Assembly (NCBI GenBank): GCA_030390025.1
Contig: CM059449.1
Span: forward strand, 30,690,001 to 30,754,000
Direction: 5' to 3'
DNA: 64,000 nt
Source: Squalus acanthias
Taxonomy: Eukaryota
Translations under genes and position numbers: made by a program
Notes under the pieces: generated by a model
What the model saw: the letters and a program-made list of their open reading frames with translations, nothing else
Told to the model about the DNA's origin: nothing
Database searches by the model: none
Shown here: positions 1-64,000 of the stretch, piece by piece
Position numbering within the stretch: position 1 is the first letter of the stretch
How the letters are laid out: every line of letters begins with the position of its first letter

Positions 1-343
1 GTGATTCAGTTCTCCTCGTTACAATGGTATCAAAACTTCTTTTATACATTATAGGGTCGGATACAAATGTCCTCACCCAATTACATTTCCCCAGCAACAG
101 CTTCTAATTATAATCTGCCCTTTACACAGTTTTTTACTTCCTAACCGAAACTATAAACATCGAAATGTGGTCAGCGTTATCTAGTCTGACTGTCTGGTTA
201 TCCGGTGATTGGTTCCTCGCACATACACATGTTACCCACAGACATTTTCCCATCGCACTGTGTCAGGTTAACCATTTTGTCTTTTACATTGTTGCTTTAA
301 CTTTTACATTCTTGCTTTAAGTCCTATAATTTTTACTCCAACA
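1..343 (-). mobile_element. Probable LTR terminus (partial, runs off the window)
   Basis: AT-rich non-coding block ending CTCCAACA (TGTTGGAG on the - strand), abutting an abruptly starting LINE. The other end is not visible. Confidence 0.35.
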
Positions 344-2070
344 ACAGTATTGGTAGGAGTGACCACCACACAGTCATTGGGGAGACAAAGTCCCATCTTC
401 ACACTGAGGTCACCCTCCACTGTGTTGTGTGGCACTACCACCGTGCTAAATGGAATAGATTCAGAACAGATCTAGCAGCTCAAAACAGAAGCCAGTCTTG
501 AGCCAATTCGATTCACTCCACGTGGTATCAAGAAACGGCCGAGCGTACAGGATACAGCAAAGGCTATGGGCCCCGACAACATCCCGGCTGTAGTGCTGAA
601 GACTCCAGAACTAGCCGCGCCACTAGCCAAGCTGTTCCAGTACAGCTACAACACTGGCATCTACCCGACAAAGTGGAAATTTACCCAGTTATGTCCTGTC
701 CACCAAAAGCAGGACAAATCCAATCCATCCAATTACCACCCCATCAGCCTACTCAATCATCAGCAAAGTGACGAAAGGTGTCATCAACAGTGCTATTAAG
801 CGGCACTTACTCACCAATAACTTGCTCATCAATGCTCAGTTTGGGTTCCGCCAGGACCACTTCACTCCAGACCTCATTACAGCCTTGGTTCAAACATGGA
901 CAAAAGAGCTGAATTCTAGTGGTGAGGTGAGAGTGACTGCCTTTGACATCAAGGCAGCATTTGACCAAGTGTGGCACCAAGGAGCCCTAGTAAAATTGAC
1001 GTCAATGGGAATCAGGGGAAAACTTTTCACTGGCTGGAGTTAGCACAAAGGAAGATGGTTGTGGTTGTTGGAAGCCAATCATCTCAGCCCCAGGACTATG
1101 CTGCTGGAGTTCCTCAGGGCAGTGTCCTCGGCCCAACCATCTTCAGCTGCTTCATCAATGACCTTTCCTCTATCATAGGGTCAGAAATGGGGATGTTCGC
1201 TGATGGTTGCACAGTGTTCAGTTACAATTGCAGCTCCTCAGTTAATGAAACAATCCATGACCGCATGCAGCAAGACCTGGACAACATTCTGGCTTGGGCC
1301 GATAAGTGGAAAGTAACATTCACGCCACATAAGTGCCAGGCAATGACCATCTACAACAAGAGAGAGTCTACCCACCTTTCCTTGACATTCAACCGGATTA
1401 CCATTGCCAAATCCCCCACCATCAACATCTTGGGGGTCACCATTGACCAGAAACTTAACTGGACCAGCCACATAAATACTGTGGCTACAAGAGCAGGTAA
1501 GAGGCTGGGTATTCTGCGGCGAGTGACTCACCTCCTGACCATCCAAAGCCTTTCCACAAGTCAGGAATATGATGGATGAGTGCAGCTCCAACAACACTCA
1601 AGAAGCTTGACACTATTAAGGACAAAGCAGCCCGCTTGATTGGCACCCCATCCACCACCTTAAATATTCACTCCCTCCACCACCGGTGCAATGTGGCTGC
1701 AGTGTGTACCCTCTACAAGATGCACTGCAGCAACTCGCCAAGACTTCTTCGGCAGTACCTCCCAAACCCACAACCTCGACCACCTAGAAGGACAAGGGCA
1801 GCAGGCGCATGGGAACACCACCACCTCCAAGTTCCCCTCCAAGTCACACACCATCCTAACTTGGAAATATATCACCATTCCTTCATCGTCGCTGGGTCAA
1901 AACCCTGGAACTCCCTCCCTAACAGCACTGTGGGAGCACCTTCACCACACGGACTGCAGCGGCTTAAGAAGGTGGCTCACCACCACCTTCTCCAGGGCAA
2001 TTAGGGATGGGCAATAAATGCTGGCCTTGCCAGCGACAGCCTCATCTCATTAATGAATTATTTAAAAAAT
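344..2070 (+). mobile_element. Decayed non-LTR retrotransposon (CR1/L2 group), RT region and 3' end
   Basis: Frameshifted ORFs with [38 protein letters not shown] and FADG; AATAAA at ~2013 and an A-rich end. Confidence 0.92.
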
Positions 2071-2267
2071 AATATAACCCTTTCAGCCCCAGTATCAGTC
2101 TGGTGAATCTGTGCTGCACCCACTCCAAGACCAATATATCCTTTCTGAGGTGTGCCCAGAACAGAACGCATTGGGTCTTAGTTTAATAACTAAGTAAAAC
2201 ACCCCATGCCTCTTCACAGGAGCATTATCAAACAAAATTTGACACCGAGCTCATCAAATTCGCTAAG

Positions 2268-2550
2268 AACATAAGAAATAGGAGCAGGAGTAGGCCATTT
2301 GGACCCTCGAGCCTGCTCCGCCATTTAATGAGATCATGGCTGATCTGATCTTGGGCTCAGCTCCATTTCCCTGCCCGCTCCCCATAACCCTTCATTCCCT
2401 TATTGTTCAAAAATCTGTCTATCTCCACCTTAAATATATTCAATGACTGAGCCTCCACAGCTCTCTGGGGCAGAGAATTCCACAGATTTACGACCCTCTG
2501 AGAGAAGAAATTCCTCCTCATTTTAAATGGGCGACCCCTTATTCTGAAAC
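2268..2550 (-). mobile_element. CR1 3' end fragment
   Basis: RRNFFSQRVVNLWNSLPQ C-terminus plus the CR1 3' UTR hairpin and TTCTTATG-type tail on the - strand. Confidence 0.85.
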
Positions 2551-2714
2551 TAAGGACAAATGGGATATAAAGTGAGCATCGCAATGATGCAGGTTTTTTG
2601 AACTTACAGAAGGGCATTGATAATTCTCCCAAAGAAATAAAATGAACATCCAGATTGGCACTGGATAAAAAATTGGACACGAAATAGGAAACAGAGAGCA
2701 CTTGAAGGAGAGTG

Positions 2715-3130
2715 AAAAAAGAATTTGCATTTTTATAGCACCTTTTACAACCTCAGGACATCTCAACGTGCTTCACAACCTTTTGAAATGTTATAATGTG
2801 GGGAACCGCGATTATTTGGACACAGCAAGCTCCCACGAGCAACAATGATCATTTGTTCTGGGTGGTGTTGGTTGAGTGAGAAATGTTGGCCATGACACCA
2901 GGCTAATTCTCCTGCTCTTCCATAGAATAGTGCCGTGGGCCTTTTACCTCCGCCTAAGAGATGGTTTAACTTCTCAACTGAAAGGTGGTGCTTCCAACAA
3001 TGCAGCTCTCCTTCAGCACTGCACTGGAGTGTGAGCCTGGATTTTGTGCTCAAGTCTCTGGAGTGGGACTTGAACCCACAAGCTTCTGACTTAGACGCAA
3101 ACGTGCTAAAACTAAGCCACAGCTGACACC
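2715..3130 (-). mobile_element. tRNA-headed Deu-type (SacSINE1-like) SINE, unexpanded copy
   Basis: On the - strand: A-box TGGCTTAGTT, B-box GGTTCAAGTCC, one copy of the 33 bp segment, central domain and TGAGGTTGTAAAAGGTGCTATAAAAATGCAA tail. Family name is from recognition, not a search. Confidence 0.75.
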
Positions 3131-3644
3131 TAAATGATGACGGCAAGATCAGGCTGGGGCAATTGATAAGCTCTATTTATACAGTAAGATTATGGTTGAC
3201 TCGACCGTTTATTCAGTAAAATCTTGACTGAGGTGCTTTCTTTTTACAGTGAGATTGTGATTGACTCGAACAAGCTCTGTTTATTCAGCAAGATTTTGAC
3301 TGACTGACACACTGTTTAGACAGTTGATTAGGTCTCACTGTGACTCTGATAAGCCACACCAGAAATCTATCTACATTATGAAAAAATCTTTGGTAGATTT
3401 GATTGCGAATCTAGTCCTAATTTGTGTTTGTAATTCTGCAGTGAGCCTCCAACATTTCTGATTGTACGAATTTCCATACTAATCATGTGGCACTATGGAA
3501 AAATCAGATCCCAACATTTCTTGATGATACATATGAAAAAAGGCTTGGATTTAAATAGCACCTTTCACCACCTCAGGACATCCCAAAGCTTTACAGCCAT
3601 TGAAGTACTTTTGAAGTGTGGTCACCGTTGTAACGTCGGCATGA

Positions 3645-4250
3645 GACTTGACTATGATGTCCTCTACCAACAATAGCCTGCTGGCATTCACTGTCGAGGC
3701 TTGTGTATCAACAGTGGTCACTTGGAAGAGTCCAATTACCACCCCATCAGCCTACTCTCAATCATCAGCAAAGTGATGGAAGGTGTCGTCGACAGTGCTA
3801 TTAAGCGGCACTTACTCACCAATAACTTGCTCACCGATGCTCAGTTTGGGTTCCGCCAGGACCACTTCGCTCCAGACCTCATTACAGCCTTGGTCCAAAC
3901 ATGGACAAAAGAGCTGAATTCTAGTGGTGAGGTGAGAGTGACTGCCTTTAACATCAAGGCAGCATTTGACCAAGTGTGGCACCAAGGAGCCCTAGTAAAA
4001 TTGACGTCAATGGGAATTGGGAAAACTCTTCACTGGCTGGAGTTAGCACAAAGGAAGAGGGTTGTGGTTGTTGGAGGCCAATCATCTCAGCCCCAGGACA
4101 TCGCTGCAGGGGTTCCTCAGGGCAGTGTCCTAGGCCCAACCATCTTCAGCTGCTTCATCAATGACCTTTCCTCCATCATAGGGTCAGAAATGGGGATGTT
4201 CGCTGATGATTGCACAGTGTTCAGTGCCATTCACAACTCCTCAGATACCA
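3645..4250 (+). mobile_element. Second fragment of the same LINE family (RT)
   Basis: ORF 3701-4288 is nearly identical to the 730-1250 region ([21 protein letters not shown]). Confidence 0.9.
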
Positions 4251-4679
4251 GAGGTCAACCTCCACCAGCAGGAAGTCAACCGCTTTGAGGAAAGGAGAGA
4301 GGGGGAGAAAATTGTGGAGGAAATAAGAACGTACAGAGACACGGAACCTGCTTACATGTGCTCAGCGACTCAGTGGATGAACTGACTGAGCCAAAGGCTA
4401 AACCCCACAGTATTTATCCGTCCCCACATCTCAACTATTCAAACCTGGCTGATATATCGTCCACATCTGTCAGGGAAGGAATGATGATGTTTTAGGGTTC
4501 TCCTGATAGCAGAGTGGGTGAATGCACTGCCGGGTGTAGTATCGAGCCCTGCTGAGTGGAAAGGTTGCTGGGTTCGATCCCTGGTCTGTGCTGAATCAGG
4601 CTGACCTTAGTTGAAGATCACGAGTGACGCCTGGGCACTGCGGTGAGGTACCAGAGAGTCATCCTTTCTTGTTGGTGAC

Positions 4680-7040
4680 AGCCGTGGCTCAGTGGTAGCA
4701 CTCTCGCCTCTGAGTCAGAAGGTCGTGGGTTCAAGTCTCACCTCGGAGACTTCAGCACAGAATCTAGGCTGACACTTCAGTGCAGTACTGAGGGTCTGCT
4801 GCACCGTTGGCGGGCAGAAGGAGTGCTGCACTGTTGGAGGGCAGTACTAAGGAAATGCAGCACTGTCGGAGAAGCAGTACTGAGGGAGCCCTACGCTGTT
4901 GGAGAGGCAGTACTGAGGGAGCCCTGTACTGTCGGAAGGGCAGTAGTGAGGGAGTGCTGCACTGTCGGAGGGGCAGTACTGAGGGAGCCCTGTACTGTTA
5001 GAAGGGCAGTAGTGAGGGAGCCGTGCACTGTCGGAGGGGTGGTATTGAGGGAGCCCTGCACGGTTGGAGAGTTAGTATTGCAGGAGCACTGCACTGTCGG
5101 AGAAGCAGTACTGAGGGAGCCCTACAATGTCGGAGGGGCAGTACTGAGGGAGTGCTGCACTGTCGGAGAAGCAGTACTGAGGGAGCCCTGCACTGTCGGA
5201 AGGGTGGTAGTGAGGGTGTGAAGGAATAAGCCATATTCAGAAAAATACACCATTCTATGAAAGAATTCTGGCCTTATTAAAACATGACAAACTGGGTTTG
5301 GAAATCTAAAAACCTAAAAATGGAGAAGCTGTATTGTTAACAGCATTCAGGCTATTGAGATAAGATAAGTTGTTGACACTGAATCAATAACCTTATTGAA
5401 ACACGAGGTTGGAGGCTCCTGAAGTCTGAAGCTTTGGAAAGAACACAATGGTACACCCTGTTAAGGTGTTCTAAATTACACTTTGGAAAGAAACACATAA
5501 AATTAAGAAACATATGCCTTGGGCTTGGGACACCTGATGGAGAGACATAATTCTGCATTGCTACCAGCTGAAGTGACTGTAAGAATAGCAGGGGTCAGCA
5601 GAAAAATGACTAGAGATAATTAGCTTACATCTGCAGAAAACTTCAAAGGAAATATCACTGAAAAAGGAGATATATATTGAACTTTCAAATGGGATGATAG
5701 TCTCGCTGTAAAGGGGAAAAGCGATTCTCAGGCTTCAGAGGCAGCTCTGTAAGTCTACAACTCTTTGTACCTCGGGGATCAAGGTATTGTACTGTATTTG
5801 ATTTTGGTGGATATCCTGGAATAAAGACTGTAACTGTAAAAATGTAGCGAAGTTAAGTTCTGATAATAAGAATTGTAAGCTTTCTCTTTTTGGAACTGTT
5901 AATGTTGCGATTGAAACACCTACTGTAATTACATGTCGGTTCTTTAATAAATCTATGTATTTTTAGAATTGTCTCACATAATACTTCTGTATCAAACTTG
6001 CAAACTCAATCTCTGTACGCTCTTTGGTGAGGAGTTGCAGAATTCTGGGGGAGTTATCCGGACCCTCATAATGTCTGGAACGTCACAGTCTAGCTAAACT
6101 TATTAAAAGTGCTATCTGGAGGATGGTAACATCTTCAGGTTGTTCCTTTCCTTTAGGGAGAGATGGTCCGGACCTTTAGACCCAATTAAGCATCTTTAGG
6201 ATTCGGCTACCTCAAACTTTAGTTGAAAGTGAACGTCTGGGGAATACGCCTGATCCGGGGTAGCCCTAAAGGGGCTAGGACTAGTAATTATCCCTTCAAG
6301 GGAGCCCTGCACTGTCGGAGGGGTAGTATTGAGGGAGCACTGCACTGTTGGAGAGGCAGTACTGAGGGAGCCCTGCACTGTCAGAGGGGTAGTATTGAGG
6401 GAGCAATGCACTGTTGGAGAGGCAGTACTGAGGGAGCTCTGCACTGTCAGAGGGGTAGTATTGAGGGAGCGCTGCACTGTCGGAGGAGTAGTATTGAGGG
6501 AGCGCTGCACTGTCAGAGGGGTAGTATTGAGGGAGCACTGCACTGTTGGAGAGGCAGAACTGAGGGAGCCCTGCACTGTCGGAGGGGCAGTACTGAGGGA
6601 GCCCTGCACTGTCGGAGGGGCAGTACTGAGGGAGTGCTGCACTGTAGGAGAGGCAGTACTGAGGGAGTGCTGCACTATTGGATGGGCAGTACTGGGGGAG
6701 TGCTGCACTGTCGGAGGCGCCGTCTTTCGGATGAGACGTTAAACTGAGGTCCCGTCTGCCCTCTCAGGTGGACATAAAAGATCCCATGGCACTATTTCAA
6801 AGAAGAGCAGAGGAGTTCTCCCCAGTGTCCTGGCCAATATTTATCCCTCAATTAACATCAGTTAAAGCAGATTAACTGGTCATTATCATATTGCTGTTTG
6901 TGGGAGCTTGCTGTGCGCAAATTGGCTGCCGCGTATCCTACATTACAACAGTGACTGCACTTCAAACAGAACTTAATTGGCTGTAAAGCGTTTTGGGATG
7001 TCCTGAGGTCAGGAATGGCGCTGTATAAATTCATCTCTTT
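4680..7040 (+). mobile_element. Deu-type SINE with an internal 33 bp tandem expansion, interrupted by a solo LTR
   Basis: tRNA-like head 4681-4745 (TGGCTCAGTGG, GGTTCAAGTC); repeats 4790-5216 and 6299-6720; SINE body and tail 6720-7040. Confidence 0.85.
5217..6298. mobile_element. Solo LTR (1082 bp)
   Basis: Starts TGTGAAGG and ends CCTTCA (short inverted termini); 4 bp duplication AGGG at 5213-5216 and 6299-6302; AATAAA near 5820 and 5946; cleanly splits the 33 bp array. Confidence 0.8.
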
Positions 7041-7220
7041 GTTGACCCATTGCCAGCGAGAGTCAGTGCATTGAGAAGAGAATGGGAGGGGCGAAATCAG
7101 GAGCCGTATATATACCATTGAGATACAGAAGGTGTAAATAGGGGCGATGGTTAAGTGTTAATAAGGGGCTGGGCCTGAGTGTGAACCCCTGCTGTAAAAG
7201 GCGGACTGCAGACTCCACTC

Positions 7221-7299
7221 CCTGGTAACCAGTGACCAGAACAAGTCCTTTCAGTCTCACTGGATCTGGTTATCGGATCTGCTGCACCTGAGCACCAAT
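7221..7299 (+). promoter_or_regulatory. Putative proximal promoter elements of the class I gene (X-box-like, ISRE-like, CCAAT)
   Basis: CCTGGTAACCAGTGAC (7221-7236) resembles an RFX X1/X2 box; CTTTCAGTCTC (7248-7258) is ISRE-like; CCAAT at 7295-7299. All are 100-180 bp upstream of the ATG, but the spacing is not the canonical SXY module. Confidence 0.3.
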
Positions 7300-7400
7300 A
7301 AACAGCTTCAGCCAGAGTGGTGTTGAAAAGCACAAGAGATTAAGTTACTGTTCCAGCAGCTTCTCTCCTGGTTAATCAGTGCCCCGGGCGACTTTAGAAC

Positions 7401-7452
7401 ATGCTGCTTGTTACTTTACTGAACGTTTACTGTGTGCCCACAGTCTCCTCTG
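7401..7452 (+). CDS. MHC class I heavy chain, exon 1 (signal peptide MLLVTLLNVYCVPTVSS)
   Basis: ATG at 7401 (context AACATG), short hydrophobic leader ending VSS, donor G|GTAAG at 7453. Phase 1 joins exon 2 in frame (G+AT = Asp1). Confidence 0.85.
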
Positions 7453-7869
7453 GTAAGCAATTCAAACAGCTTATATCAGTGGGCAGTATTTCAGGGGACC
7501 CCGAGATTGACAGTATCGTAAGATAGTGTCGAGCTGTCCCTGGGCTTGGAGTATTGCAATGCCTTGGGTGTGTGAGCGATTCAGGGTAAGGATGATCCCT
7601 GCACTGGGGAGGGGTCGCTTGAGAATTTGTGTTACAGACATGTTGTAAGGCCGGGGGGAGGTGGGGGAGGTGTATTTCAATAGAAGGAAAAGCAGCAGGT
7701 TCTGTTATTGACGTGTGATCCTCCTCTCCAGATTTTGCTCACCTGCGCTCCTCCCAGTTGATGCTGAACACTCAGGTGGTGGAGGTGAAAATCTGATTCA
7801 ATATTACTGGACCACAAACATGTTTGAACCTTACAGATATTGTATTCTGGTCGATGTGTTCTTCCTCCT

Positions 7870-8310
7870 CCCTCACACCCCCATCCATTGTCCTTGCCGA
7901 ACCCCTTCGGCTCCTCCAGCTCCACACAACTGACTTTAAGGTTTATTTCTTCACCTTGAAAGCCCTCCCTGGCCTCCACCCTTCCCACCTCTGCAATCTC
8001 CTCCGGTCTCATGTCCCTACATGCCACTTCCACTCCTCCCACTCCAGCCTACATTTCCCCCTCCGCTGCCTCTGTACCACCATTGGTAGCCGCTCCTTCA
8101 GTCTCTCATGCCCCAGCCCTCCATAGCACTCTCCCTCAGCATGTCCACCTTCTCCCGTCCCTCCCTCCAGAAGGCTCCTGTAGCTCCTTCTGTCTGACTG
8201 TGTTATTGGCTCCGCTTAATGCTCCCTTCCGGCTCTCCCTCTTGCTCACTGCTCTGAGGCATCTCTCTGTACATGGGGAGTGCTTTAGTAATGTATGCTG
8301 CTGTACACAG
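7870..8310 (+). mobile_element. Old L2 LINE 3' fragment
   Basis: Translation DFKVYFFTLKALPGLHPSHLCNLL matches the L2 ORF2 C-terminal motif. Confidence 0.6.
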
Positions 8311-9746
8311 TCAAAGCATCTCATAGGAACAGGAGGAGGAGGCCATTCAGCCCCTCGAGCCTGACCGCTATTCAATTAGATCATGGCTGGTCTTTATCTT
8401 AACTCCATCTACCCATCTTCGTTCCATAACTCTCCATACCCTTGCCTAACAAAAATCTATCAATCTCAGTTTTTAAATGTTCAGTTGACCCCCAGCCTCA
8501 ACAACGTTTTAGGGGAGAGAGTTCCAGATTTCCACAAACCTTTGTGTGAAGAAGTGCTTCCTGACATCACCCCCGAATGGCCTGGCTCTAATTTGAAGGT
8601 TATGTCCCCTTGTTCTGAACTCCCCTCACCAGAGGAAATAGTTTCTCTCTATCCACCCTATCAACTCCTGTAATCATCTGAATGACAGCACCCCTTAATT
8701 ACTCTACTTGAGGGAATACAAACCTAGTCTAAGCAACCTGTCCTCATATTTGAACCCTTCCAGCCCCGGTATCAAACTACTTCAAATAGCGAATGATGTT
8801 TCCTACATTACGCCAGTGACTACTCTTCAAAAGTACTTCACTGGCTGTGAAGCTCTGGGACGTCCTGAGGTTTTGAAAGGCGCTGTATAATGTCAATTCT
8901 TTCCCAACCTTCTTGTGCTACTTCAGCAGGGTGACACTGAAGTGGAAGCTGATACGAACCCTGACCTCCGGTCCCACCTTCACCTCACAGAAACACCATG
9001 GACTTTGGCACTGTCCAATGTGCTGCTCGGGCCCAAGAATGACTTTTATATCTGAGCAAACACTGCCGGTTTATTATAGTCTCTGAGTTAGTCAAGGCCG
9101 AAGTGAACTCTGTGTGTCCGATTATGGGGGAGAGTTAGCTGCGACTCTTCAATACTTCAACTGGTGCCAGAGGCACAAATACTCCGTTACTGACTCACCA
9201 AACAATGAGAAGCGTTGATTCTCTTTACTTTACCAAACCCCTGATAGTTTGGATCCCTCTGTCAGATCCCCTCGACCTGCTCTGTTCCAGTGAAAAGAAT
9301 CCCGGTCTGTCTTCGTAACTCAAGCCGCTCACGCCTGGGGATCAGCCGAGCAAATCTCTTCCGCACCTTCTCCGTGACCTTGACATCCTTCTTTAAATAT
9401 GGTATCCAACATTGGACACTACATTCTAACTGTGATCTTTGGAATTCTCTACCTCAGAGGGCTATGGATGCTCAGTCGATGAGTATATTCAAGACTGAGA
9501 TCGATAGATTATTGGGCACTAAGGGAATCAAGTGATAGGACATTAAAGTGGAGTTGAGGTAGAAGACCAGCTATGATCTTATTGAACGGTGGAGCAGGCT
9601 CGAGGGGCCGTATGGCCTACTCATGCTCTTATTTCTTATGTTTTTATGTTCTAACGAGGTTTAGCATTAACCGGTGTTATTTCCACTTTGAGTTACTTTA
9701 CAATCGCCGGCATATTTGAGACTGGTATCTGTTTGTGATCCTGCAG

Positions 9747-10007
9747 ATTTTCACACTCTCGCATTTTACTACCTACTGAACCATGGCCGGGCCGAGCTGC
9801 CCGAGTACAGTTTGGTGGTGATGCTAGATGACTATCAGATAGCGTATTTCGACAGCACCCTGCCGCGGACTGTGCCCAGGCAGCAGTGGATGGCCGACTC
9901 CTTCCAGAGGGATCACTGGGACGCGATGACTATCACAATGGCAGGCTTCCATGGCCTCGTCAGAGGAAACGCTGAGATGTTTTACCGACAGCGCCATGGT
10001 GCTTCGA
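9747..10007 (+). CDS. MHC class I heavy chain, exon 2 (alpha1 domain)
   Basis: Acceptor CTGCAG at 9741-9746, donor GTAAGT at 10008, 261 nt, phase 1/1. Translation DFHTLAFYY..LPEYSLVVMLDDYQIAYFDS..PRQQWM..HWD matches class I alpha1 motifs (H3, DD-x-Q, FDS, PR-xx-W, WD). Confidence 0.95.
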
Positions 10008-10353
10008 GTAAGTGTCCTCACAGAGATGGTGCAGCTACCCTGTGGCAGTAGGAAGGAATTTGTGTCGATACGGAGCCTTATGCTGTCTCTCAGAAACGGC
10101 CCGAACCACTTCACACCCAATAACTGACTTGGAATTAGCTGGTCATTGTCGCTTTCTGAGAGCAGCATGGCAGCTATTTGGTGCACAGTAAATAGCAATG
10201 AGATGAGTGATTTGTTCATCTGCTGTTGCTGGTGTGCATTGAGGGATAAATGTTGGCCATGAAACTGGGATGAATCGCTGGTAGGTTTTATTAGTGTTTA
10301 ACTGAACAGACAGACGGGGCCTTGAATTAAGGTCGCATTTAAAAGACGGCATC

Positions 10354-12312
10354 TCCGACAGTGCAGCACTCCCTCAGTACTGCCCCTCCGACAGTGTAAA
10401 GCTCCTTCAGTACTGCCCCTCTGACAGTGCAGCATTCCCTCAGTACTGCCCCTCCGACAGTGCAGCACTCCCTCAGTACTGCCTCTCCGACAGTGTAAAG
10501 CTCCTTCAGTACTGCCCCTCTGACAGTGCAGCACTTCCTCAGTAGTGCCCCTCTGACACTATGGCACTCCCTCAGTACTGCCCCTCCGACAGTGCAACAC
10601 TCCCTCAGAACTGCCGCTTCGACAGTGCAACGCTCCCTCAGATCTGTCCCTCCAACAGAGCAGATCTCCTTCAGTACTGCCCCTTTGAGAGTGCAGCACT
10701 CCCTCAGTACTGCACCTTCGACAGTGCAGCACTCCCTCAGTACTGCCCCTCCGACAGTGCAACACTCCCTCAGTATTGCCCCGCCGACAGTGTAGAGCTC
10801 CTTCAGTTCTGCCCCTCTGACAGTGCAGCACTCCCTCAGTACTGCCCCTCGGACAGTGCAGCACTCCCTCAGTACTGCCCCTTCAACAGTGCAGCGCTCC
10901 CTCCGTACTGCCCCTCCGACAATGCAGCACTCCCTCAGTACTGCCCCCCCAACATTGCAGCGCTCCCTCAGTACCGCCGCTCCGACAGTGCAGCAGTCCC
11001 TCAGTACCACCCCTCCGACAGTGCAGCGCTCCCTCAGTACTGCCCCTCCGACAGTTCAGCTCTCCCTCAGTACTGCCCCTCCGACAGTGCAGCACTCCCT
11101 CAGTACTGCCCCTCCGACAGTGCAGCACTCCCTCAGTACCGCCCCTCGACAGTGCAGCACTCCCTCAGTACTGCCCCTCTGACAGTGCAGCATTCCCTCA
11201 GTACTGCCCCTCCGACAGTGCAGCACTCCCTCAGTACTGCCCCTCCGACAGTGTAACGCTCCTTCAGTACTGCCCCTCTGACAGTGCAGCACTTCCTCAG
11301 TAGTGCCCCTCTGACACTATGGCACTCCCTCAGTACTGCCCCTCCGACAGTGCAACGCTCCCTCAGAACTGCCGCTTCGACAGTGCAACGCTCCCTCAGA
11401 TCTGTCCCTCCAACAGAGCAGATCTCCTTCAGTACTGCCCCTTTGAGAGTGCAGCACTCCCTCAGTACTGCACCTTCGACAGTGCAGCACTCCCTCTGTA
11501 CTGCCCCTCCGACAGTGCAACACTCCCTCAGTATTGCCCCTCCGACAGTGTAGAGCTCCTTCAGTTCTGCCCCTCTGACAGTGCAGCACTCCCTCAGTAC
11601 TGCCCCTCGGACAGTGCAGCACTCCCTCAGTACTGCCCCTTCAACAGTGCAGCGCTCCCTCCGTACTGCCCCTCCGACAATGCAGCACTCCCTCAGTACT
11701 GCCCCCCCAACATTGCAGCGCTCCCTCAGTACCGCCGCTCCGACAGTGCAGCAGTCCCTCAGTACCACCCCTCCGACAGTGCAGCGCTCCCTCAGTACTG
11801 CCCCTCCGACAGTTCAGCTCTCCCTCAGTACTGCCCCTCCGACAGTGCAGCACTCCCTCAGTACTGCCCCTCCGACAGTGCAGCACTCCCTCAGTACCGC
11901 CCCTCGACAGTGCAGCACTCCCTCAGTACTGCCACTCCGACAGTGCAGCGCTCCCTCAGTACTGCCCCTCCGACAGTGCAGCTCTCCCTCAGTACTGCCC
12001 CTCCGACAGTGCAGCACTCCCTCTGTACTGCCCGTCCGACAGTGCAGCACTCCCTCAGTACTGCCCCTCCGACAGTGCAGCACTCCCTCAGTACCGCCCC
12101 TCCGACAGTGCAGCGCTCCCTCAGTACTGCCCCTCCGACAGTGCAGCACTCCCTCAGTACCGCCCCTCCGACAGTGCAGTGCTCCCTCAGTACTGCGCCT
12201 CCGACAGTGCAGCATTCCCTCAGCATTGCCCCTCCGAGAGTGCAGCACTCCCCCAGTACTGCCCCTCCGACGGTGCAGCGCTCCCTCAGTACTGCCCCTC
12301 CTACAGTGCAGT
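10354..12312 (-). repeat. 33 bp minisatellite (ACAGTGCAGCACTCCCTCAGTACTGCCCCTCCG)n, SINE-derived, in intron 2
   Basis: Direct tandem repeat contiguous with a - strand SINE body (~10090-10353); internal 758 bp duplication (10526 vs 11284). Confidence 0.95.
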
Positions 12313-12794
12313 CAATTTAGGAAAACAAATTCCTCTGTGTCCTCCACAGAGAATTGAGGAAGGTGCAGGAGACATCAGTGGCTGTCATCACTGGTGCCCG
12401 TTAACCCCATACACCCTCTATAACTCGAGATATCGGCCAGCTCCCTTTCCAACACAGGGGAGGTACCAGAGGACTGGAGGACAGCTAACGTAGTACCATT
12501 ATTCAAGAAGTGTAGTAGGGATAAACCAGGGAATTACTGGCCAGTGAGCCTAACATCAGTGGTAGGGAAATTATTGGAAAAAATTCTGAAGGACAGAATT
12601 AGCCTCCACTTGGTGAGGCAAGGATTAATCAAGGATAGTCAGCATGGCTTTGTCAGGGGGAGATCATGGCCAATCAATTTGACTGAATTTTTCGAGGGGC
12701 TGACTAGGTGAGTGGATGAGGGTAGTGCAGTTGGTGTAGTCTACATGGACTTCAGTAAGGCTTTTGACAAAGGCATGGGAGACTGGTCAAGAAG

Positions 12795-15700
12795 CATAGC
12801 ATAGAGCATAGAAGATAGGAGCAGGAGTAGGCCATTCGGCCCCTCGAGCCTGCTCCGCCATTTAATGAGATCATGGCTGATCATCCAAATTCAGTATCCT
12901 GTTCCTGCTTTCTCCCCATATCCCTTTATCCCTTTAGCCTTAAGAAATATATCTATCTCCTTCTTGAATATATTTAATGAATTGGCCTCAACTGCCTTCT
13001 GTGGTAGAGAATTCCACAGGTTCACCACTCTCTGGGTGAAGAAATTCCTCCTCATCTCAGTCCTAAATGGCTTACCCCTTATCCTTAGACTGTGACCTCT
13101 GGTTCTGGACTCCCCCGCCATTGGGAACATCCTTCCTGCATCTAGTCTATCTAATCCTGTTACAATTTTATAAGTTTCAATGAGATCCCCTCTCATTCTT
13201 CTAAACTCTAGCGAATATTAGCCTAATCGACCCAATCTCTTTTCATACGTCATTCTTGCCATCCCAGGTATCAGTCTGGTGAATCTTCGCTGCACTCCCT
13301 CCATGGCAAAAACATCCTTCCTCAGATAAGGCGACCAAAACTGCACACAATACTCAAGGTGTGGTCTCACCAAGGCCTTGTACAACTGCAGCAAGACATC
13401 CTTGCTCCTGTACTCGAATCCTCTCGCTATAAAGGCCAACATACCATTTGCCTTCTTAACCGCCTGCTGCACCTGCATGCTTACCTTCAGCGACTGGTGC
13501 ACAAGGACTCCCAGATCTTGTTGCACTTCCCCTTTTCCCAATCTATTGCTGTTCAGATAATAATCTGTCTTCCTGTTTTTGCCACCAAAGTGGATAACCT
13601 CGCATTTATCCACATTATACTGCATCTGCCATGCATCTGCCCAATCACCCAACCTGTCCAAATCATACTGGAGTTTCTCTGCATCCTCCTCACAGCACAC
13701 ACGCCCACCCAGCTTTGTGTCGTCTGCAAACTTAGAGATATTACATCTAGTTCCCTCGTCCAGATCATTAATATATATTGTGAATAGCTGGGGTCCAAGG
13801 ACCGATCCCTGCGGTACCCCACTAGTCACTGCCTGCCACTCGGAAAAAGACCCGTTTATTCCAACTCTTTGCTTCCTGTCTGCCAACCAGTTCTCTATCC
13901 AAATCAGTACCTTACCCACAATCCCATGTGCTTTAACTTTGCACGCTAATCTCTTATGCGGGACCTTATCGAAAGCCTTTTGAAAGTCCAACTACACCAC
14001 ATCCACTGGTTCGCCCTTATCTATTCTACCAGTTACATCCTCAAAAAATTCAAGTAGATTAGTCAAGCATGATTTACCTTTTGTAAATCCATGTTGACTT
14101 TGTCTGATCCTGTCACTGTTTTCCAAGTGTTCTGCTATTACATCTTTTATAATGGACTCTAGCATTTTGCCCACTACCGATGTCAGGCTTACCTTTTTTT
14201 CTCTACCACCTTTTTTAATAGTGGGATTACATTAGCTACCCTCCAATCCATGGGAACTGTTCCAGAGTCTATAGAATTTTGAAAGATGACCAGCAATGCA
14301 TCTACTATTTCTAGGGCCACTTCCTTAAGTACCCTAGGATGTAGATTATCAGGCCCTGGGGATTTATCAGCCTTCAATCCCATCAATTTCCCTAACACCA
14401 TTTCCCTACAAATACTGATTTCATTCAATTCCTCCCTCTCATTAGACCATATGTTCCCCAACATCTCTGGGAGTTTATTTGTGTCCTCCTTTGTGAAGAC
14501 AGAACCAAAGTATGTATTTAATTGGTCTGCCATTTCTTTGTTCCCCATTATAAATTCCCCTGATTCTGACTGCAAGGGACCTATGCTTGACTTCACCAAT
14601 CTTTTTCTCTTCACATTTCTATAGAAGCTTTTACAGTCAGTTTTTATGTTTCCTGCAAGCTTACTCTCATATTCTATTTTCCCCCTCTTAATTAATCCCT
14701 TTGTCCTCCTTTGCTGAATCCTAAACTGCTCCCAATCCTCAGGTTTGCTGCTTTTTCTGGCCAATTTATATGTCCTCTCCTTGGATCTTATGCTATCCCT
14801 AATTTCCCTTGTTAGCCATGGTTGAGTCACCTTTTTTGTTTTATTTTTATGCCAAACAGGGATGAACAAATTCTGTAGTTCATCCATGTGATCTTTAAAT
14901 GTTTGCCATTGCCTATCCACCGTCAACCCTTTAAGTAACGCTCCCCAATCCATCCTAGCCAACTCGCGCCTCATACCATCATAGTTTCCTTTATTTAAAT
15001 TCAGGACCCAAGGGGGAAAAATTCAGTTGGTTGCACCTCCCGTTAGCGCCTTAAGAGGGCGCTAATGGGGCGCAAAGCAACTAGCACCTGGGCGCGGTGA
15101 TGTTTGCGCCGCTCGTGAAATTAACTAGACATTTTGCGGCAGTGCTAAACAGTACCGCCACGATCTCCTGTGCCGGCAGATCGTGACGTCAGTCGAGTGC
15201 GCAATGCCCCGGTAGCGCACTGGAGTGGATATTGAGTGGCGCCCCCTGCCTTACCACCTGCCACTAGCAACGACAGGTTGAGGGGAGCGTTTTGCAGTCA
15301 GGAAGGGACTGGGGGAGCGCTATTTAAAGGCTACAGCTTCCTGCCTTTTTTTGTTGGTGCCATTTTTGAACTACGCATTCTGAGAGAGAGAGGGAGAGAC
15401 TTCTGGAGAGATTCAACGTTGTGTGAAGGAGTTTTGGGTAATGAGCAGCACTTTGCAGGTTCATTTTGATTTGCCCTTCCTTGTATCGATTTAAAAGAGA
15501 CTGTGGGGGCTGCCTTCTGAGCTCTTTCCCTGGGCCTCTCCATTGTTCTTTCCAGCAGATTTGATGTACAGGTCTCTCCAGGCTGAGATTCAAGGCTGCA
15601 ATGAGCAGGATGTGGATGGAGAGCAAGATCAACCCTCCCCTTTAAGAACTGGGCGATGCCTTTGTGTCTGTGTTCCATTGCTGACTGACATTACATGAGC

Positions 15701-16142
15701 TTCGCCAGCGCTCTGAGGTAGCGCCTCGCTCCTCGGCCTTTGCGCCTTAAGACAGGTGTGAAGCGCCTGATTTAGCGCTCCAATCACCTCCAGGGGCGAT
15801 AAAAGTCAAGTTTGCAGTCGGATGCGATAATTAGCGCCAGGCGCTAATCTTTGCGCCCGGCCGATAATTGCGCCCCAAATGGGGCGATACTGAATTTCTC
15901 CCCCATAGCCTTCAGGCTTTTTTTATAACACTCTTAGTCCTTTTAGAATTACTATTTACTGTAGCCCTGTTTGATTTACACCCTTGATTTCTCTGCCTTC
16001 CACTTTTGTGTTTCTCCTTCCTGTCTTTTGCTTCTATCCTTGCTTCCCTTTGCTTTGTTTCTCTGCTCAGGTTCCCAACCCCCTGCCATTTTAGTTTAAA
16101 CCCTCCCCAACAGCACTAGCAAACACTGCCCCCAGGACATCG
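12795..16142 (-). mobile_element. Younger CR1 (family A) nested antisense, carrying a MITE and an internal deletion
   Basis: ORFs 12891-14974 are nearly identical to the CR1 at 23121-27280; CTATG-type tail at the left end; 15905-16142 matches the ORF1/ORF2 junction of the longer copy. Confidence 0.92.
15012..15904. mobile_element. Non-autonomous TIR DNA transposon (MITE, PIF/Harbinger-like)
   Basis: Termini GGGGGAAAAATTCAG ... CTGAATTTCTCCCCC, CpG-rich subtermini, no coding capacity; homologous to 22588-27632 in the opposite orientation. Confidence 0.8.
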
Positions 16143-18034
16143 GTAAGAGCCCATGGGATCCAGGGCAATTTGGCACATTGGATCCAAAATTGGCTTAGTG
16201 GCAGGAGGCAGAGGGTGATGGTCGAAGGTTGTTTTTGTGACTGGAAGCCTGTGTCCAGTGGTGTACCGCAGGGATCGGTGTTGGGTCCTTTGCTGTTTGT
16301 AGTGTACATTAATGATTTAGATATGAATGTAGGAGGTATGATCAGTAAGTTCGCAGATGACACGAAAATTGGTGGAGTGGTAAATAGCGAGGAGGGAAGC
16401 CTCAGGCTACAGGATGATATAGACGGGTTGGTCAGATGGGCAGAACAGTGGCAAATGGAATTTAACCCTGAAAAGTGTGAGGTGATGCATTTTGGGAGGA
16501 CTAACAAGGCAAGGGAATACACAATGAATGGTAGGACCCTAGGAAGGACAGAGGATCAGAGGGACCTTGGTGTGCATGTACATAGATCCCTGAAGGCAGC
16601 AGGACAGGTAGATAAGGTGGTTAAAAAGGCATATGGGATACTTGCCTTCATTAGCCGAGGCATAGAATATAAGAGCAGGGATGTTATGATGGAGCTGTAC
16701 AAAATGCTAGATAGGCCACAGCTGGAATACTGTGTGCAGTTCTGGTCGCCACACTATAGGAAGGATGTGATTGCATTGGAGAGGGTGCAGAGGAGATTCA
16801 CCAGGATGTTACCTGGGCTGGAGTGTTTCAGCTATGAAGAGAGACTGGACAGGCTGGGGTTGTTTTCCTTAGAGCAGAGAAGGCTGAGGGGGGACCTGAT
16901 TGAGGTGTACAAAATTATGAGGGGCATAGATAGGGTAGATAGAAAGGAACCTTTCCCCTTAGTAGAGGGGTCAATAACCAGGGGGCATAGTTTCAAGGTA
17001 AGGAGCAGGAGGTTTAGAGGGGATTTGAGGAAAAGCTTTTTCACTCAGAGGGTGGTTGGAATCTGGAACTCACTGCCTGAAAGGGTGGTAGAGGCAGGAG
17101 CACCTCACAACATTCAAGAAGCATTTAGATGAGCACTTGAAACACCATAGCATACAAGGCTACGGACCAAGTGCTGGAAAATGGGATTAGAATAGACAGA
17201 GCTTGATGGCCGGCGCAGACACGATGGGCCGAAGGGCCTCTTTTTGTGCTGTATAACTCTATGCCTCTATGACTTGCAGCCAATCCATACTCACTGCACA
17301 TCCTGGCAACTTGTCACGAGATCCATGACTCTCTGTGAAAAGATGTTCCTCCTGGCATCTGACCTACTGCTGAGGTTAAAGTTCAGCAGAGCGGGTCATG
17401 AATGGAACCTCAACGTTACACAACTGCTTCACAACACAGGAACTGGAGGGGGCCATTCAGCCCCTCGAGCCTGCTCCGCCATTCCCCTAGATCATGGCTG
17501 ATCTGTACCTCAACACCATTTCCCCGCCTTTGCTCCATATCCCCCGATACCCTTACCTAACACAAATCGATCTATCTCAGTCTTGAAAGCTCCAATTGAC
17601 CCCCAGCATCCACAGAGTTTTGGGGAAGAGTTTTCCAGATTTCTACCACCCTTGATGTGAAAAAGTGCTTCCTGATTTCACTCCTGGATGGCCAAGCTCT
17701 AACTTTAAGATAATGCCACCCTGTTCTGGATTCCCCCACCAGAGGATATTGTTTCTTTGAAACTCCCTCCCTAATCTTCTCCGCCTCTCTACCTCTCTCT
17801 CTCCTCCTTTAAGACGTTCCTGAAAACCATCCTCTTTGACCAAGCTTTTGGTCACCTGCCCTAATATCTCCTTATGTAGCTCAGTGTCAAATTTTGTTTG
17901 GTAATCGCTCCTGTGAAGCACCTTGGGACTTTTTAACGACGTTAAAGGCGTTGTATAAATACAAGTTGTTGTATCGACCTGGTCGAATCCTTTTCACATT
18001 GTAAATTGATTTGAGTATTAATTTTTCCACCAAG

Positions 18035-18310
18035 GTGTTTTCTTTGTCCAGGGAATGTGTGGCTGTGAAGTGAGCGGTGATAATTCCACGGACGGGTTTA
18101 TAAAGTTGGGATATGAGCGGGAGGATGCGTATGTTTTTGACAAGGACAGAACGCGTTGGATCGCGCTGAATCCAGAGTTCCAGGCGTTTGCGGATCGGTG
18201 GAATGCCAACACCTTCATGAACAAGTACTTCAAGGCTCTGTTGGAGAAGGACTGCGTGAAATGGCTGCTGATATACCTTGAGTGTGGGCGAGGAGCACTA
18301 GAGAGGATAG
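18035..18310 (+). CDS. MHC class I heavy chain, exon 3 (alpha2 domain)
   Basis: Acceptor CAAG at 18031-18034 gives phase 1 and 276 nt; donor GTACGT at 18311. Translation SVFFVQGMCGCE..GYERED..W..RW..LEKDCVKWLLIYLECG contains the C101-C164 pair, Q96, D122, W133, W147, W167 and Y171. Confidence 0.93.
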
Positions 18311-19184
18311 GTACGTTGTGGGAACGGCGACTGGGGGGGGGGGGGAGCGCTCCCGATGGCTCAGGTGGTACAGACCAGGTTTTTAGTCCCGGGTCTGTCC
18401 TGAGCCAGCTGTTCTTGGACAGGGTGGCAGTAAAGTGGAGCTGCAATTGGCCTGAATACCCCTTGCTTCGGGGCTGGCGGCGGGGGGGGGGGTGGGGGTA
18501 GGAATTCGGGCAGGTGACCTAAATCCGATGACTTACCCAGTCACCTTGGCTGGAAAGTGCCTGCACGTTGACATCGAGTGAGGATAGGATTAGAGTAAGC
18601 TGTGATACCCCCTTGGTTGAATAGCTTCCTCACTGTGTAGGCTCACCCGTGAACACTGGGTACTTGTGTGCGGTACAAGAGTGCGGCTTTACACAGAATT
18701 ACGTCGAATGTGCAGCGCGGGAAGAGGCTATTCGGCTCAACTGGTCTACGCCAGAGATTATGCTTCACACGAGCCTCCTCCCACCCCAATTCAGCGTATC
18801 CTTCCATTCCTTTCTCCCTCATGTGTTTATCCAGCTTCCCCTTAAAAGTATCTCTGTTATTTGCCTCAACCACTCCCTGTGGTAGCGAGTTCCACATTCT
18901 CACCACTCTCTGGGTAAAGAAGTTTCTCCTGAATTCCTTATTGGATTTATTAGTGACTATCTTATATTCATGGCCCCTAGTTCTGGTCTTGCCCACTCGT
19001 GGAAACATCTTCTCTACGTCTACCCTATCAAACCCTTTCATAATTTTAACGACCTCTATTAGGTCACCCCTCAGCCCTCTCTTTCCTAGTGCTGTATCTC
19101 AGCATCGGTCACCTGTCTCCAGCGGAGAAAGTTGATGGTGGTTGGGGAAAAGATAAAAGAACAAATAGAGAACTTCTCACGAAT

Positions 19185-20079
19185 ACAAAAAGTAAAATAC
19201 TGCGGATGCTGTAAATCTGAAATAAAAAGAGAAAAGGCTGGAAGTACTCAGCAGCATCTGTGGAGAGAGAAACAGAGTTAACGGCCCTGAAATTCGCCTC
19301 TCCGGCTTGCCGCGGGGGTAAGGATCGCGCGCGCACTTACCTACCGCGCCTGCCATTGACCTCTGGGCCCACAGGAACTTCAGCTCCTGGGACTCCTGCA
19401 GCTGCCGGCGCGCAGTGCTTGCGTGTTCCAGGGGCGCAGTTAGTGCGATGCGTCCCCTGGGATCACGTGGGCCATGGAGAGCCAATGGCAGCAGACCATC
19501 TTTCATTCATAGATTTGACAGGAAGACCTGTCAAATCTATGAATTGAAATCGGCCCCAAAAGAACAGCTAAACTTAAAATAATTTTTTTTAAAACATCAC
19601 ATTTATAAAATAACTATAAGTTAAATAAATTAACTACTTGAAACAAAACTTTAAATGTTTGAAAAAATTAAAATACTTTTTAACAGTGCTAAAAATAAAC
19701 TTAACTTTCTTTAAAGTATCTAAAAAAGATAAACCTGTTGAAAAAATTTTAAATTATAATTAATTAACCACTTACCTTGTTGAAAACGGGTCCTGTGCCT
19801 CCTTTTTAAAAGCGTAGGTTCTTCAATACTTACCCTCCCGGAGAAACCTGAAAAAAACCCTAAGTTTGCTGCGTGCGCCCAGCCTCTCCCGCTCACGCGG
19901 TTCACCTATGAACCGCCCCCTTCACCAGACCGGAAGTTCCGGTTTCCCGCGCATGCGCAGTGCATGCAGGAAACCGGCACTTCAGGACGCCTTACGGGTG
20001 AGTACACAGTGTGTACTCACCTGGGAAGGGCTGAATTTTTGGCCCAACGTTTCAGGTCGCTGACCTTTCATCAGAACTC
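19185..20079 (-). mobile_element. Penelope-type terminal repeat fragment with a minimal hammerhead ribozyme, split by a MITE
   Basis: Rejoining 20046-20079 with 19275-19279 gives, on the - strand, GAGTT-CTGATGA-A-AGGTC-AGC-GACCT-GAAA-CG-TT-AACTC: hammerhead core with stem I GAGTT/AACTC and stem II AGGTC/GACCT. Confidence 0.7.
19283..20045. mobile_element. MITE (PIF/Harbinger-like), second family
   Basis: Imperfect TIRs GGCCCTGAAATTCGCC ... GGGCTGAATTTTTGGCCC; 3 bp duplication AAC (19280-19282 and 20046-20048); GC-rich arms and a very AT-rich core. Confidence 0.8.
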
Positions 20080-20115
20080 GTCACTGACTTTAGTCTTTGT
20101 TTCACTCTCTCTCAG

Positions 20116-20388
20116 CCGCCCCTGAGGTGCTAATTGGGGATCGGAGCGACAGGGAGCGAGGGCTGAGGCTCTCCTGCCTCGTGACGGGCTTTTACCCACG
20201 GCCTATCGACGTGACCTGGCTGAGAAACGGCGAGGAGGTCCCCGACGTCGAATCCAGCGACCTGCTGCCCAACCAGGATGCGACGTTTCGGGTGATGAAA
20301 ACGATTGAGCTGAGCGGAGACGACGGGGAGAGATACTCCTGTCACATCGAGCACGCCAGCCTCCTGCTGGGGCTCGACGTACCCTGGG
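20116..20388 (+). CDS. MHC class I heavy chain, exon 4 (alpha3, C1-set Ig domain)
   Basis: Acceptor TCTCTCTCAG ending 20115, donor GTAAGT at 20389, 273 nt, phase 1/1. Motifs LSCLVTGFYPRPIDVTWLRNG, LLPNQDATF and YSCHIEHASL. Confidence 0.96.
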
Positions 20389-20524
20389 GTAAGTGGCAGG
20401 TTGGAGAGGGCCGCATGCTTCCCCGCGCCCCCCCCGTGCCTCGGGGTGCTCACTCAGTCCGCCCACTCGGAGCGGGAAGTCACAGGGTCCGAGGTAGCTG
20501 GTCTCACCTGTCAGGGTCACACAT

Positions 20525-22275
20525 GCTGCCATTATTTTTTATAAAAGGCGAGAGATTAGCAAATGTTGGGATTCAGAGGGATTTGGGGGTCCTTGTACAT
20601 GAATCGCAGAAAGTTAGCATGCAGGTATAGCAAGCAATTAGGAAGGCAAATGGTATGTTGGAATTATTGCAAGGGGATTGGAGTATAAGAAATCTTGCTG
20701 CAATTATATAGGGCTTTGTTGAGACCACACCTGGAGTAACATAGAAACATAGAAGATAGGAGCAGGAGTAGGCCATTCAGCCCCTTGAGCCTGCTCCGCC
20801 ATTCAATGAGATCATGGTTGATCATCCAAATTCAGTACCCTGTCCCTGCCTTTTCCCCATATCCCTTGATCCCTTTAGCCTTAAGAAATATATCTAACTC
20901 CTTTTTGAATATATTTAATGAATTGGCCTCCACTGCCTTCTGTGGTAGAGAATTCTACAGGTTCACCACTCTCTGGGTGAAGAAATTCCTCCTCATCTCT
21001 GTCCTAAATGGCTTACCCCTTATCCTTAGACTGTGACCACTGGTTCTGGACTCCCCGACCATCGGGAACATCCTTCCTGCATCTAGTCTGTCTAGTCCTG
21101 TTAGAATGTTATAAGTTTCAATGAGATCCCCTCTCATTCTTCTAAACTCCAGCGAGTATAAGCCCAATCGACTCAATCTCTCCTCATACGTCATTCCTGC
21201 CATCCCACGTATCAGCCTGGCGAATCTTCGCTGCACTCCCTCCACGGCAAGAACATCCTTCCTCAGATAAGGCGACCAAAACTGCACACAATACTCAAGG
21301 TGTGGTCTCACCAAGGCCCTGTACAACTGCAGCAAGACATCCTTGTTCCTGTATTCGAACCCTCTCGTTACGAAGGCCAACATACCATTTGCCTTCTTAA
21401 CTGCCTGCTGCACCTGCATGCTTACCTTCAGCGACTGGTGCACAAGGACACCCAGGTCTCGTTGCACTTCCCCTTCTCCCAATCTATTGCCATTCAGATA
21501 ATAATCTGCCTTCCCGTTTTTGACACCAAAGTGGATAACCTCGCATTTATCCACATTATAATGCATCTGCCATGATTCTGCCCAATCACCCAACCTGTCC
21601 AAATCATACTGGAGTTTTTCGGCATCCTCCTCACAGCACACACGCCCACCCAGCTTTGTGTCATCTGCAAACTTGGAGATATTACATCTAGTTCCATCGT
21701 CTAGATCATTAATATATATTGTGTACTGTGTACAGTTTTGGTTCCCTTACCTGAGAAGGATATACTTGCCTGAGAGGGGGTGCAACGAAGGTTCACCAGA
21801 TTGATTCCTGTGATGAGAGGGTTGTCCTATGAGAAGAGATTGTATAGAATGGGCCTATACTCTCTGGAGTTTAGAAGAATGAGAGGTGATCTCATTGAAA
21901 CGTATAAAATTCTTAGAGGCCTTCACAGGGTAGATGCTGAGAAGTTGTTTCCCCTGGCTGGAGAGTCTAGAACTAGGGGTCACGGTCTCAGGATAAGGGG
22001 GTCGGCCATTTAGGACTGAGATGAGGAGAAGTTTCTTCACTCAGAGGGTTGTGAATCTTTGGAATTCTCTGCCCCAGAGGGTTGTGGAGGCTCAGTCGTT
22101 GAGTATATTCAAAACTGAGATCGGTAGATTTTTGGGCACTAAGGAATCAAGGGATATGGCGATCGGGCGGGAAAGTGCAGTTGATGTAAAAGTTCAGCCA
22201 TGATCTCATTGAATGGCGGAGCAGGCTCGAGGGGCCGTATGGCCTACTCCTGCTCCGATTTCTTATGTTCTTATG
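20525..22275 (+). mobile_element. CR1 3' part, split by an antisense CR1
   Basis: CCTGGAGTA (20738) continues as GTACTGTGTACAG (21723); QRRFTRLIP..RVVNLWNSLPQ and TTCTTATG tail. Confidence 0.88.
20739..21722 (-). mobile_element. 5'-truncated CR1 family A, nested antisense
   Basis: ORF 20955-21641 encodes the RT C-terminus; (TTTCTATG) tail at the left end; GTA on both flanks. Confidence 0.92.
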
Positions 22276-23120
22276 ATTTCCTTGGGTGCTACAATGTAGA
22301 CCATGTCCAGCTGTTTCAGCTGGTCCACAACAGCAGAACGAGAGGACATGGCCTGTGCTTGAAGGGGGAATAAATTCAAAAGAGTCCTGCGGAAACAATA
22401 TTTGAGTGAGCGAGCGATCAGTCTGTGGAAGAGGCTCCCCAGGGAGATGGTGGAATCTGATAGTGTTTGATTCCTTCAAATGCAAATTGGAGAGATTTCA
22501 TTCAAAAAATAACATTTTTGGGATACAGTGTGTGAGTGATTTGAGACATGAGATGTGGTGAGTGTAGCAGGCTTGGGAAGGACAAGTGGGGGAGAAATTC
22601 AGTATCGCCCCGTTTGGGGCGCAATTATCGGCCGGGCGCAAAGCTTAGCGCCTGGTGCTTATTATCGCCTCCGACTGCAAACTTGGCTTCTATCGCCCCT
22701 GGCGGTGATTGGAGCGCCAAATCAGGCGCTACATACCTCTCTTAAGGTGCTAACCCCGAGGAGCGAGGCACTACCTCAGAGCGCTGGCGAAGCTCATGTG
22801 ATGTCAGTCAGCAATGGAACACAGACACACTGGCGCCGGCCAGTTCTTAAAGGGGAGGCTCGATCTTGCTCTCCATCCACACCCTGCTCATTGCAGCCTT
22901 GAATCTCGGCCTGGAGAGACCTGTACGTCAATTCTGCTGGAAAGAACAATGGAGAGGCCCAGGGAAAGAGCTCAGAGTGCAGCCCCCATCGTCTCTTCTA
23001 AATCGATGCAAGGAAGGTCAAATCAAAATGAACCTACAAAGTGCTGCTCAGTACCCAAAACTCCTTCACACAACGCTGAATCTCTCCAGAAGTCTCTCTC
23101 TCTCTTTCAGAATGCATGGT

Positions 23121-26100
23121 ATATCATTTAACTGTAGAGTAATTAGTGGGATTGATTTGATTTAATTTAATTTGAATTAATTAAAGGGTAAGTCATGGCA
23201 GGAGAGCTCGGCCCCGTGGTATGCTCCTCCTGCGCTATTTGGGAAATCGGGGACACTTCCTGTGCCCCTGACAACCATGTGTGCAGGAAGTGTATCCAGC
23301 TACAGCTACTGGCAGACCGCATTGCGGCGCTGGAGCTGCGATTGGATACATACTGGACCATTCGCGATGCTGAGGACGTCGTGGATATCACGTTTGAGCA
23401 GTTGGTCACACCGCAGGCAAAGGATGCACAGGCAGAAAGGGAATGGGTGACCAACAGACAGAGTAGTAGGCGCAGGCAGGTAGTGCAGGAGTCCCCTGTG
23501 GACATCCCCCTCTTAAACAGATATACCACTTATACCACTTTGAATACTGTTGGGGGGGATGGCTTATCAGAGGAAGGCAGCAGCAGACAACTTCCTGGCA
23601 CCAGGGGTGGCTCTGTTGCACGGGACGGGAGGAAAAAGAGTGGAAGAGCTATAGTGATAGGGGATTCTATTGTAAGTGGAATAGATAGGCGTTTCTGCGG
23701 CCGCAAACGAGACTCCAGGATGGTGTGTTGCTTCCCTGGTGCAAGGGTCAAGGATGTCTCAGAGCGGCTGCAGAACATTTTGGAAGGGGAGGGTGAACAG
23801 CCAGTTGTCATGGTGCATATAGGTACCAACGATATAGGTAAAAAAGGGGTTGAGGTCCTAAAAGCTGAATATAGGGAGTTAGGAGGTAAATTAAAAAATA
23901 GGACCTCAAAGGTAGTAATCTCAGGATTGCTACCAGTGCCACGTGCTAGTCAGAGTAGAAATAGAAGGATATTTCAGATGAATACGTGGTGAGAGGAATG
24001 GTGCAAGGGGGAGGGATTCAAATTCCTGGGACATTGGAACCAGTTCTGGGGGAGGTGGGACCAGTACAAACCGGACGGATTGTACCTGGGCAGGTCATGG
24101 ACCGATGTCCTAGGGGGAGTGTTTGCTAGTGCTCTGGGGGAGGGTTTAAACTAAAATGGCAGGGGGTTGGGAACCTGAGCAGGGAGACAGAGGAAAGGGA
24201 AACAAGGATAAAAGCAAAAGATAGGAAGGAGAAAAACAAAAGTGGCAGTGAGAGAAATCAACGGTTTAAATCAAACATGGCTACAGTAAATAATAATTCT
24301 GATAGGTCTAAGAGCGTTCAAAAAACAAGCCTGAAGGCTTTGTGTCTTAATGCAAGGAGCATTCGGAATAAGGTGGATGAATTAGCTGCGCAAATAGAGG
24401 TAAACGAATATGATTTGATTGGGATTACGGAAACATGGCTCCAGGGTGGCCAAGGCTGGGAACTCAACATCCAGGGGTATTCAATATTCAGGAAAGATAG
24501 GCAAAAAGGAAAGGGAGGTGGCGTAGCATTGCTGGTTAAAGAGGGGATTAATACAATTGTAAGGAAGGATATTAGCTCTGATGATGTGGAATCTGTATGG
24601 GTAGAACTGAGAAATACCAAGGAGTAGAAAACGTTTGTGGGAGTGGTATATAGACCTTCAAACAGTAATGCTGAGGTTGGGGATGGCATTAAAAGGGAAA
24701 TTAGAGAAGCGTGCAATAAGGGCACAGCAGTCATCATGGGTGACTTTAATCTACATATAGATTGGGCTAACCAAATTAGTAACGATACTGTGGAGGAGGA
24801 ATTCCTGGAGTGTTTACGGGATGGTTTCCTGGACCAATATGTCGAGGAACCAACCAGAGATCAGGCCATCTTAGTCTGGGTATTATGTAATGAGAAAGGA
24901 TTAATTAGCAATCTCGTTGTACGAGGCCCCTTGGGTCGGAGCGATCATAATATGATAGAATTCTTCATTAAGATGGAGAGTGAAGTAGTTGACTCAGAGA
25001 CTAGGGTCCGGAATTTAAATAAAGGAAACTACGATGGTATGAGGAGCGAGTTGGGTAGGATTGATTGGGGAATGTCACTCAAAGGGTTGACGGTGGATAG
25101 GCAATGTCAAACATTTAAAGACCGCATTCATGAACTACAGAATTTGTTCATCCCAGTTTGGCATAAGAATAAAACAAGAAAGGTGACTCAACCGTGGCTA
25201 ACAAGCGAAATTAGGGATAGCATAAGATCCAACGAGAGGACATATAAATTGGCCAGAAAAAGCAGTAAACCTGAGGATTGGGAGCAGTTTAGGATTCAAC
25301 AAGGGAGGACAAAGGGATTAATTAAGAAGGGGAAATAGAATATGAGAGGAAGCTTTCAGGGAACATAAAAACTGACTGTAAAAGCTTTTATAGATATGTG
25401 AAGAGAAAAAGATTGGTGAAGTCAAGCGTAGGTCCCTTGCAGTCAGAATCAGGGAAACTTATAATGGGGAACAAAGAAATGGCAGACCAATTAAATACAT
25501 ATTTTGGTTCTGTCTTCACAAAGGAGGACACAAATAACCTCCCAGAAATGTTGGGGAACATAGGGTCTGATGAAAGGGAGGAACTGAAAGAAATCAGTAT
25601 TTGTAGGGGAATGGTGTTAGGGAAATTGGCGGGATTGAAGGCCGATAAATCCCCAGGGCCTGATAATCTACATCCTAGGGTACTTAAGGAAGTGGCCCTA
25701 GAAATAGTAGATGCATTGCTGATCATCTTCCAACATTCGATGGAATCTGGAACAATACCCATGGATTGGAGGGTAGCTAATGTTACCCCACTATTCAAAA
25801 ATGATGGTAGAGAGAAAATAGGGAATTACAGACCGGTAAGCCTGACATTGGTAGTGGGGAAAATGCTAGAGTCCATTATAAAAGGTGTAATAACAGAGCA
25901 CTTGGAAAACAGTGACAGGATCGGACAAAGTCAACATGGATTTACAAAAGGTAAATCGTGCTTGACTAATCTACTGGAATTTTTTGAGGATGTAACTGGT
26001 AAAATAGATAAGGGAGAACCAGTGGATGTGGTGTATTTGGACTTTCAAAAGGCTTTCGATAAGGTCCCGCATAAGAGATTAGCGTGTAAAGTTAAGGCAC

Positions 26101-27280
26101 ATGGGATTGGGGGCAAGGTATTGACTTGGATAGAGAACTGGTTGGCAGACAGAAAGCAAAGAGTTGGAATAAACGGATCTTTTTCCGAGTGGCAGGCAGT
26201 GACTAGTGGGGTACCGCAGGGATCGGTCCTTGGACCCCAGCTATTCACAATATATATTAATGATCTAGACAAGGGAACTTGATGTAATATCTCCAAGTTT
26301 GCAGACGACACAAAGCTGGGTGGGCGTGTGTGCTGTGAGGAGGATGCCGAGAAACTCCAGGATGATTTGGACAGGTTGGGTGATTGGGCAGAAGCATGGC
26401 AGATGCAATATAACGTGGATAAATGCGAGGTTATCCACTTTGGTGTCAAAAACAGGAAGGCAGATTATTATCTGAATGGCAATAGATTGGGAGAAGGGGA
26501 AGTGCAACGAGACCTGGGTGTCCTTGTGCACCAGTCGCTGAAGGTAAGCATGCAGGTGCAGCAGGCGGTTAAGAAGGCAAATGGTATGTTGGCCTTCGTA
26601 GCGAGAGGGTTTGAGTACAGGAGCAAGGATGTCTTGCTGCAGTTGTACAGGGCCTTGGTGAGACCACATCTTGAGTATTGTGTGCAATTTTGGTCACCTT
26701 ATCTGAGGAAGGAGGTTCTTGCCATGGAAGGAGTTCAGCGAAGATTCACCAGACTGATACCTGGGATGGCAGGAATGACGTATGAGGAGAGATTGGGTCG
26801 ATTGGGCTTATAATCGCTGGAGTTTAGAAGAATGAGAGGGGATCTCATTGAAACTTGTAAAATTCTGACAGGACTGGACAGACTAGATGCAGGAAGGATG
26901 TTCCCGATGGCGGGGTAGTCCAGAACCAGGGGTCACAGTCTAAGGATAAGGGTGAGTTGGTCCAACGCCGGCATCTCCACATGATAAGGATAAGGGGTAA
27001 GCCATTTAGGACAGAAATGAGGAGGAATTTCTTCACCCAGAGAGTGGTGAACCTGTGGAATTCTCTACCACAGAAGGCAGTAGAGGCCAATTCATTAATA
27101 TATTCAAGAAGGAGTTGGATATATTTCTTAAGGCTAAAGGGATCAAGGGATATGGGGAGAAAGCAGGGACAGAGTTCTGAATTTGGATGATCAGCGATGA
27201 TCTCATTAAATGGCGGAGCGGGCTCGAGGGGCGAAATGGCCTAGTCCTGCTCCTATCGTCTATGTTTCTATGTTTCTATG
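23121..27280 (+). mobile_element. Near full-length but defective CR1 LINE (family A): ORF1 zinc finger + SGNH esterase, ORF2 APE endonuclease + RT
   Basis: ORF1 from 23195 (CSSC..CRKC, coiled coil, IVIGDSIV, HIGTND). ORF2 motifs [28 protein letters not shown] and [10 protein letters not shown]. Stops at 23990, 24625, 26280 and 26811, frameshift near 25335; (TTTCTATG)n tail; TGGT on both flanks. Confidence 0.95.
26953..26984 (+). mobile_element. 32 nt tail-only footprint of the Penelope-like element
   Basis: TGAGTTGGTCCAACGCCGGCATCTCCACATGA between two copies of TAAGGATAAGGG (26941-26952 and 26985-26996); absent from sister CR1 copies (e.g. ~31912); 21/23 match to the reverse complement of 38198-38220. 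Confidence 0.85.
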
Positions 27281-27709
27281 TGGTGCAAAAATGTCGCCGA
27301 CAAAAAAAGGCAGGAAGCGGTCGCCTTTAAATAGCGCTCCCCTAGTCCCTTCCCGACTGCAAAACGCTCCCCTCAACCTGTCGTTGTTAGCGGCAGGCGG
27401 AAAGGCAGGGGGCGCCACTCAATATGCGGTCCGGGGCGTTGCGCGCTCGACTGACGTCATGATCTGTGGGCGCAGGAGATCGTGGCGGTAGTGTTTAGCG
27501 CCGCCGCAAAATGTCTGGTCAAATTCGCGAGTGGCGCAAACATCGCCGCGCCCGAGCGCTAGTTGCTTTGCGCCCCATTAGTAGCCTCTTAGGGCGCTAA
27601 CAGGAGGCGCAAACCGACCGAATTTTCCCCCCACTGACTTTAGGACCTATGGTTCTCAAAGCTCTCCACCACTGGGGTTTTCCTCACCTCATGTCTAGCT
27701 GTTAAAGAA

Positions 27710-30700
27710 AGAAATAAACAATTGCATTCATATGTCGCATTTCACAGTCGCAGGAGGTCACTTCTGAAGTGTAATCACTGTTATAACATAGGCAACACAG
27801 CAGCCAATTTTATGCATAGCAAGATGCCACAAACAGCAATGAGATAATGATCAGATAATTTGTTTTAGTGATATTGGTTGAGGAACGATGATTGGCCACG
27901 ACATAGGGAGAACTCTCAAGCTCCTTTTAGAAATAGTGCCATGGGATATTTTATGTCCACCTGAGAGGGCAGACGGCCTCAGTTTAACGTCTCATCAGAA
28001 AGTTCTCACCACCGACAGTGTAGCGCTCCCTCAGTACTGCCCCTCTGACAGTGCAGCGCTCCCTCAGTACTGCCCCTCCGACAGTGCAGCGCTCCCTCAG
28101 TACTGCCCCTCCGACAGTGCAGCGCTCCCTCAATACTGCCCCTCTGACAGTGCAGCGCTCCCTCAGTACTGCCCCTCCAACAGTGTAGCGCTCCCTCAGT
28201 ACTGCCCCTCCGACAGTGCAGCCCTCCCTCAGTACTGCCCCTCCGACAGTGTAGCGCTCCCTCAGTACTGCCCCTCCGACAGTGCAGCGCTCCCTCAGTA
28301 CTGGCCCTCTGACAGTGCAGCACTCCCTCAGTACTGCCCCTCCAACAGTGTAGCGCTCCCTCAGTACTGCCCCTCCGACAATGCAGCGCTCCCTCAATAC
28401 TGCTCCTCTGACAGTGTAACGCTCCCTCAGTACTGCCCCTCTGACAGTGCAGCGCTCCCTCAGTACTGGCCCTCTGACAGTGCAGCACTCCCTCAGTACT
28501 GCCCCTCCAACAGTGTAGCGCTCCCTCAGTACTGCCCCTCTGACAATGCAGCGCTCCCTCAATACTGCTCCTCTGACAGTGCAGCACTCCCTCAGTACTG
28601 CTCCTCTGACAGTGCAGCACTCCCTCAGTACTGCTCCCTCCGACAGTGCAGCACTCCCTCAGTACTGCCCCTCCGACAGTGCAGCTCACCCTCAGTACTG
28701 CCCCTCCGACAGTGCAGCGCTCCCTCAGTACTGCCCCTCCGACAGTGCAGCTCACCCTCAGTACTGCCCCTCCGACAGTGCAGCGCTCCCTCAGTACTGC
28801 CCCTCCGACAGTGCAGCGCTCCCTCAGTACTGCCCCTCCGACAGTGCAGCGCTCCCTCAGTACTGCCCCTCCGACAGAGCATCGCTCCCTCAGTACTGCT
28901 CCCTCCGACAGTGCAGCACTCCCTCAGTACTGCCCCTCCGACAGTGTAGCGCTCCCTCAGCACTGCCCCTCCGACAGTGCAGCGCTGCCTCAATACTGCC
29001 CCTCCGACAATGCAGTGCTGCCTCAGTACCGCCCCTCTGACAGTGCAGTGCTGCCTCAGTACTGCCCCACCGACAGTGCAGCACTCCCTCAGTATTGCCC
29101 CTCCAACAGTGCAGCACTCTCTCAGCACTGCCCCTCCGACAGTGCAGCGCTCCCTCAGTACTGCCCCTCCGACAGTGTAGCGCTCCCTCAGTACTGCCCC
29201 TCCGACAGTGCAGCACTCCCTCAGTACTGCCCCTCCAACAGAGCAGCACTCCCTCAGTACTGCCCCTCCGACAGAGCAGCACTCCCTCAGTACTGCCCCT
29301 CCGACAGTGCAGCTCTCCCTCAGTACTGCCCCTCCGACAGAGCAGCACTCCCTCAGTACTGCCCCTCCGACAGTGCAGCTCTCCCTCAGTACTGCCCCTC
29401 CGACAGAGCAGCACTCCCTCAGTACTGCCCCTCCGACAGTGCAGCGCTCCCTCAGTACTGCCCCTCCGACAGTGCAGCTCTCCCTCAGTACTGCCCCTCC
29501 GACAGAGCAGCACTCCCTCAGTACTGCCCCTCCGACAGTGCAGCTCACCCTCAGTACTGCCCCTCCGACAGAGCATCGCTCCCTCAGTACTGCCCCTCCG
29601 ACAGTGCAGCACTCCCTCAGTACTGCCCCTCCGACAGTGCAGCTCTCCCTCAGTACTGCCCCTCCGACAGTGCAACTCTCCCTCAGTACTGCCCCTCCGA
29701 CAGTGCAGCTCACCCTCAGTACTGCCCCTCCGACAGAGCATCGCTCCCTCAGTACTGCTCCCTCCGACAGTGCAGCGCTCCCTCAGTACTGCCCCTCCAA
29801 CAGTGCAGCGCTCCCTCAGTACTGCCCCTCCGACAGTGCAGCTCACCCTCAGTACTGCCCCTCCGACAGAGCATCGCTCCCTCAGTACTGCCCCTCCGAC
29901 AGTGCAGCACTCCCTCAGTACTGCCCCTCCGACAGTGCAGCACTCCCTCAGTACTGCCCCTCCGACAGTGCAGCGCTCCCTCAGTACTGCCCCTCCGACA
30001 GTGTAGCGCTCCCTCAGCACTGCCCCTCCGACAGTGCAGCGCTGCCTCAATACTGCCCCTCCGACAATGCAGTGCTGCCTCAGTACCGCCCCTCTGACAG
30101 TGCAGTGCTGCCTCAGTACTGCCCCACCGACAGTGCAGCACTCCCTCAGTATTGCCCCTCCAACAGTGCAGCACTCTCTCAGCACTGCCCCTCCGACAGT
30201 GCAGCGCTCCCTCAGTACTGCCCCTCCGACAGTGTAGCGCTCCCTCAGTACTGTGTCTCCGACAGTGCAGCACTCCCTCAGTACTGCCCCTCCAACAGAG
30301 CAGCACTCCCTCAGTACTGCCCCTCCGACAGAGCAGCACTCCCTCAGTACTGCCCCTCCGACAGTGCAGCTCTCCCTCAGTACTGCCCCTCCGACAGTGC
30401 AGCTCTCCCTCAGTACTGCCCCTCCGACAGTGCAGCTCTCCCTCAGTACTGCCCCTCCGACAGTGCAGCTCTCCCTCAGTACTGCCCCTCCGACAGTGCA
30501 ACTCTCCCTCAGTACTGCCCCTCCGACAGTGCAGCGCTCCCTCAGTACTGCCCCTCCAACAGTGTAGCGCTCCCTCAGTACTGCCCCTCCGACAGTGCAG
30601 CGCTCCCTCAGTACTGCCCCTCCAACAGTGTAGCGCTCCCTCAGTACTGCCCCTCCGACAGTGCAGCGCTCCCTTAGTACTGCACTGCAGTTTCAGCCTA

Positions 30701-30760
30701 GATTTTGTCCTTAAGTCTCCGGAGTGGGACTTGAATCTACGAGCTTCTGACCTCTGACTT
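27710..30760 (-). repeat. Deu-type SINE with a 2.7 kb internal 33 bp minisatellite (28012-30690)
   Basis: SINE tail and body 27710-28011, tandem array, then tRNA-like head 30690-30760 on the - strand; internal 1057 bp duplication (28977 vs 30034). Confidence 0.93.
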
Positions 30761-31289
30761 GTAGACTATCTGATAATAGATTTATTTCCATGATTAGTCA
30801 ACAACTCCATGTAGCATGTGACTACCAGAATGGTAGAAGGCGAACTCGATGGACCTTGGTCTCTTTTCATCCAGCAATTCCTATATTCCTCCCTTCCTTC
30901 GTTGTGTGGCCTGGGTTAGATGGGAAAGTTGTACAAGGTTCTTGCTTCGAACCGTTATACAGGAATCAGACCTTTGCTGAACGTGCTGGTGGTGATGACC
31001 TGCCCTCCTCTCAAATAACCTGCCAACACTAGCATTGTCGGCCACTTCGAATAGTCACTGGAGGGCGGCCAGCACCTTTGAATCACTTCACAACAGGGAG
31101 TCAGTGCCTTCAGATTATATTTGACCAATCAGGTGACTGACACATGTGGACACCAAACCTCGTCCCCAAACTAAGTGACTGAGAAATCCACACGGGTTGA
31201 GTATCTGCTTGCCAAATATGGAGTCTGCACTCTTTCCCTGCAAGGACAGCTGTCACTTACCCAAGTCCAGAGAGATTTGGTGCTGGCTA

Positions 31290-32350
31290 CATAGAATGAC
31301 ATAGAATGTACAGCACAGAAACAGGCCGTTTGGCCCAACTGCTCTCTGCCGGTGTTTTATGTTCCACACGAGCCTCCTCCCACTCTCAGCCTATCAACAT
31401 ATCCTTCTATTCCTTTCTCTCTCATGTGTTTATCCAGCTTCCCCTTAAATGCATCTATGCTCCTTGCCTCAACCACTCCCTGTGGGAGCGAGTTCCACAT
31501 TCTCACCACTCTCTGGGTAAAGAGGTTTCTCCTAAATTCCTTGTTGGATTTATTAGTGACGATTTTATATTCATGGCCTCAAGTTCTGGACTCCCCCAGA
31601 AGTGGAAACGTCTACCCTATCAAAACACTTCAAAATTTTAAAGCCCTCTATCAGGTCACCCCTCAGCCTTATCTGAGGAAGGATGTTCTTGCCATGGAGG
31701 GAGTGCAGCGAAGATTCACCAGACTGATACCTGGGATGGCAGGAATGACGTATGAAGAGAGATTGGGTCGATTGGGCTTGTATTCGCTCGAGTTTCGAAG
31801 AATGAGAGGGGATCTCATTGAAACTTATAAAATTCTAACAGGACTAGACAGACTCGATGCAGGAAGGATGTTCCCGATGGCCAGGGGAGTCCAGAACCAG
31901 GGGTCACAGTCTAAGGATAAGGGGTAAGCCATTTACAACTGAGATGAGGAGGAATTTCTTCACCCAGAGAGTGGTGAACCTGTGGAATTCTCTACCACAG
32001 AAGGCAGTTGAGGCCAATTCATTAAATAGATTCAAGAAGGAGTTGGATATATTTCTTAAGGCTAAAGGGATCAAGGGATATGGGGAGAAAGCAGGGACAG
32101 GATACTGAATTTGGATGATCAGCCATGATCTCATTAAATGGCGGAGCAGGCTCGAGGGGCCGAATGGCCTACTCCTGCTCCTATCTTCTATGTTTCTATG
32201 TCTTCTCTTTTCTAGAGAAAAGAGCCCCAGCCTGTTCAGCCTTTCCTGATTTGTATAACCTCTCATTTCTGATATCATTCTAGTAAATCTTTTTTTGCAC
32301 CTTCTCCTGTGCCTCGATAATATAATTTTTATAACATGAGACCAGAACTG
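31290..32350. mobile_element. Minus-strand CR1 3' part with a + strand CR1 family A fragment (31671-32200) nested inside
   Basis: CCTCAGCCTT (31670) resumes as TCTTCTCTTTTCTAG (32201); the inserted piece encodes YLRKDVLAMEG..GYGEKAGTGY and ends TTTCTATG. Confidence 0.85.
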
Positions 32351-32814
32351 TGGTTGACAGAGCTAAGGCTTAGGGAGCCCCAGGTCTGTGCAGGAAGACT
32401 GGTGGATCTTAACCAGCTAAAGCCACACAGTCTACCAACACTGAGCACTGGTAAGCTTCCTATTGCTTGGCCAGCCAGGGCAATCTCACCAGTTAAGCTC
32501 TTGGTCTGATTGGGAAGAATGGCCATCCCCTGTGACAGGTCTACTCTTGGATCAGTGACCAGGCTGGCTGGGCGATGACCAACAGGGCCTGGAGTGCGAT
32601 GGACACCCTGGTTCAGTTATCGGGTTACCGAGTCTGCCACTTGGTAACCAGCTTCCACCACTAGGTTGTCCTCTTGGAGCCACCTCGACCCAAAGAGGCC
32701 CCACTGACCTCACCCCGAGCCATAGTCACGAGCTGATGGTTAGACAACTGATTAACCTGGCCATGAGCTCTTGGGAGGTGAGGATTGGAGCAATTTGGTG
32801 AGCTGAACAGATGG

Positions 32815-33090
32815 ATGTAAAAGACCCACGGCACTATTCGAAGTAGAGCAGGGGAGCTCTTGCTGGTGTCCTGGGCCCATATTTATCCCTCAACCAACAT
32901 CACTAAAACAGATTATCTGGTCATTATTACATTGCTGTTTGTGCGATCTTGCTGTGCACAAAATTAGCTGCTGCATTTCCTACATTACAAGAGGGACTGC
33001 ACTTCAAAAGTACTTCATTGATTGTAAAGCGCTTTGGGATGTCCTGAGGTCATGAAAGGCTCCATATAAATGCAAATCTTTCTTTCTCTT
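32815..33090 (+). mobile_element. Deu-type SINE 3' half
   Basis: Matches 6770-7040 (GATGTAAAAGACCCACGGCACTATT ... GTCCTGAGGTCATGAAAGGC). Confidence 0.8.
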
Positions 33091-36000
33091 TTTTTTCTTT
33101 CAAAAGCATATTCCTACCTCCCTTGTAAATGTTTCACTGTGTTACACTGAGGATAAGCCCCTTCAATTGCTCATATAGCACAATTAGTACATGGACTGCC
33201 CAATCTAGAACTAAGACATACAGACCAGAGGGTCCCAGGTTCAACCCCGGGCCTGCCCTGAGGCAGGGGGTTTGAACTGGCCAGCCAGCCTTGTTCTTAA
33301 ATGGAGAATGCACAACAGGGCATGTTAGAATGGTGGCACAGAGAGGGTTACTCCACAGAAGGAGGCCCATTGTGTCCGTGCTCCTTGTTCTGCGTCAATC
33401 CCACTGCCCTGCTTTCTCCCCATAGTCCTGTATCAATCCCAAACTAATCCCACTGCCCCACTCTCTCCCCATAGTCCTGTATCAATCCCAAACTAATCCC
33501 ACTGCCCTGCTCTCTCCCCATAGCCCTGTATCAATCCCAAACTAATCCCACTGCCCCGCTCTCTCCATAGCCCTGTATCAATCCCCAACTAATCCCACTG
33601 CCCCACTCTCTCCCCATAGTCCTGTATCAATCCCACACTAATCCCACTGCCCCACTCTCTCCATAGCCCTGTATCAATCCCAAACTAATCCCACTGCCCA
33701 ACTCTCTCCACAGCTCTGTACTAATCCCACTGCCCCACTTTCTCTCCACAGCCCTGTATCAATCCCACACTAATCCTACTGCCCCACTCTCTCCACAGCC
33801 CTGTATCAATCCCAAACTAATCCCACTGCCCCAATCCCTCCACAGCCCTGTATCAATCCCAAACTAATCCCACTGCCCCACACTCTCCCCATAGTCCTGT
33901 ATCAATCCCACACTAATCCCACTGCCCCACTCTCTCCACAGCCCTGTATCAATCCCAAAATAATCCCACTGCCCCACGCTCTCCCCATAGTCCTGTATCA
34001 ATCCCACACTAATCCCACTGCCCCACTCTCTCCACAGCCCTGTATCAATCCCAAAATAATCCCACTGCCCCACTCTCTCCCCATAGTCCTGTATCAATCC
34101 CACACTAATCCCACTGCCCCATTCCCTCCACAGCCCTGTATCAATCCCAAACTAATCCCACTGCCCCAATCCCTCCACAGCCCTGTATCAATCCCAAACT
34201 AATCCCACTGCCCCACACTCTCCCCATAGTCCTGTATCAATCCCACACTAATCCCACTGCCCCACTCTCTCCACAGCCCTGTATCAATCCCAAAATAATC
34301 CCACTGCCCCACGCTCTCCCCATAGTCCTGTATCAATCCCACACTAATCCCACTGCCCCACTCTCTCCACAGCCCTGTATCAATCCCAAAATAATCCCAC
34401 TGTCCCTCTCTCTCCCCATAGTCCTGTATCAATCCCACACTAATCCCACTGCCCCAATCTCTCCATAGTCCAGTATCAATCCCACACTAATCCCACTGCC
34501 CCACTTTCTCCCCACAGCCCTGTATCAATCCCACACTAATCCTACTGCTCCACTCTCTCCCCATAGCCCGGTATCAATCCCAAACTAATCCCACTGCCCC
34601 ACTCTCTCCACAGCCCTGTATCAATCCCAAACTAATCCCACTGCCTCACTCTCTCCCCATAATCCTGTATCAATCCCACACTAATCCCACTGCCCCATTC
34701 CCTCCACAGCCCTGTATCAATCCCACACTAATCCCACTGCCCCGCTCTCTCTCCACAGCCCTGTATCAATCCCACACTAATCCCACTGCCCCACTCTCTC
34801 CCCATAGTCCTGTATCAATCCCACACTAATCCCACTGCCCCACTCTCTCCACAGCCCTGTATCAATCCCACACTAATCCCACTGCCCCACTCTCTCCCCA
34901 TAGTCCTGTATCAATCCCACACTAATCCCACTGCCCCACTCTCGTCCATAGTCCGGTATCAATCCCAAACTAATCCCACTGCCCCACTCTCTCCACAGCC
35001 CTGTATCAATCCCAAACTAATCCCACTGCCCCACTCTCTCCCCATAGTCCTGTATCAATCCCACACTAATCCCACTGCCCCATTCCCTCCACAGCCCTGT
35101 ATCAATCCCATACTAATCCCACTGCCCCACTCTCTCCACAGCCATGTATCAATCCCAAACTAATCCCACTGTCCCTCTCTCTCCCCATAGTCCTGTATCA
35201 ATCCCACACTAATCCCACTGCCCCACTCTCTCCACAGCCCTGTATCAATCCCACACTAATCCCACTGCCCCACTTTCTCCCCACAGCCCTGTATCAATCC
35301 CACACTAATCCTACTGCTCCACTCTCTTCCCATAGCCCGGTATCAATCCCAAACTAATCCCACTGCCTCACTCTCTCCCCTAGTCCTGTATCAATCCCAC
35401 ACTAATCCCACTGCCCCATTCCCTCCACAGCCCTGTATCAATCACAAACTAATCCCACTGCCCCACTCTCCCCACAGCCCTGTATCAATCCCACACTAAT
35501 CCCACTGCCCCACTCTCTCCCCATAGTCCTGTATCAATCCCACACTAATCCCACTGCCCCACTCTCGTCCATAGTCCGGTATCAATCCCACACTAATCCC
35601 ACTGCCCCACTCTTTCCACAGCCCTGTATCAATCCCAAACTAATCCCACTGCCCCACTCTCTCCCCATAGTCCTGTATCAATCCCACACTAATCCCACTG
35701 CCCCACTCTCTCCACAGCCCTGTATCAATCCCAAACTAATCCCACTGCCCCACTCTCTCCCCACAGCCCTGTATCAATCCCACACTAATCCCACTGCCCC
35801 ACTCTCTCCACAGCCCTGTATCAATCCCACACTAATCCCACTGCCCCACTTTCTCCCCACAGCCCTGTATCAATCCCACACTAATCCTACTGCCCCACTC
35901 TCTCCACAGCCCTGTATCAATCCCAAACTAATCTCACTGCCCCACTCTCTCCCCATAGTCATCTATCAATCCCACACTAATCCCACTGCCCCATTCCCTC

Positions 36001-38283
36001 CACACCCCTGTATCAATCCCAAACTAATCCCACTGCCCCACTCTCTCCACAGCCCTGTATCAATCCCACACTAATCCCACTGCCCCACTCTCTCCCCATA
36101 GTTCTGTATCAATCCCACACTAATCCCACTGCCCCACTCTCTCCACAGCCCTGTACTAATCCCACTGCCCCACTTTCTCCCCACAGCCCTGTATCAATCC
36201 CACACTAATCCGACTGCCCCACTCTCTCCCCATAGTCCTGTATCAATCCCACACTAATCCCACTGCCCCACTCTCGTCCATAGTCCTGTATCAATCCCAC
36301 ACTAATCCCACTGCCCCACTCTTTCCACAGCCCTGTATCAATCCCAAACTAATCCCACTGCCCCACTCTCTCCCCATAGTCCTGTATCAATCCCACACTA
36401 ATCCCACTGCCCCACTCTCTCCACAGCCCTGTATCAATCCCAAACTAATCCCACTGCCCCACTCTCTCCACAGCCCTGTATCAATCCCAAACTAATCCCA
36501 CTGCCCCACTCTCTCCCCATAGTCCTGTATCAATCCCACACTAATCCCACTGCCCCACTCTCTCCACAGCCCTGTATCAATCCCAAACTAATCCCACTGC
36601 CCCACTCTCTCCACAGCCCTGTATCAATCCCACACTAATCCCACTGCCCCACTCTCTCCCCATAGTCCTGTATCAATCCCACACTAATCCCACTGCCCCA
36701 CTCTCTCCACAGCCCTGTATCAATCCCAAACTAATCCCACTGTCCCTCTCTCTCCCCATAGTCCTGTATCAATCCCACACTAATCCCACTGCCCCAATCT
36801 CTCCATAGTCCAGTATCAATCCCACACTAATCCCACTGCCCCACTTTCTCCCCACAGCCCTGTATCAATCCCACACTAATCCGACTGCTCCACTCTCTCC
36901 CCACAGCCCGGTATCAATCCCAAACTAATCCCACTGCCCCACTCTCTCCACAGCCCTGTATCAATCCCAAACTAATCCCACTGCCTCACTCTCTCCCCAT
37001 AATCCTGTATCAATCCCACACTAATCCCACTGCCCCATTCCCTCCACAGCCCTGTATCAATCCCAAACTAATCCCACTGCCCCACTCTCTCCACAGCCCT
37101 GTATCAATCCCACACTAATCCCACTGCCCCACTCTCTCCCCATAGTCCTGTATCAATCCCACACTAATCCCACTGCCCCACTCTCTCCACAGCCCTGTAT
37201 CAATCCCACACTAATCCCACTGCCCCACTCTCTCCCCATAGTCCTGTATCAATCCCACACTAATCCCACTGCCCCACTCTCGTCCATAGTCCGGTATCAA
37301 TCCCAAACTAATCCCACTGCCCCACTCTCTCCACAGCCCTGTATCAATCCCAAACTAATCCCACTGCCCCACTCTCTCCCCATAGTCCTGTATCAATCCC
37401 ACACTAATCCCACTGCCCCATTCCCTCCACAGCCCTGTATCAATCCCATACTAATCCCACTGCCCCACTCTCTCCACAGCCCTGTATCAATCCCAAACTA
37501 ATCCCACTGTCCCTCTCTCTCCCCATAGTCCTGTATCAATCCCACACTAATCCCACTGCCCCACTCTCTCCACAGCCCTGTATCAATCCCACACTAATCC
37601 CACTGCCCCACTTTCTCCCCACAGCCCTGTATCAATCCCACACTAATCCTACTGCTCCACTCTCTTCCCATAGCCCGGTATCAATCCCAAACTAATCCCA
37701 CTGCCTCACTCTCTCCCCATAGTCCTGTATCAATCCCACACTAATCCCACTGCCCCATTCCCTCCACAGCCCTGTATCAATCACAAACTAATCCCACTGC
37801 CCCACTCTCCCCACAGCCCTGTATCAATCCCACACTAATCCCACTGCCCCACTCTCTCCCCATAGTCCTGTATCAATCCCACACTAATCCCACTGCCCCA
37901 CTCTCGTCCATAGTCCGGTATCAATCCCACACTAATCCCACTGCCCCACTCTTTCCACAGCCCTGTATCAATCCCAAACTAATCCCACTGCCCCACTCTC
38001 TCCCCATAGTCCTGTATCAATCCCACACTAATCCCACTGCCCCACTCTCTCCACAGCCCTGTATCAATCCCAAACTAATCCCACTGCCCCACTCTCTCCC
38101 CACAGCCCTGTATCAATCCCACACTAATCCCACTGCCCCACTCTCTCCACAGCCCTGTATCAATCCCACACTAATCCCACTGCCCCACTTTCTCCCGATG
38201 CGGAGATGCCGGTGTTGGACTGGGGTGGACAAAATTGAGAGGTCGCACAACACCAGGTTATAGTCCAACAGTTTTATTTGAAA

Positions 38284-38321
38284 TCACAAGCTTTCGGAAC
38301 TATCGCTCCTTCCTCAGGTGA
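38284..38321 (-). ncRNA. Mirror copy of the minimal hammerhead ribozyme
   Basis: Exact reverse complement of 38939-38976. Confidence 0.75.
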
Positions 38322-38938
38322 AGTAAATTGGATACAGAATCGTCAGAGCATATATAGATGGAAAAAAAAGCATGTGTACTTTACAATTGCAGACCAATAA
38401 ATTAAATCATCCTGACTATCTGCCGAGGTGTGATAAAGTTAATTAAGTCAGCCAGGAAGGTACCACATCAAAAGACATAGCAAGATACAACTGAGACAAT
38501 GAGGTGAAGTCGCAGGGGTTCTAACGTGTCAAAAGCTGCCGTCTGTATGTAAAACGAAAAGCTTTAAAAAAAAAAATTTACTTTTTTACTGGGAAAATTT
38601 TTACTTTTTTACTGGGAATCACATCTTGTTCACAGATGTGATTCCCAGTAAAAAAGTAAAAATTTTCCCAGTAAAAAAGTAAATTTTTTTTTTTAAAGCT
38701 TTTCGTTTTACATACAGACGGCAGCTTTTGACACGTTAGAACCCCTGCGACTTCACCTCATTGTCTCAGTTGTATCTTGCTATGTCTTTTGATGTGGTAC
38801 CTTCCTGGCTGACTTAATTAACTTTATCACACCTCGGCAGATAGTCAGGATGATTTAATTTATTGGTCTGCAATTGTAAAGTACACATGCTTTTTTTTCC
38901 ATCTATATATGCTCTGACGATTCTGTATCCAATTTACT

Positions 38939-38976
38939 TCACCTGAGGAAGGAGCGATAGTTCCGAAAGCTTGTGA
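38939..38976 (+). ncRNA. Minimal type I hammerhead ribozyme motif
   Basis: TCAC-CTGAGGA-A-GGAGC-GATA-GTTCC-GAAA-GC-TT-GTGA: CUGANGA and GAAA core, stem I TCAC/GTGA, stem II GGAGC/GTTCC, palindromic AAGCTT in place of stem III; predicted cut after 38972. Confidence 0.75.
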
Positions 38977-41900
38977 TTTCAAATAAAACTGTTGGACTAT
39001 AACCTGGTGTTGTGCGACCTCTCAATTTTGTCCACTTTCTCCCCACAGCCCTGTATCAATCCCACACTAATCCTACTGCCCCACTCTCTCCACAGCCCTG
39101 TATCAATCCCAAACTAATCTCACTGCCCCACTCTCTCCCCATAGTCATCTATCAATCCCACACTAATCCCACTGCCCCATTCCCTCCACACCCCTGTATC
39201 AATCCCAAACTAATCCCACTGCCCCACTCTCTCCACAGCCCTGTATCAATCCCACACTAATCCCACTGCCCCACTCTCTCCCCATAGTTCTGTATCAATC
39301 CCACACTAATCCCACTGCCCCACTCTCTCCACAGCCCTGTACTAATCCCACTGCCCCACTTTCTCCCCACAGCCCTGTATCAATCCCACACTAATCCGAC
39401 TGCCCCACTCTCTCCCCATAGTCCTGTATCAATCCCACACTAATCCCACTGCCCCACTCTCGTCCATAGTCCTGTATCAATCCCACACTAATCCCACTGC
39501 CCCACTCTTTCCACAGCCCTGTATCAATCCCAAACTAATCCCACTGCCCCACTCTCTCCCCATAGTCCTGTATCAATCCCACACTAATCCCACTGCCCCA
39601 CTCTCTCCACAGCCCTGTATCAATCCCAAACTAATCCCACTGCCCCACTCTCTCCACAGCCCTGTATCAATCCCAAACTAATCCCACTGCCCCACTCTCT
39701 CCCCATAGTCCTGTATCAATCCCACACTAATCCCACTGCCCCACTCTCTCCACAGCCCTGTATCAATCCCAAACTAATCCCACTGCCCCACTCTCTCCAC
39801 TGCCCTGTATCAATCCCAAACTAATCCCACTGCCCCACTCTCTCCACAGCCCTGTATCAATCCCACACTAATCCCATTGCCCCACTCTCTCCCCATAGTC
39901 CTGTATCAATCCCACACTAATCCCACTGCCCCACTCTCGTCCATAGTCCTGTATCAATCCCACACTAATCCCACTGCCCCATTCTCGTCCATAGTCCGGT
40001 ATCAATCCCAAACTAATCCCACTGCCCCACTCTCTCCACAGCCCTGTATCAATCCCAAACTAATCCCACTGCCCCACTCTCTCCACAGCCCTGTATCAAT
40101 CCCACACTAATCCCATTGCCCCACTCTCTCCCCATAGTCCTGTATCAATCCCACACTAATCCCACTGCCCCACTCTCGTCCATAGTCCTGTATCAATCCC
40201 ACACTAATCCCACTGCCCCACTCTTTCCACAGCCCTGTATCAATCCCAAACTAATCCCACTGCCCCACTCTCTCCCCATAGTCCTGTATCAATCCCACAC
40301 TAATCCCACTGCCCCACTCTCTCCACAGCCCTGTTTCAATCCCAAACTAATCCCACTGCCCCACTCTCTCCCCATAGCCCTGTATCAATCCCACACTAAT
40401 CCCACTGCCCCACTCTCTCCACAGCCCTGTATCAATCCCAAACTAATCTCACTGCCCCACTCTCTCCACAGCCCTGTATCAATCCCAAACTAATCTCACT
40501 GCCCCACTCTCTCCCCATAGTCCTGTGCTAATCCCACTCCCTCCACAGTCCTGTATCAATCCCACACTAATCCCACTGCCCCACTCTCTCCCCATAGTCC
40601 TGTATCAATCCCACACTAATCCCACTGCCCCACTCTCTCCCCATAGTCCTGTATCAATCACAAACTAATCCCACTGCCCCACTCTCTCCACAGCCCTGTA
40701 TCAATCCCAAACTAATCCCACTGCCCCACTCTCTCCACATAGCCCTGCATTAATCCCACACTAATCCCACTGCCCCACTCTCTCCACAGCCCTGTATCAA
40801 TCCCAAACTAATCTCACTGCCCCACTCTCTCCACAGCCTTGTATCAATCCCAAACTAATCTCACTGCCCCACTCTCTCCCCATAGTCCTGTGCTAATCCC
40901 ACTCCCTCCACAGCCCTGTATCAATCCCACACTAATCGCACTGCCCCACTCTCTCCCCATAGTCCTGTATCAATCCCACACTAATCCCACTGCCCCACTC
41001 TCTCCCCATAGTCCTGTATCAATCACAAACTAATCCCACTGCCCCACTCTCTCCACAGCCCTGTATCAATCCCAAACTAATCCCACTGCCCCACTCTCTC
41101 CCCATAGTTCTGTATCAATCCCACACTAATCCCACTGCCCCACTCTCGTCCATAGTCCGGTATCAATCCCAAACTAATCCCACTGCCCCACTCTCTCCAC
41201 TGCCCTGTATCAATCCCAAACTAATCCCACTGCCCCACTCTCTCCACAGCCCTGTATCAATCCCACACTAATCCCATTGCCCCACTCTCTCCCCATAGTC
41301 CTGTATCAATCCCACACTAATCCCACTGCCCCACTCTCGTCCATAGTCCTGTATCAATCCCACACGAATCCCACTGCCCCACTCTTTCCACAGCGCTGTA
41401 TCAATCCCAAACTAATCCCACTGCCCCACTCTCTCCCCATAGTCCTGTATCAATCCCACACTAATCCCACTGCCCCACTCTCTCCACAGCCCTGTTTCAA
41501 TCCCAAACTAATCCCACTGCCCCACTCTCTCCCCATAGCCCTGTATCAATCCCACACTAATCCCACTGCCCCACTCTCTCCACAGCCCTGTATCAATCCC
41601 ACACTAATCCCACTGCCCCACTCTCTCCCCACAGCCCTGTATCAATTCCACACTAATTCTACTGCCCCACTCTCTCCACAGCCCTGTATCAATCCCAAAC
41701 TAATCTCACTGCCCCACTCTCTCCCCATAGTCCTCTATCAATCCCACACTAATCCCAGTGCCCCATTCCCTCCACACCCCTGTATCAATCCCAAACTAAT
41801 CCCACTGCCCCACTCTCTCCACAGCCCTGTATCAATCCCACACTAATCCCACTGCCCCACTCTCTCCCCATAGTCCTGTATCAATCCCAAACTAATCCCA

Positions 41901-42115
41901 CTGCCCCACTCTCTCCCCATAGTCCTGTATCAATCCCACACTAATCCCACTGCCCCACTCTCTCCACAGCCCTGTATCAATCCCAAACTAAACCCACTGC
42001 CCCACTCTCTCCCCATAGTCCTGTATCAATCCCACACTAATCCCACTGCCCCACTCTCTCCACAGCCCTGTATCAATCCCAAACTAAAATGATATTGATC
42101 TTGGGCAACACGGTG

Positions 42116-42315
42116 NNNNNNNNNNNNNNNNNNNNNNNNNNNNNNNNNNNNNNNNNNNNNNNNNNNNNNNNNNNNNNNNNNNNNNNNNNNNNNNNNNNNN
42201 NNNNNNNNNNNNNNNNNNNNNNNNNNNNNNNNNNNNNNNNNNNNNNNNNNNNNNNNNNNNNNNNNNNNNNNNNNNNNNNNNNNNNNNNNNNNNNNNNNNN
42301 NNNNNNNNNNNNNNN
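42116..42315. other. Assembly gap (200 N)
   Basis: Run of exactly 200 N, i.e. a fixed-size scaffold join of unknown true length. Confidence 0.99.
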
Positions 42316-45300
42316 CACAGGGAGAGAGTAACAGGGACACAGGGAGAGAGTAACAGAGACACAGGGAGAGAGTAACAGAGGCACAGGGAGAGAGTAACAG
42401 GGACACAGGGAGAGAGTAACAGAGACACAGGGAGAGAGTAACAGAGACACAGGGAGAGAGTAACAGAGACACAGGGAGAGAGTAACAGGGACACAGGGAG
42501 AGTAACAGGGACACAGGGAGAGAGTAACAGAGACACAGGGAGAGAGTAACAGGGACACAGGGAGAGTAACAGAGACACAGGGAGAGAGTAACAGGGACAC
42601 AGGGAGAGAGTAACAGAGACACAGGGAGAGAGTAACAGAGACACAGGGAGAGAGTAACAGGGACACAGGGAGAGAGTAACAGAGACACAGGGAGAGAGTA
42701 ACAGAGACACAGGGAGAGAGTAACAGGGACACAGGGAGAGAGTAACAGAGACACAGGGAGAGAGTAACAGAGACACAGGGAGAGAGTAACAGGACACAGG
42801 GAGAGAGTAACAGAGACACAGGGAGAGAGTAACAGAGACACAGGGAGAGAGTAACAGAGACACAGGGAGAGAGTAACAGAGACACAGGGAGAGAGTAACA
42901 GGGACACAGGGAGAGTAACAGAGACACAGGGAGAGAGTAACAGGGACACAGGGAGAGAGTAACAGAGACACAGGGAGAGAGTAACAGGGACACGGAGAGA
43001 GTAACAGAGACACAGGGAGAGAGTAACAGAGACACAGGAGAGAGTAACAGAGACACAGGGAGAGAGTAACAGAGGCACAGGGAGAGAGTAACAGGACACA
43101 GGGAGAGAGTAACAGGACACAGGGAGAGAGTAACAGAGACACAGGGAGAGAGTAACAGAGACACAGGGAGAGAGTAACAGGGACACAGGGAGAGAGTAAC
43201 AGGACACAGGGAGAGAGTAACAGGGACACAGGGAGAGAGTAACAGAGACACAGGGAGAGAGTAACAGGACACAGGGAGAGAGTAACAGGGACACAGGGAG
43301 AGAGTAACAGGGACACAGGGAGAGAGTAACAGAGACACAGGGAGAGAGTAACAGAGACACAGGGAGAGAGTAACAGAGACACAGGGAGAGAGTAACAGGA
43401 CACAGGGAGAGAGTAACAGGGACACAGGGAGAGAGTAACAGGGACACAGGGAGAGAGTAACAGGGACACAGGGAGAGAGTAACAGGGACACAGGGAGAGA
43501 GTAACAGACACAGGGAGAGAGTAACAGGGACACAGGGAGAGAGTAACAGAGACACAGGGAGAGAGTAACAGGGACACAGGGAGAGAGTAACAGAGACACA
43601 GGGAGAGAGTAACAGAGACACAGGGAGAGAGTAACAGAGACACAGGGAGAGAGTAACAGAGACACAGGGAGAGAGTAACAGGGACACAGGGAGAGTAACA
43701 GAGACACAGGGAGAGAGTAACAGAGACACAGGGAGAGAGTAACAGAGACACAGGGAGAGAGTAACAGAGACACAGGGAGAGAGTAACAGAGACACAGGGA
43801 GAGAGTAACAGAGGCACAGGGAGAGAGTAACAGAGGCACAGGGAGAGAGTAACAGGGACACAGGGAGAGAGTAACAGAGACACAGGGAGAGAGTAACAGA
43901 GACACAGGGAGAGTAACAGAGGCACAGGGAGAGAGTAACAGAGACACAGGAGAGAGTAACAGGGACACAGGGAGAGTAACAGAGACACAGGGAGAGAGTA
44001 ACAGAGACACAGGGAGAGAGTAACAGAGACACAGGGAGAGAGTAACAGGGACACAGGGAGAGTAACAGAGACACAGGGAGAGAGTAACAGAGACACAGGG
44101 AGAGAGTAACAGAGACACAGGGAGAGTAACAGGGACACAGGGAGAGAGTAACAGAGACACAGGGAGAGTAACAGGGACACAGGGAGAGAGTAACAGGGAC
44201 ACAGGGAGAGAGTAACAGAGACACAGGGAGAGAGTAACAGAGACACAGGGAGAGAGTAACAGGGACACAGGGAGAGAGTAACAGGGACACAGGAGAGAGT
44301 AACAGGGACACAGGGAGAGAGTAACAGAGACACAGGGAGAGAGTAACAGAGACACAGGGAGAGAGTAACAGGGACACAGGGAGAGAGTAACAGGGACACA
44401 GGGAGAGAGTAACAGAGACACAGGGAGAGAGTAACAGGACACAGGGAGAGAGTAACAGAGACACAGGGAGAGAGTAACAGAGACACAGGGAGAGAGTAAC
44501 AGAGGCACAGGGAGAGAGTAACAGAGACACAGGGAGAGAGTAACAGGGACACAGGGAGAGTAACAGAGACACAGGGAGAGAGTAACAGAGACACAGGGAG
44601 AGAGTAACAGAGACACAGGGAGAGAGTAACAGGGACACAGGGAGAGTAACAGAGACACAGGGAGAGAGTAACAGAGACACAGGGAGAGAGTAACAGAGAC
44701 ACAGGGAGAGTAACAGGGACACAGGGAGAGAGTAACAGAGACACAGGGAGAGAGTAACAGGGACACAGGAGAGAGTAACAGAGACACAGGGAGAGAGTAA
44801 CAGAGACACAGGAGAGAGTAACAGAGACACAGGGAGAGAGTAACAGAGCACAGGGAGAGAGTAACAGGGACACAGGGAGAGAGTAACAGGGACACAGGGA
44901 GAGAGTAACAGAGACACAGGGAGAGAGTAACAGAGACACAGGGAGAGAGTAACAGGGACACAGGGAGAGAGTAACAGGGACACAGGGAGAGAGTAACAGG
45001 GACACAGGGAGAGAGTAACAGAGACACAGGGAGAGAGTAACAGGGACACAGGGAGAGAGTAACAGAGACACAGGGAGAGAGTAACAGAGACACAGGGAGA
45101 GAGTAACAGAGACACAGGGAGAGAGTAACAGGACACAGGGAGAGTAACAGAGACACAGGGAGAGAGTAACAGAGACACAGGGAGAGAGTAACAGAGACAC
45201 AGGGAGAGAGTAACAGAGACACAGGGAGAGAGTAACAGAGACACAGGGAGAGAGTAACAGAGACACAGGGAGAGAGTAACAGGGACACAGGGAGAGTAAC

Positions 45301-48300
45301 AGAGACACAGGGAGAGAGTAACAGAGACACAGGGAGAGAGTAACAGAGACACAGGGAGAGAGTAACAGAGACACAGGAGAGAGTAACAGGGACACAGGGA
45401 GAGAGTAACAGAGACACAGGGAGAGTAACAGGGACACAGGAGAGAGTAACAGAGACACAGGGAGAGTAACAGGACACAGGGAGAGAGTAACAGGGACACA
45501 GGAGAGAGTAACAGAGACACAGGGAGAGAGTAACAGAGACACAGGGAGAGAGTAACAGGGACACAGGAGAGAGTAACAGGGACACAGGGAGAGAGTAACA
45601 GGGACACAGGGAGAGAGTAACAGAGACACAGGGAGAGAGTAACAGAGACACAGGGAGAGAGTAACAGGGACACAGGGAGAGAGTAACAGGGACACAGGGA
45701 GAGAGTAACAGAGACACAGGGAGAGAGTAACAGGGACACAGGGAGAGAGTAACAGAGACACAGGGAGAGAGTAACAGAGACACAGGGAGAGAGTAACAGA
45801 GGCACAGGGAGAGAGTAACAGAGACACAGGGAGAGAGTAACAGGGACACAGGGAGAGTAACAGAGACACAGGGAGAGAGTAACAGAGACACAGGGAGAGA
45901 GTAACAGAGACACAGGGAGAGAGTAACAGGGACACAGGGAGAGTAACAGAGACACAGGGAGAGAGTAACAGAGACACAGGGAGAGAGTAACAGAGACACA
46001 GGGAGAGTAACAGGACACAGGGAGAGAGTAACAGGACACAGGGAGAGAGTAACAGGGACACAGGAGAGAGTAACAGAGACACAGGGAGAGAGTAACAGAG
46101 ACACAGGAGAGAGTAACAGAGACACAGGGAGAGAGTAACAGAGCACAGGAGAGAGTAACAGGGACACAGGGAGAGAGTAACAGGGACACAGGGAGAGAGT
46201 AACAGAGACACAGGGAGAGAGTAACAGAGACACAGGGAGAGAGTAACAGGGACACAGGGAGAGAGTAACAGGGACACAGGGAGAGAGTAACAGGACACAG
46301 GGAGAGAGTAACAGAGACACAGGGAGAGAGTAACAGGACACAGGGAGAGAGTAACAGAGACACAGGGAGAGAGTAACAGAGACACAGGAGAGAGTAACAG
46401 AGACACAGGGAGAGAGTAACAGGACACAGGGAGAGTAACAGAGACACAGGGAGAGAGTAACAGAGACACAGGGAGAGAGTAACAGAGACACAGGGAGAGA
46501 GTAACAGAGACACAGGGAGAGAGTAACAGAGACACAGGGAGAGAGTAACAGAGACACAGGGAGAGAGTAACAGGGACACAGGGAGAGTAACAGAGACACA
46601 GGGAGAGAGTAACAGAGACACAGGGAGAGAGTAACAGAGACACAGGGAGAGAGTAACAGAGACACAGGGAGAGAGTAACAGGACACAGGGAGAGAGTAAC
46701 AGAGACACAGGGAGAGAGTAACAGAGACACAGGGAGAGAGTAACAGGGACACAGGGAGAGTAACAGAGACACAGGGAGAGAGTAACAGGGACACAGGGAG
46801 AGAGTAACAGAGACACAGGGAGAGTAACAGGGACACAGGGAGAGAGTAACAGGGACACAGGGAGAGAGTAACAGAGACACAGGGAGAGAGTAACAGAGAC
46901 ACAGGGAGAGAGTAACAGGGACACAGGGAGAGAGTAACAGGGACACAGGGAGAGAGTAACAGGGACACAGGGAGAGAGTAACAGAGACACAGGGAGAGAG
47001 TAACAGAGACACAGGGAGAGAGTAACAGGGACACAGGGAGAGAGTAACAGGGACACAGGGAGAGAGTAACAGAGACACAGGGAGAGAGTAACAGGACACA
47101 GGGAGAGAGTAACAGAGACACAGGGAGAGAGTAACAGAGACACAGGGAGAGAGTAACAGAGACACAGGGAGAGAGTAACAGAGACACAGGGAGAGAGTAA
47201 CAGGGACACAGGGAGAGTAACAGAGACACAGGGAGAGAGTAACAGAGACACAGGGAGAGAGTAACAGAGACACAGGGAGAGAGTAACAGGGACACAGGGA
47301 GAGTAACAGAGACACAGGGAGAGAGTAACAGAGACACAGGGAGAGAGTAACAGGGACACAGGGAGAGAGTAACAGAGACACAGGGAGAGAGTAACAGAGA
47401 CACAGGGAGAGAGTAACAGGGACACAGGGAGAGAGTAACAGGGACACAGGGAGAGAGTAACAGGGACACAGGGAGAGAGTAACAGAGACACAGGGAGAGA
47501 GTAACAGGGACACAGGGAGAGAGTAACAGAGACACAGGGAGAGAGTAACAGAGACACAGGGAGAGAGTAACAGAGACACAGGGAGAGAGTAACAGGGACA
47601 CAGGGAGAGTAACAGAGACACAGGGAGAGAGTAACAGAGACACAGGGAGAGAGTAACAGAGACACAGGGAGAGAGTAACAGAGACACAGGGAGAGAGTAA
47701 CAGAGACACAGGGAGAGAGTAACAGAGACACAGGGAGAGAGTAACAGGGACACAGGGAGAGTAACAGAGACACAGGGAGAGAGTAACAGAGACACAGGGA
47801 GAGAGTAACAGAGACACAGGGAGAGAGTAACAGGGACACAGGGAGAGAGTAACAGGGACACAGGGAGAGAGTAACAGAGACACAGGAGAGAGTAACAGGG
47901 ACACAGGGAGAGAGTAACAGAGGACACAGGAGAGAGTAACAGGGTCACAGGGAGAGAGTAACAGGGACACAGGGAGAGAGTAACAGAGACACAGGGAGAG
48001 AGTAACAGGACAAAAGGGAGAGAGTAACAGAGACACAGGGAGAGAGTAACAGGGACACAGGGGAGAGAGTAACAAGGGACACAGGGAGAGAGTAACCAGG
48101 ACACAGGGAGAGAGAACAGGGACACAGGGAGAGAGTAACAGGGACACAGGGAGAGAGTAACAGGACACAGGGAGAGAGTAACAGAGACACAGGGAGAGAG
48201 TAACAGGGACACAGGAGAGAGTAACAGAGACACAGGGAGAGAGTAACAGGGACACAGGGAGAGAGTACGAGACACACGGAGAGAGTAACAGCAGACACAG

Positions 48301-51300
48301 GGAGAGAGTAACAGAGACACACGGAGAGAGTAACAGAGGCACAGGAGAGAGTAACAGAGACACAGGAGAGAGTAACAGGGACACAGGGAGAGTAACAGAG
48401 ACACAGGGAGAGAGTAACAGAGACACAGGGAGAGAGTAACAGAGACACAGGGAGAGAGTAACAGGGACACAGGGAGAGTAACAGAGACACAGGGAGAGAG
48501 TAACAGAGACACAGGGAGAGAGTAACAGAGACACAGGGAGAGTAACAGGGACACAGGGAGAGAGTAACAGAGACACAGGGAGAGAGTAACAGGGACACGG
48601 AGAGAGTAACAGAGACACAGGGAGAGAGTAACAGAGACACGGAGAGAGTAACAGAGACACAGGGAGAGAGTAACAGAGACACAGGGAGAGAGTAACAGGA
48701 CACAGGGAGAGAGTAACAGGACACAGGGGGAGAGTAACAGAGACACAGGGAGAGAGTAACAGAGACACAGGGAGAGAGTAACAGGGACACAGGGAGAGAG
48801 TAACAGGGACACAGGGAGAGAGTAACAGGGACACAGGGAGAGAGTAACAGAGACACAGGGAGAGAGTAACAGGACACAGGGAGAGAGTAACAGAGACACA
48901 GGGAGAGAGTAACAGAGACACAGGAGAGAGTAACAGAGACACAGGGAGAGAGTAACAGGGACACAGGGAGAGTAACAGAGACACAGGGAGAGAGTAACAG
49001 AGACACAGGGAGAGAGTAACAGAGACACAGGGAGAGAGTAACAGAGACACAGGGAGAGAGTAACAAGACACAGGGAGAGAGTAACAGAGACACAGGGAGA
49101 GAGTAACAGGGACACAGGGAGAGTAACAGAGACACAGGGAGAGAGTAACAGAGACACAGGGAGAGAGTAACAGAGACACAGGGAGAGAGTAACAGAGACA
49201 CAGGGAGAGAGTAACAGAGACACAGGGAGAGAGTAACAGAGGCACAGGGAGAGAGTAACAGAGACACAGGGAGAGAGTAACAGAGACACAGGGAGAGAGT
49301 AACAGAGGCACAGGGAGAGAGTAACAGGGACACAGGGAGAGAGTAACAGAGACACAGGGAGAGAGTAACAGAGACACAGGGAGAGTAACAGGGACACAGG
49401 GAGAGAGTAACAGAGACACAGGGAGAGAGTAACAGGGACACAGGGAGAGAGTAACAGGACACAGGGAGAGAGTAACAGGACACAGGGAGAGAGTAACAGA
49501 GGCACAGGGAGAGAGTAACAGAGACACAGGGAGAGAGTAACAGGGACACAGGGAGAGAGTAACAGGGACACAGGGAGAGAGTAACAGAGACACAGGGAGA
49601 GAGTAACAGAGACACAGGGAGAGAGTAACAGAGGCACAGGGAGAGAGTAACAGAGACACAGGGAGAGAGTAACAGAGACACAGGGAGAGAGTAACAGAGA
49701 CACAGGGAGAGAGTAACAGGGACACAGGGAGAGAGTAACAGAGACACAGGGAGAGAGTAACAGAGACACAGGGAGAGAGTAACAGAGACACAGGGAGAGA
49801 GTAACAGAGACACACGGAGAGAGTAACAGAGACACAGGGAGAGTAACAGAGGCACAGGGAGAGAGTAACAGAGAAACACGGAGAGAGTAACAGAGGCACA
49901 GGGAGAGTAACAGAGGCACAGGGAGAGAGTAACAGAGACACAGGGAGAGAGTAACAGGGACACAGGGAGAGTAACAGGGACACAGGGAGAGAGTAACAGA
50001 GAAACACGGAGAGAGTAACAGAGGCACAGGGAGAGTAACAGAGGCACAGGGAGAGAGTAACAGAGACACAGGGAGAGAGTAACAGGGACACAGGGAGAGT
50101 AACAGAGACACAGGGAGAGAGTAACAGAGACACAGGGAGAGAGTAACAGAGACACAGGAGAGAGTAACAGGGACACAGGGAGAGTAACAGAGACACAGGG
50201 AGAGAGTAACAGAGACACAGGGAGAGAGTAACAGAGACACAGGGAGAGTAACAGGGACACAGGGAGAGAGTAACAGAGACACAGGGAGAGTAACAGGGAC
50301 ACAGGGAGAGAGTAACAGGGACACAGGGAGAGAGTAACAGAGACACAGGGAGAGAGTAACAGAGACACAGGGAGAGAGTAACAGGGACACAGGGAGAGAG
50401 TAACAGGGACACAGGGAGAGAGTAACAGGGACACAGGGAGAGAGTAACAGAGACACAGGGAGAGAGTAACAGAGACACAGGGAGAGAGTAACAGGGACAC
50501 AGGGAGAGAGTAACAGGGACACAGGGAGAGAGTAACAGAGACACAGGGAGAGAGTAACAGGGACACAGGGAGAGAGTAACAGAGACACAGGGAGAGAGTA
50601 ACAGAGACACAGGGAGAGAGTAACAGAGGCACAGGGAGAGAGTAACAGAGACACAGGGAGAGAGTAACAGGGACACAGGGAGAGTAACAGAGACACAGGG
50701 AGAGAGTAACAGAGACACAGGGAGAGAGTAACAGAGACACAGGGAGAGAGTAACAGGGACACAGGGAGAGTAACAGAGACACAGGGAGAGAGTAACAGAG
50801 ACACAGGGAGAGAGTAACAGAGACACAGGGAGAGAGTAACAGGGACACAGGGAGAGAGTAACAGAGACACAGGGAGAGAGTAACAGGGACACAGGGAGAG
50901 AGTAACAGAGACACGGAGAGAGTAACAGAGACACAGGGAGAGAGTAACAGAGACACAGGGAGAGAGTAACAGAGGCACAGGGAGAGAGTAACAGGGACAC
51001 AGGAGAGAGTAACAGGACACAGGGAGAGAGTAACAGAGACACAGGGAGAGAGTAACAGAGACACAGGGAGAGAGTAACAGGGACACAGGGAGAGAGTAAC
51101 AGGGACACAGGGAGAGAGTAACAGGGACACAGGGAGAGAGTAACAGAGACACAGGGAGAGAGTAACAGGGACACAGGGAGAGAGTAACAGAGACACAGGG
51201 AGAGAGTAACAGAGACACAGGGAGAGAGTAACAGAGACACAGGGAGAGAGTAACAGGGACACAGGGAGAGTAACAGAGACACAGGGAGAGAGTAACAGAG

Positions 51301-54300
51301 ACACAGGGAGAGAGTAACAGGGACACAGGGAGAGAGTAACAGAGACACAGGGAGAGAGTAACAGAGACACAGGGAGAGAGTAACAGAGACACAGGGAGAG
51401 AGTAACAGGGACACAGGGAGAGTAACAGAGACACAGGGAGAGAGTAACAGAGACACAGGGAGAGAGTAACAGAGACACAGGGAGAGAGTAACAGAGACAC
51501 AGGGAGAGAGTAACAGAGACACAGGGAGAGAGTAACAGAGACACAGGGAGAGAGTAACAGAGGCACAGGGAGAGAGTAACAGAGAAACAGGGAGAGAGTA
51601 ACAGAGGCACAGGGAGAGAGTAACAGGGACACAGGGAGAGAGTAACAGAGACACAGGGAGAGAGTAACAGAGACACAGGGAGAGTAACAGGGACACAGGG
51701 AGAGAGTAACAGAGACACAGGGAGAGAGTAACAGGACACAGGAGAGAGTAACAGGGACACAGGGAGAGAGTAACAGGGACACAGGGAGAGAGTAACAGAG
51801 ACACAGGGAGAGAGTAACAGAGACACAGGGAGAGAGTAACAGGGACACAGGGAGAGAGTAACAGGGACACAGGGAGAGAGTAACAGAGACACAGGGAGAG
51901 AGTAACAGAGACACAGGGAGAGAGTAACAGGGACACAGGGAGAGAGTAACAGGGACACAGGAGAGAGTAACAGGGACACGGAGAGAGTAACAGAGACACA
52001 GGGAGAGAGTAACAGAGACACAGGGAGAGAGTAACAGAGGCACAGGGAGAGAGTAACAGAGACACAGGGAGAGAGTAACAGGGACACAGGGAGAGTAACA
52101 GAGACACAGGGAGAGTAACAGAGACACAGGGAGAGAGTAACAGAGACACAGGGAGAGAGTAACAGAGACACAGGGAGAGAGTAACAGAGACACAGGAGAG
52201 AGTAACAGAGACACAGGGAGAGAGTAACAGAGACACAGGGAGAGAGTAACAGGGACACAGGGAGAGTAACAGAGACACAGGGAGAGAGTAACAGAGACAC
52301 AGGGAGAGAGTAACAGAGACACAGGGAGAGAGTAACAGAGACACAGGGAGAGAGTAACAGAGACACAGGGAGAGAGTAACAGAGGCACAAAGAGAGAGTA
52401 ACAGAGGCACAGGGAGAGAGTAACAGAGAAACACGGAGAGAGTAACAGAGGCACAGGGAGAGAGTAACAGGACACAGGGAGAGAGTAACAGGACACAGGG
52501 AGAGAGTAACAGGGACACAGGGAGAGATAACAGAGACACAGGGAGAGAGTAACAGAGACACAGGGAGAGAGTAACAGAGACACAGGGAGAGAGTAACAGA
52601 GACACAGGGAGAGAGTAACAGAGACACAGGGAGAGAGTAACAGAGACACAGGGAGAGAGTAACAGAGGCACAGGGAGAGAGTAACAGAGACACACGGAGA
52701 GAGTAACAGGGACACACGGAGAGAGTAACAGAGGCACAGGGAGAGAGTAACAGGGACACAGGGAGAGAGTAACAGAGACACAGGGAGAGAGTAACAGAGA
52801 CACAGGGGAGAGTAACAGGGACACAGGGAGAGAGTAACAGAGACACAGGGAGAGAGTAACAGGACACAGGGAGAGAGTAACAGGGACACAGGGAGAGAGT
52901 AACAGGGACACAGGGAGAGAGTAACAGAGACACAGGGAGAGAGTAACAGAGACACAGGGAGAGAGTAACAGGGACACAGGGAGAGAGTAACAGAGACACA
53001 GGGAGAGAGTAACAGAGACACAGGGAGAGAGTAACAGAGACACAGGGAGAGTAACAGAGACACAGGGAGAGATTAACAGAGACACAGGGAGAGAGTAACA
53101 GAGACACAGGGAGAGAGTAACAGGGACACAGGGAGAGAGTAACAGGGACACAGGGAGAGAGTAACAGGGACACGGAGAGAGTAACAGAGACACAGGGAGA
53201 GAGTAACAGAGACACAGGGAGAGAGTAACAGAGGCACAGGGAGAGAGTAACAGAGACACAGGGAGAGAGTAACAGGGACACAGGGAGAGTAACAGAGACA
53301 CAGGGAGAGAGTAACAGAGACACAGGGAGAGAGTAACAGAGACACAGGGAGAGAGTAACAGAGACACAGGGAGAGAGTAACAGGGACACAGGGAGAGAGT
53401 AACAGGGACACAGGGAGAGAGTAACAGGGACACAGGGAGAGAGTAACAGGAGACACAGGGAGAGAGTAACAGAGACACAGGGAGAGAGTAACAGGGACAC
53501 AGGGAGAGAGTAACAGAGACACAGGAGAGAGTAACAGGACACAGGGAGAGAGTAACAGAGACACAGGGAGAGAGTAACAGGGACACAGGGAGAGAGTAAC
53601 AGGAGCACAGGGAGAGAGTAACAGAGACACAGGGAGAGAGTAACAGGGCACAGGGAGAGAGTAACAGAGGACACGGGAGAGAGTAACAGAGACACAGGGA
53701 GAGAGTAACAGAGACACAGGAAAAGAGTAACAGGGACCCGGGAGAGTAACAGGCGACACAGGGAGAGAGTAACAGGACACAGGGAGAGAGTAACAGAGAC
53801 ACAGGAGAGAGTAACAGGGACACAGGGAGAGAGTAACAGGACACAGGAGAGAGTAACAGGGACACAGGGAGAGAGTAACAGAGACACAGGGAGAGAGTAA
53901 CAGGGACACAGGGAGAGAGTAACAGGGACACAGGGAGAGAGTAACAGGGACAGAGGGAGAGAATAACAGAGACACAGGGAGAGAGTAACAGAGACACAGG
54001 GAGAGAGTAACAGAGACACAGGGAGAGAGTAACAGGGACACAGGGAGAGAGTAACAGGGACACAGGGAGAGAGTAACAGGGACACAGGGAGAGAGTAACA
54101 GGGACACAGGGAGAGATTAACAGGACACAGGGAGAGAGTAACAGACACAGGGAGAGAGTAACAGGGACACAGGGAGAGAGTAACAGAGACACAGGGAGAG
54201 AGTAACAGGGACACAGGGAGAGAGTAACAGAGACACAGGGAGAGAGTAACAGAGACACAGGGAGAGAGTAACAGAGAGACAGGGAGAGAGTAACAGAGAC

Positions 54301-57300
54301 ACAGGGAGAGAGTAACAGGGACACAGGGAGAGTAACAGAGACACAGGGAGAGAGTACAGAGACACAGGGAGAGAGTAACAGAGGACACAGGGAGAGAGTA
54401 ACAGAGGACACAGGGAGAGAGTAACAGAGACACAGGAGAGAGTAACAGAGACACGGAGAGGTACAGAGACAGGAGAGAGTACAGACACAGGAGAGAACAG
54501 GAGACAGGAGAGAGTAACAGAGACACGGAGAGAGTAACAGAGGACACAGGGAGAGAGTAACAGGACACAGGGAGAGAGTAACAGGACACAGGGAGAGAGT
54601 AACAGAGACACAGGGAGAGGTAACAGAGACACAGGGAGAGAGTAACAGAGACACAGGGAGAGAGTAACAGAGACACAGGGAGAGAGTAACAGAGACACAG
54701 GGAGAGAGTACAGAGACACAGGAGAGAGTAACAGAGGACACAGGGAGAGTAACAGGAGACACAGGGAGAGAGTAACAGAGACACAGGGAGTGTAACAGGG
54801 GACACAGGGAGAGAGTAACAGGGACACAGGGAGAGAGTAACAGAGACACAGGGAGAGAGTAGACAGAGACACAGGGAGAGAGTAACAGAGACACAGGGAG
54901 AGAGTAACAGGGACACAGGGAGAGAGTAACAGGGACACAGGGAGAGAGAGAGTAACAGAGACACAGGAGAGAGTAACAGGACACAGGGAGAGAGTAACAG
55001 AGACACAGGGAGAGAGTAACAGAGACACAGGAGAGAGTAACAGAGGCACAGGGAGAGAGTAACAGAGACACAGGGAGAGAGTAACAGGGACACAGGAGAG
55101 TAACAGAGACACAGGGAGAGAGTAACAGAGACACAGGGAGAGAGTAACAGAGACACAGGAGAGAGTAACAGGGACACAGGAGAGTAACAGAGACACAGGG
55201 AGAGAGTAACAGAGACACAGGGAGAGAGTAACAGAGACACAGGGAGAGAGTAACAGGGACACAGGGAGAGAGTAACAGCGACACAGGGAGAGAGTAACAG
55301 GGACACGGAGAGAGTAACAGAGACACAGGGAGAGAGTAACAGAGACACGGAGAGAGTAACAGAGACACAGGGAGAGTAACAGGGACACAGGGAGAGAGTA
55401 ACAGGGACACAGGGAGAGTAACAGAGACACAGGGAGAGAGTAACAGAGACACAGGGAGAGAGTAAACAGAGACACAGGGAGAGAGTAACAGGGACACAGG
55501 GAGAGAGTAACAGAGACACAGGGAGAGAGTAACAGAGACACAGGGAGAGAGTAACAGAGACACAGGGAGAGAGTAACAGGGACCACAGGGAGAGAAGTAA
55601 CAGAGACACAGGGAGAGAGTAACAGAGGACACAGGAGAGAGTAACAGAGACACAGGGAGAGAGTAACAGAGACACAGGGAGAGAGTAACAGGACACAGGG
55701 AGAGAGTAACAGGGACACAGGGAGAGAGTAACCGACACAGGGAGAGAGTAACAGAGACACAGGGAGAGAGTAACAGAGACACAGGGAGAGAGTAACAGAG
55801 ACACACGGGAGAGAGTAACAGAGCACAGGGAGCGAGTAACAGAGACACAGGGAGAGAGTAACAGGGACACAGGGAGAGTAACAGAGACACAGGAGAGAGT
55901 AACAGAGACACAGGGAGAGAGTAACAGAGACACAGGGAGAGAGTAACAGAGACACAGGGAGAGAGTAACAGAGACACAGGGAGAGAGTAACAGAGGCACA
56001 GGGAGAGAGTAACAGAGGCACAGGGAGAGAGTAACAGAGAAACACGGAGAGAGTAACAGAGGCACAGGGAGAGAGTAACAGGACACAGGAGAGAGTAACA
56101 GATACACAGGGAGAGAGTAACAGAGACACAGGGAGAGTAACAGGGACACAGGGAGAGAGTAACAGAGACACAGGGAGAGAGTAACAGGGACACAGGGAGA
56201 GAGTAACAGGGACACAGGGAGAGAGTAACAGGGACACAGGGAGAGAGTAACAGAGACACAGGGAGAGAGTAACAGAGACACAGGGAGAGAGTAACAGGGA
56301 CACAGGGAGAGAGTAACAGGGACACAGGGAGAGAGTAACAGAGACACAGGGAGAGAGTAACAGAGACACAGGGAGAGAGTAACAGAGACACAGGGAGAGA
56401 GTAACAGAGACACAGGGAGAGAGTAACAGGGACACAGGGAGAGAGTAACAGGGACACAGGGAGAGAGTAACAGGACACAGGGAGAGAGTAACAGGGACAC
56501 GGAGAGAGTAACAGAGACACAGGGAGAGAGTAACAGAGACACAGGGAGAGAGTAACAGAGGCACAGGGAGAGAGTAACAGAGACACAGGGAGAGAGTAAC
56601 AGGGACACAGGGAGAGTAACAGAGACACAGGGAGAGTAACAGAGACACAGGGAGAGAGTAACAGAGACACAGGGAGAGAGTAACAGAGACACAGGGAGAG
56701 AGTAACAGAGACACAGGGAGAGAGTAACAGAGAGAAAGGGAGAGAGTAACAGAGACACAGGGAGAGAGTAACAGGGACACAGGGAGAGTAACAGAGACAC
56801 AGGGAGAGAGTAACAGAGACACAGGGAGAGAGTAACAGAGACACAGGGAGAGAGTAACAGAGACACAGGGAGAGAGTAACAGAGACACAGGGAGAGAGTA
56901 ACAGAGGACACAGGGAGAGAGTAACAGAGGACACAGGGAGAGAGTAACAGAGACACAGGGAGAGAGTAACAGAGGACACAGGGAGAGAGTAACAGGGACA
57001 CAGGGAGAGAGTAACAGAGGACACAGGGAGAGAGTAACAGGGACACAGGGAGAGAGTAACAGAGACACAGGGAGAGAGTAACAGAGACACAGGGAGAGAG
57101 TAACAGAGACACAGGGAGAGAGTAACAGAGACACAGGGAGAGAGTAACAGGAGCACAGGGAGAGAGTAACAGGACACAGGGAGAGAGTAACAGAGGCACA
57201 GGGAGAGAGTAACAGGGACACAGGGAGAGAGTAACAGGACACAGGGAGAGAGTAACAGGGACACAGGGAGAGAGTAACAGAGACACAGGGAGAGAGTAAC

Positions 57301-60300
57301 AGGGACACAGGGAGAGAGTAACAGAGGACACAGGGAGAGAGTAACAGAGACACAGGGAGAGAGTAACAGAGGACACAGGGAGAGAGTAACAGAGACACAG
57401 GGAGAGAGTAACAGAGACACAGGGAGAGAGTAACAGGGACACAGGGAGAGTAACAGAGACACAGGGAGAGAGTAACAGAGACACAGGGAGAGAGTAACAG
57501 AGGCACAGGGAGAGAGTAACAGAGACACAGGGAGAGAGTAACAGGACACAGGGAGAGAGTAACAGAGACACAGGGAGAGAGTAACAGAGACACAGGGAGA
57601 GAGTAACAGCGACACAGGAGAGAGTAACAGGGACACAGGGAGAGAGTAACAGGGACACAGGGAGAGAGTAACAGGGACACGGAGAGAGTAACAGAGACAC
57701 AGGGAGAGAGTAACAGAGACACAGGGAGAGAGTAACAGGGCACAGGGAGAGAGTAACAGAGACACAGGGAGAGAGTAACAGACACAGGGAGAGTAACAGA
57801 GACACAGGGAGAGTAACAGAGACACAGGGAGAGAGTAACAGAGACACAGGGAGAGAGTAACAGAGACACAGGGAGAGAGTAACAGAGACACAGGGAGAGA
57901 GTAACAGAGAAAGGGAGAGAGTAACAGAGACACAGGGAGAGAGTAACAGGGACACAGGGAGAGTAACAGAGACACAGGAGAGAGTAACAGAGACACAGGG
58001 AGAGAGTAACAGAGACACAGGGAGAGAGTAACAGAGACACAGGGAGAGAGTAACAGAGACACAGGGAGAGAGTAACAGAGGCACAGGGAGAGAGTAACAG
58101 AGACACAGGGAGAGAGTAACAGAGACACAGGAGAGAGTAACAGAGACACAGGGAGAGAGTAACAGGACACAGGGAGAGAGTAACAGAGACACAGGGAGAG
58201 AGTAACAGAGACACAGGGAGAGAGTAACAGAGACACAGGGAGAGAGTAACAGAGACACAGGGAGAGAGTAACAGAGACACAGGGAGAGAGTAACAGAGAC
58301 ACAGGGAGAGAGTAACAGAGGCACAGGGAGAGAGTAACAGAGACACAGGGAGAGAGTAACAGAGGCACAGGGAGAGAGTAACAGGGACACAGGGAGAGAG
58401 TAACAGAGACACAGGGAGAGAGTAACAGGGACACAGGGAGAGAGTAACAGAGACACAGGGAGAGAGTAACAGGGACACAGGGAGAGAGTAACAGAGGCAC
58501 AGGGAGAGAGTAACAGAGACACAGGGAGAGAGTAACAGAGGCACAGGGAGAGAGTAACAGGGACACAGGGAGAGAGTAACAGAGACACAGGGAGAGAGTA
58601 ACAGGGACACAGGGAGTGTAACAGAGACACAGGGAGAGAGTAACAGAGACACAGGGAGAGAGTAACAGAGGCACAGGGAGAGAGTAACAGAGACACAGGG
58701 AGAGAGTAACAGGGACACAGGGAGAGAGTAACAGAGACACAGGGAGAGAGTAACAGAGACACAGGGAGAGTAACAGGGACACAGGGAGAGAGTAACAGAG
58801 ACACAGGGAGAGAGTAACAGGGACACAGGGAGAGAGTAACAGGGACACAGGGAGAGAGTAACAGGGACACAGGGAGAGAGTGACAGAGACACAGGGAGAG
58901 AGTAACAGAGACACAGGGAGAGAGTAACAGGGACACAGGGAGAGAGTAACAGAGACACAGGGAGAGAGTAACAGAGACACAGGGAGAGAGTAACAGAGAC
59001 ACAGGGAGAGAGTAACAGAGACACAGGGAGAGAGTAACAGCAACACAGGGAGAGAGTAACAGGGACACAGGGAGAGAGTAACAGGGACACAGGGAGAGAG
59101 TAACAGACACACGGAGAGAGTAACAGAGACACAGGGAGAGAGTAACAGAGAAACACGGAGAGAGTAACAGAGGCACAGGGAGAGAGTAACAGAGACACAG
59201 GGAGAGAGTAACAGAGACACAGGGAGAGAGTAACAGGGACACAGGGAGAGTAACAGAGACACAGGGAGAGAGTAACAGAGACACAGGGAGAGAGTAACAG
59301 AGGCACAGGGAGAGAGTAACAGGGACACAGGGAGAGTAACAGAGACACAGGGAGAGAGTAACAGAGACACAGGGAGAGAGTAACAGAGACACAGGGAGAG
59401 AGTAACAGAGGCACAGGGAGAGAGTAACAGAGGCACAGGGAGAGAGTAACAGAGACACAGGGAGAGAGTAACAGAGGCACAGGGAGAGAGTAACAGGGAC
59501 ACAGGGAGAGAGTAACAGAGACACAGGGAGAGAGTAACAGGGACACAGGGAGAGTAACAGGGACACAGGGAGAGAGTAACAGAGACACAGGGAGAGAGTA
59601 ACAGGGACACAGGGAGAGAGTAACAGGGACACAGGGAGAGAGTAACAGGGACACAGGGAGAGAGTAACAGAGACACAGGGAGAGAGTAACAGAGACACAG
59701 GGAGAGAGTAACAGGGACACAGGGAGAGAGTAACAGGACACAGGGAGAGAGTAACAGAGACACAGGGAGAGAGTAACAGAGACACAGGGAGAGAGTAACA
59801 GAGACACAGGGAGAGAGTAACAGAGACACAGGGAGAGAGTAACAGAGACACAGGGAGAGAGTAACAGGGACACAGGGAGAGAGTAACAGGGACACAGGGA
59901 GAGAGTAACAGGGACACGGAGAGAGTAACAGAGACACAGGGAGAGAGTAACAGAGACACACGGAGAGAGTAACAGAGCACAGGGAGAGAGTAACAGAGAC
60001 ACAGGGAGAGAGTAACAGGGACACAGGGAGAGTAACAGAGACACAGGGAGAATAACAGAGACACAGGGAGAGAGTAACAGAGACACAGGGAGAGAGTAAC
60101 AGAGACACAGGGAGAGAGTAACAGAGACACAGGGAGAGAGTAACAGAGACACAGGGAGAGAGTAACAGAGACACAGGGAGAGAGTAACAGGGACACAGGG
60201 AGAGTAACAGAGACACAGGGAGAGAGTAACAGAGACACAGGGAGAGAGTAACAGAGACACAGGGAGAGAGTAACAGAGACACAGGGAGAGAGTAACAGAG

Positions 60301-63300
60301 ACACAGGGAGAGAGTAACAGAGGCACAGGGAGAGAGTAACAGAGGCACAGGGAGAGAGTAACAGAGACACACGGAGAGAGTAACAGAGACACAGGGAGAG
60401 AGTAACAGGGACACAGGGAGAGAGTAACAGGGACACAGGGAGAGAGTAACTGGGACACAGGGGGAGAGTTAACAGGGACACAGGGAGAGAGTAACAGAGA
60501 CACAGGGAGAGAGTAACAGGGACACAGGGAGAGAGTACAGGGACACAGGGAGAGAGTAACAGGACACAGGGAGAGAGTAACAGGGACACAGGGAGAGAGT
60601 AACAGAGGAACAGGGAGAGAGTAACAGAGACACAGGGGAGAGTAACAGAGACACAGGGAGAGAGTAACAGAGACACAGGGAGAGAGTAAACAGAGACACA
60701 GGAGAGAGTAACAGGGACACAGGGAGAGTAACAGAGACACAGGGAGAGAGTAACAGAGACACAGGGAGAGAGTAACAGAGGACACAGGGAGAGAGTAACA
60801 GAGACACAGGGAGAGAGTAACAGGGGACACAGGGAGAGAGTAAACAGGAGACACAGGGAGAGAGTAACAGGGACACAGGGAGAGATAACAGAGACACAGG
60901 GAGAGAGTAACAGAGACACAGGGAGAGAGTAACAGGAGAGCACACGGGAGAGAGTAACAGAGACGCAGGGAGAGGGTAAACCAGGGACACAGGGAGAGGA
61001 GTAACACGGGACACAGGGAGAGAGTAACAGAGACACAGGGAGAGATAACAGAGACACAGGGGGAGAGTAACGAGACACAGGAGAGAGTAACTAGGGACAC
61101 AGGGAGAGAGTACAGAGCCACACAGGGAGAGAGTAACAGAGGAAACAGGGGAGAGAGTAACAGTGACACAGGGAGAGAGTAACAGAGACACATGGAGAGA
61201 GTAACAGAGACGACAGGGAGAGGGTAACAGGGACACAGGGGAGAGAGAAACAGGGACACAGGGAGAGAGTAACAGAGACACAGGGAGAGAGTGACAGCGA
61301 CACAGGGGGAGAGTAACAGAGGACACAGGGAGAGAGTAACCAGGGACACAGGAGAGAGTAACAGAGGACACAGGGAGAGAGTAACAGAGGCACACGGAGA
61401 GGAGTACTAGACGAGCCAGACACACGGCACAGAGAGTAACAGAGACACACGGAGAGAGTAACAGAGGCACAGGGAGAGAGTAACAGAGACACAGGAGAGA
61501 GTAACAGGACACAGGGAGAGTAACAGAGACACAGGGAGAGAGTAACAGAGACACAGGGAGAGAGTAACAGAGGCACAGGGAGAGAGTAACAGGGACACAG
61601 GGAGAGTAACAGAGACACAGGGAGAGAGTAACAGAGACACAGGGAGAGAGTAACAGAGACACAGGGAGAGAGTAACAGAGACACAGGGAGAGAGTAACAG
61701 GGACACAGGGAGAGTAACAGAGACACAGGGAGAGAGTAACAGAGACACAGGGAGAGAGTAACAGAGACACAGGGAGAGAGTAACAGAGACACAGGGAGAG
61801 AGTAACAGAGACACAGGGAGAGAGTAACAGAGGCACAGGGAGAGAGTAACAGAGGCACAGGGAGAGAGTAACAGAGACACACGGAGAGAGTAACAGAGGC
61901 ACAGGGAGAGAGTAACAGGGACACAGGGAGAGAGTAACAGAGACACAGGGAGAGAGTAACAGAGACACAGGGAGAGTAACAGGGACACAGGGAGAGAGTA
62001 ACAGAGACACAGGGAGAGAGTAACAGGGACACAGGGAGAGAGTAACAGGGACACAGGGGAGAGAGTAACAGGGACACAGGGAGAGAGTAACAGAGACACA
62101 GGGAGAGAGTAACAGAGACACAGGGAGAGAGTAACAGAGACACAGGGAGTGAGTAACAGGGACACAGGGAGAGAGTAACAGAGACACAGGGAGAGAGTAA
62201 CAGAGGACACAGGGAGAGAGTAACAGTGACACAGGGAGAGAGTAACAGAGACACAGGGAGAGAGTAACAGAGCACAGGGAGAGAGTAACAGGGACACAGG
62301 AGAGAGTAACAGGGACACAGGGAGAGAGTAACAGGAGACACCGGGAGAGAGTAACAAGGACACAGGGAGAGAGTAACAGAGACACAGGGAGAGTAACAGA
62401 GGCACAGGGAGAGAGTAACAGAGACACAGGGAGAGAGTAACAGAGGACACAGGGAAGAGTAACAGAGACACAGGGAGAGAGTAACAGGACACAGGGGAGA
62501 GTAACTGACGACACAGGGAGAGAGTAACAGAGACACAGGAGAGAGTAACAGGACACAGGGAGAGAGTAACAGAGGACACAGGGAGAGAGTAACAGAGACA
62601 CAGGGGAAGAGTAACAGGAGACACAGGGAGAGAGTAACAGGGACACAGGAGAGAGTAACAGTGACACAGGGAGAGAGTAACAGAGACACAGGTGAGAGTA
62701 ACAGGGACACAGGGAGAGAGTAACAGGAGACACAGGGAGAGAGTAACAGAGACACAGGTAGAGAGTAACAGGGACACAGGGAGAGAGTAACAGAGGACAC
62801 AGGGAGAGAGTATACAGAGACACACGGAGAGAGTAACAGAGGACACAGGGAGAGAGTAACAGGACACAGGGAGAGAGTAACAGGGACACAGGGAGAGAGT
62901 AACAGAGACACAGGGAGAGAGTAACAGAGACACAGGGGAGAGAGTAACAGGGACACAGGGAGAGAGTAACAGGGACACAGGAGAGAGTAAACAGAGACAC
63001 AGGAGAGAAGAGTAACAGGGACCACAGGGAGAGAGTAACAGGACACAGGGAGAGAGTAACAGAGACACAGGGAGAGAGTACAGGGACACAGGAGAGAGTA
63101 ACAGAGACACAGGGAGAGAGTAACAGTGACACAGGGAGAGAGTAACAGAGACACAGGGAGAGAGTAACAGAGACCAGGGAGAGAGTAACAGAGACACAAG
63201 GAGAGAGTAACAGGGACACAGGGGAGAAGTAACAGAGACACAGGGAAGAGTAACAGAGACACAGGGAGAGAGTAACAGGGACACAGGGAGAGAGTAACAG

Positions 63301-64000
63301 GGACACAGGGAGAGAGTAACAGGACACAGGGAGAGAGTAACAGAGACACACGGAGAGAGTAACAGGGACACAGGGAGAGAGTAACAGAGACACAGGAGAG
63401 AGTTACAGAGACACAGGGAGAGAGTAACAGAGGCACAGGGAGAGAGTAACAGGGGACAACAGGGAGAGAGTAACAGGACAACAGGGAGAGAGTAACAGAG
63501 GCACAGGGAGAGAGTAACAGGGACACAGGGAGAGAGTAACAGAGACACAGGGAGAGAGTAACAGGGACACAGGGAGAGAGTAACAGAGACACAGGGAGAG
63601 AGTAACAGGGACACAGGGAGAGAGTAACAGAGGCACAGGGAGAGAGTAACAGAGACACAGGGAGAGAGTAACAGAGGCACAGGGAGAGAGTAACAGGGAC
63701 ACAGGAGAGAGTAACAGAGACACAGGGAGAGAGTAACAGGGACACAGGGAGAGTAACAGAGACACAGGGAGAGAGTAACAGAGACACAGGGAGAGAGTAA
63801 CAGAGGCACAGGGAGAGAGTAACAGAGACACAGGGAGAGAGTAACAGGGACACAGGGAGAGAGTAACAGAGACACAGGGAGAGAGTAACAGAGACACAGG
63901 GAGAGTAACAGGGACACAGGGAGAGAGTAACAGAGACACAGGGAGAGAGTAACAGGGACACAGGGAGAGAGTAACAGGGACACAGGGAGAGAGTAACAGG
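42316..64000 (+). repeat. 22 bp purine-rich satellite (ACAGGGAGAGAGTAACAGAGAC)n, more than 21.6 kb
   Basis: Continuous tandem array with GAGAC/GGGAC/GAGGC and 20-21 bp variants, running to the window end. Confidence 0.98.

Follow-up and report, generated by a model that had tools for sequence, protein, structure and literature searches.

A sister lineage of UGA among the MHC class I genes of sharks and rays, with an apolar groove that may present lipids

The window, the whole 64,000-nucleotide stretch of Squalus acanthias DNA analysed here, carries an MHC class I gene of a shark and ray lineage that is separate from UGA and sister to it, and whose product likely holds a lipid in its apolar groove and likely presents it to immune receptors from the cell surface; we put the probability of this reading at roughly 0.58. 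Lipids rather than peptides are the likely ligands because most peptide-holding residues have been lost, the groove is very apolar and the lineage lies next to UGA.

Gene structure

The exons and the main repeat within the gene are as follows.

7401..7452, plus strand: exon 1, leader peptide; ATG and GT donor; 89% match to the N-terminus of sawshark ortholog P0002 across 19 residues
9747..10007, plus strand: exon 2, alpha1 domain; best PDB match 9CH4, which is UGA (E 2.5e-24); F7, H59, M63, M67, F70, L73, N77, F81, Q84; N86 glycan site absent
10353..12311, no strand: 33-base tandem array in intron 2 (TRF)
18035..18310, plus strand: exon 3, alpha2 domain; Pfam MHC_I, E 1.1e-14; F93, G97, C99, C101-C164, G117, A123, F143, R146, W147, L159, Y171; NST glycan site at 107
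20116..20388, plus strand: exon 4, alpha3 Ig C1 domain; Pfam C1-set, E 3.3e-19; donor after the exon intact

The four exons (leader, alpha1, alpha2, alpha3) splice to 287 stop-free codons. The three GT-AG introns between them, all in phase 1, are 2294, 8027 and 1805 bases long, and exon 4 is followed by a GTAAGT donor. Pfam recognised MHC_I on exons 2 (below the curated cut-off) and 3 and C1-set on exon 4, and the gene follows the class I heavy-chain plan of a leader, an alpha1 domain, an alpha2 domain with the C101-C164 pair and an Ig C1 alpha3 domain on separate phase-1 exons. The rest of intron 2 contains LINE fragments, with reverse-transcriptase-like frames. An earlier note had called the gene intact, which holds for the ectodomain frame and the splice sites but not for completeness, as the transmembrane exon was not found; it had also taken intact exons among transposon-loaded introns as a sign of selection. 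The introns are indeed filled with repeats, but this is weak evidence of selection, for which conservation among orthologs is better evidence.

A scan of positions 7041-7400 showed one CCAAT, at 7295 upstream of exon 1, and no ISRE or kB match. No RNA record carrying exon 3 was listed. Four RNA runs mapped on positions 7000-21000 were dominated by repeats, and no predicted splice junction was among the 15 junctions listed of 496, which is no evidence either way.

Position among class I genes

This genome carries a single copy of the gene, and 17 species of sharks and rays have orthologs, with identities of 65-87% in alpha1, 72-84% in alpha2 and 60-88% in alpha3, as against 44-52%, 34-42% and 38-55%, respectively, to UGA. 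In the joined alpha1-3 tree (24 rows), the window gene and eight orthologs formed one clade (support 100/100), UGA another (100/99), and the two together a third (100/99); placing the window gene inside UGA was rejected by the AU test (p-AU 0.0004). The alpha1-only and alpha2-only trees concurred, and the alpha3-only tree did not recover the sister relation with resolution. The window gene did not group with the genome's own UAA-, UBA-, UEA- and UCA-like genes, and a UDA-like alpha3 (L115) branched apart from it in the alpha3 tree. The trees hold no UFA, UDA (except for alpha3), CD1, MR1 or chimaera genes, and the cut-off of the profile search for relatives was too strict to return these genes (for UDA, alpha1-2). 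Searching this genome with PF00129 brought up no alpha1-2 exon of UFA or UDA, which does not demonstrate their absence.

The earlier note had left undecided whether the gene belonged to a described lineage or to a new one, and these trees answer in favour of a separate sister lineage of UGA; its proposed check for clustering with classical UAA found none in the alpha1-3, alpha1 or alpha2 trees. Classical UAA identity is thereby rejected, as the peptide anchors are lost and the gene lies outside UAA and UBA in the trees. A strict UGA ortholog is rejected by the AU test and by the presence of true UGA genes apart from this gene in the same genome, on the same chromosome; this genome and 11 other species carry both. 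In Heptranchias, the ortholog and UGA lie on one 530-kb contig with consecutive accessions, and eleven Heptranchias proteins of the lineage differ at only 6 ectodomain sites, as in a presumably non-polymorphic gene. In the joined tree, this genome's UEA-like and UCA genes lie outside, and UDA, besides its separate alpha3, retains Y7, Y59, K146 and Y159 in supplemental file 10 of PMC10751288.

Fibrillar collagen exons occur on the minus strand from ~140 kb beyond exon 4 and match COL11A2, which ends the MHC class Ib cluster (PMC10751288); the gene is thus located in that cluster. With classical shark UAA (PDB 6LUP), UBA, UCA, UDA and UEA it shares the class I fold, exon plan and MHC linkage, whereas it stands outside their clades (for UDA, on alpha3 only) and has lost the peptide anchors.

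A literature search found no name for the lineage, which is apparently unnamed; the primary UFA/UGA paper and Almeida's 2021 thesis lay outside the coverage of that search. The gene may instead be UGA in the wide sense of the group that named it, and so already covered by their work, which we consider rather unlikely. By eye count, the chimaera 'UGA' of file 10 has 21 identities to this gene and 22 to nurse shark UGA in alpha1, 28 and 27 in alpha2, and is closer to this gene in alpha3 (about 45 vs 37), and a sawfish gene bearing the NCBI name of the ortholog is tagged 'MHC-Ib' in the group's table. However, both elasmobranch UGA queries in file 10 fall in the other clade, no query listed there comes from this lineage, the two genes coexist in the species mentioned above, and they are only 34-55% identical per domain.

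Residues of the groove

Residues were numbered by placing the exons by eye, ungapped, on nurse shark UGA, which file 10 aligns to HLA-A2. On this alignment, all residues read in the earlier note (F7, H59, M63, M67, F70, L73, F81, Q84, L116, A123, F143, R146, W147, M152, F156, L159 and Y171) were right. Among the classical anchors Y7, Y59, Y/R84, T143, K146, W147, Y159 and Y171, only W147 and Y171 are retained; F143 is private to this gene, 13/13 orthologs having L.

Over 43 positions, which we take from HLA structures to be those of the groove, mean Kyte-Doolittle hydropathy was 0.80 in the window gene, 0.81-1.26 in 13 orthologs and 0.11-0.62 in 12 UGA sequences, so that the groove of this gene is more apolar than that of UGA; the values were -0.30 to 0.29 for three UAA-like exon pairs and 0.09 and 0.25 for two UEA-like ones, all but one of the five pairs combining exons from different copies. 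This hydropathy, together with the lack of clustering with the UAA-, UBA-, UEA- and UCA-like genes, bears out the view of a nonclassical molecule with an apolar groove. Each UGA matched the window gene at 19-23 of the 43 groove positions and at 36-41% of the rest of alpha1-2. Within the lineage, 22/43 groove sites are invariant against 51/134 others, a weak difference (one-sided p 0.043) because the sequences are related.

UGA (nurse shark, PDB 9CH4) is the sister clade, lies in the same class Ib cluster and is the best fold match; G69, F70, G97, M152, Y155, F156, L159, L160 and D163 are common to both, as is the loss of T143 and Y159. The lineage differs from it in having F7, H59, M/V67, N77, C99 and W167, where UGA has mostly Y, Y, mostly E/Q, Q, F and mostly L, in F93, G117 and D122 (H, A and Y in UGA), in a glycan site at 107 instead of 86, in an unrelated transmembrane segment, in the lack of a YxxPhi motif in ortholog tails and in a single copy of the gene against about 20 UGA matches in this genome. 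On the face towards beta2-microglobulin, Q96 and D122 are kept and F93, G117, E119 and R120 depart from the usual residues; F and G replace H93 and A117 throughout the lineage, whereas E119 and R120, in the beta2m-contact loop of this copy, are D and G in most orthologs.

Fold comparison and ligand

An AlphaFold model of the alpha1-2 domains of the catshark ortholog (pLDDT 88) had UGA as its best fold match (Z 23.7, rmsd 2.3 A, 178 residues), followed by FcRn (Z 22.1-22.5), chicken YF1 (22.0), MR1 (21.9), HFE (21.4) and peptide-binding fish and bird class I (21.4), with CD1d lower (19.7). Backbone shape in the model does not sort ligand types, FcRn, YF1, MR1 and peptide-binding class I lying within about 1 Z. 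The model of the full-length sawshark ortholog was poor (pLDDT 65). The nearest ESM Atlas clusters were CD1-named (0.96), an outcome that was the same for UGA in a comparison that had no negative control.

UGA stands closest in sequence, tree and fold, and this lends indirect support to a lipid ligand. UGA binds CD1d-like lipids according to a review that itself cites a personal communication (PMC12562908, section 2.1), and this statement and the title of PDB entry 9CH4 are what UGA lipid binding rests on. UFA (PDB 8GM8), reported as a CD1-like lipid binder, shares the apolar groove and the class Ib cluster; the gene is not UFA, which lies outside the tree sampling, is only 29% identical to the catshark ortholog over alpha1-2 (65-87% within the lineage), gives Z 20.2 and lacks W147 in file 10. 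The mode of action predicted here is that of CD1 (CD1a, CD1d, chicken CD1), although identity over alpha1-2 is 14-19% and the lineage, different from CD1, keeps W147, W167 and Y171. In CD1 numbering, apolar residues stand here at the sites of CD1b L66, F70, Y73, F77 and F84 (file 10).

In the mechanism we propose, the heavy chain would pair with beta2-microglobulin and be loaded with a lipid in place of a TAP-delivered peptide. Acyl chains would lie on the floor formed by G97, C99, I114 and L116, beneath M63, M67, F70, F81, M152, F156 and L159, and the head group would be held or framed by conserved polar residues at both ends (H59, D163 and Y171; N77, R146, N150 and Y155).

The bulky apolar residues could, as a counterpoint, close the groove. 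The protein would then work without a ligand, as a receptor or transporter of the FcRn or HFE kind, its groove filled by its own side chains; the many large apolar residues pointing inwards, the lineage-wide F93 and G117 and the rank of FcRn and HFE after UGA among the fold matches speak for it. We nevertheless hold it to be very improbable, since a Z gap of about 1 amounts to a tie, UGA has about half of the groove residues in common, and small invariant residues line the floor (G97, C99; A or V at 26, A123), leaving space in the groove.

Slightly less improbable is a lipopeptide or small hydrophobic metabolite, bound as in chicken YF1 or MR1, in place of a two-chain lipid. R146, W147 and Y171 are kept, YF1 with N-acyl glycine gave Z 22.0, and the invariant free C99 could, speculatively, attach a ligand covalently. 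MR1 is about 31% identical, the NCBI label of the orthologs derives from it, it is the best-scoring match of the alpha2 exon (62 bits against 52 for UGA) and H59 aligns with the H of its DHW motif. Against this stand the loss of Y7, Y59, Y84, T143 and Y159 and the replacement of the MR1 residues K43, R9 and R94, whose roles we assume, by T, Y and G (K43 read from the alignment of the sawshark ortholog); an MR1 ortholog is rejected on this ground, and there is no Schiff-base pocket here because the equivalents of these residues are absent. Of the idea of a non-peptide presenter reminiscent of CD1 or MR1, the lipid part thus gains indirect support through the kinship with UGA, whereas MR1 chemistry fails at the T in place of K43.

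Membrane anchor and trafficking

The transmembrane exon of this gene was not found in positions 20389-64000 of the window nor in the next 200 kb (243 kb downstream in all), nor genome-wide with two ortholog queries, whereas the same kind of search with a UGA transmembrane exon gave 21 matches in this genome. Orthologs do have a transmembrane/cytoplasmic exon. The sequence downstream contains:

33397-42087: 47/96-base satellite, upstream side of the assembly gap
42116..42315, no strand: assembly gap of 200 N between two unrelated satellites
42316-63999: 22-base satellite, downstream side of the gap

This gap is a likely site of the absent exon and most likely the cause of its absence from this assembly, in which the MHC is fragmented, since the UAA-, UBA-, UEA- and UCA-like genes sit on unplaced contigs. 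This copy could also truly lack a membrane anchor, being secreted or starting to decay, with the lineage functional elsewhere. Besides the failed searches and their working control, this would fit 21.7 kb of repeats without a transmembrane exon where a UGA copy of this genome has one ~3 kb beyond alpha3, and the private G120R and D119E changes. We think it unlikely, given the gap and the fragmented MHC, the open frame and good splice sites, a short terminal branch (0.081 vs 0.093 for sawshark), private changes at conserved sites (7) within the range of 11 full-length orthologs (2-13) and the lack of another copy of the gene in the genome.

The YxxPhi tyrosine sorting motif typical of CD1b, c and d tails was found in 0/20 ortholog tail models but in 6/10 UGA models; these are predicted gene models, and two further ortholog models and one UGA model with unreadable tails were dropped. 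CD1a is likewise not known to carry such a motif. Because ortholog tails lack it and most UGA tails have it, we propose that the molecule would remain, like CD1a, at the surface or in early endosomes, and that UGA would sample late endosomes like CD1d.

Significance

As regards the origin of lipid presentation, bony fish and amphibians lack CD1 to our knowledge, and UFA and UGA were only recently proposed as shark counterparts of CD1. Tentatively, and with well under even confidence, the gene may represent a third, unnamed CD1-like lipid lineage of sharks and rays that parted from UGA before these two groups diverged, possibly before the chimaeras, and that splits surface and endosomal lipid sampling with UGA in the way CD1a and CD1d do; the invariant free C99 may serve to hold its ligand, and its MR1-like alpha2 domain may have preserved ancestral traits of non-peptide class I. 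The 9CH4 structure offers an available template and protocol for testing the lineage. If the reading is true, a second, more apolar and conserved paralog with a different tail exists beside UGA, and lipid presentation would already have been specialised in early jawed vertebrates.

Gene structure and residues

The window gene encodes an MHC class I heavy chain, the leader and the alpha1, alpha2 and alpha3 domains of which lie on four exons:

7401-7452, plus strand, class I exon 1 (leader)
9747-10007, plus strand, class I exon 2 (alpha1)
18035-18310, plus strand, class I exon 3 (alpha2)
20116-20388, plus strand, class I exon 4 (alpha3)

Joined, these exons give 287 stop-free codons, and the three introns are all phase-1 GT-AG introns. 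Residues were numbered after HLA-A2 by setting exons 2 and 3 by eye against nurse shark UGA, itself aligned with HLA-A2 in supplemental file 10 of PMC10751288. In this alignment, all 17 residue calls of the earlier note were correct, and W147 and Y171 were indeed the sole surviving peptide anchors. The functional likeness to MR1 suggested in the same note breaks down on chemistry, as K43 of MR1 is replaced by T.

Orthologs and relation to UGA

The alpha1, alpha2 and alpha3 domains each gave one full match in their own genome, the window gene itself. Orthologs, named solely 'MHC class I-related' or 'hypothetical', were detected by database searches in 17 species (11 sharks, 6 rays), and identity to 14 of these orthologs was 65-87% in alpha1, 72-84% in alpha2 and 60-88% in alpha3. 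The window gene is a real member of a conserved lineage, which is apparently unnamed; the literature on UFA and UGA may name it. Some ortholog proteins (P0002 from sawshark, P0018 and P0025) have tails extended by short Q/R/E/T-rich repeats. A second sawshark copy (P0001) is devoid of half of alpha2, and Heptranchias has 11 near-identical ortholog proteins.

The best PDB match of both alpha1 and the whole ectodomain was 9CH4, titled shark nonclassical class I UGA. The next matches in the same genome, about 20, are true UGA and map partly to 32.7-38.4 Mb of the window's contig, partly to unplaced contigs; one of them, used as a query, retrieved UGA orthologs. Eleven other species carry both UGA and an ortholog of the window gene. 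A joined-domain tree of 24 rows (the window gene, 8 orthologs, 9 UGA and 6 other class I genes of the same genome) grouped the window gene with its orthologs (100/100) and the UGA sequences with each other (100/99), the two clades being sisters (100/99). Forcing the window gene into UGA was rejected (p-AU 0.0004). The sister relation was also found with alpha1 (100/98) and alpha2 (93/80) and was left open by alpha3. In these trees, built without UFA, CD1, MR1, chimaera genes and most of UDA, the lineage is placed as the sister lineage of UGA. As sharks and rays occur in both clades, the duplication predates the shark-ray split, about 300 million years ago. Compared by eye, the chimaera 'UGA' of file 10 is equidistant from both clades in alpha1-2 and closer to that of the window gene in alpha3; the window gene may therefore belong to UGA as the authors broadly define it.

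UGA, single- or low-copy according to PMC12562908, is expanded in Squalus acanthias, with about 20 matches per exon and 21 transmembrane-exon matches, which are not copy numbers and some of which may be haplotypes:

32.7-38.4 Mb of the window's contig and unplaced contigs (pieces L002-L010, L014-L032, L084-L100), UGA expansion, exon matches

Amid these copies lies a second group of UGA-derived alpha1 exons (L063-L070, L079, L080, L082), the majority of which carry a stop close to the 3' end: a pseudogene co-amplified with UGA. An alpha2 exon from a neighbour gene family is identical to the published spiny dogfish UCA alpha2. C1-set exons on two other contigs (L117-L119; G000:C3718, C176) are similar to the alpha3 query labelled 'UHA' in file 10 and are perhaps W-category genes.

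Chromosomal position

Minus-strand exons with fibrillar collagen Gly-X-Y repeats at 30.85-30.94 Mb of the contig (L052-L061) were identified by synteny as COL11A2. In PMC10751288, this gene bounds on one side the class Ib cluster that contains UDA, UEA and UFA. In the sawfish table of that paper, a gene bearing the ortholog's NCBI name, by which and not by gene id the two were equated, directly precedes three with the usual name of UGA, about 1.2 Mb from COL11A2; all are labelled there only 'MHC-Ib'. A single Heptranchias contig carries both the ortholog and UGA. Upstream of the window are several minus-strand SRCR-domain exons of a DMBT1/CD163-like gene (L129, L131, L132; 30.61-30.65 Mb, 40-80 kb away) and two retroviral env-like frames (L125:6069-6941, minus, and L128:7809-8342, plus; Pfam TLV_coat, E 2.5e-16 and 3.1e-10).

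Completeness of the gene

The earlier description of the gene as intact is confirmed for the ectodomain, with its open 287-codon frame and GT-AG introns. The ortholog proteins end in a transmembrane segment and a tail. For the window gene, tblastn and a profile detected no such segment in the window or the 200 kb beyond it, and genome-wide searches with the segment of the sawshark or the white shark also found none. The method works, since the UGA segment gave 21 matches in the same genome-wide search. The gene could, less probably, be a truncated copy. Against this, it is free of signs of decay: its end branch in the joined-domain tree is 0.081, and conserved sites carry 7 changes private to it, versus 2-13 in 11 full-length orthologs (two truncated at the start were omitted). 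A 200-N assembly gap lies 21.7 kb downstream of exon 4, between two unrelated satellites, and unplaced contigs hold many of the genome's class I genes. An assembly gap accounts for the missing exon with a probability of about three in four. Both satellites are large and flank the gap: the first lies at 33397-42087, with units of 47/96/143 bases, and the second at 42316-63999, with a 22-base unit and about 1000 copies in the window. A near-complete LINE, named by eye, with fragmented endonuclease- and reverse-transcriptase-like frames, occupies 23192-26813, downstream of exon 4.

Groove, fold and proposed function

Mean hydropathy over 43 groove positions was 0.80 for the window gene, 0.81-1.26 for 13 orthologs and 0.11-0.62 for 12 UGA; five UAA- and UEA-like exon pairs ranged from -0.30 to 0.29. 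The window gene and UGA have about half of these groove residues in common. The lineage is marked by F7, H59, M/V67, N77, C99, F93 and G117; its N86 glycan site is lost and its N107 site invariant. UGA was the best fit to the predicted alpha1-2 of the catshark ortholog (pLDDT 88; Z 23.7, rmsd 2.3 A). As FcRn, YF1, MR1 and peptide-binding class I come next, with Z of 21.4-22.5, shape alone cannot identify the ligand. A closed groove and a lipopeptide or metabolite ligand are less likely alternatives to lipid presentation. In the ESM Atlas, searched without negative control, CD1-named clusters and zinc-alpha2-glycoprotein rank first for an ortholog and a UGA alike.

Lipid binding by UGA is mentioned as a personal communication in section 2.1 of PMC12562908. 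By shared ancestry, the likeliest reading is that the predicted protein would pair with beta2m and present lipid, a trait inherited from the ancestor common with UGA. YxxPhi motifs are present in none of 20 ortholog tails, versus 6 of 10 UGA tails. Because the ortholog tails are free of this motif, the predicted molecule would remain on the cell surface or within early endosomes, like CD1a.

Follow-up and report, generated by a model that had tools for sequence, protein, structure and literature searches.

Penelope-like elements (PLEs) have been described as highly 5′-truncated insertions (PMC8557442) in which an inverted truncated copy is accompanied by a tail of 30–40 bp on one side only (PMC8557442, PMC3846280, PMC2377424), and minimal hammerhead motifs have been described for metazoan PLEs (PMC4209133). 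According to the accessible parts of these papers, the way in which PLEs form inverted arms and tails is still an open question (PMC8557442, PMC11167929); self-priming has been proposed for the inverted junctions, and the printed target-site duplications of other PLEs measure 8–10 bp (PMC3846280). For PAc, a Poseidon-type PLE of Anolis carolinensis (Frangieh et al. 2024, PMC11167929), the accessible text reports reverse transcription (RT) start sites measured at 111–118 nt past hammerhead stem II, with the PAc ORF starting at stem II. RT of PAc starts at two sites that delimit the tail, cutting and extension affect both strands of the target, and the protein is predicted to act as a dimer (PMC11167929). 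In a different system, that of R2, snap-back ahead of 5′ joining has been measured as one class of insertion junction, as far as the available part of that study describes (Zhang et al. 2024, PMC11371274). No description of tail-only or collapsed PLE insertions was found in the largely open-access literature searched; earlier work on Drosophila Penelope outside that coverage may bear on the point.

A hairpin-shaped element in a satellite array

We analysed a stretch of 64 kb from Squalus acanthias (64,000 nt, hereafter the window), which contains a long hairpin at 38197–39035 and a short insert within a LINE about 11 kb away. The hairpin consists of the following parts:

38185–38196, plus strand: target-site duplication of the hairpin, copy adjoining the tail, CCACTTTCTCCC
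38197–38224, minus strand: unpaired tail of the predicted PLE, 28 nt
38213–38270, minus strand: perfect 9-bp internal inverted repeat (38270–38262 with 38221–38213, 40-nt loop), predicted stem
38225–38626, minus strand: sense arm (pseudo-LTR part), 402 nt
38285–38320, minus strand: minimal hammerhead motif (CUGANGA, bulge, 5-bp stem II, GAAA, palindromic AAGCUU)
38627–38633: spacer, 7 nt
38634–39035, plus strand: inverted arm, 402 nt, 100% complementary
near 38940–38975, plus strand: mirror copy of the hammerhead motif
39032–39043, plus strand: second copy of the duplication, CCACTTTCTCCC, its first 4 nt common to the arm end (microhomology)

The minimal hammerhead, the 402-nt inverted arm, the one-sided tail of 28 nt and a 3′ end whose distance from hammerhead stem II (113 nt) agrees with that in PAc indicate that the hairpin is the end of a PLE, the coding part of which is absent from the window. 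No reverse transcriptase or endonuclease of this PLE family was found in the 64 kb, and both the hairpin arm and the short insert are devoid of an ORF, with stops in all three sense frames. Each arm holds one hammerhead with a bulge, a 5-bp stem II and a palindromic helix III, at 38317 on the minus strand and at 38943 on the plus strand. It is a motif by sequence and a putative ribozyme; the Rfam hammerhead models gave no match at E up to 5, and the only Rfam matches were to a generic hairpin (miRNA model), below the gathering score. The architecture of an inverted 5′-truncated copy with a one-sided tail, a described structure that the sequence-only reading had not recognized as a PLE end, is present, its 28 nt being slightly under the printed 30–40 bp. 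The duplicated 12-mer of the hairpin occurs singly in seven other satellite units, and 4 of its 12 letters are also those of the arm end.

The hairpin occupies one unit of a 47-bp array, and sibling units at 35270 and 37608 have the same context and are empty. Near the hairpin's centre (38577–38683), a direct repeat of 19 nt, spaced by 4 nt, is found in each arm, and a separate short symmetry marks the apex; the repeats may mark template slippage just before the fold-back. Three satellites are present in the window, at 33427–42087 (47-bp, with higher-order structure), 28012–30683 (33-bp) and 42316–64000 (22-bp), together with a gap of 200 N at 42116–42315.

A 32-nt insertion with the tail of the same family

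The short insert lies near the end of the broken ORF2 of a LINE which we take to be a CR1, the name that the sequence-only reading had also given it. An RVT_1 domain is recognizable at 25326–26279 (E 1.7e-24), and the copy differs from its agreeing paralogues at 15 of 488 columns (3.1%). The features of the host and the insert are:

22587–27280, plus strand: host CR1-type LINE with broken ORF2
26941–26952, plus strand: target-site duplication, left copy, TAAGGATAAGGG, single in the paralogues
26953–26959, plus strand: 7-nt junction segment, TGA followed by GTTG, without in-register match to the element (0/7)
26960–26982, plus strand: predicted PLE tail sequence, sense strand, 21/23 to positions 5–27 of the hairpin tail
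26983–26984, plus strand: 3′-terminal GA (C in the hairpin here)
26985–26996, plus strand: target-site duplication, right copy

The two copies of TAAGGATAAGGG at 26941–26952 and 26985–26996 are identical (12/12) and enclose 32 nt (26953–26984), which bears out the earlier observation of an insert flanked by the same sequence twice inside a CR1. When the host was aligned with its three close paralogues from the window (92.0, 94.5 and 94.6% identity), all three showed the same 44-nt gap and a single 12-mer; a fourth, more distant CR1 copy has one variant 12-mer only. The same 44-nt skip, with 10–12 letters fitting both sides, was found in contigs of all four sequencing runs used, out of 20 listed with a best share of 0.60; these contigs are CR1 paralogues and are not shown to be alleles, and the loose ends at both insert borders in these contigs correspond to the empty-site sequence. 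Because the paralogues lack exactly 44 nt at this position and the same skip recurs in the contigs, the 32-nt insert is confirmed as a true insertion with a 12-bp duplication, both copies of which are whole and stand exactly at the insert borders. Short target-site duplications, as expected of PLEs, are present at the sites of both the insert and the hairpin, 12 bp each and checked against empty paralogous sites. In the contigs of the four runs, the depth inside the insert bin is 0.1–0.7% of that of the preceding CR1 bin yet far above single copy, and cannot be read as contigs bearing the insert because CR1 ends run into it (CACA and G-T-x-A-G likenesses at the borders). No piece spanning the insert was among the matches listed for these contigs, which were swamped by CR1 paralogues.

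The reported match of the insert to the hairpin tail was reproduced: 26960–26982 equals the reverse complement of 38198–38220 at 21 of 23 positions, and this is the sole other site with at most five mismatches in the window. Shuffled inserts scored no more than 17/23 against the element in 150 of 150 shuffles, and the binomial expectation of a 21/23 match over the window is ~4e-5. Both mismatches are CG/CA transitions, and the 3′ ends of the insert and the hairpin coincide within 1–2 nt. The insert carries the tail of the hairpin's family, and "the same element" holds at the family level only. The insert differs from the hairpin tail at 3 of 24 positions, more than the 3% divergence of the host predicts (P ~0.03), so its source was probably a sister subfamily rather than the lineage of hairpin 38197–39035; two of these three differences, however, are of CpG type and could postdate the insertion. 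The description of the insert as a tail-only 32-nt scar of that element therefore stands in part: the tail match is real, but it covers just 23 of the 32 nt and lacks the first 4 nt of the tail, and the 7 nt at the 5′ end match nothing in register (0/7).

A chance tandem duplication was rejected as the insert matches a PLE tail, a DNA-transposon footprint as there are no terminal repeats and the sequence is that of a retroelement tail, and an insertion made by CR1 as the insert lacks a CR1 3′ end. Collapse of a hairpin during assembly was rejected by inference from the perfect hairpin assembled 11 kb away. Within the non-satellite part of the window, a scan for further short inserts flanked by direct repeats (10 or more) returned 13 pairs, none other with PLE sequence. 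Outside the window, pattern scans revealed no related loci in viral contigs, in prokaryote genomes or, with the 23-mer, in metagenomes. A scan of the metagenomes with a 19-mer returned 120 loci, none of which matched the arm or CR1; one of the 120 (L050, in GC-rich, bacterial-looking DNA) extended to 27 nt and one had a 10-nt flanking repeat, and the 19-mer loci were dropped as chance matches. Two AT-rich metagenome loci (L008 and L109) share a near-identical context around the 19-mer with no further match to the element and look like an unrelated animal repeat.

The surroundings of the host contain further repeats. A 350-nt repeat at 27280–27630 adjoins the CR1 3′ end and recurs at 15012–15374 (the copies agree at 85%); its high depth in all four runs shows that the family is present in many copies. 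At 19180–20080 there is another repeat that bears a hammerhead (motif at 20074, minus strand) but is distinct from the hairpin element. It is interrupted by ~750 nt of inserted sequence, the terminal inverted repeats of which are short and imperfect and which seems to have duplicated 3 bp (AAC); by its sequence this insert is like a small non-autonomous DNA transposon. Exon-like stretches at 18022–18501 and 20094–20400 match Pfam MHC_I (E 1e-14) and C1-set (E 4.6e-19), and their domain content indicates that an MHC class I-like gene, or a pseudogene of one, lies among the repeats.

Junction of the insert and its possible origins

In sense orientation, the insert reads duplication, TGA, GTTG, tail positions 5–27, GA, duplication. 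Its 5′ end is off the boundary between tail and arm and lies 4 nt inside the tail, and the 7 nt at 26953–26959 that replace the missing tail letters have no in-register match to the element (0/7). The last four of them, GTTG, are the reverse complement of the adjacent CAAC, a micro fold-back with a chance of 0.024 for a close loop and 0.074 anywhere in the core, and form a small symmetry, GTTGG-T-CCAAC, at the junction. The letters GTTG also occur in the element 40 nt upstream, in the 5′ strand of its 9-bp stem, and the 5′ break of the insert falls in the 3′ strand of that predicted stem. The pair probabilities of the stem are 0.27–0.75 (~0.6–0.75 for the core of the stem), and the 134-nt fold as a whole does not exceed shuffles in stability (z −0.31). 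TGAG at the start of the insert resembles the target's own continuation. The first-nick contexts of the insert and the hairpin have no common motif, and neither is ATT.

We consider it fairly probable that the insert arose by target-primed reverse transcription of the 3′ tail of a PLE, which stopped after ~25 nt, inside the predicted 9-bp RNA stem, and was closed by a short snap-back or an untemplated joint. The PLE GIY-YIG endonuclease would make staggered nicks 12 nt apart, and RT would begin at the element's usual internal start point and stop inside the stem that the tail forms with the sequence 40 nt upstream. The cDNA end would gain 4 nt by snap-back or by a jump to the other strand of the stem, together with 3 untemplated nt, and host repair would join it. 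Coinciding 3′ ends (1–2 nt) of the insert and the hairpin are expected from a fixed RT start and whole duplication copies at the borders are the normal product of one integration. Together with the messy 5′ joint, both are accounted for in one step by a target-primed reaction that stalled. The heavy 5′ truncation of PLEs, the hairpin's 113 nt within the PAc range, the break inside a predicted stem, and the precedents of R2 snap-back and proposed PLE self-priming also speak for this reading. The insert would then be a miniature sibling of the hairpin, formed by the same reaction with a fold-back after 25 instead of 430 nt, and would have been made by a sister subfamily, so that it would not be a descendant of the hairpin. 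Extreme 5′ truncation, which the sequence-only reading had named as its alternative, turns out to be the better fit. The reading of stalled RT refers to a single junction (n = 1), with a fold-back weakly beyond chance (0.024–0.074) and a stem with z −0.31, and the 7 nt at 26953–26959 could be true upstream sequence of an unseen subfamily. Two first-nick contexts with neither a common motif nor the ATT preferred by PAc, and a window devoid of an RT or endonuclease of the family, also count against it.

The origin proposed earlier was an insertion followed by collapse, in which the unstable palindrome was deleted from a long fold-back insertion and left duplication, tail and duplication. Cruciform cleavage or replication slippage would be the means by which the arms were removed. 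A perfect 402-bp hairpin of the same family with a 7-nt spacer is indeed present in the window, the length of the insert is close to that of the tail, and the accessible part of a review describes long palindromes as unstable in vertebrate cells (PMC8701086). GTTGG-T-CCAAC could be a small symmetric remnant, as GTTG equally fits a collapsed hairpin whose arm reached further into the tail; the 4-nt inverted piece fits only an arm ending elsewhere than that of the hairpin, namely 18 nt from the 3′ end, in contrast to 28 nt here and 30–40 nt in print, as far as the available text of PMC8557442 goes. If the stem were removed from 38197–39035, the tail should survive with all its 28 nt and the left duplication with 8 of its 12 letters, and partial loss should leave the outer-arm letters ACAAAATT beside the duplication, but the insert shows neither. 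Its 5′ break lies 4 nt into the tail and is followed outwards by 7 foreign nt, so that this one junction does not support a product of collapse from an insertion like 38197–39035. Slippage between the 12-bp copies would be expected to give a clean empty site rather than a scar, and a long perfect palindrome in mouse was mostly revised by small central deletions, with deletions making up 93% of 118 rearrangements in the accessible part of that review (PMC8701086). No arm sequence was among the loose ends listed at either junction, a weak point as these are 24 of ~1,800 rows. Taken with these points, collapse appears unlikely. The duplications are of the same length, as had been stated (12 at the insert and 12 at the hairpin, where 4 letters are shared with the arm end); this suggests that one integration machinery made both and does not separate collapse from truncation.

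The tail could also be a programmed product. If the PLE protein acts as a dimer whose two RT start sites are separated by the length of the tail, cDNA from the outer site would stop at or near the inner one and be sealed, and tail-only inserts would form a discrete class with no hairpin stage. The two RT starts of PAc with the tail between them, the cutting and extension of both strands and the predicted dimer (PMC11167929, in its accessible parts) agree with such a scheme, as does an insert length that matches the tail length. Since the break is 4 nt short of the tail/arm boundary of the hairpin family, and neither a second example in the window nor such a class in the literature searched was found, we regard a programmed origin as quite improbable. 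The junction contains a short foreign segment, TGAG is like the target's continuation and there is no nick motif in common, as would be expected if a scrap of PLE cDNA or RNA had been caught, independently of the endonuclease, at a staggered double-strand break with fill-in producing the duplication. Random capture of this kind explains neither a 3′ end at the element's natural end nor a duplication as long as that of the hairpin, which makes it very unlikely.

Under stalled target-primed RT, the insert is probably an ordinary, if unusually short, PLE copy of known kind; taken alone, it amounts to a truncated retro-insertion of the ordinary sort. It is conceivable, though doubtful, that shark-type genomes hold a discrete and abundant class of ~30-nt tail-only PLE insertions, formed by fold-back collapse or directly by two-start-site chemistry, that falls below repeat-annotation thresholds and records the geometry of the PLE integration complex in vivo. 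Such a genome-wide class, if real, would be worth reporting. If very short inserts pile up at the tail length, their 5′ junctions would be an in vivo map of RT pausing or hand-over and would show whether fold-back insertions are purged. A length peak at 25–32 nt alone would not be proof of collapse, since both an RNA stem and a second RT start site coincide with that position; the question turns on the letters at the junctions and on pairs of alleles.

Comparison with described elements

The window shares with PAc a hammerhead in the pseudo-LTR, a 3′ end at a matching distance (genomic 3′ ends 111–118 nt past stem II versus 113 here) and a tail defined by an internal RT start. However, PAc prefers ATT or AT-rich cuts, which are absent at the sites of both the insert and the hairpin, no ORF is present here, and the accessible text on PAc describes no tail-only insertion (PMC11167929). 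The Penelope of Drosophila virilis and the Naiad/Chlamys PLEs resemble the hairpin in their tails of 34–37 or 30–40 bp, the inverted 5′-truncated copy and the heavy 5′ truncation, whereas the tail here is 28 nt and the available parts of both papers describe no isolated tail (PMC2377424, PMC8557442). R2 belongs to another enzyme class and was studied with engineered templates, and the inverted piece here is only 4 nt, but in R2 snap-back, too, the cDNA end primes on itself before joining and yields an inverted segment at the 5′ junction (PMC11371274, in its accessible part). In the Penelope of Adineta vaga (Arkhipova et al. 2013, PMC3846280), duplications are 8–10 bp compared to 12 here, and the accessible part describes solo pseudo-LTRs but not tail-only inserts. 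On the other hand, the same source describes an inverted pseudo-LTR with a 31-bp one-sided tail, a palindromic junction ascribed to self-priming, short duplications, microhomology at 5′ joints and insertion into non-LTR elements, all of which are likenesses to the two insertions of the window.

What the first reader, a model, noticed from the sequence alone, without database searches (positions are those of the whole stretch)
38185..39043. Perfect 402 bp hairpin retro-insertion with a hammerhead ribozyme in each arm
Seen: two arms I read as exact reverse complements (even the 11 nt A/T run), a 7 nt loop, a 28 nt unpaired tail, a 12 bp target duplication and no ORF. Each arm reads outward as ATTGG (38862), TATATA (38904), hammerhead (38939-38976), AATAAA (38982). 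The empty site survives in the sister satellite block at ~35845, so the insertion postdates that duplication. Established: Penelope-like elements carry minimal hammerheads in their pseudo-LTRs and can form inverted ends with a short 3' tail. Inference: a recently active, non-autonomous, ribozyme-bearing fold-back element, probably made by snap-back priming during reverse transcription, with outward-facing promoters into the satellite.
Basis: partly seen in the sequence, partly recalled or inferred. Interest (0 to 1): 0.85.

Follow-up and report, generated by a model that had tools for sequence, protein, structure and literature searches.

The report
Penelope-type hairpin retro-insertion in satellite
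A young insertion made of two mirror-image end fragments of a Penelope-like retroelement, each carrying a minimal hammerhead ribozyme motif, sits in a satellite array; the structure is real but is a known signature of this element class.

Summary
The arms are 38225-38626 and 38634-39035: 402 nt, 100% complementary, 7-nt loop. A 28-nt tail lies on one side only. The target duplication is 12 bp, of which 4 bp are shared with the arm end. A paralogous empty site matches the flanks 800/800. There is no ORF above 51 aa.

Each arm carries one minimal type-I hammerhead motif. It has every feature published for Penelope-like-element (PLE) min-hammerheads (PMC4209133). It is found only there in the window and 0 times in 300 shuffles. 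Rfam's models do not score it, and cleavage is untested.

Head-to-head inverted 5'-truncated copies, a one-sided tail, a short duplication and a hammerhead are the published PLE insertion signature (PMC8557442, PMC3846280, PMC11167929). Contigs of four public runs show a highly repeated family whose copies end at the same tail boundary, with further arm-to-arm junctions.

No RT/GIY-YIG partner could be linked, and no read-level confirmation of this locus was obtained. Unchecked first-stage notes of this scan list other Penelope palindromes elsewhere in this genome.

Verdict: a real, recent, ordinary PLE-type insertion. How the fold-back arose (snap-back or dual priming) remains open.

The parts
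38185..38196 (.). left copy of the target-site duplication (12-mer)
   Evidence: Same 12-mer at 39032-39043; present once at the empty site 35846-35857.
38197..38224 (-). 28-nt one-sided 'tail': the extreme 3' end of the element (sense on the - strand), absent from the right arm
   Evidence: Unpaired. 93/116/31/22 contigs of X1/X2/X7/X12 run on unlike before 38197. 21 of 23 nt shared with the tail-only copy at 26960-26982. 20 of 28 nt are A or C (counted by eye on the sequence).
38225..38626 (-). left arm: 5'-truncated 3' part of the element, sense on the - strand
   Evidence: 402 nt, 100% complementary to 38634-39035.
38284..38321 (-). minimal type-I hammerhead motif of the left arm; predicted cut between 38288 and 38287 on the - strand
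   Evidence: Descriptor hit, mirror image of the right-arm motif.
38627..38633 (.). 7-nt loop at the turn-round point
38634..39035 (+). right arm: the same 5'-truncated 3' part, sense on the + strand, lacking the tail
   Evidence: Its last 4 nt are shared with the target duplication.
38939..38976 (+). minimal type-I hammerhead motif: helix I 38939-38942 with 38973-38976; core CUGAGGA 38943-38949; extra A 38950; helix II 38951-38955 with 38960-38964; loop 38956-38959; GAA 38965-38967; palindromic AGCU 38968-38971; U17 at 38972; predicted cut 38972/38973
   Evidence: Descriptor built from the features listed in PMC4209133: 2 hits in 64 kb on both strands and 0 in 300 shuffles. The minimum-energy fold forms helices I and II. 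No Rfam hit.
38904..38909 (+). TATATA, about 35 nt upstream of the hammerhead (mirrored in the left arm); promoter role is inference only
   Evidence: Sequence. pLTR TATA boxes are described in PMC3846280. No expression data.
38982..38987 (+). AATAAA just downstream of the hammerhead; motif only
   Evidence: Sequence.
39032..39043 (.). right copy of the target-site duplication; its first 4 nt overlap the arm (microhomology)
35846..35857 (.). paralogous empty site in the sister satellite block
   Evidence: 800/800 match of the joined flanks at 35458-36257; block duplication at offset 2341.
26953..26984 (+). older 32-nt tail-only copy of the same element end, flanked by a 12-bp duplication (26941-26952 = 26985-26996)
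   Evidence: 23-nt blastn match, 91.3%.

Best explanation
One recent retrotransposition event of a Penelope-like element (PLE) family left two head-to-head copies of the same 5'-truncated 3' end (pLTR-type sequence with a minimal hammerhead) in a satellite unit. Proposed steps: (1) The element's endonuclease cut the two strands about 12 bp apart (inferred from the duplication). (2) The + strand 3'-OH after 38196 primed reverse transcription at the outer start site of the RNA. This gave the tail and left arm as cDNA (the orientation and family boundary are shown; the priming is inferred). (3) After about 437 nt the polymerase left the RNA and copied its own nascent cDNA back, which gave a perfectly symmetric second arm with a 7-nt loop (inferred). 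(4) That strand was joined to the other target end at a 4-nt microhomology, 28 nt short of the cDNA start, leaving the tail on one side only (the microhomology is shown; the joining is inferred). Each arm then points outward, with a TATA-like motif, a min-hammerhead and AATAAA. The copy is dead on arrival because it has no ORF. Identity as a PLE-type single-event retro-insertion: about 0.85. The snap-back step in particular: about 0.5.
For: Anatomy of the insertion. The empty site matches the flanks 800/800. [quoted passage not shown] It gives 2 hits in the window and 0 in 300 shuffles. That paper also reports dual min-hammerheads ~100-700 bp apart on opposite strands; here they are about 620 bp apart. 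Published PLE signature: an inverted 5'-truncated copy and a 30-40-bp tail at one end only (PMC8557442); a 31-bp tail, 8-10-bp duplications and palindromes at inverted junctions read as self-priming (PMC3846280); a tail lying between two RT start sites, with initiation at a site not homologous to the target (PMC11167929). Here too the tail junction shows no homology. Family behaviour in four runs: 21887, 15103, 2524 and 2321 contigs were laid. Many leave the sequence at 38197. 13 of the 15 listed joints run from the left arm to the right arm, that is, they look like other fold-back copies. Relatives carry the canonical CUGAUGA core with a fully paired helix II (loose ends at 38962 and 38965). 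The tail-only copy has the same 12-bp duplication length. Microhomology at only one junction fits a last-formed junction after snap-back.
Against: No RT plus GIY-YIG ORF with this terminus was found. The arm matches nothing else in the window. 0 of 10 ORFs scanned carry GIY-YIG. No curated repeat library was available. Rfam's hammerhead models give nothing at E<=10. The motif's fold is no more stable than shuffles (z -1.13, 27 of 200). The tail is 28 nt, just under the published 30-40. No contig listed bridges a junction or the loop with 31 nt on each side, so the locus is not confirmed outside the assembly. The arm-to-arm joints have sides of only 20-28 nt, which the tool marks as weak. The nascent cDNA has no hairpin-forming sequence at the turn-round point. 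The second arm ends at about the inner edge of the tail, as dual priming would also predict.
Confidence: 0.55

Rival explanations
1. Same PLE family and a single event, but the palindrome arose by priming on both target strands. One 3'-OH started at the outer RT start site (tail included) and the other at the inner start site (tail excluded). One nascent cDNA then switched onto the other and copied it.
For: In vitro, the anole PLE protein cleaves and extends both top and bottom strands, starts at two adjacent sites that bracket the tail, and is predicted to be a dimer (PMC11167929). The right arm ends within 0-4 nt of the inner edge of the tail. 10 of the 13 arm-to-arm joints listed are asymmetric, as unequal cDNAs would give.
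Against: The arm lengths here agree within 7 nt, which would need two independent cDNAs to stop at the same place. That is expected only at a defined RNA 5' end, for which there is no evidence. The right junction shows 4-nt microhomology, whereas the published start sites are not homologous to the target. The joints have sides under 31 nt.
Confidence: 0.25
2. Sequencing or assembly artefact: a fold-back chimeric long read, or a missed adapter, produced the perfect palindrome.
For: 100% identical arms with a tiny loop are what such artefacts look like. PLE tandem and inverted structures are said to trouble assemblies (PMC8557442). No bridging contig was seen.
Against: Both flanks keep the same orientation and continue the satellite exactly. 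The flanks show a 12-bp duplication and an 800/800 empty-site match. A fold-back read would invert one flank. The arms are unequal by exactly the family's tail, and the outer end is the family boundary seen in four runs.
Confidence: 0.04
3. A DNA-level event: a Foldback- or MITE-type DNA transposon with long terminal inverted repeats, or a simple insertion that later became palindromic through replication template switching or hairpin-capped break repair.
For: Long inverted arms with a short loop and a flanking duplication also describe Foldback-like elements.
Against: The 28-nt asymmetry. A 32-nt tail-only solo copy with a 12-bp duplication indicates 3'-anchored, 5'-truncating insertion. The last ~60-100 nt are about 5-10 times deeper than the inner part in all four runs. 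The duplication encloses the whole palindrome, so a second event would have had to leave no scar.
Confidence: 0.05
4. A SINE-like element mobilised by a LINE (CR1/L2 type, present in the window), inverted by twin priming; the hammerhead-like motif would be fortuitous.
For: LINE RT and endonuclease ORFs are abundant in the window. Rfam does not recognise the motif.
Against: Twin priming, as I recall it for L1 (no call), joins different parts of an element and does not give two identical arms. The arm shares no sequence with the LINEs of the window. The motif meets every PLE min-hammerhead feature, with 0 chance hits. There is no poly(A) or microsatellite tail.
Confidence: 0.05

Closest known systems
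Penelope-like element insertions with an inverted pLTR and a 'tail' (e.g. Pen2a_Av of Adineta vaga; general scheme in Craig et al. 2021)
   Same: Head-to-head inverted 5'-truncated copy, an optional ~30-bp extension at one end only, a short target duplication (8-10 bp there, 8-12 here), a TATA-like motif in the repeat, and palindromic inverted junctions read as self-priming (PMC3846280 passages; PMC8557442 passages).
   Different: Nothing lies between the inverted copies here: no ORF and no direct pLTR pair. The tail is 28 nt. The host is a vertebrate satellite. Sequence kinship to any named PLE clade (Poseidon, Neptune) could not be tested.
Minimal hammerheads of metazoan PLEs (Cervera and de la Pena 2014)
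   Same: [quoted passage not shown] That paper also notes pairs of such motifs ~100-700 bp apart on opposite strands (PMC4209133, parts 1-2 of 4 read).
   Different: Helix II is 5 bp with one G-U pair (7-8 bp in the Schistosoma families). N7 is G. Activity is unknown. The published motifs cleave poorly, and only as dimers.
PAc (Poseidon of Anolis carolinensis) in vitro system
   Same: The tail is explained by two adjacent internal RT start sites in an AC-rich stem-loop, with initiation not homologous to the target. Here the tail is 71% A+C, forms one strand of a predicted stem (not significant), and its junction lacks homology (PMC11167929 passages).
   Different: PAc prefers AT-rich targets (5'-ATT-3'); the two targets seen here are not AT-rich. 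No protein or RNA data exist for this family.
Animal non-LTR retrozymes
   Same: Short non-coding hammerhead-bearing repeats related to PLE pLTRs, reported in one chondrichthyan among 31 vertebrates (preprint 10.64898/2026.07.22.740005; abstract, part 1 of 2 of the Results and passages read).
   Different: Retrozymes are direct tandem repeats that can give circular RNA. This locus is an inverted pair, so it cannot yield a unit bounded by two same-strand ribozymes.
L1 twin-priming inversions (recalled; no call)
   Same: A 5' inversion created during target-primed reverse transcription within one duplication.
   Different: Twin priming joins different segments of the element. Here both arms are the same segment, base for base.

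Membership tests
Penelope-like elements (insertion signature) | Inverted 5'-truncated copy adjoining the element (head-to-head) | tested here: met
   Arms 402 nt, 100% complementary, sense strands pointing outward; feature as described in PMC8557442.
Penelope-like elements (insertion signature) | 30-40-bp 'tail' present at one end only | tested here: met
   A 28-nt extension on the left arm only, slightly under the published range. Loose-end consensus shows other copies at least 6 nt longer.
Penelope-like elements (insertion signature) | Short target-site duplication enclosing the whole compound insert | tested here: met
   8-12 bp; the empty site matches 800/800.
Penelope-like elements | Hammerhead motif in the terminal repeat | tested here: met
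   Min-hammerhead descriptor hit in each arm, 0 in 300 shuffles. Motif level only.
Penelope-like elements | Autonomous partner: TERT-like RT plus GIY-YIG endonuclease ORF sharing the terminus | not testable with these tools
   No other copy in the window. GIY-YIG in 0 of 10 ORFs scanned. One RT ORF is jockey/LINE-like. No eukaryotic genome or repeat library at hand. Scans of metagenome and viral contigs found 0.
Hammerhead ribozyme (type I, minimal) | Conserved core C3-A9, G12-A14, H17, with helices I and II | tested here: met
   Core CUGAGGA, then GAA, then U17. Helix I 4 bp, helix II 5 bp.
Hammerhead ribozyme (type I, minimal) | Helix III, formed here only between two molecules through a palindromic 15.x-16.x | tested here: inconclusive
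   AGCU is self-complementary, and all 22 pairs of a double-hammerhead model are standard pairs. The unconstrained cofold gave another pairing, and this locus has no second same-strand copy.
Hammerhead ribozyme (Rfam families) | Match to a curated covariance model | tested here: not met
   No hammerhead among 41 matches at E<=10 in 1051 nt, nor in the single match in 141 nt. From my own knowledge, these models include a helix III that min-hammerheads lack.
Hammerhead ribozyme | Self-cleavage | not testable with these tools
   Needs transcription and cleavage assays of monomer and dimer.
Non-LTR retrozyme | Direct tandem repeats, each with a same-strand hammerhead | tested here: not met
   The two motifs lie on opposite strands. 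The arm has no direct repeat.
Foldback/MITE DNA transposon | Symmetric terminal inverted repeats, with no 3'-anchored truncated solo copies | tested here: not met
   One-sided 28-nt tail; 32-nt tail-only copy with its own duplication.

The most novel reading that the evidence does not exclude
In this family the turn-round points of fold-back copies are not random. They cluster at the hammerhead (the helix II hairpin and the predicted cut). Of the 13 arm-to-arm joints listed, 9 re-enter the right arm between 38956 and 38981. The step to 5-10-fold higher contig depth falls within one 35-nt bin of the predicted cleavage site on both arms. If real, the ribozyme's structure or its cleavage would define where PLE reverse transcription ends or turns back. 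That would be the first genomic read-out of a role for the hammerhead in PLE transposition. A genome rich in young perfect palindromes could then decide between self-priming and dual priming. Read-through of such loci would also give perfect 400-bp hairpin RNA, a possible source of small RNAs against the family.
Probability: 0.15. Interest if true: 0.55.

Novelty: new member of a known kind. Interest (0 to 1): 0.25.

Why it matters
On its own this is one more Penelope-type compound insertion. Its value is as a clean specimen. It has zero arm divergence, an exact empty site 2.3 kb away, a tail on one side, and microhomology at only one junction. How PLEs make inverted repeats and tails is still unsettled in the literature (PMC8557442, PMC11167929). 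A genome with many such young copies would allow a quantitative test of self-priming against dual-strand priming, and of whether the hammerhead takes part. For annotation, perfect palindromes of this kind in this genome are better read as PLE products than as assembly errors.

Tried and rejected
Rfam scans of 38100-39150 and 38900-39040 at E<=10 gave only hairpin-driven look-alikes of miRNA and sRNA families, all below their gathering scores, and no hammerhead. I therefore tested the motif with my own descriptor. It was written after I had seen the motif, from features listed in PMC4209133, so it is partly post hoc.

Thermodynamic tests are not significant. The hammerhead stretch gives z -1.13, with 27 of 200 shuffles as stable. 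The 3' terminal 91 nt give z -0.51, with 61 of 200.

Search for other copies or an autonomous partner. In the window, blastn found only the two arms and a 23-nt tail match. A 24-mer scan found 0 in metagenome contigs and 0 in viral contigs. An 18-mer occurs in 0 papers. Pfam on 10 of the 57 ORFs of 130 aa or more gave RVT_1 in 5, Exo_endo_phos_2 in 1, weak GDSL/OSK in 1, nothing in 3, and GIY-YIG in 0. PDB sequence searches of three RT ORFs each gave 0 hits. The Atlas called ORF 3701-4288 jockey/LINE-like. I did not scan the other 47 ORFs.

Reads. The look-up of sequencing runs listed 22 runs; 20 hold part of the stretch, 6 hold half its words or more, from 7 studies, and none is on record as RNA. 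I laid 4 of the 22 (X1, X2, X7, X12). All are short Logan contigs. So neither presence in an independent individual nor expression could be settled. X7 and X12 are only guessed to be RNA, and they also hold the satellite.

Rejected readings. Two independent nested insertions: rejected because of the single duplication and exact symmetry. L1-type twin priming: rejected because the two arms are the same segment. A duplication that is only satellite periodicity: rejected because the empty site shows the 12-mer once with 800/800 flanks.

Other points. Script one search printed nothing because its filter was too strict; redid it. The search of earlier findings was blank by words and by sequence. 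The paper listing was seen as a listing only and not used. I did not ask for supplements. Three sets may bear on whether this family is already catalogued: the supplementary figures and table of PMC4209133 (vertebrate min-hammerhead families), Supplementary Tables 2 and 5 of the 2026 preprint (chondrichthyan retrozyme and PLE families), and Figs S1-S2 of PMC11167929. The age figures in the full report use neutral substitution rates that I recall; they come from no call. My impression that the repeats of this window look like those of cartilaginous fishes is recall only and untested.

Full report
OBSERVATION

The stretch 38185-39043 lies inside a 47-49-bp C-rich satellite that runs from 33397 to 42087. 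The repeat finder reports one inverted repeat with arms 38225-38626 and 38634-39035: 402 nt, 100% complementary, 7 nt between. A script confirmed exact reverse complementarity. It also showed that pairing stops at the first base beyond the arms.

Left of the left arm lie 28 nt (38197-38224) with no counterpart on the right. The 12-mer at 38185-38196 recurs at 39032-39043. Its first four letters on the right are also the last four paired letters of the right arm. The duplication is therefore 8-12 bp, with a 4-nt microhomology at that junction.

A probe made of 400 nt of each flank, with the 12-mer counted once, matches 35458-36257 at 800 of 800; the next best place scores 711 of 800. Identity runs 477 nt to the left and 757 nt to the right before the first mismatch. 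This sister site belongs to a ~2341-bp tandem block duplication within the satellite. The blocks 33397-37332 and 35738-40514 are 95.4% identical over 3964 columns, and 196-200 of 200 around the site.

Five ORFs of 40 aa or more touch the region. None exceeds 51 aa inside the insertion, and none starts with ATG.

THE HAMMERHEAD

Rfam gives no hammerhead match at E<=10, either in 1051 nt (41 matches, all hairpin look-alikes below gathering) or in 141 nt (one weak miRNA match).

Read by hand on the + strand of the right arm, 38939-38976 has these parts:
- helix I of 4 bp (38939-38942 with 38973-38976);
- the core CUGAGGA;
- one extra A;
- helix II of 5 bp, starting with G-C and holding one G-U, closed by a 4-nt loop;
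- GAA;
- the self-complementary AGCU;
- a U at position 17.

The predicted cut lies between 38972 and 38973.

Cervera and de la Pena (PMC4209133; I read parts 1 and 2 of 4) define min-hammerheads of metazoan PLEs as type-I motifs without helix III that should act as dimers. They list four features that emerged beyond their descriptor:
- a G10.1-C11.1 pair;
- palindromic 15.2-16.2;
- consensus families with compensatory changes.

They also describe a short helix I of 4-5 bp. The first three features and the short helix I are met here.

A descriptor that I wrote from these features finds exactly two hits in the 64-kb window on both strands, one per arm. It finds none in 300 first-order shuffles of 33.4 kb scanned on both strands. 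The descriptor was written after I had seen the motif.

The minimum-energy fold of the stretch forms helices I and II. It is not more stable than shuffles (z -1.13, 27 of 200). All 22 pairs of a double-hammerhead model are standard pairs. The unconstrained cofold of two copies chose a different pairing.

Loose ends show relatives with the canonical CUGAUGA core and a fully paired helix II. This copy's G-U pair is a one-sided change that keeps the pair. I saw no two-sided compensatory change. So the motif is real and of the PLE type; activity is untested.

WHAT THE ARMS ARE

In sense orientation each arm runs from the loop outward and ends with the hammerhead, about 60 nt, and (left arm only) the 28-nt tail. 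The arm matches nothing else in the window except 23 nt at 26960-26982 (21 of 23). There, a 32-nt insert (26953-26984) made of little more than the tail is flanked by its own 12-bp duplication. A copy truncated to its last 32 nt, with a duplication of the same length, indicates 3'-anchored, 5'-truncating insertion through RNA.

Of 22 public runs listed, 20 hold part of the stretch, from 7 studies and at least four coded organisms. I laid four of them, all kept as short Logan contigs. The numbers of contigs laid were 21887, 15103, 2524 and 2321, so the family is highly repeated.

One search showed three things:
- 93, 116, 31 and 22 contigs leave the sequence just before 38197 with unlike flanks. 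The outer end of the tail is therefore a family boundary. The loose letters end in the same six letters in all four runs, so many copies have a slightly longer tail.
- The last ~60-100 nt of each arm carry about 5-10 times the summed contig depth of the inner 300 nt.
- Of the 15 joints listed (161 were not shown), 13 run from the left arm to the right arm, that is, they look like other fold-back copies. Three of these are exactly symmetric (38279/38981, 38298/38962, 38325/38935) and ten are not.

The 38298/38962 class turns round inside helix II. All these joints have sides of 20-28 nt, below the 31 that the tool asks for, so they are leads. No listed contig bridges either junction or the loop of this locus. 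The locus itself is thus not confirmed outside the assembly.

COMPARISON WITH WHAT IS KNOWN

Craig et al. (PMC8557442, passages) describe PLE insertions as highly 5'-truncated. They often have an inverted 5'-truncated copy adjoining, and a 30-40-bp tail often at one end only.

Arkhipova et al. (PMC3846280, passages) show inverted pLTRs with a 31-bp tail and 8-10-bp duplications. They also report a TATA box in the pLTR and palindromes at inverted junctions, which they read as self-priming. They note that head-to-head is the common arrangement.

Frangieh et al. (PMC11167929, passages) show in vitro that an anole PLE starts reverse transcription at two adjacent internal sites that bracket the tail. 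These sites lie in an AC-rich stem-loop and are not homologous to the target. The protein cuts and extends both strands.

Cervera and de la Pena also mention pairs of min-hammerheads ~100-700 bp apart on opposite strands; here they are about 620 bp apart.

A 2026 preprint (abstract, part of the Results and passages read) derives animal retrozymes from PLE pLTRs and reports them in one chondrichthyan.

The present structure is therefore the published PLE insertion signature in its smallest form: two truncated ends and nothing between. The tail here is 28 nt and 71% A+C. It forms one strand of a predicted stem, though that fold is not significant (z -0.51). Its junction with the target shows no homology.

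MECHANISM

What is shown:
- one duplication encloses both arms;
- the arms are identical;
- the tail is on one side;
- microhomology is at the tail-less junction only;
- both sense strands point outward.

What is inferred (best reading): target-primed reverse transcription from the + strand end at 38196, starting at the outer start site. The polymerase then turned back onto the nascent cDNA after about 437 nt. The new strand was captured by the other target end at the 4-nt microhomology.

The main rival uses the published two-strand extension: outer start site on one side, inner start site on the other, then a switch between the two cDNAs. It explains why the second arm ends at about the inner edge of the tail. 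It needs both cDNAs to stop within 7 nt of each other.

I put the two readings at about 0.5 and 0.25. An assembly fold-back is unlikely (about 0.04), because both flanks keep their orientation and reproduce the empty site exactly. DNA-level palindrome formation and a LINE-driven SINE take about 0.05 each.

AGE

There are 0 differences in 402 arm positions and 0 in 1234 flank positions against the sister block. With neutral rates of about 1-2 per 10^9 sites per year (recalled, no call), this bounds the age to roughly a few million years or less. Gene conversion between the arms or between the blocks could mimic youth.

FUNCTION

The copy has no ORF and cannot move by itself. The promoter reading (ATTGG, TATATA about 35 nt upstream of the hammerhead, AATAAA after it) fits what is said of pLTRs. 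It rests on short motifs only. No run was shown to be RNA.

Because the two hammerheads lie on opposite strands, no transcript of this locus has two same-strand copies. Cleavage, if any, would need a second molecule. Read-through of the whole locus would give a perfect 402-bp RNA hairpin; this is an inference.

MEMBERSHIP

The structural features of a PLE insertion and the min-hammerhead are met. The defining protein partner (RT plus GIY-YIG sharing the terminus) could not be tested. The window has none: GIY-YIG in 0 of 10 ORFs scanned, and one RT ORF is jockey/LINE-like. No eukaryotic genome or repeat library was at hand, and the two collection scans found nothing. I therefore file it as PLE-type with about 0.85 confidence, not as proven.

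EARLIER NOTES OF THIS SCAN

First-stage notes, unchecked, list the tail-only scar in my window, which I verified. They also list many Penelope palindromes, fold-back derivatives with the junction at the hammerhead, and a 164-bp hammerhead-bearing element on other pieces of the same genome. I could not read those windows. They agree with the arm-to-arm joints and gave the lead for the novel case. They are not independent evidence.

VERDICT

It is a new member of a known kind. Interest 0.25.

Noticed in passing
window 26941-26996: A 32-nt tail-only copy of the same element end (26953-26984, + sense, 21 of 23 nt shared with the tail), flanked by a 12-bp duplication. It lies inside the 3' part of a LINE.
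   Followed up: yes
window 33397-42087: A 47-49-bp C-rich satellite (about 181 units) holding a ~2341-bp tandem block duplication (33397-37332 against 35738-40514, 95.4% overall, near 100% around the insertion site).
   Followed up: partly
window 42116-63999: A 200-N gap at 42116-42315 separates the C-rich satellite from a purine-rich 22-bp satellite of about 998 units (42316-63999, 93% matches). The mechanical ORFs of thousands of codons on the - strand there are artefacts of the repeat.
   Followed up: no
window 4826-5216, 6299-6717, 10353-12311, 28012-30683: Four patches of one 33-bp satellite in both orientations (12 to 81 units, 78-92% matches). Two of them lie inside the span that a first-stage note calls an MHC class I gene (7401-20388, not checked by me).
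   Followed up: no
window 23195-26813 and 971-4288, 13218-17132: LINE remnants: an ORF with weak GDSL-lipase/OSK matches, Exo_endo_phos_2 and RVT_1 in a row at 23195-26282, and further RVT_1 fragments elsewhere. ORF 3701-4288 is jockey-like by the Atlas. No GIY-YIG was seen.
   Followed up: partly
window 38275-38309 and 38940-39009 (contig depth): In all four runs the summed contig depth rises 5-10-fold within one 35-nt bin of the predicted hammerhead cut. 9 of the 13 listed arm-to-arm joints re-enter the right arm at 38956-38981. Many family copies may start or turn round at the ribozyme.
   Followed up: partly
window 38571-38616 (mirrored at 38642-38687): A 23-nt A/T-rich direct duplication (2 copies, 91% identical) next to the 11-nt A/T run, near the 5'-truncation point of the arm.
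   Followed up: no
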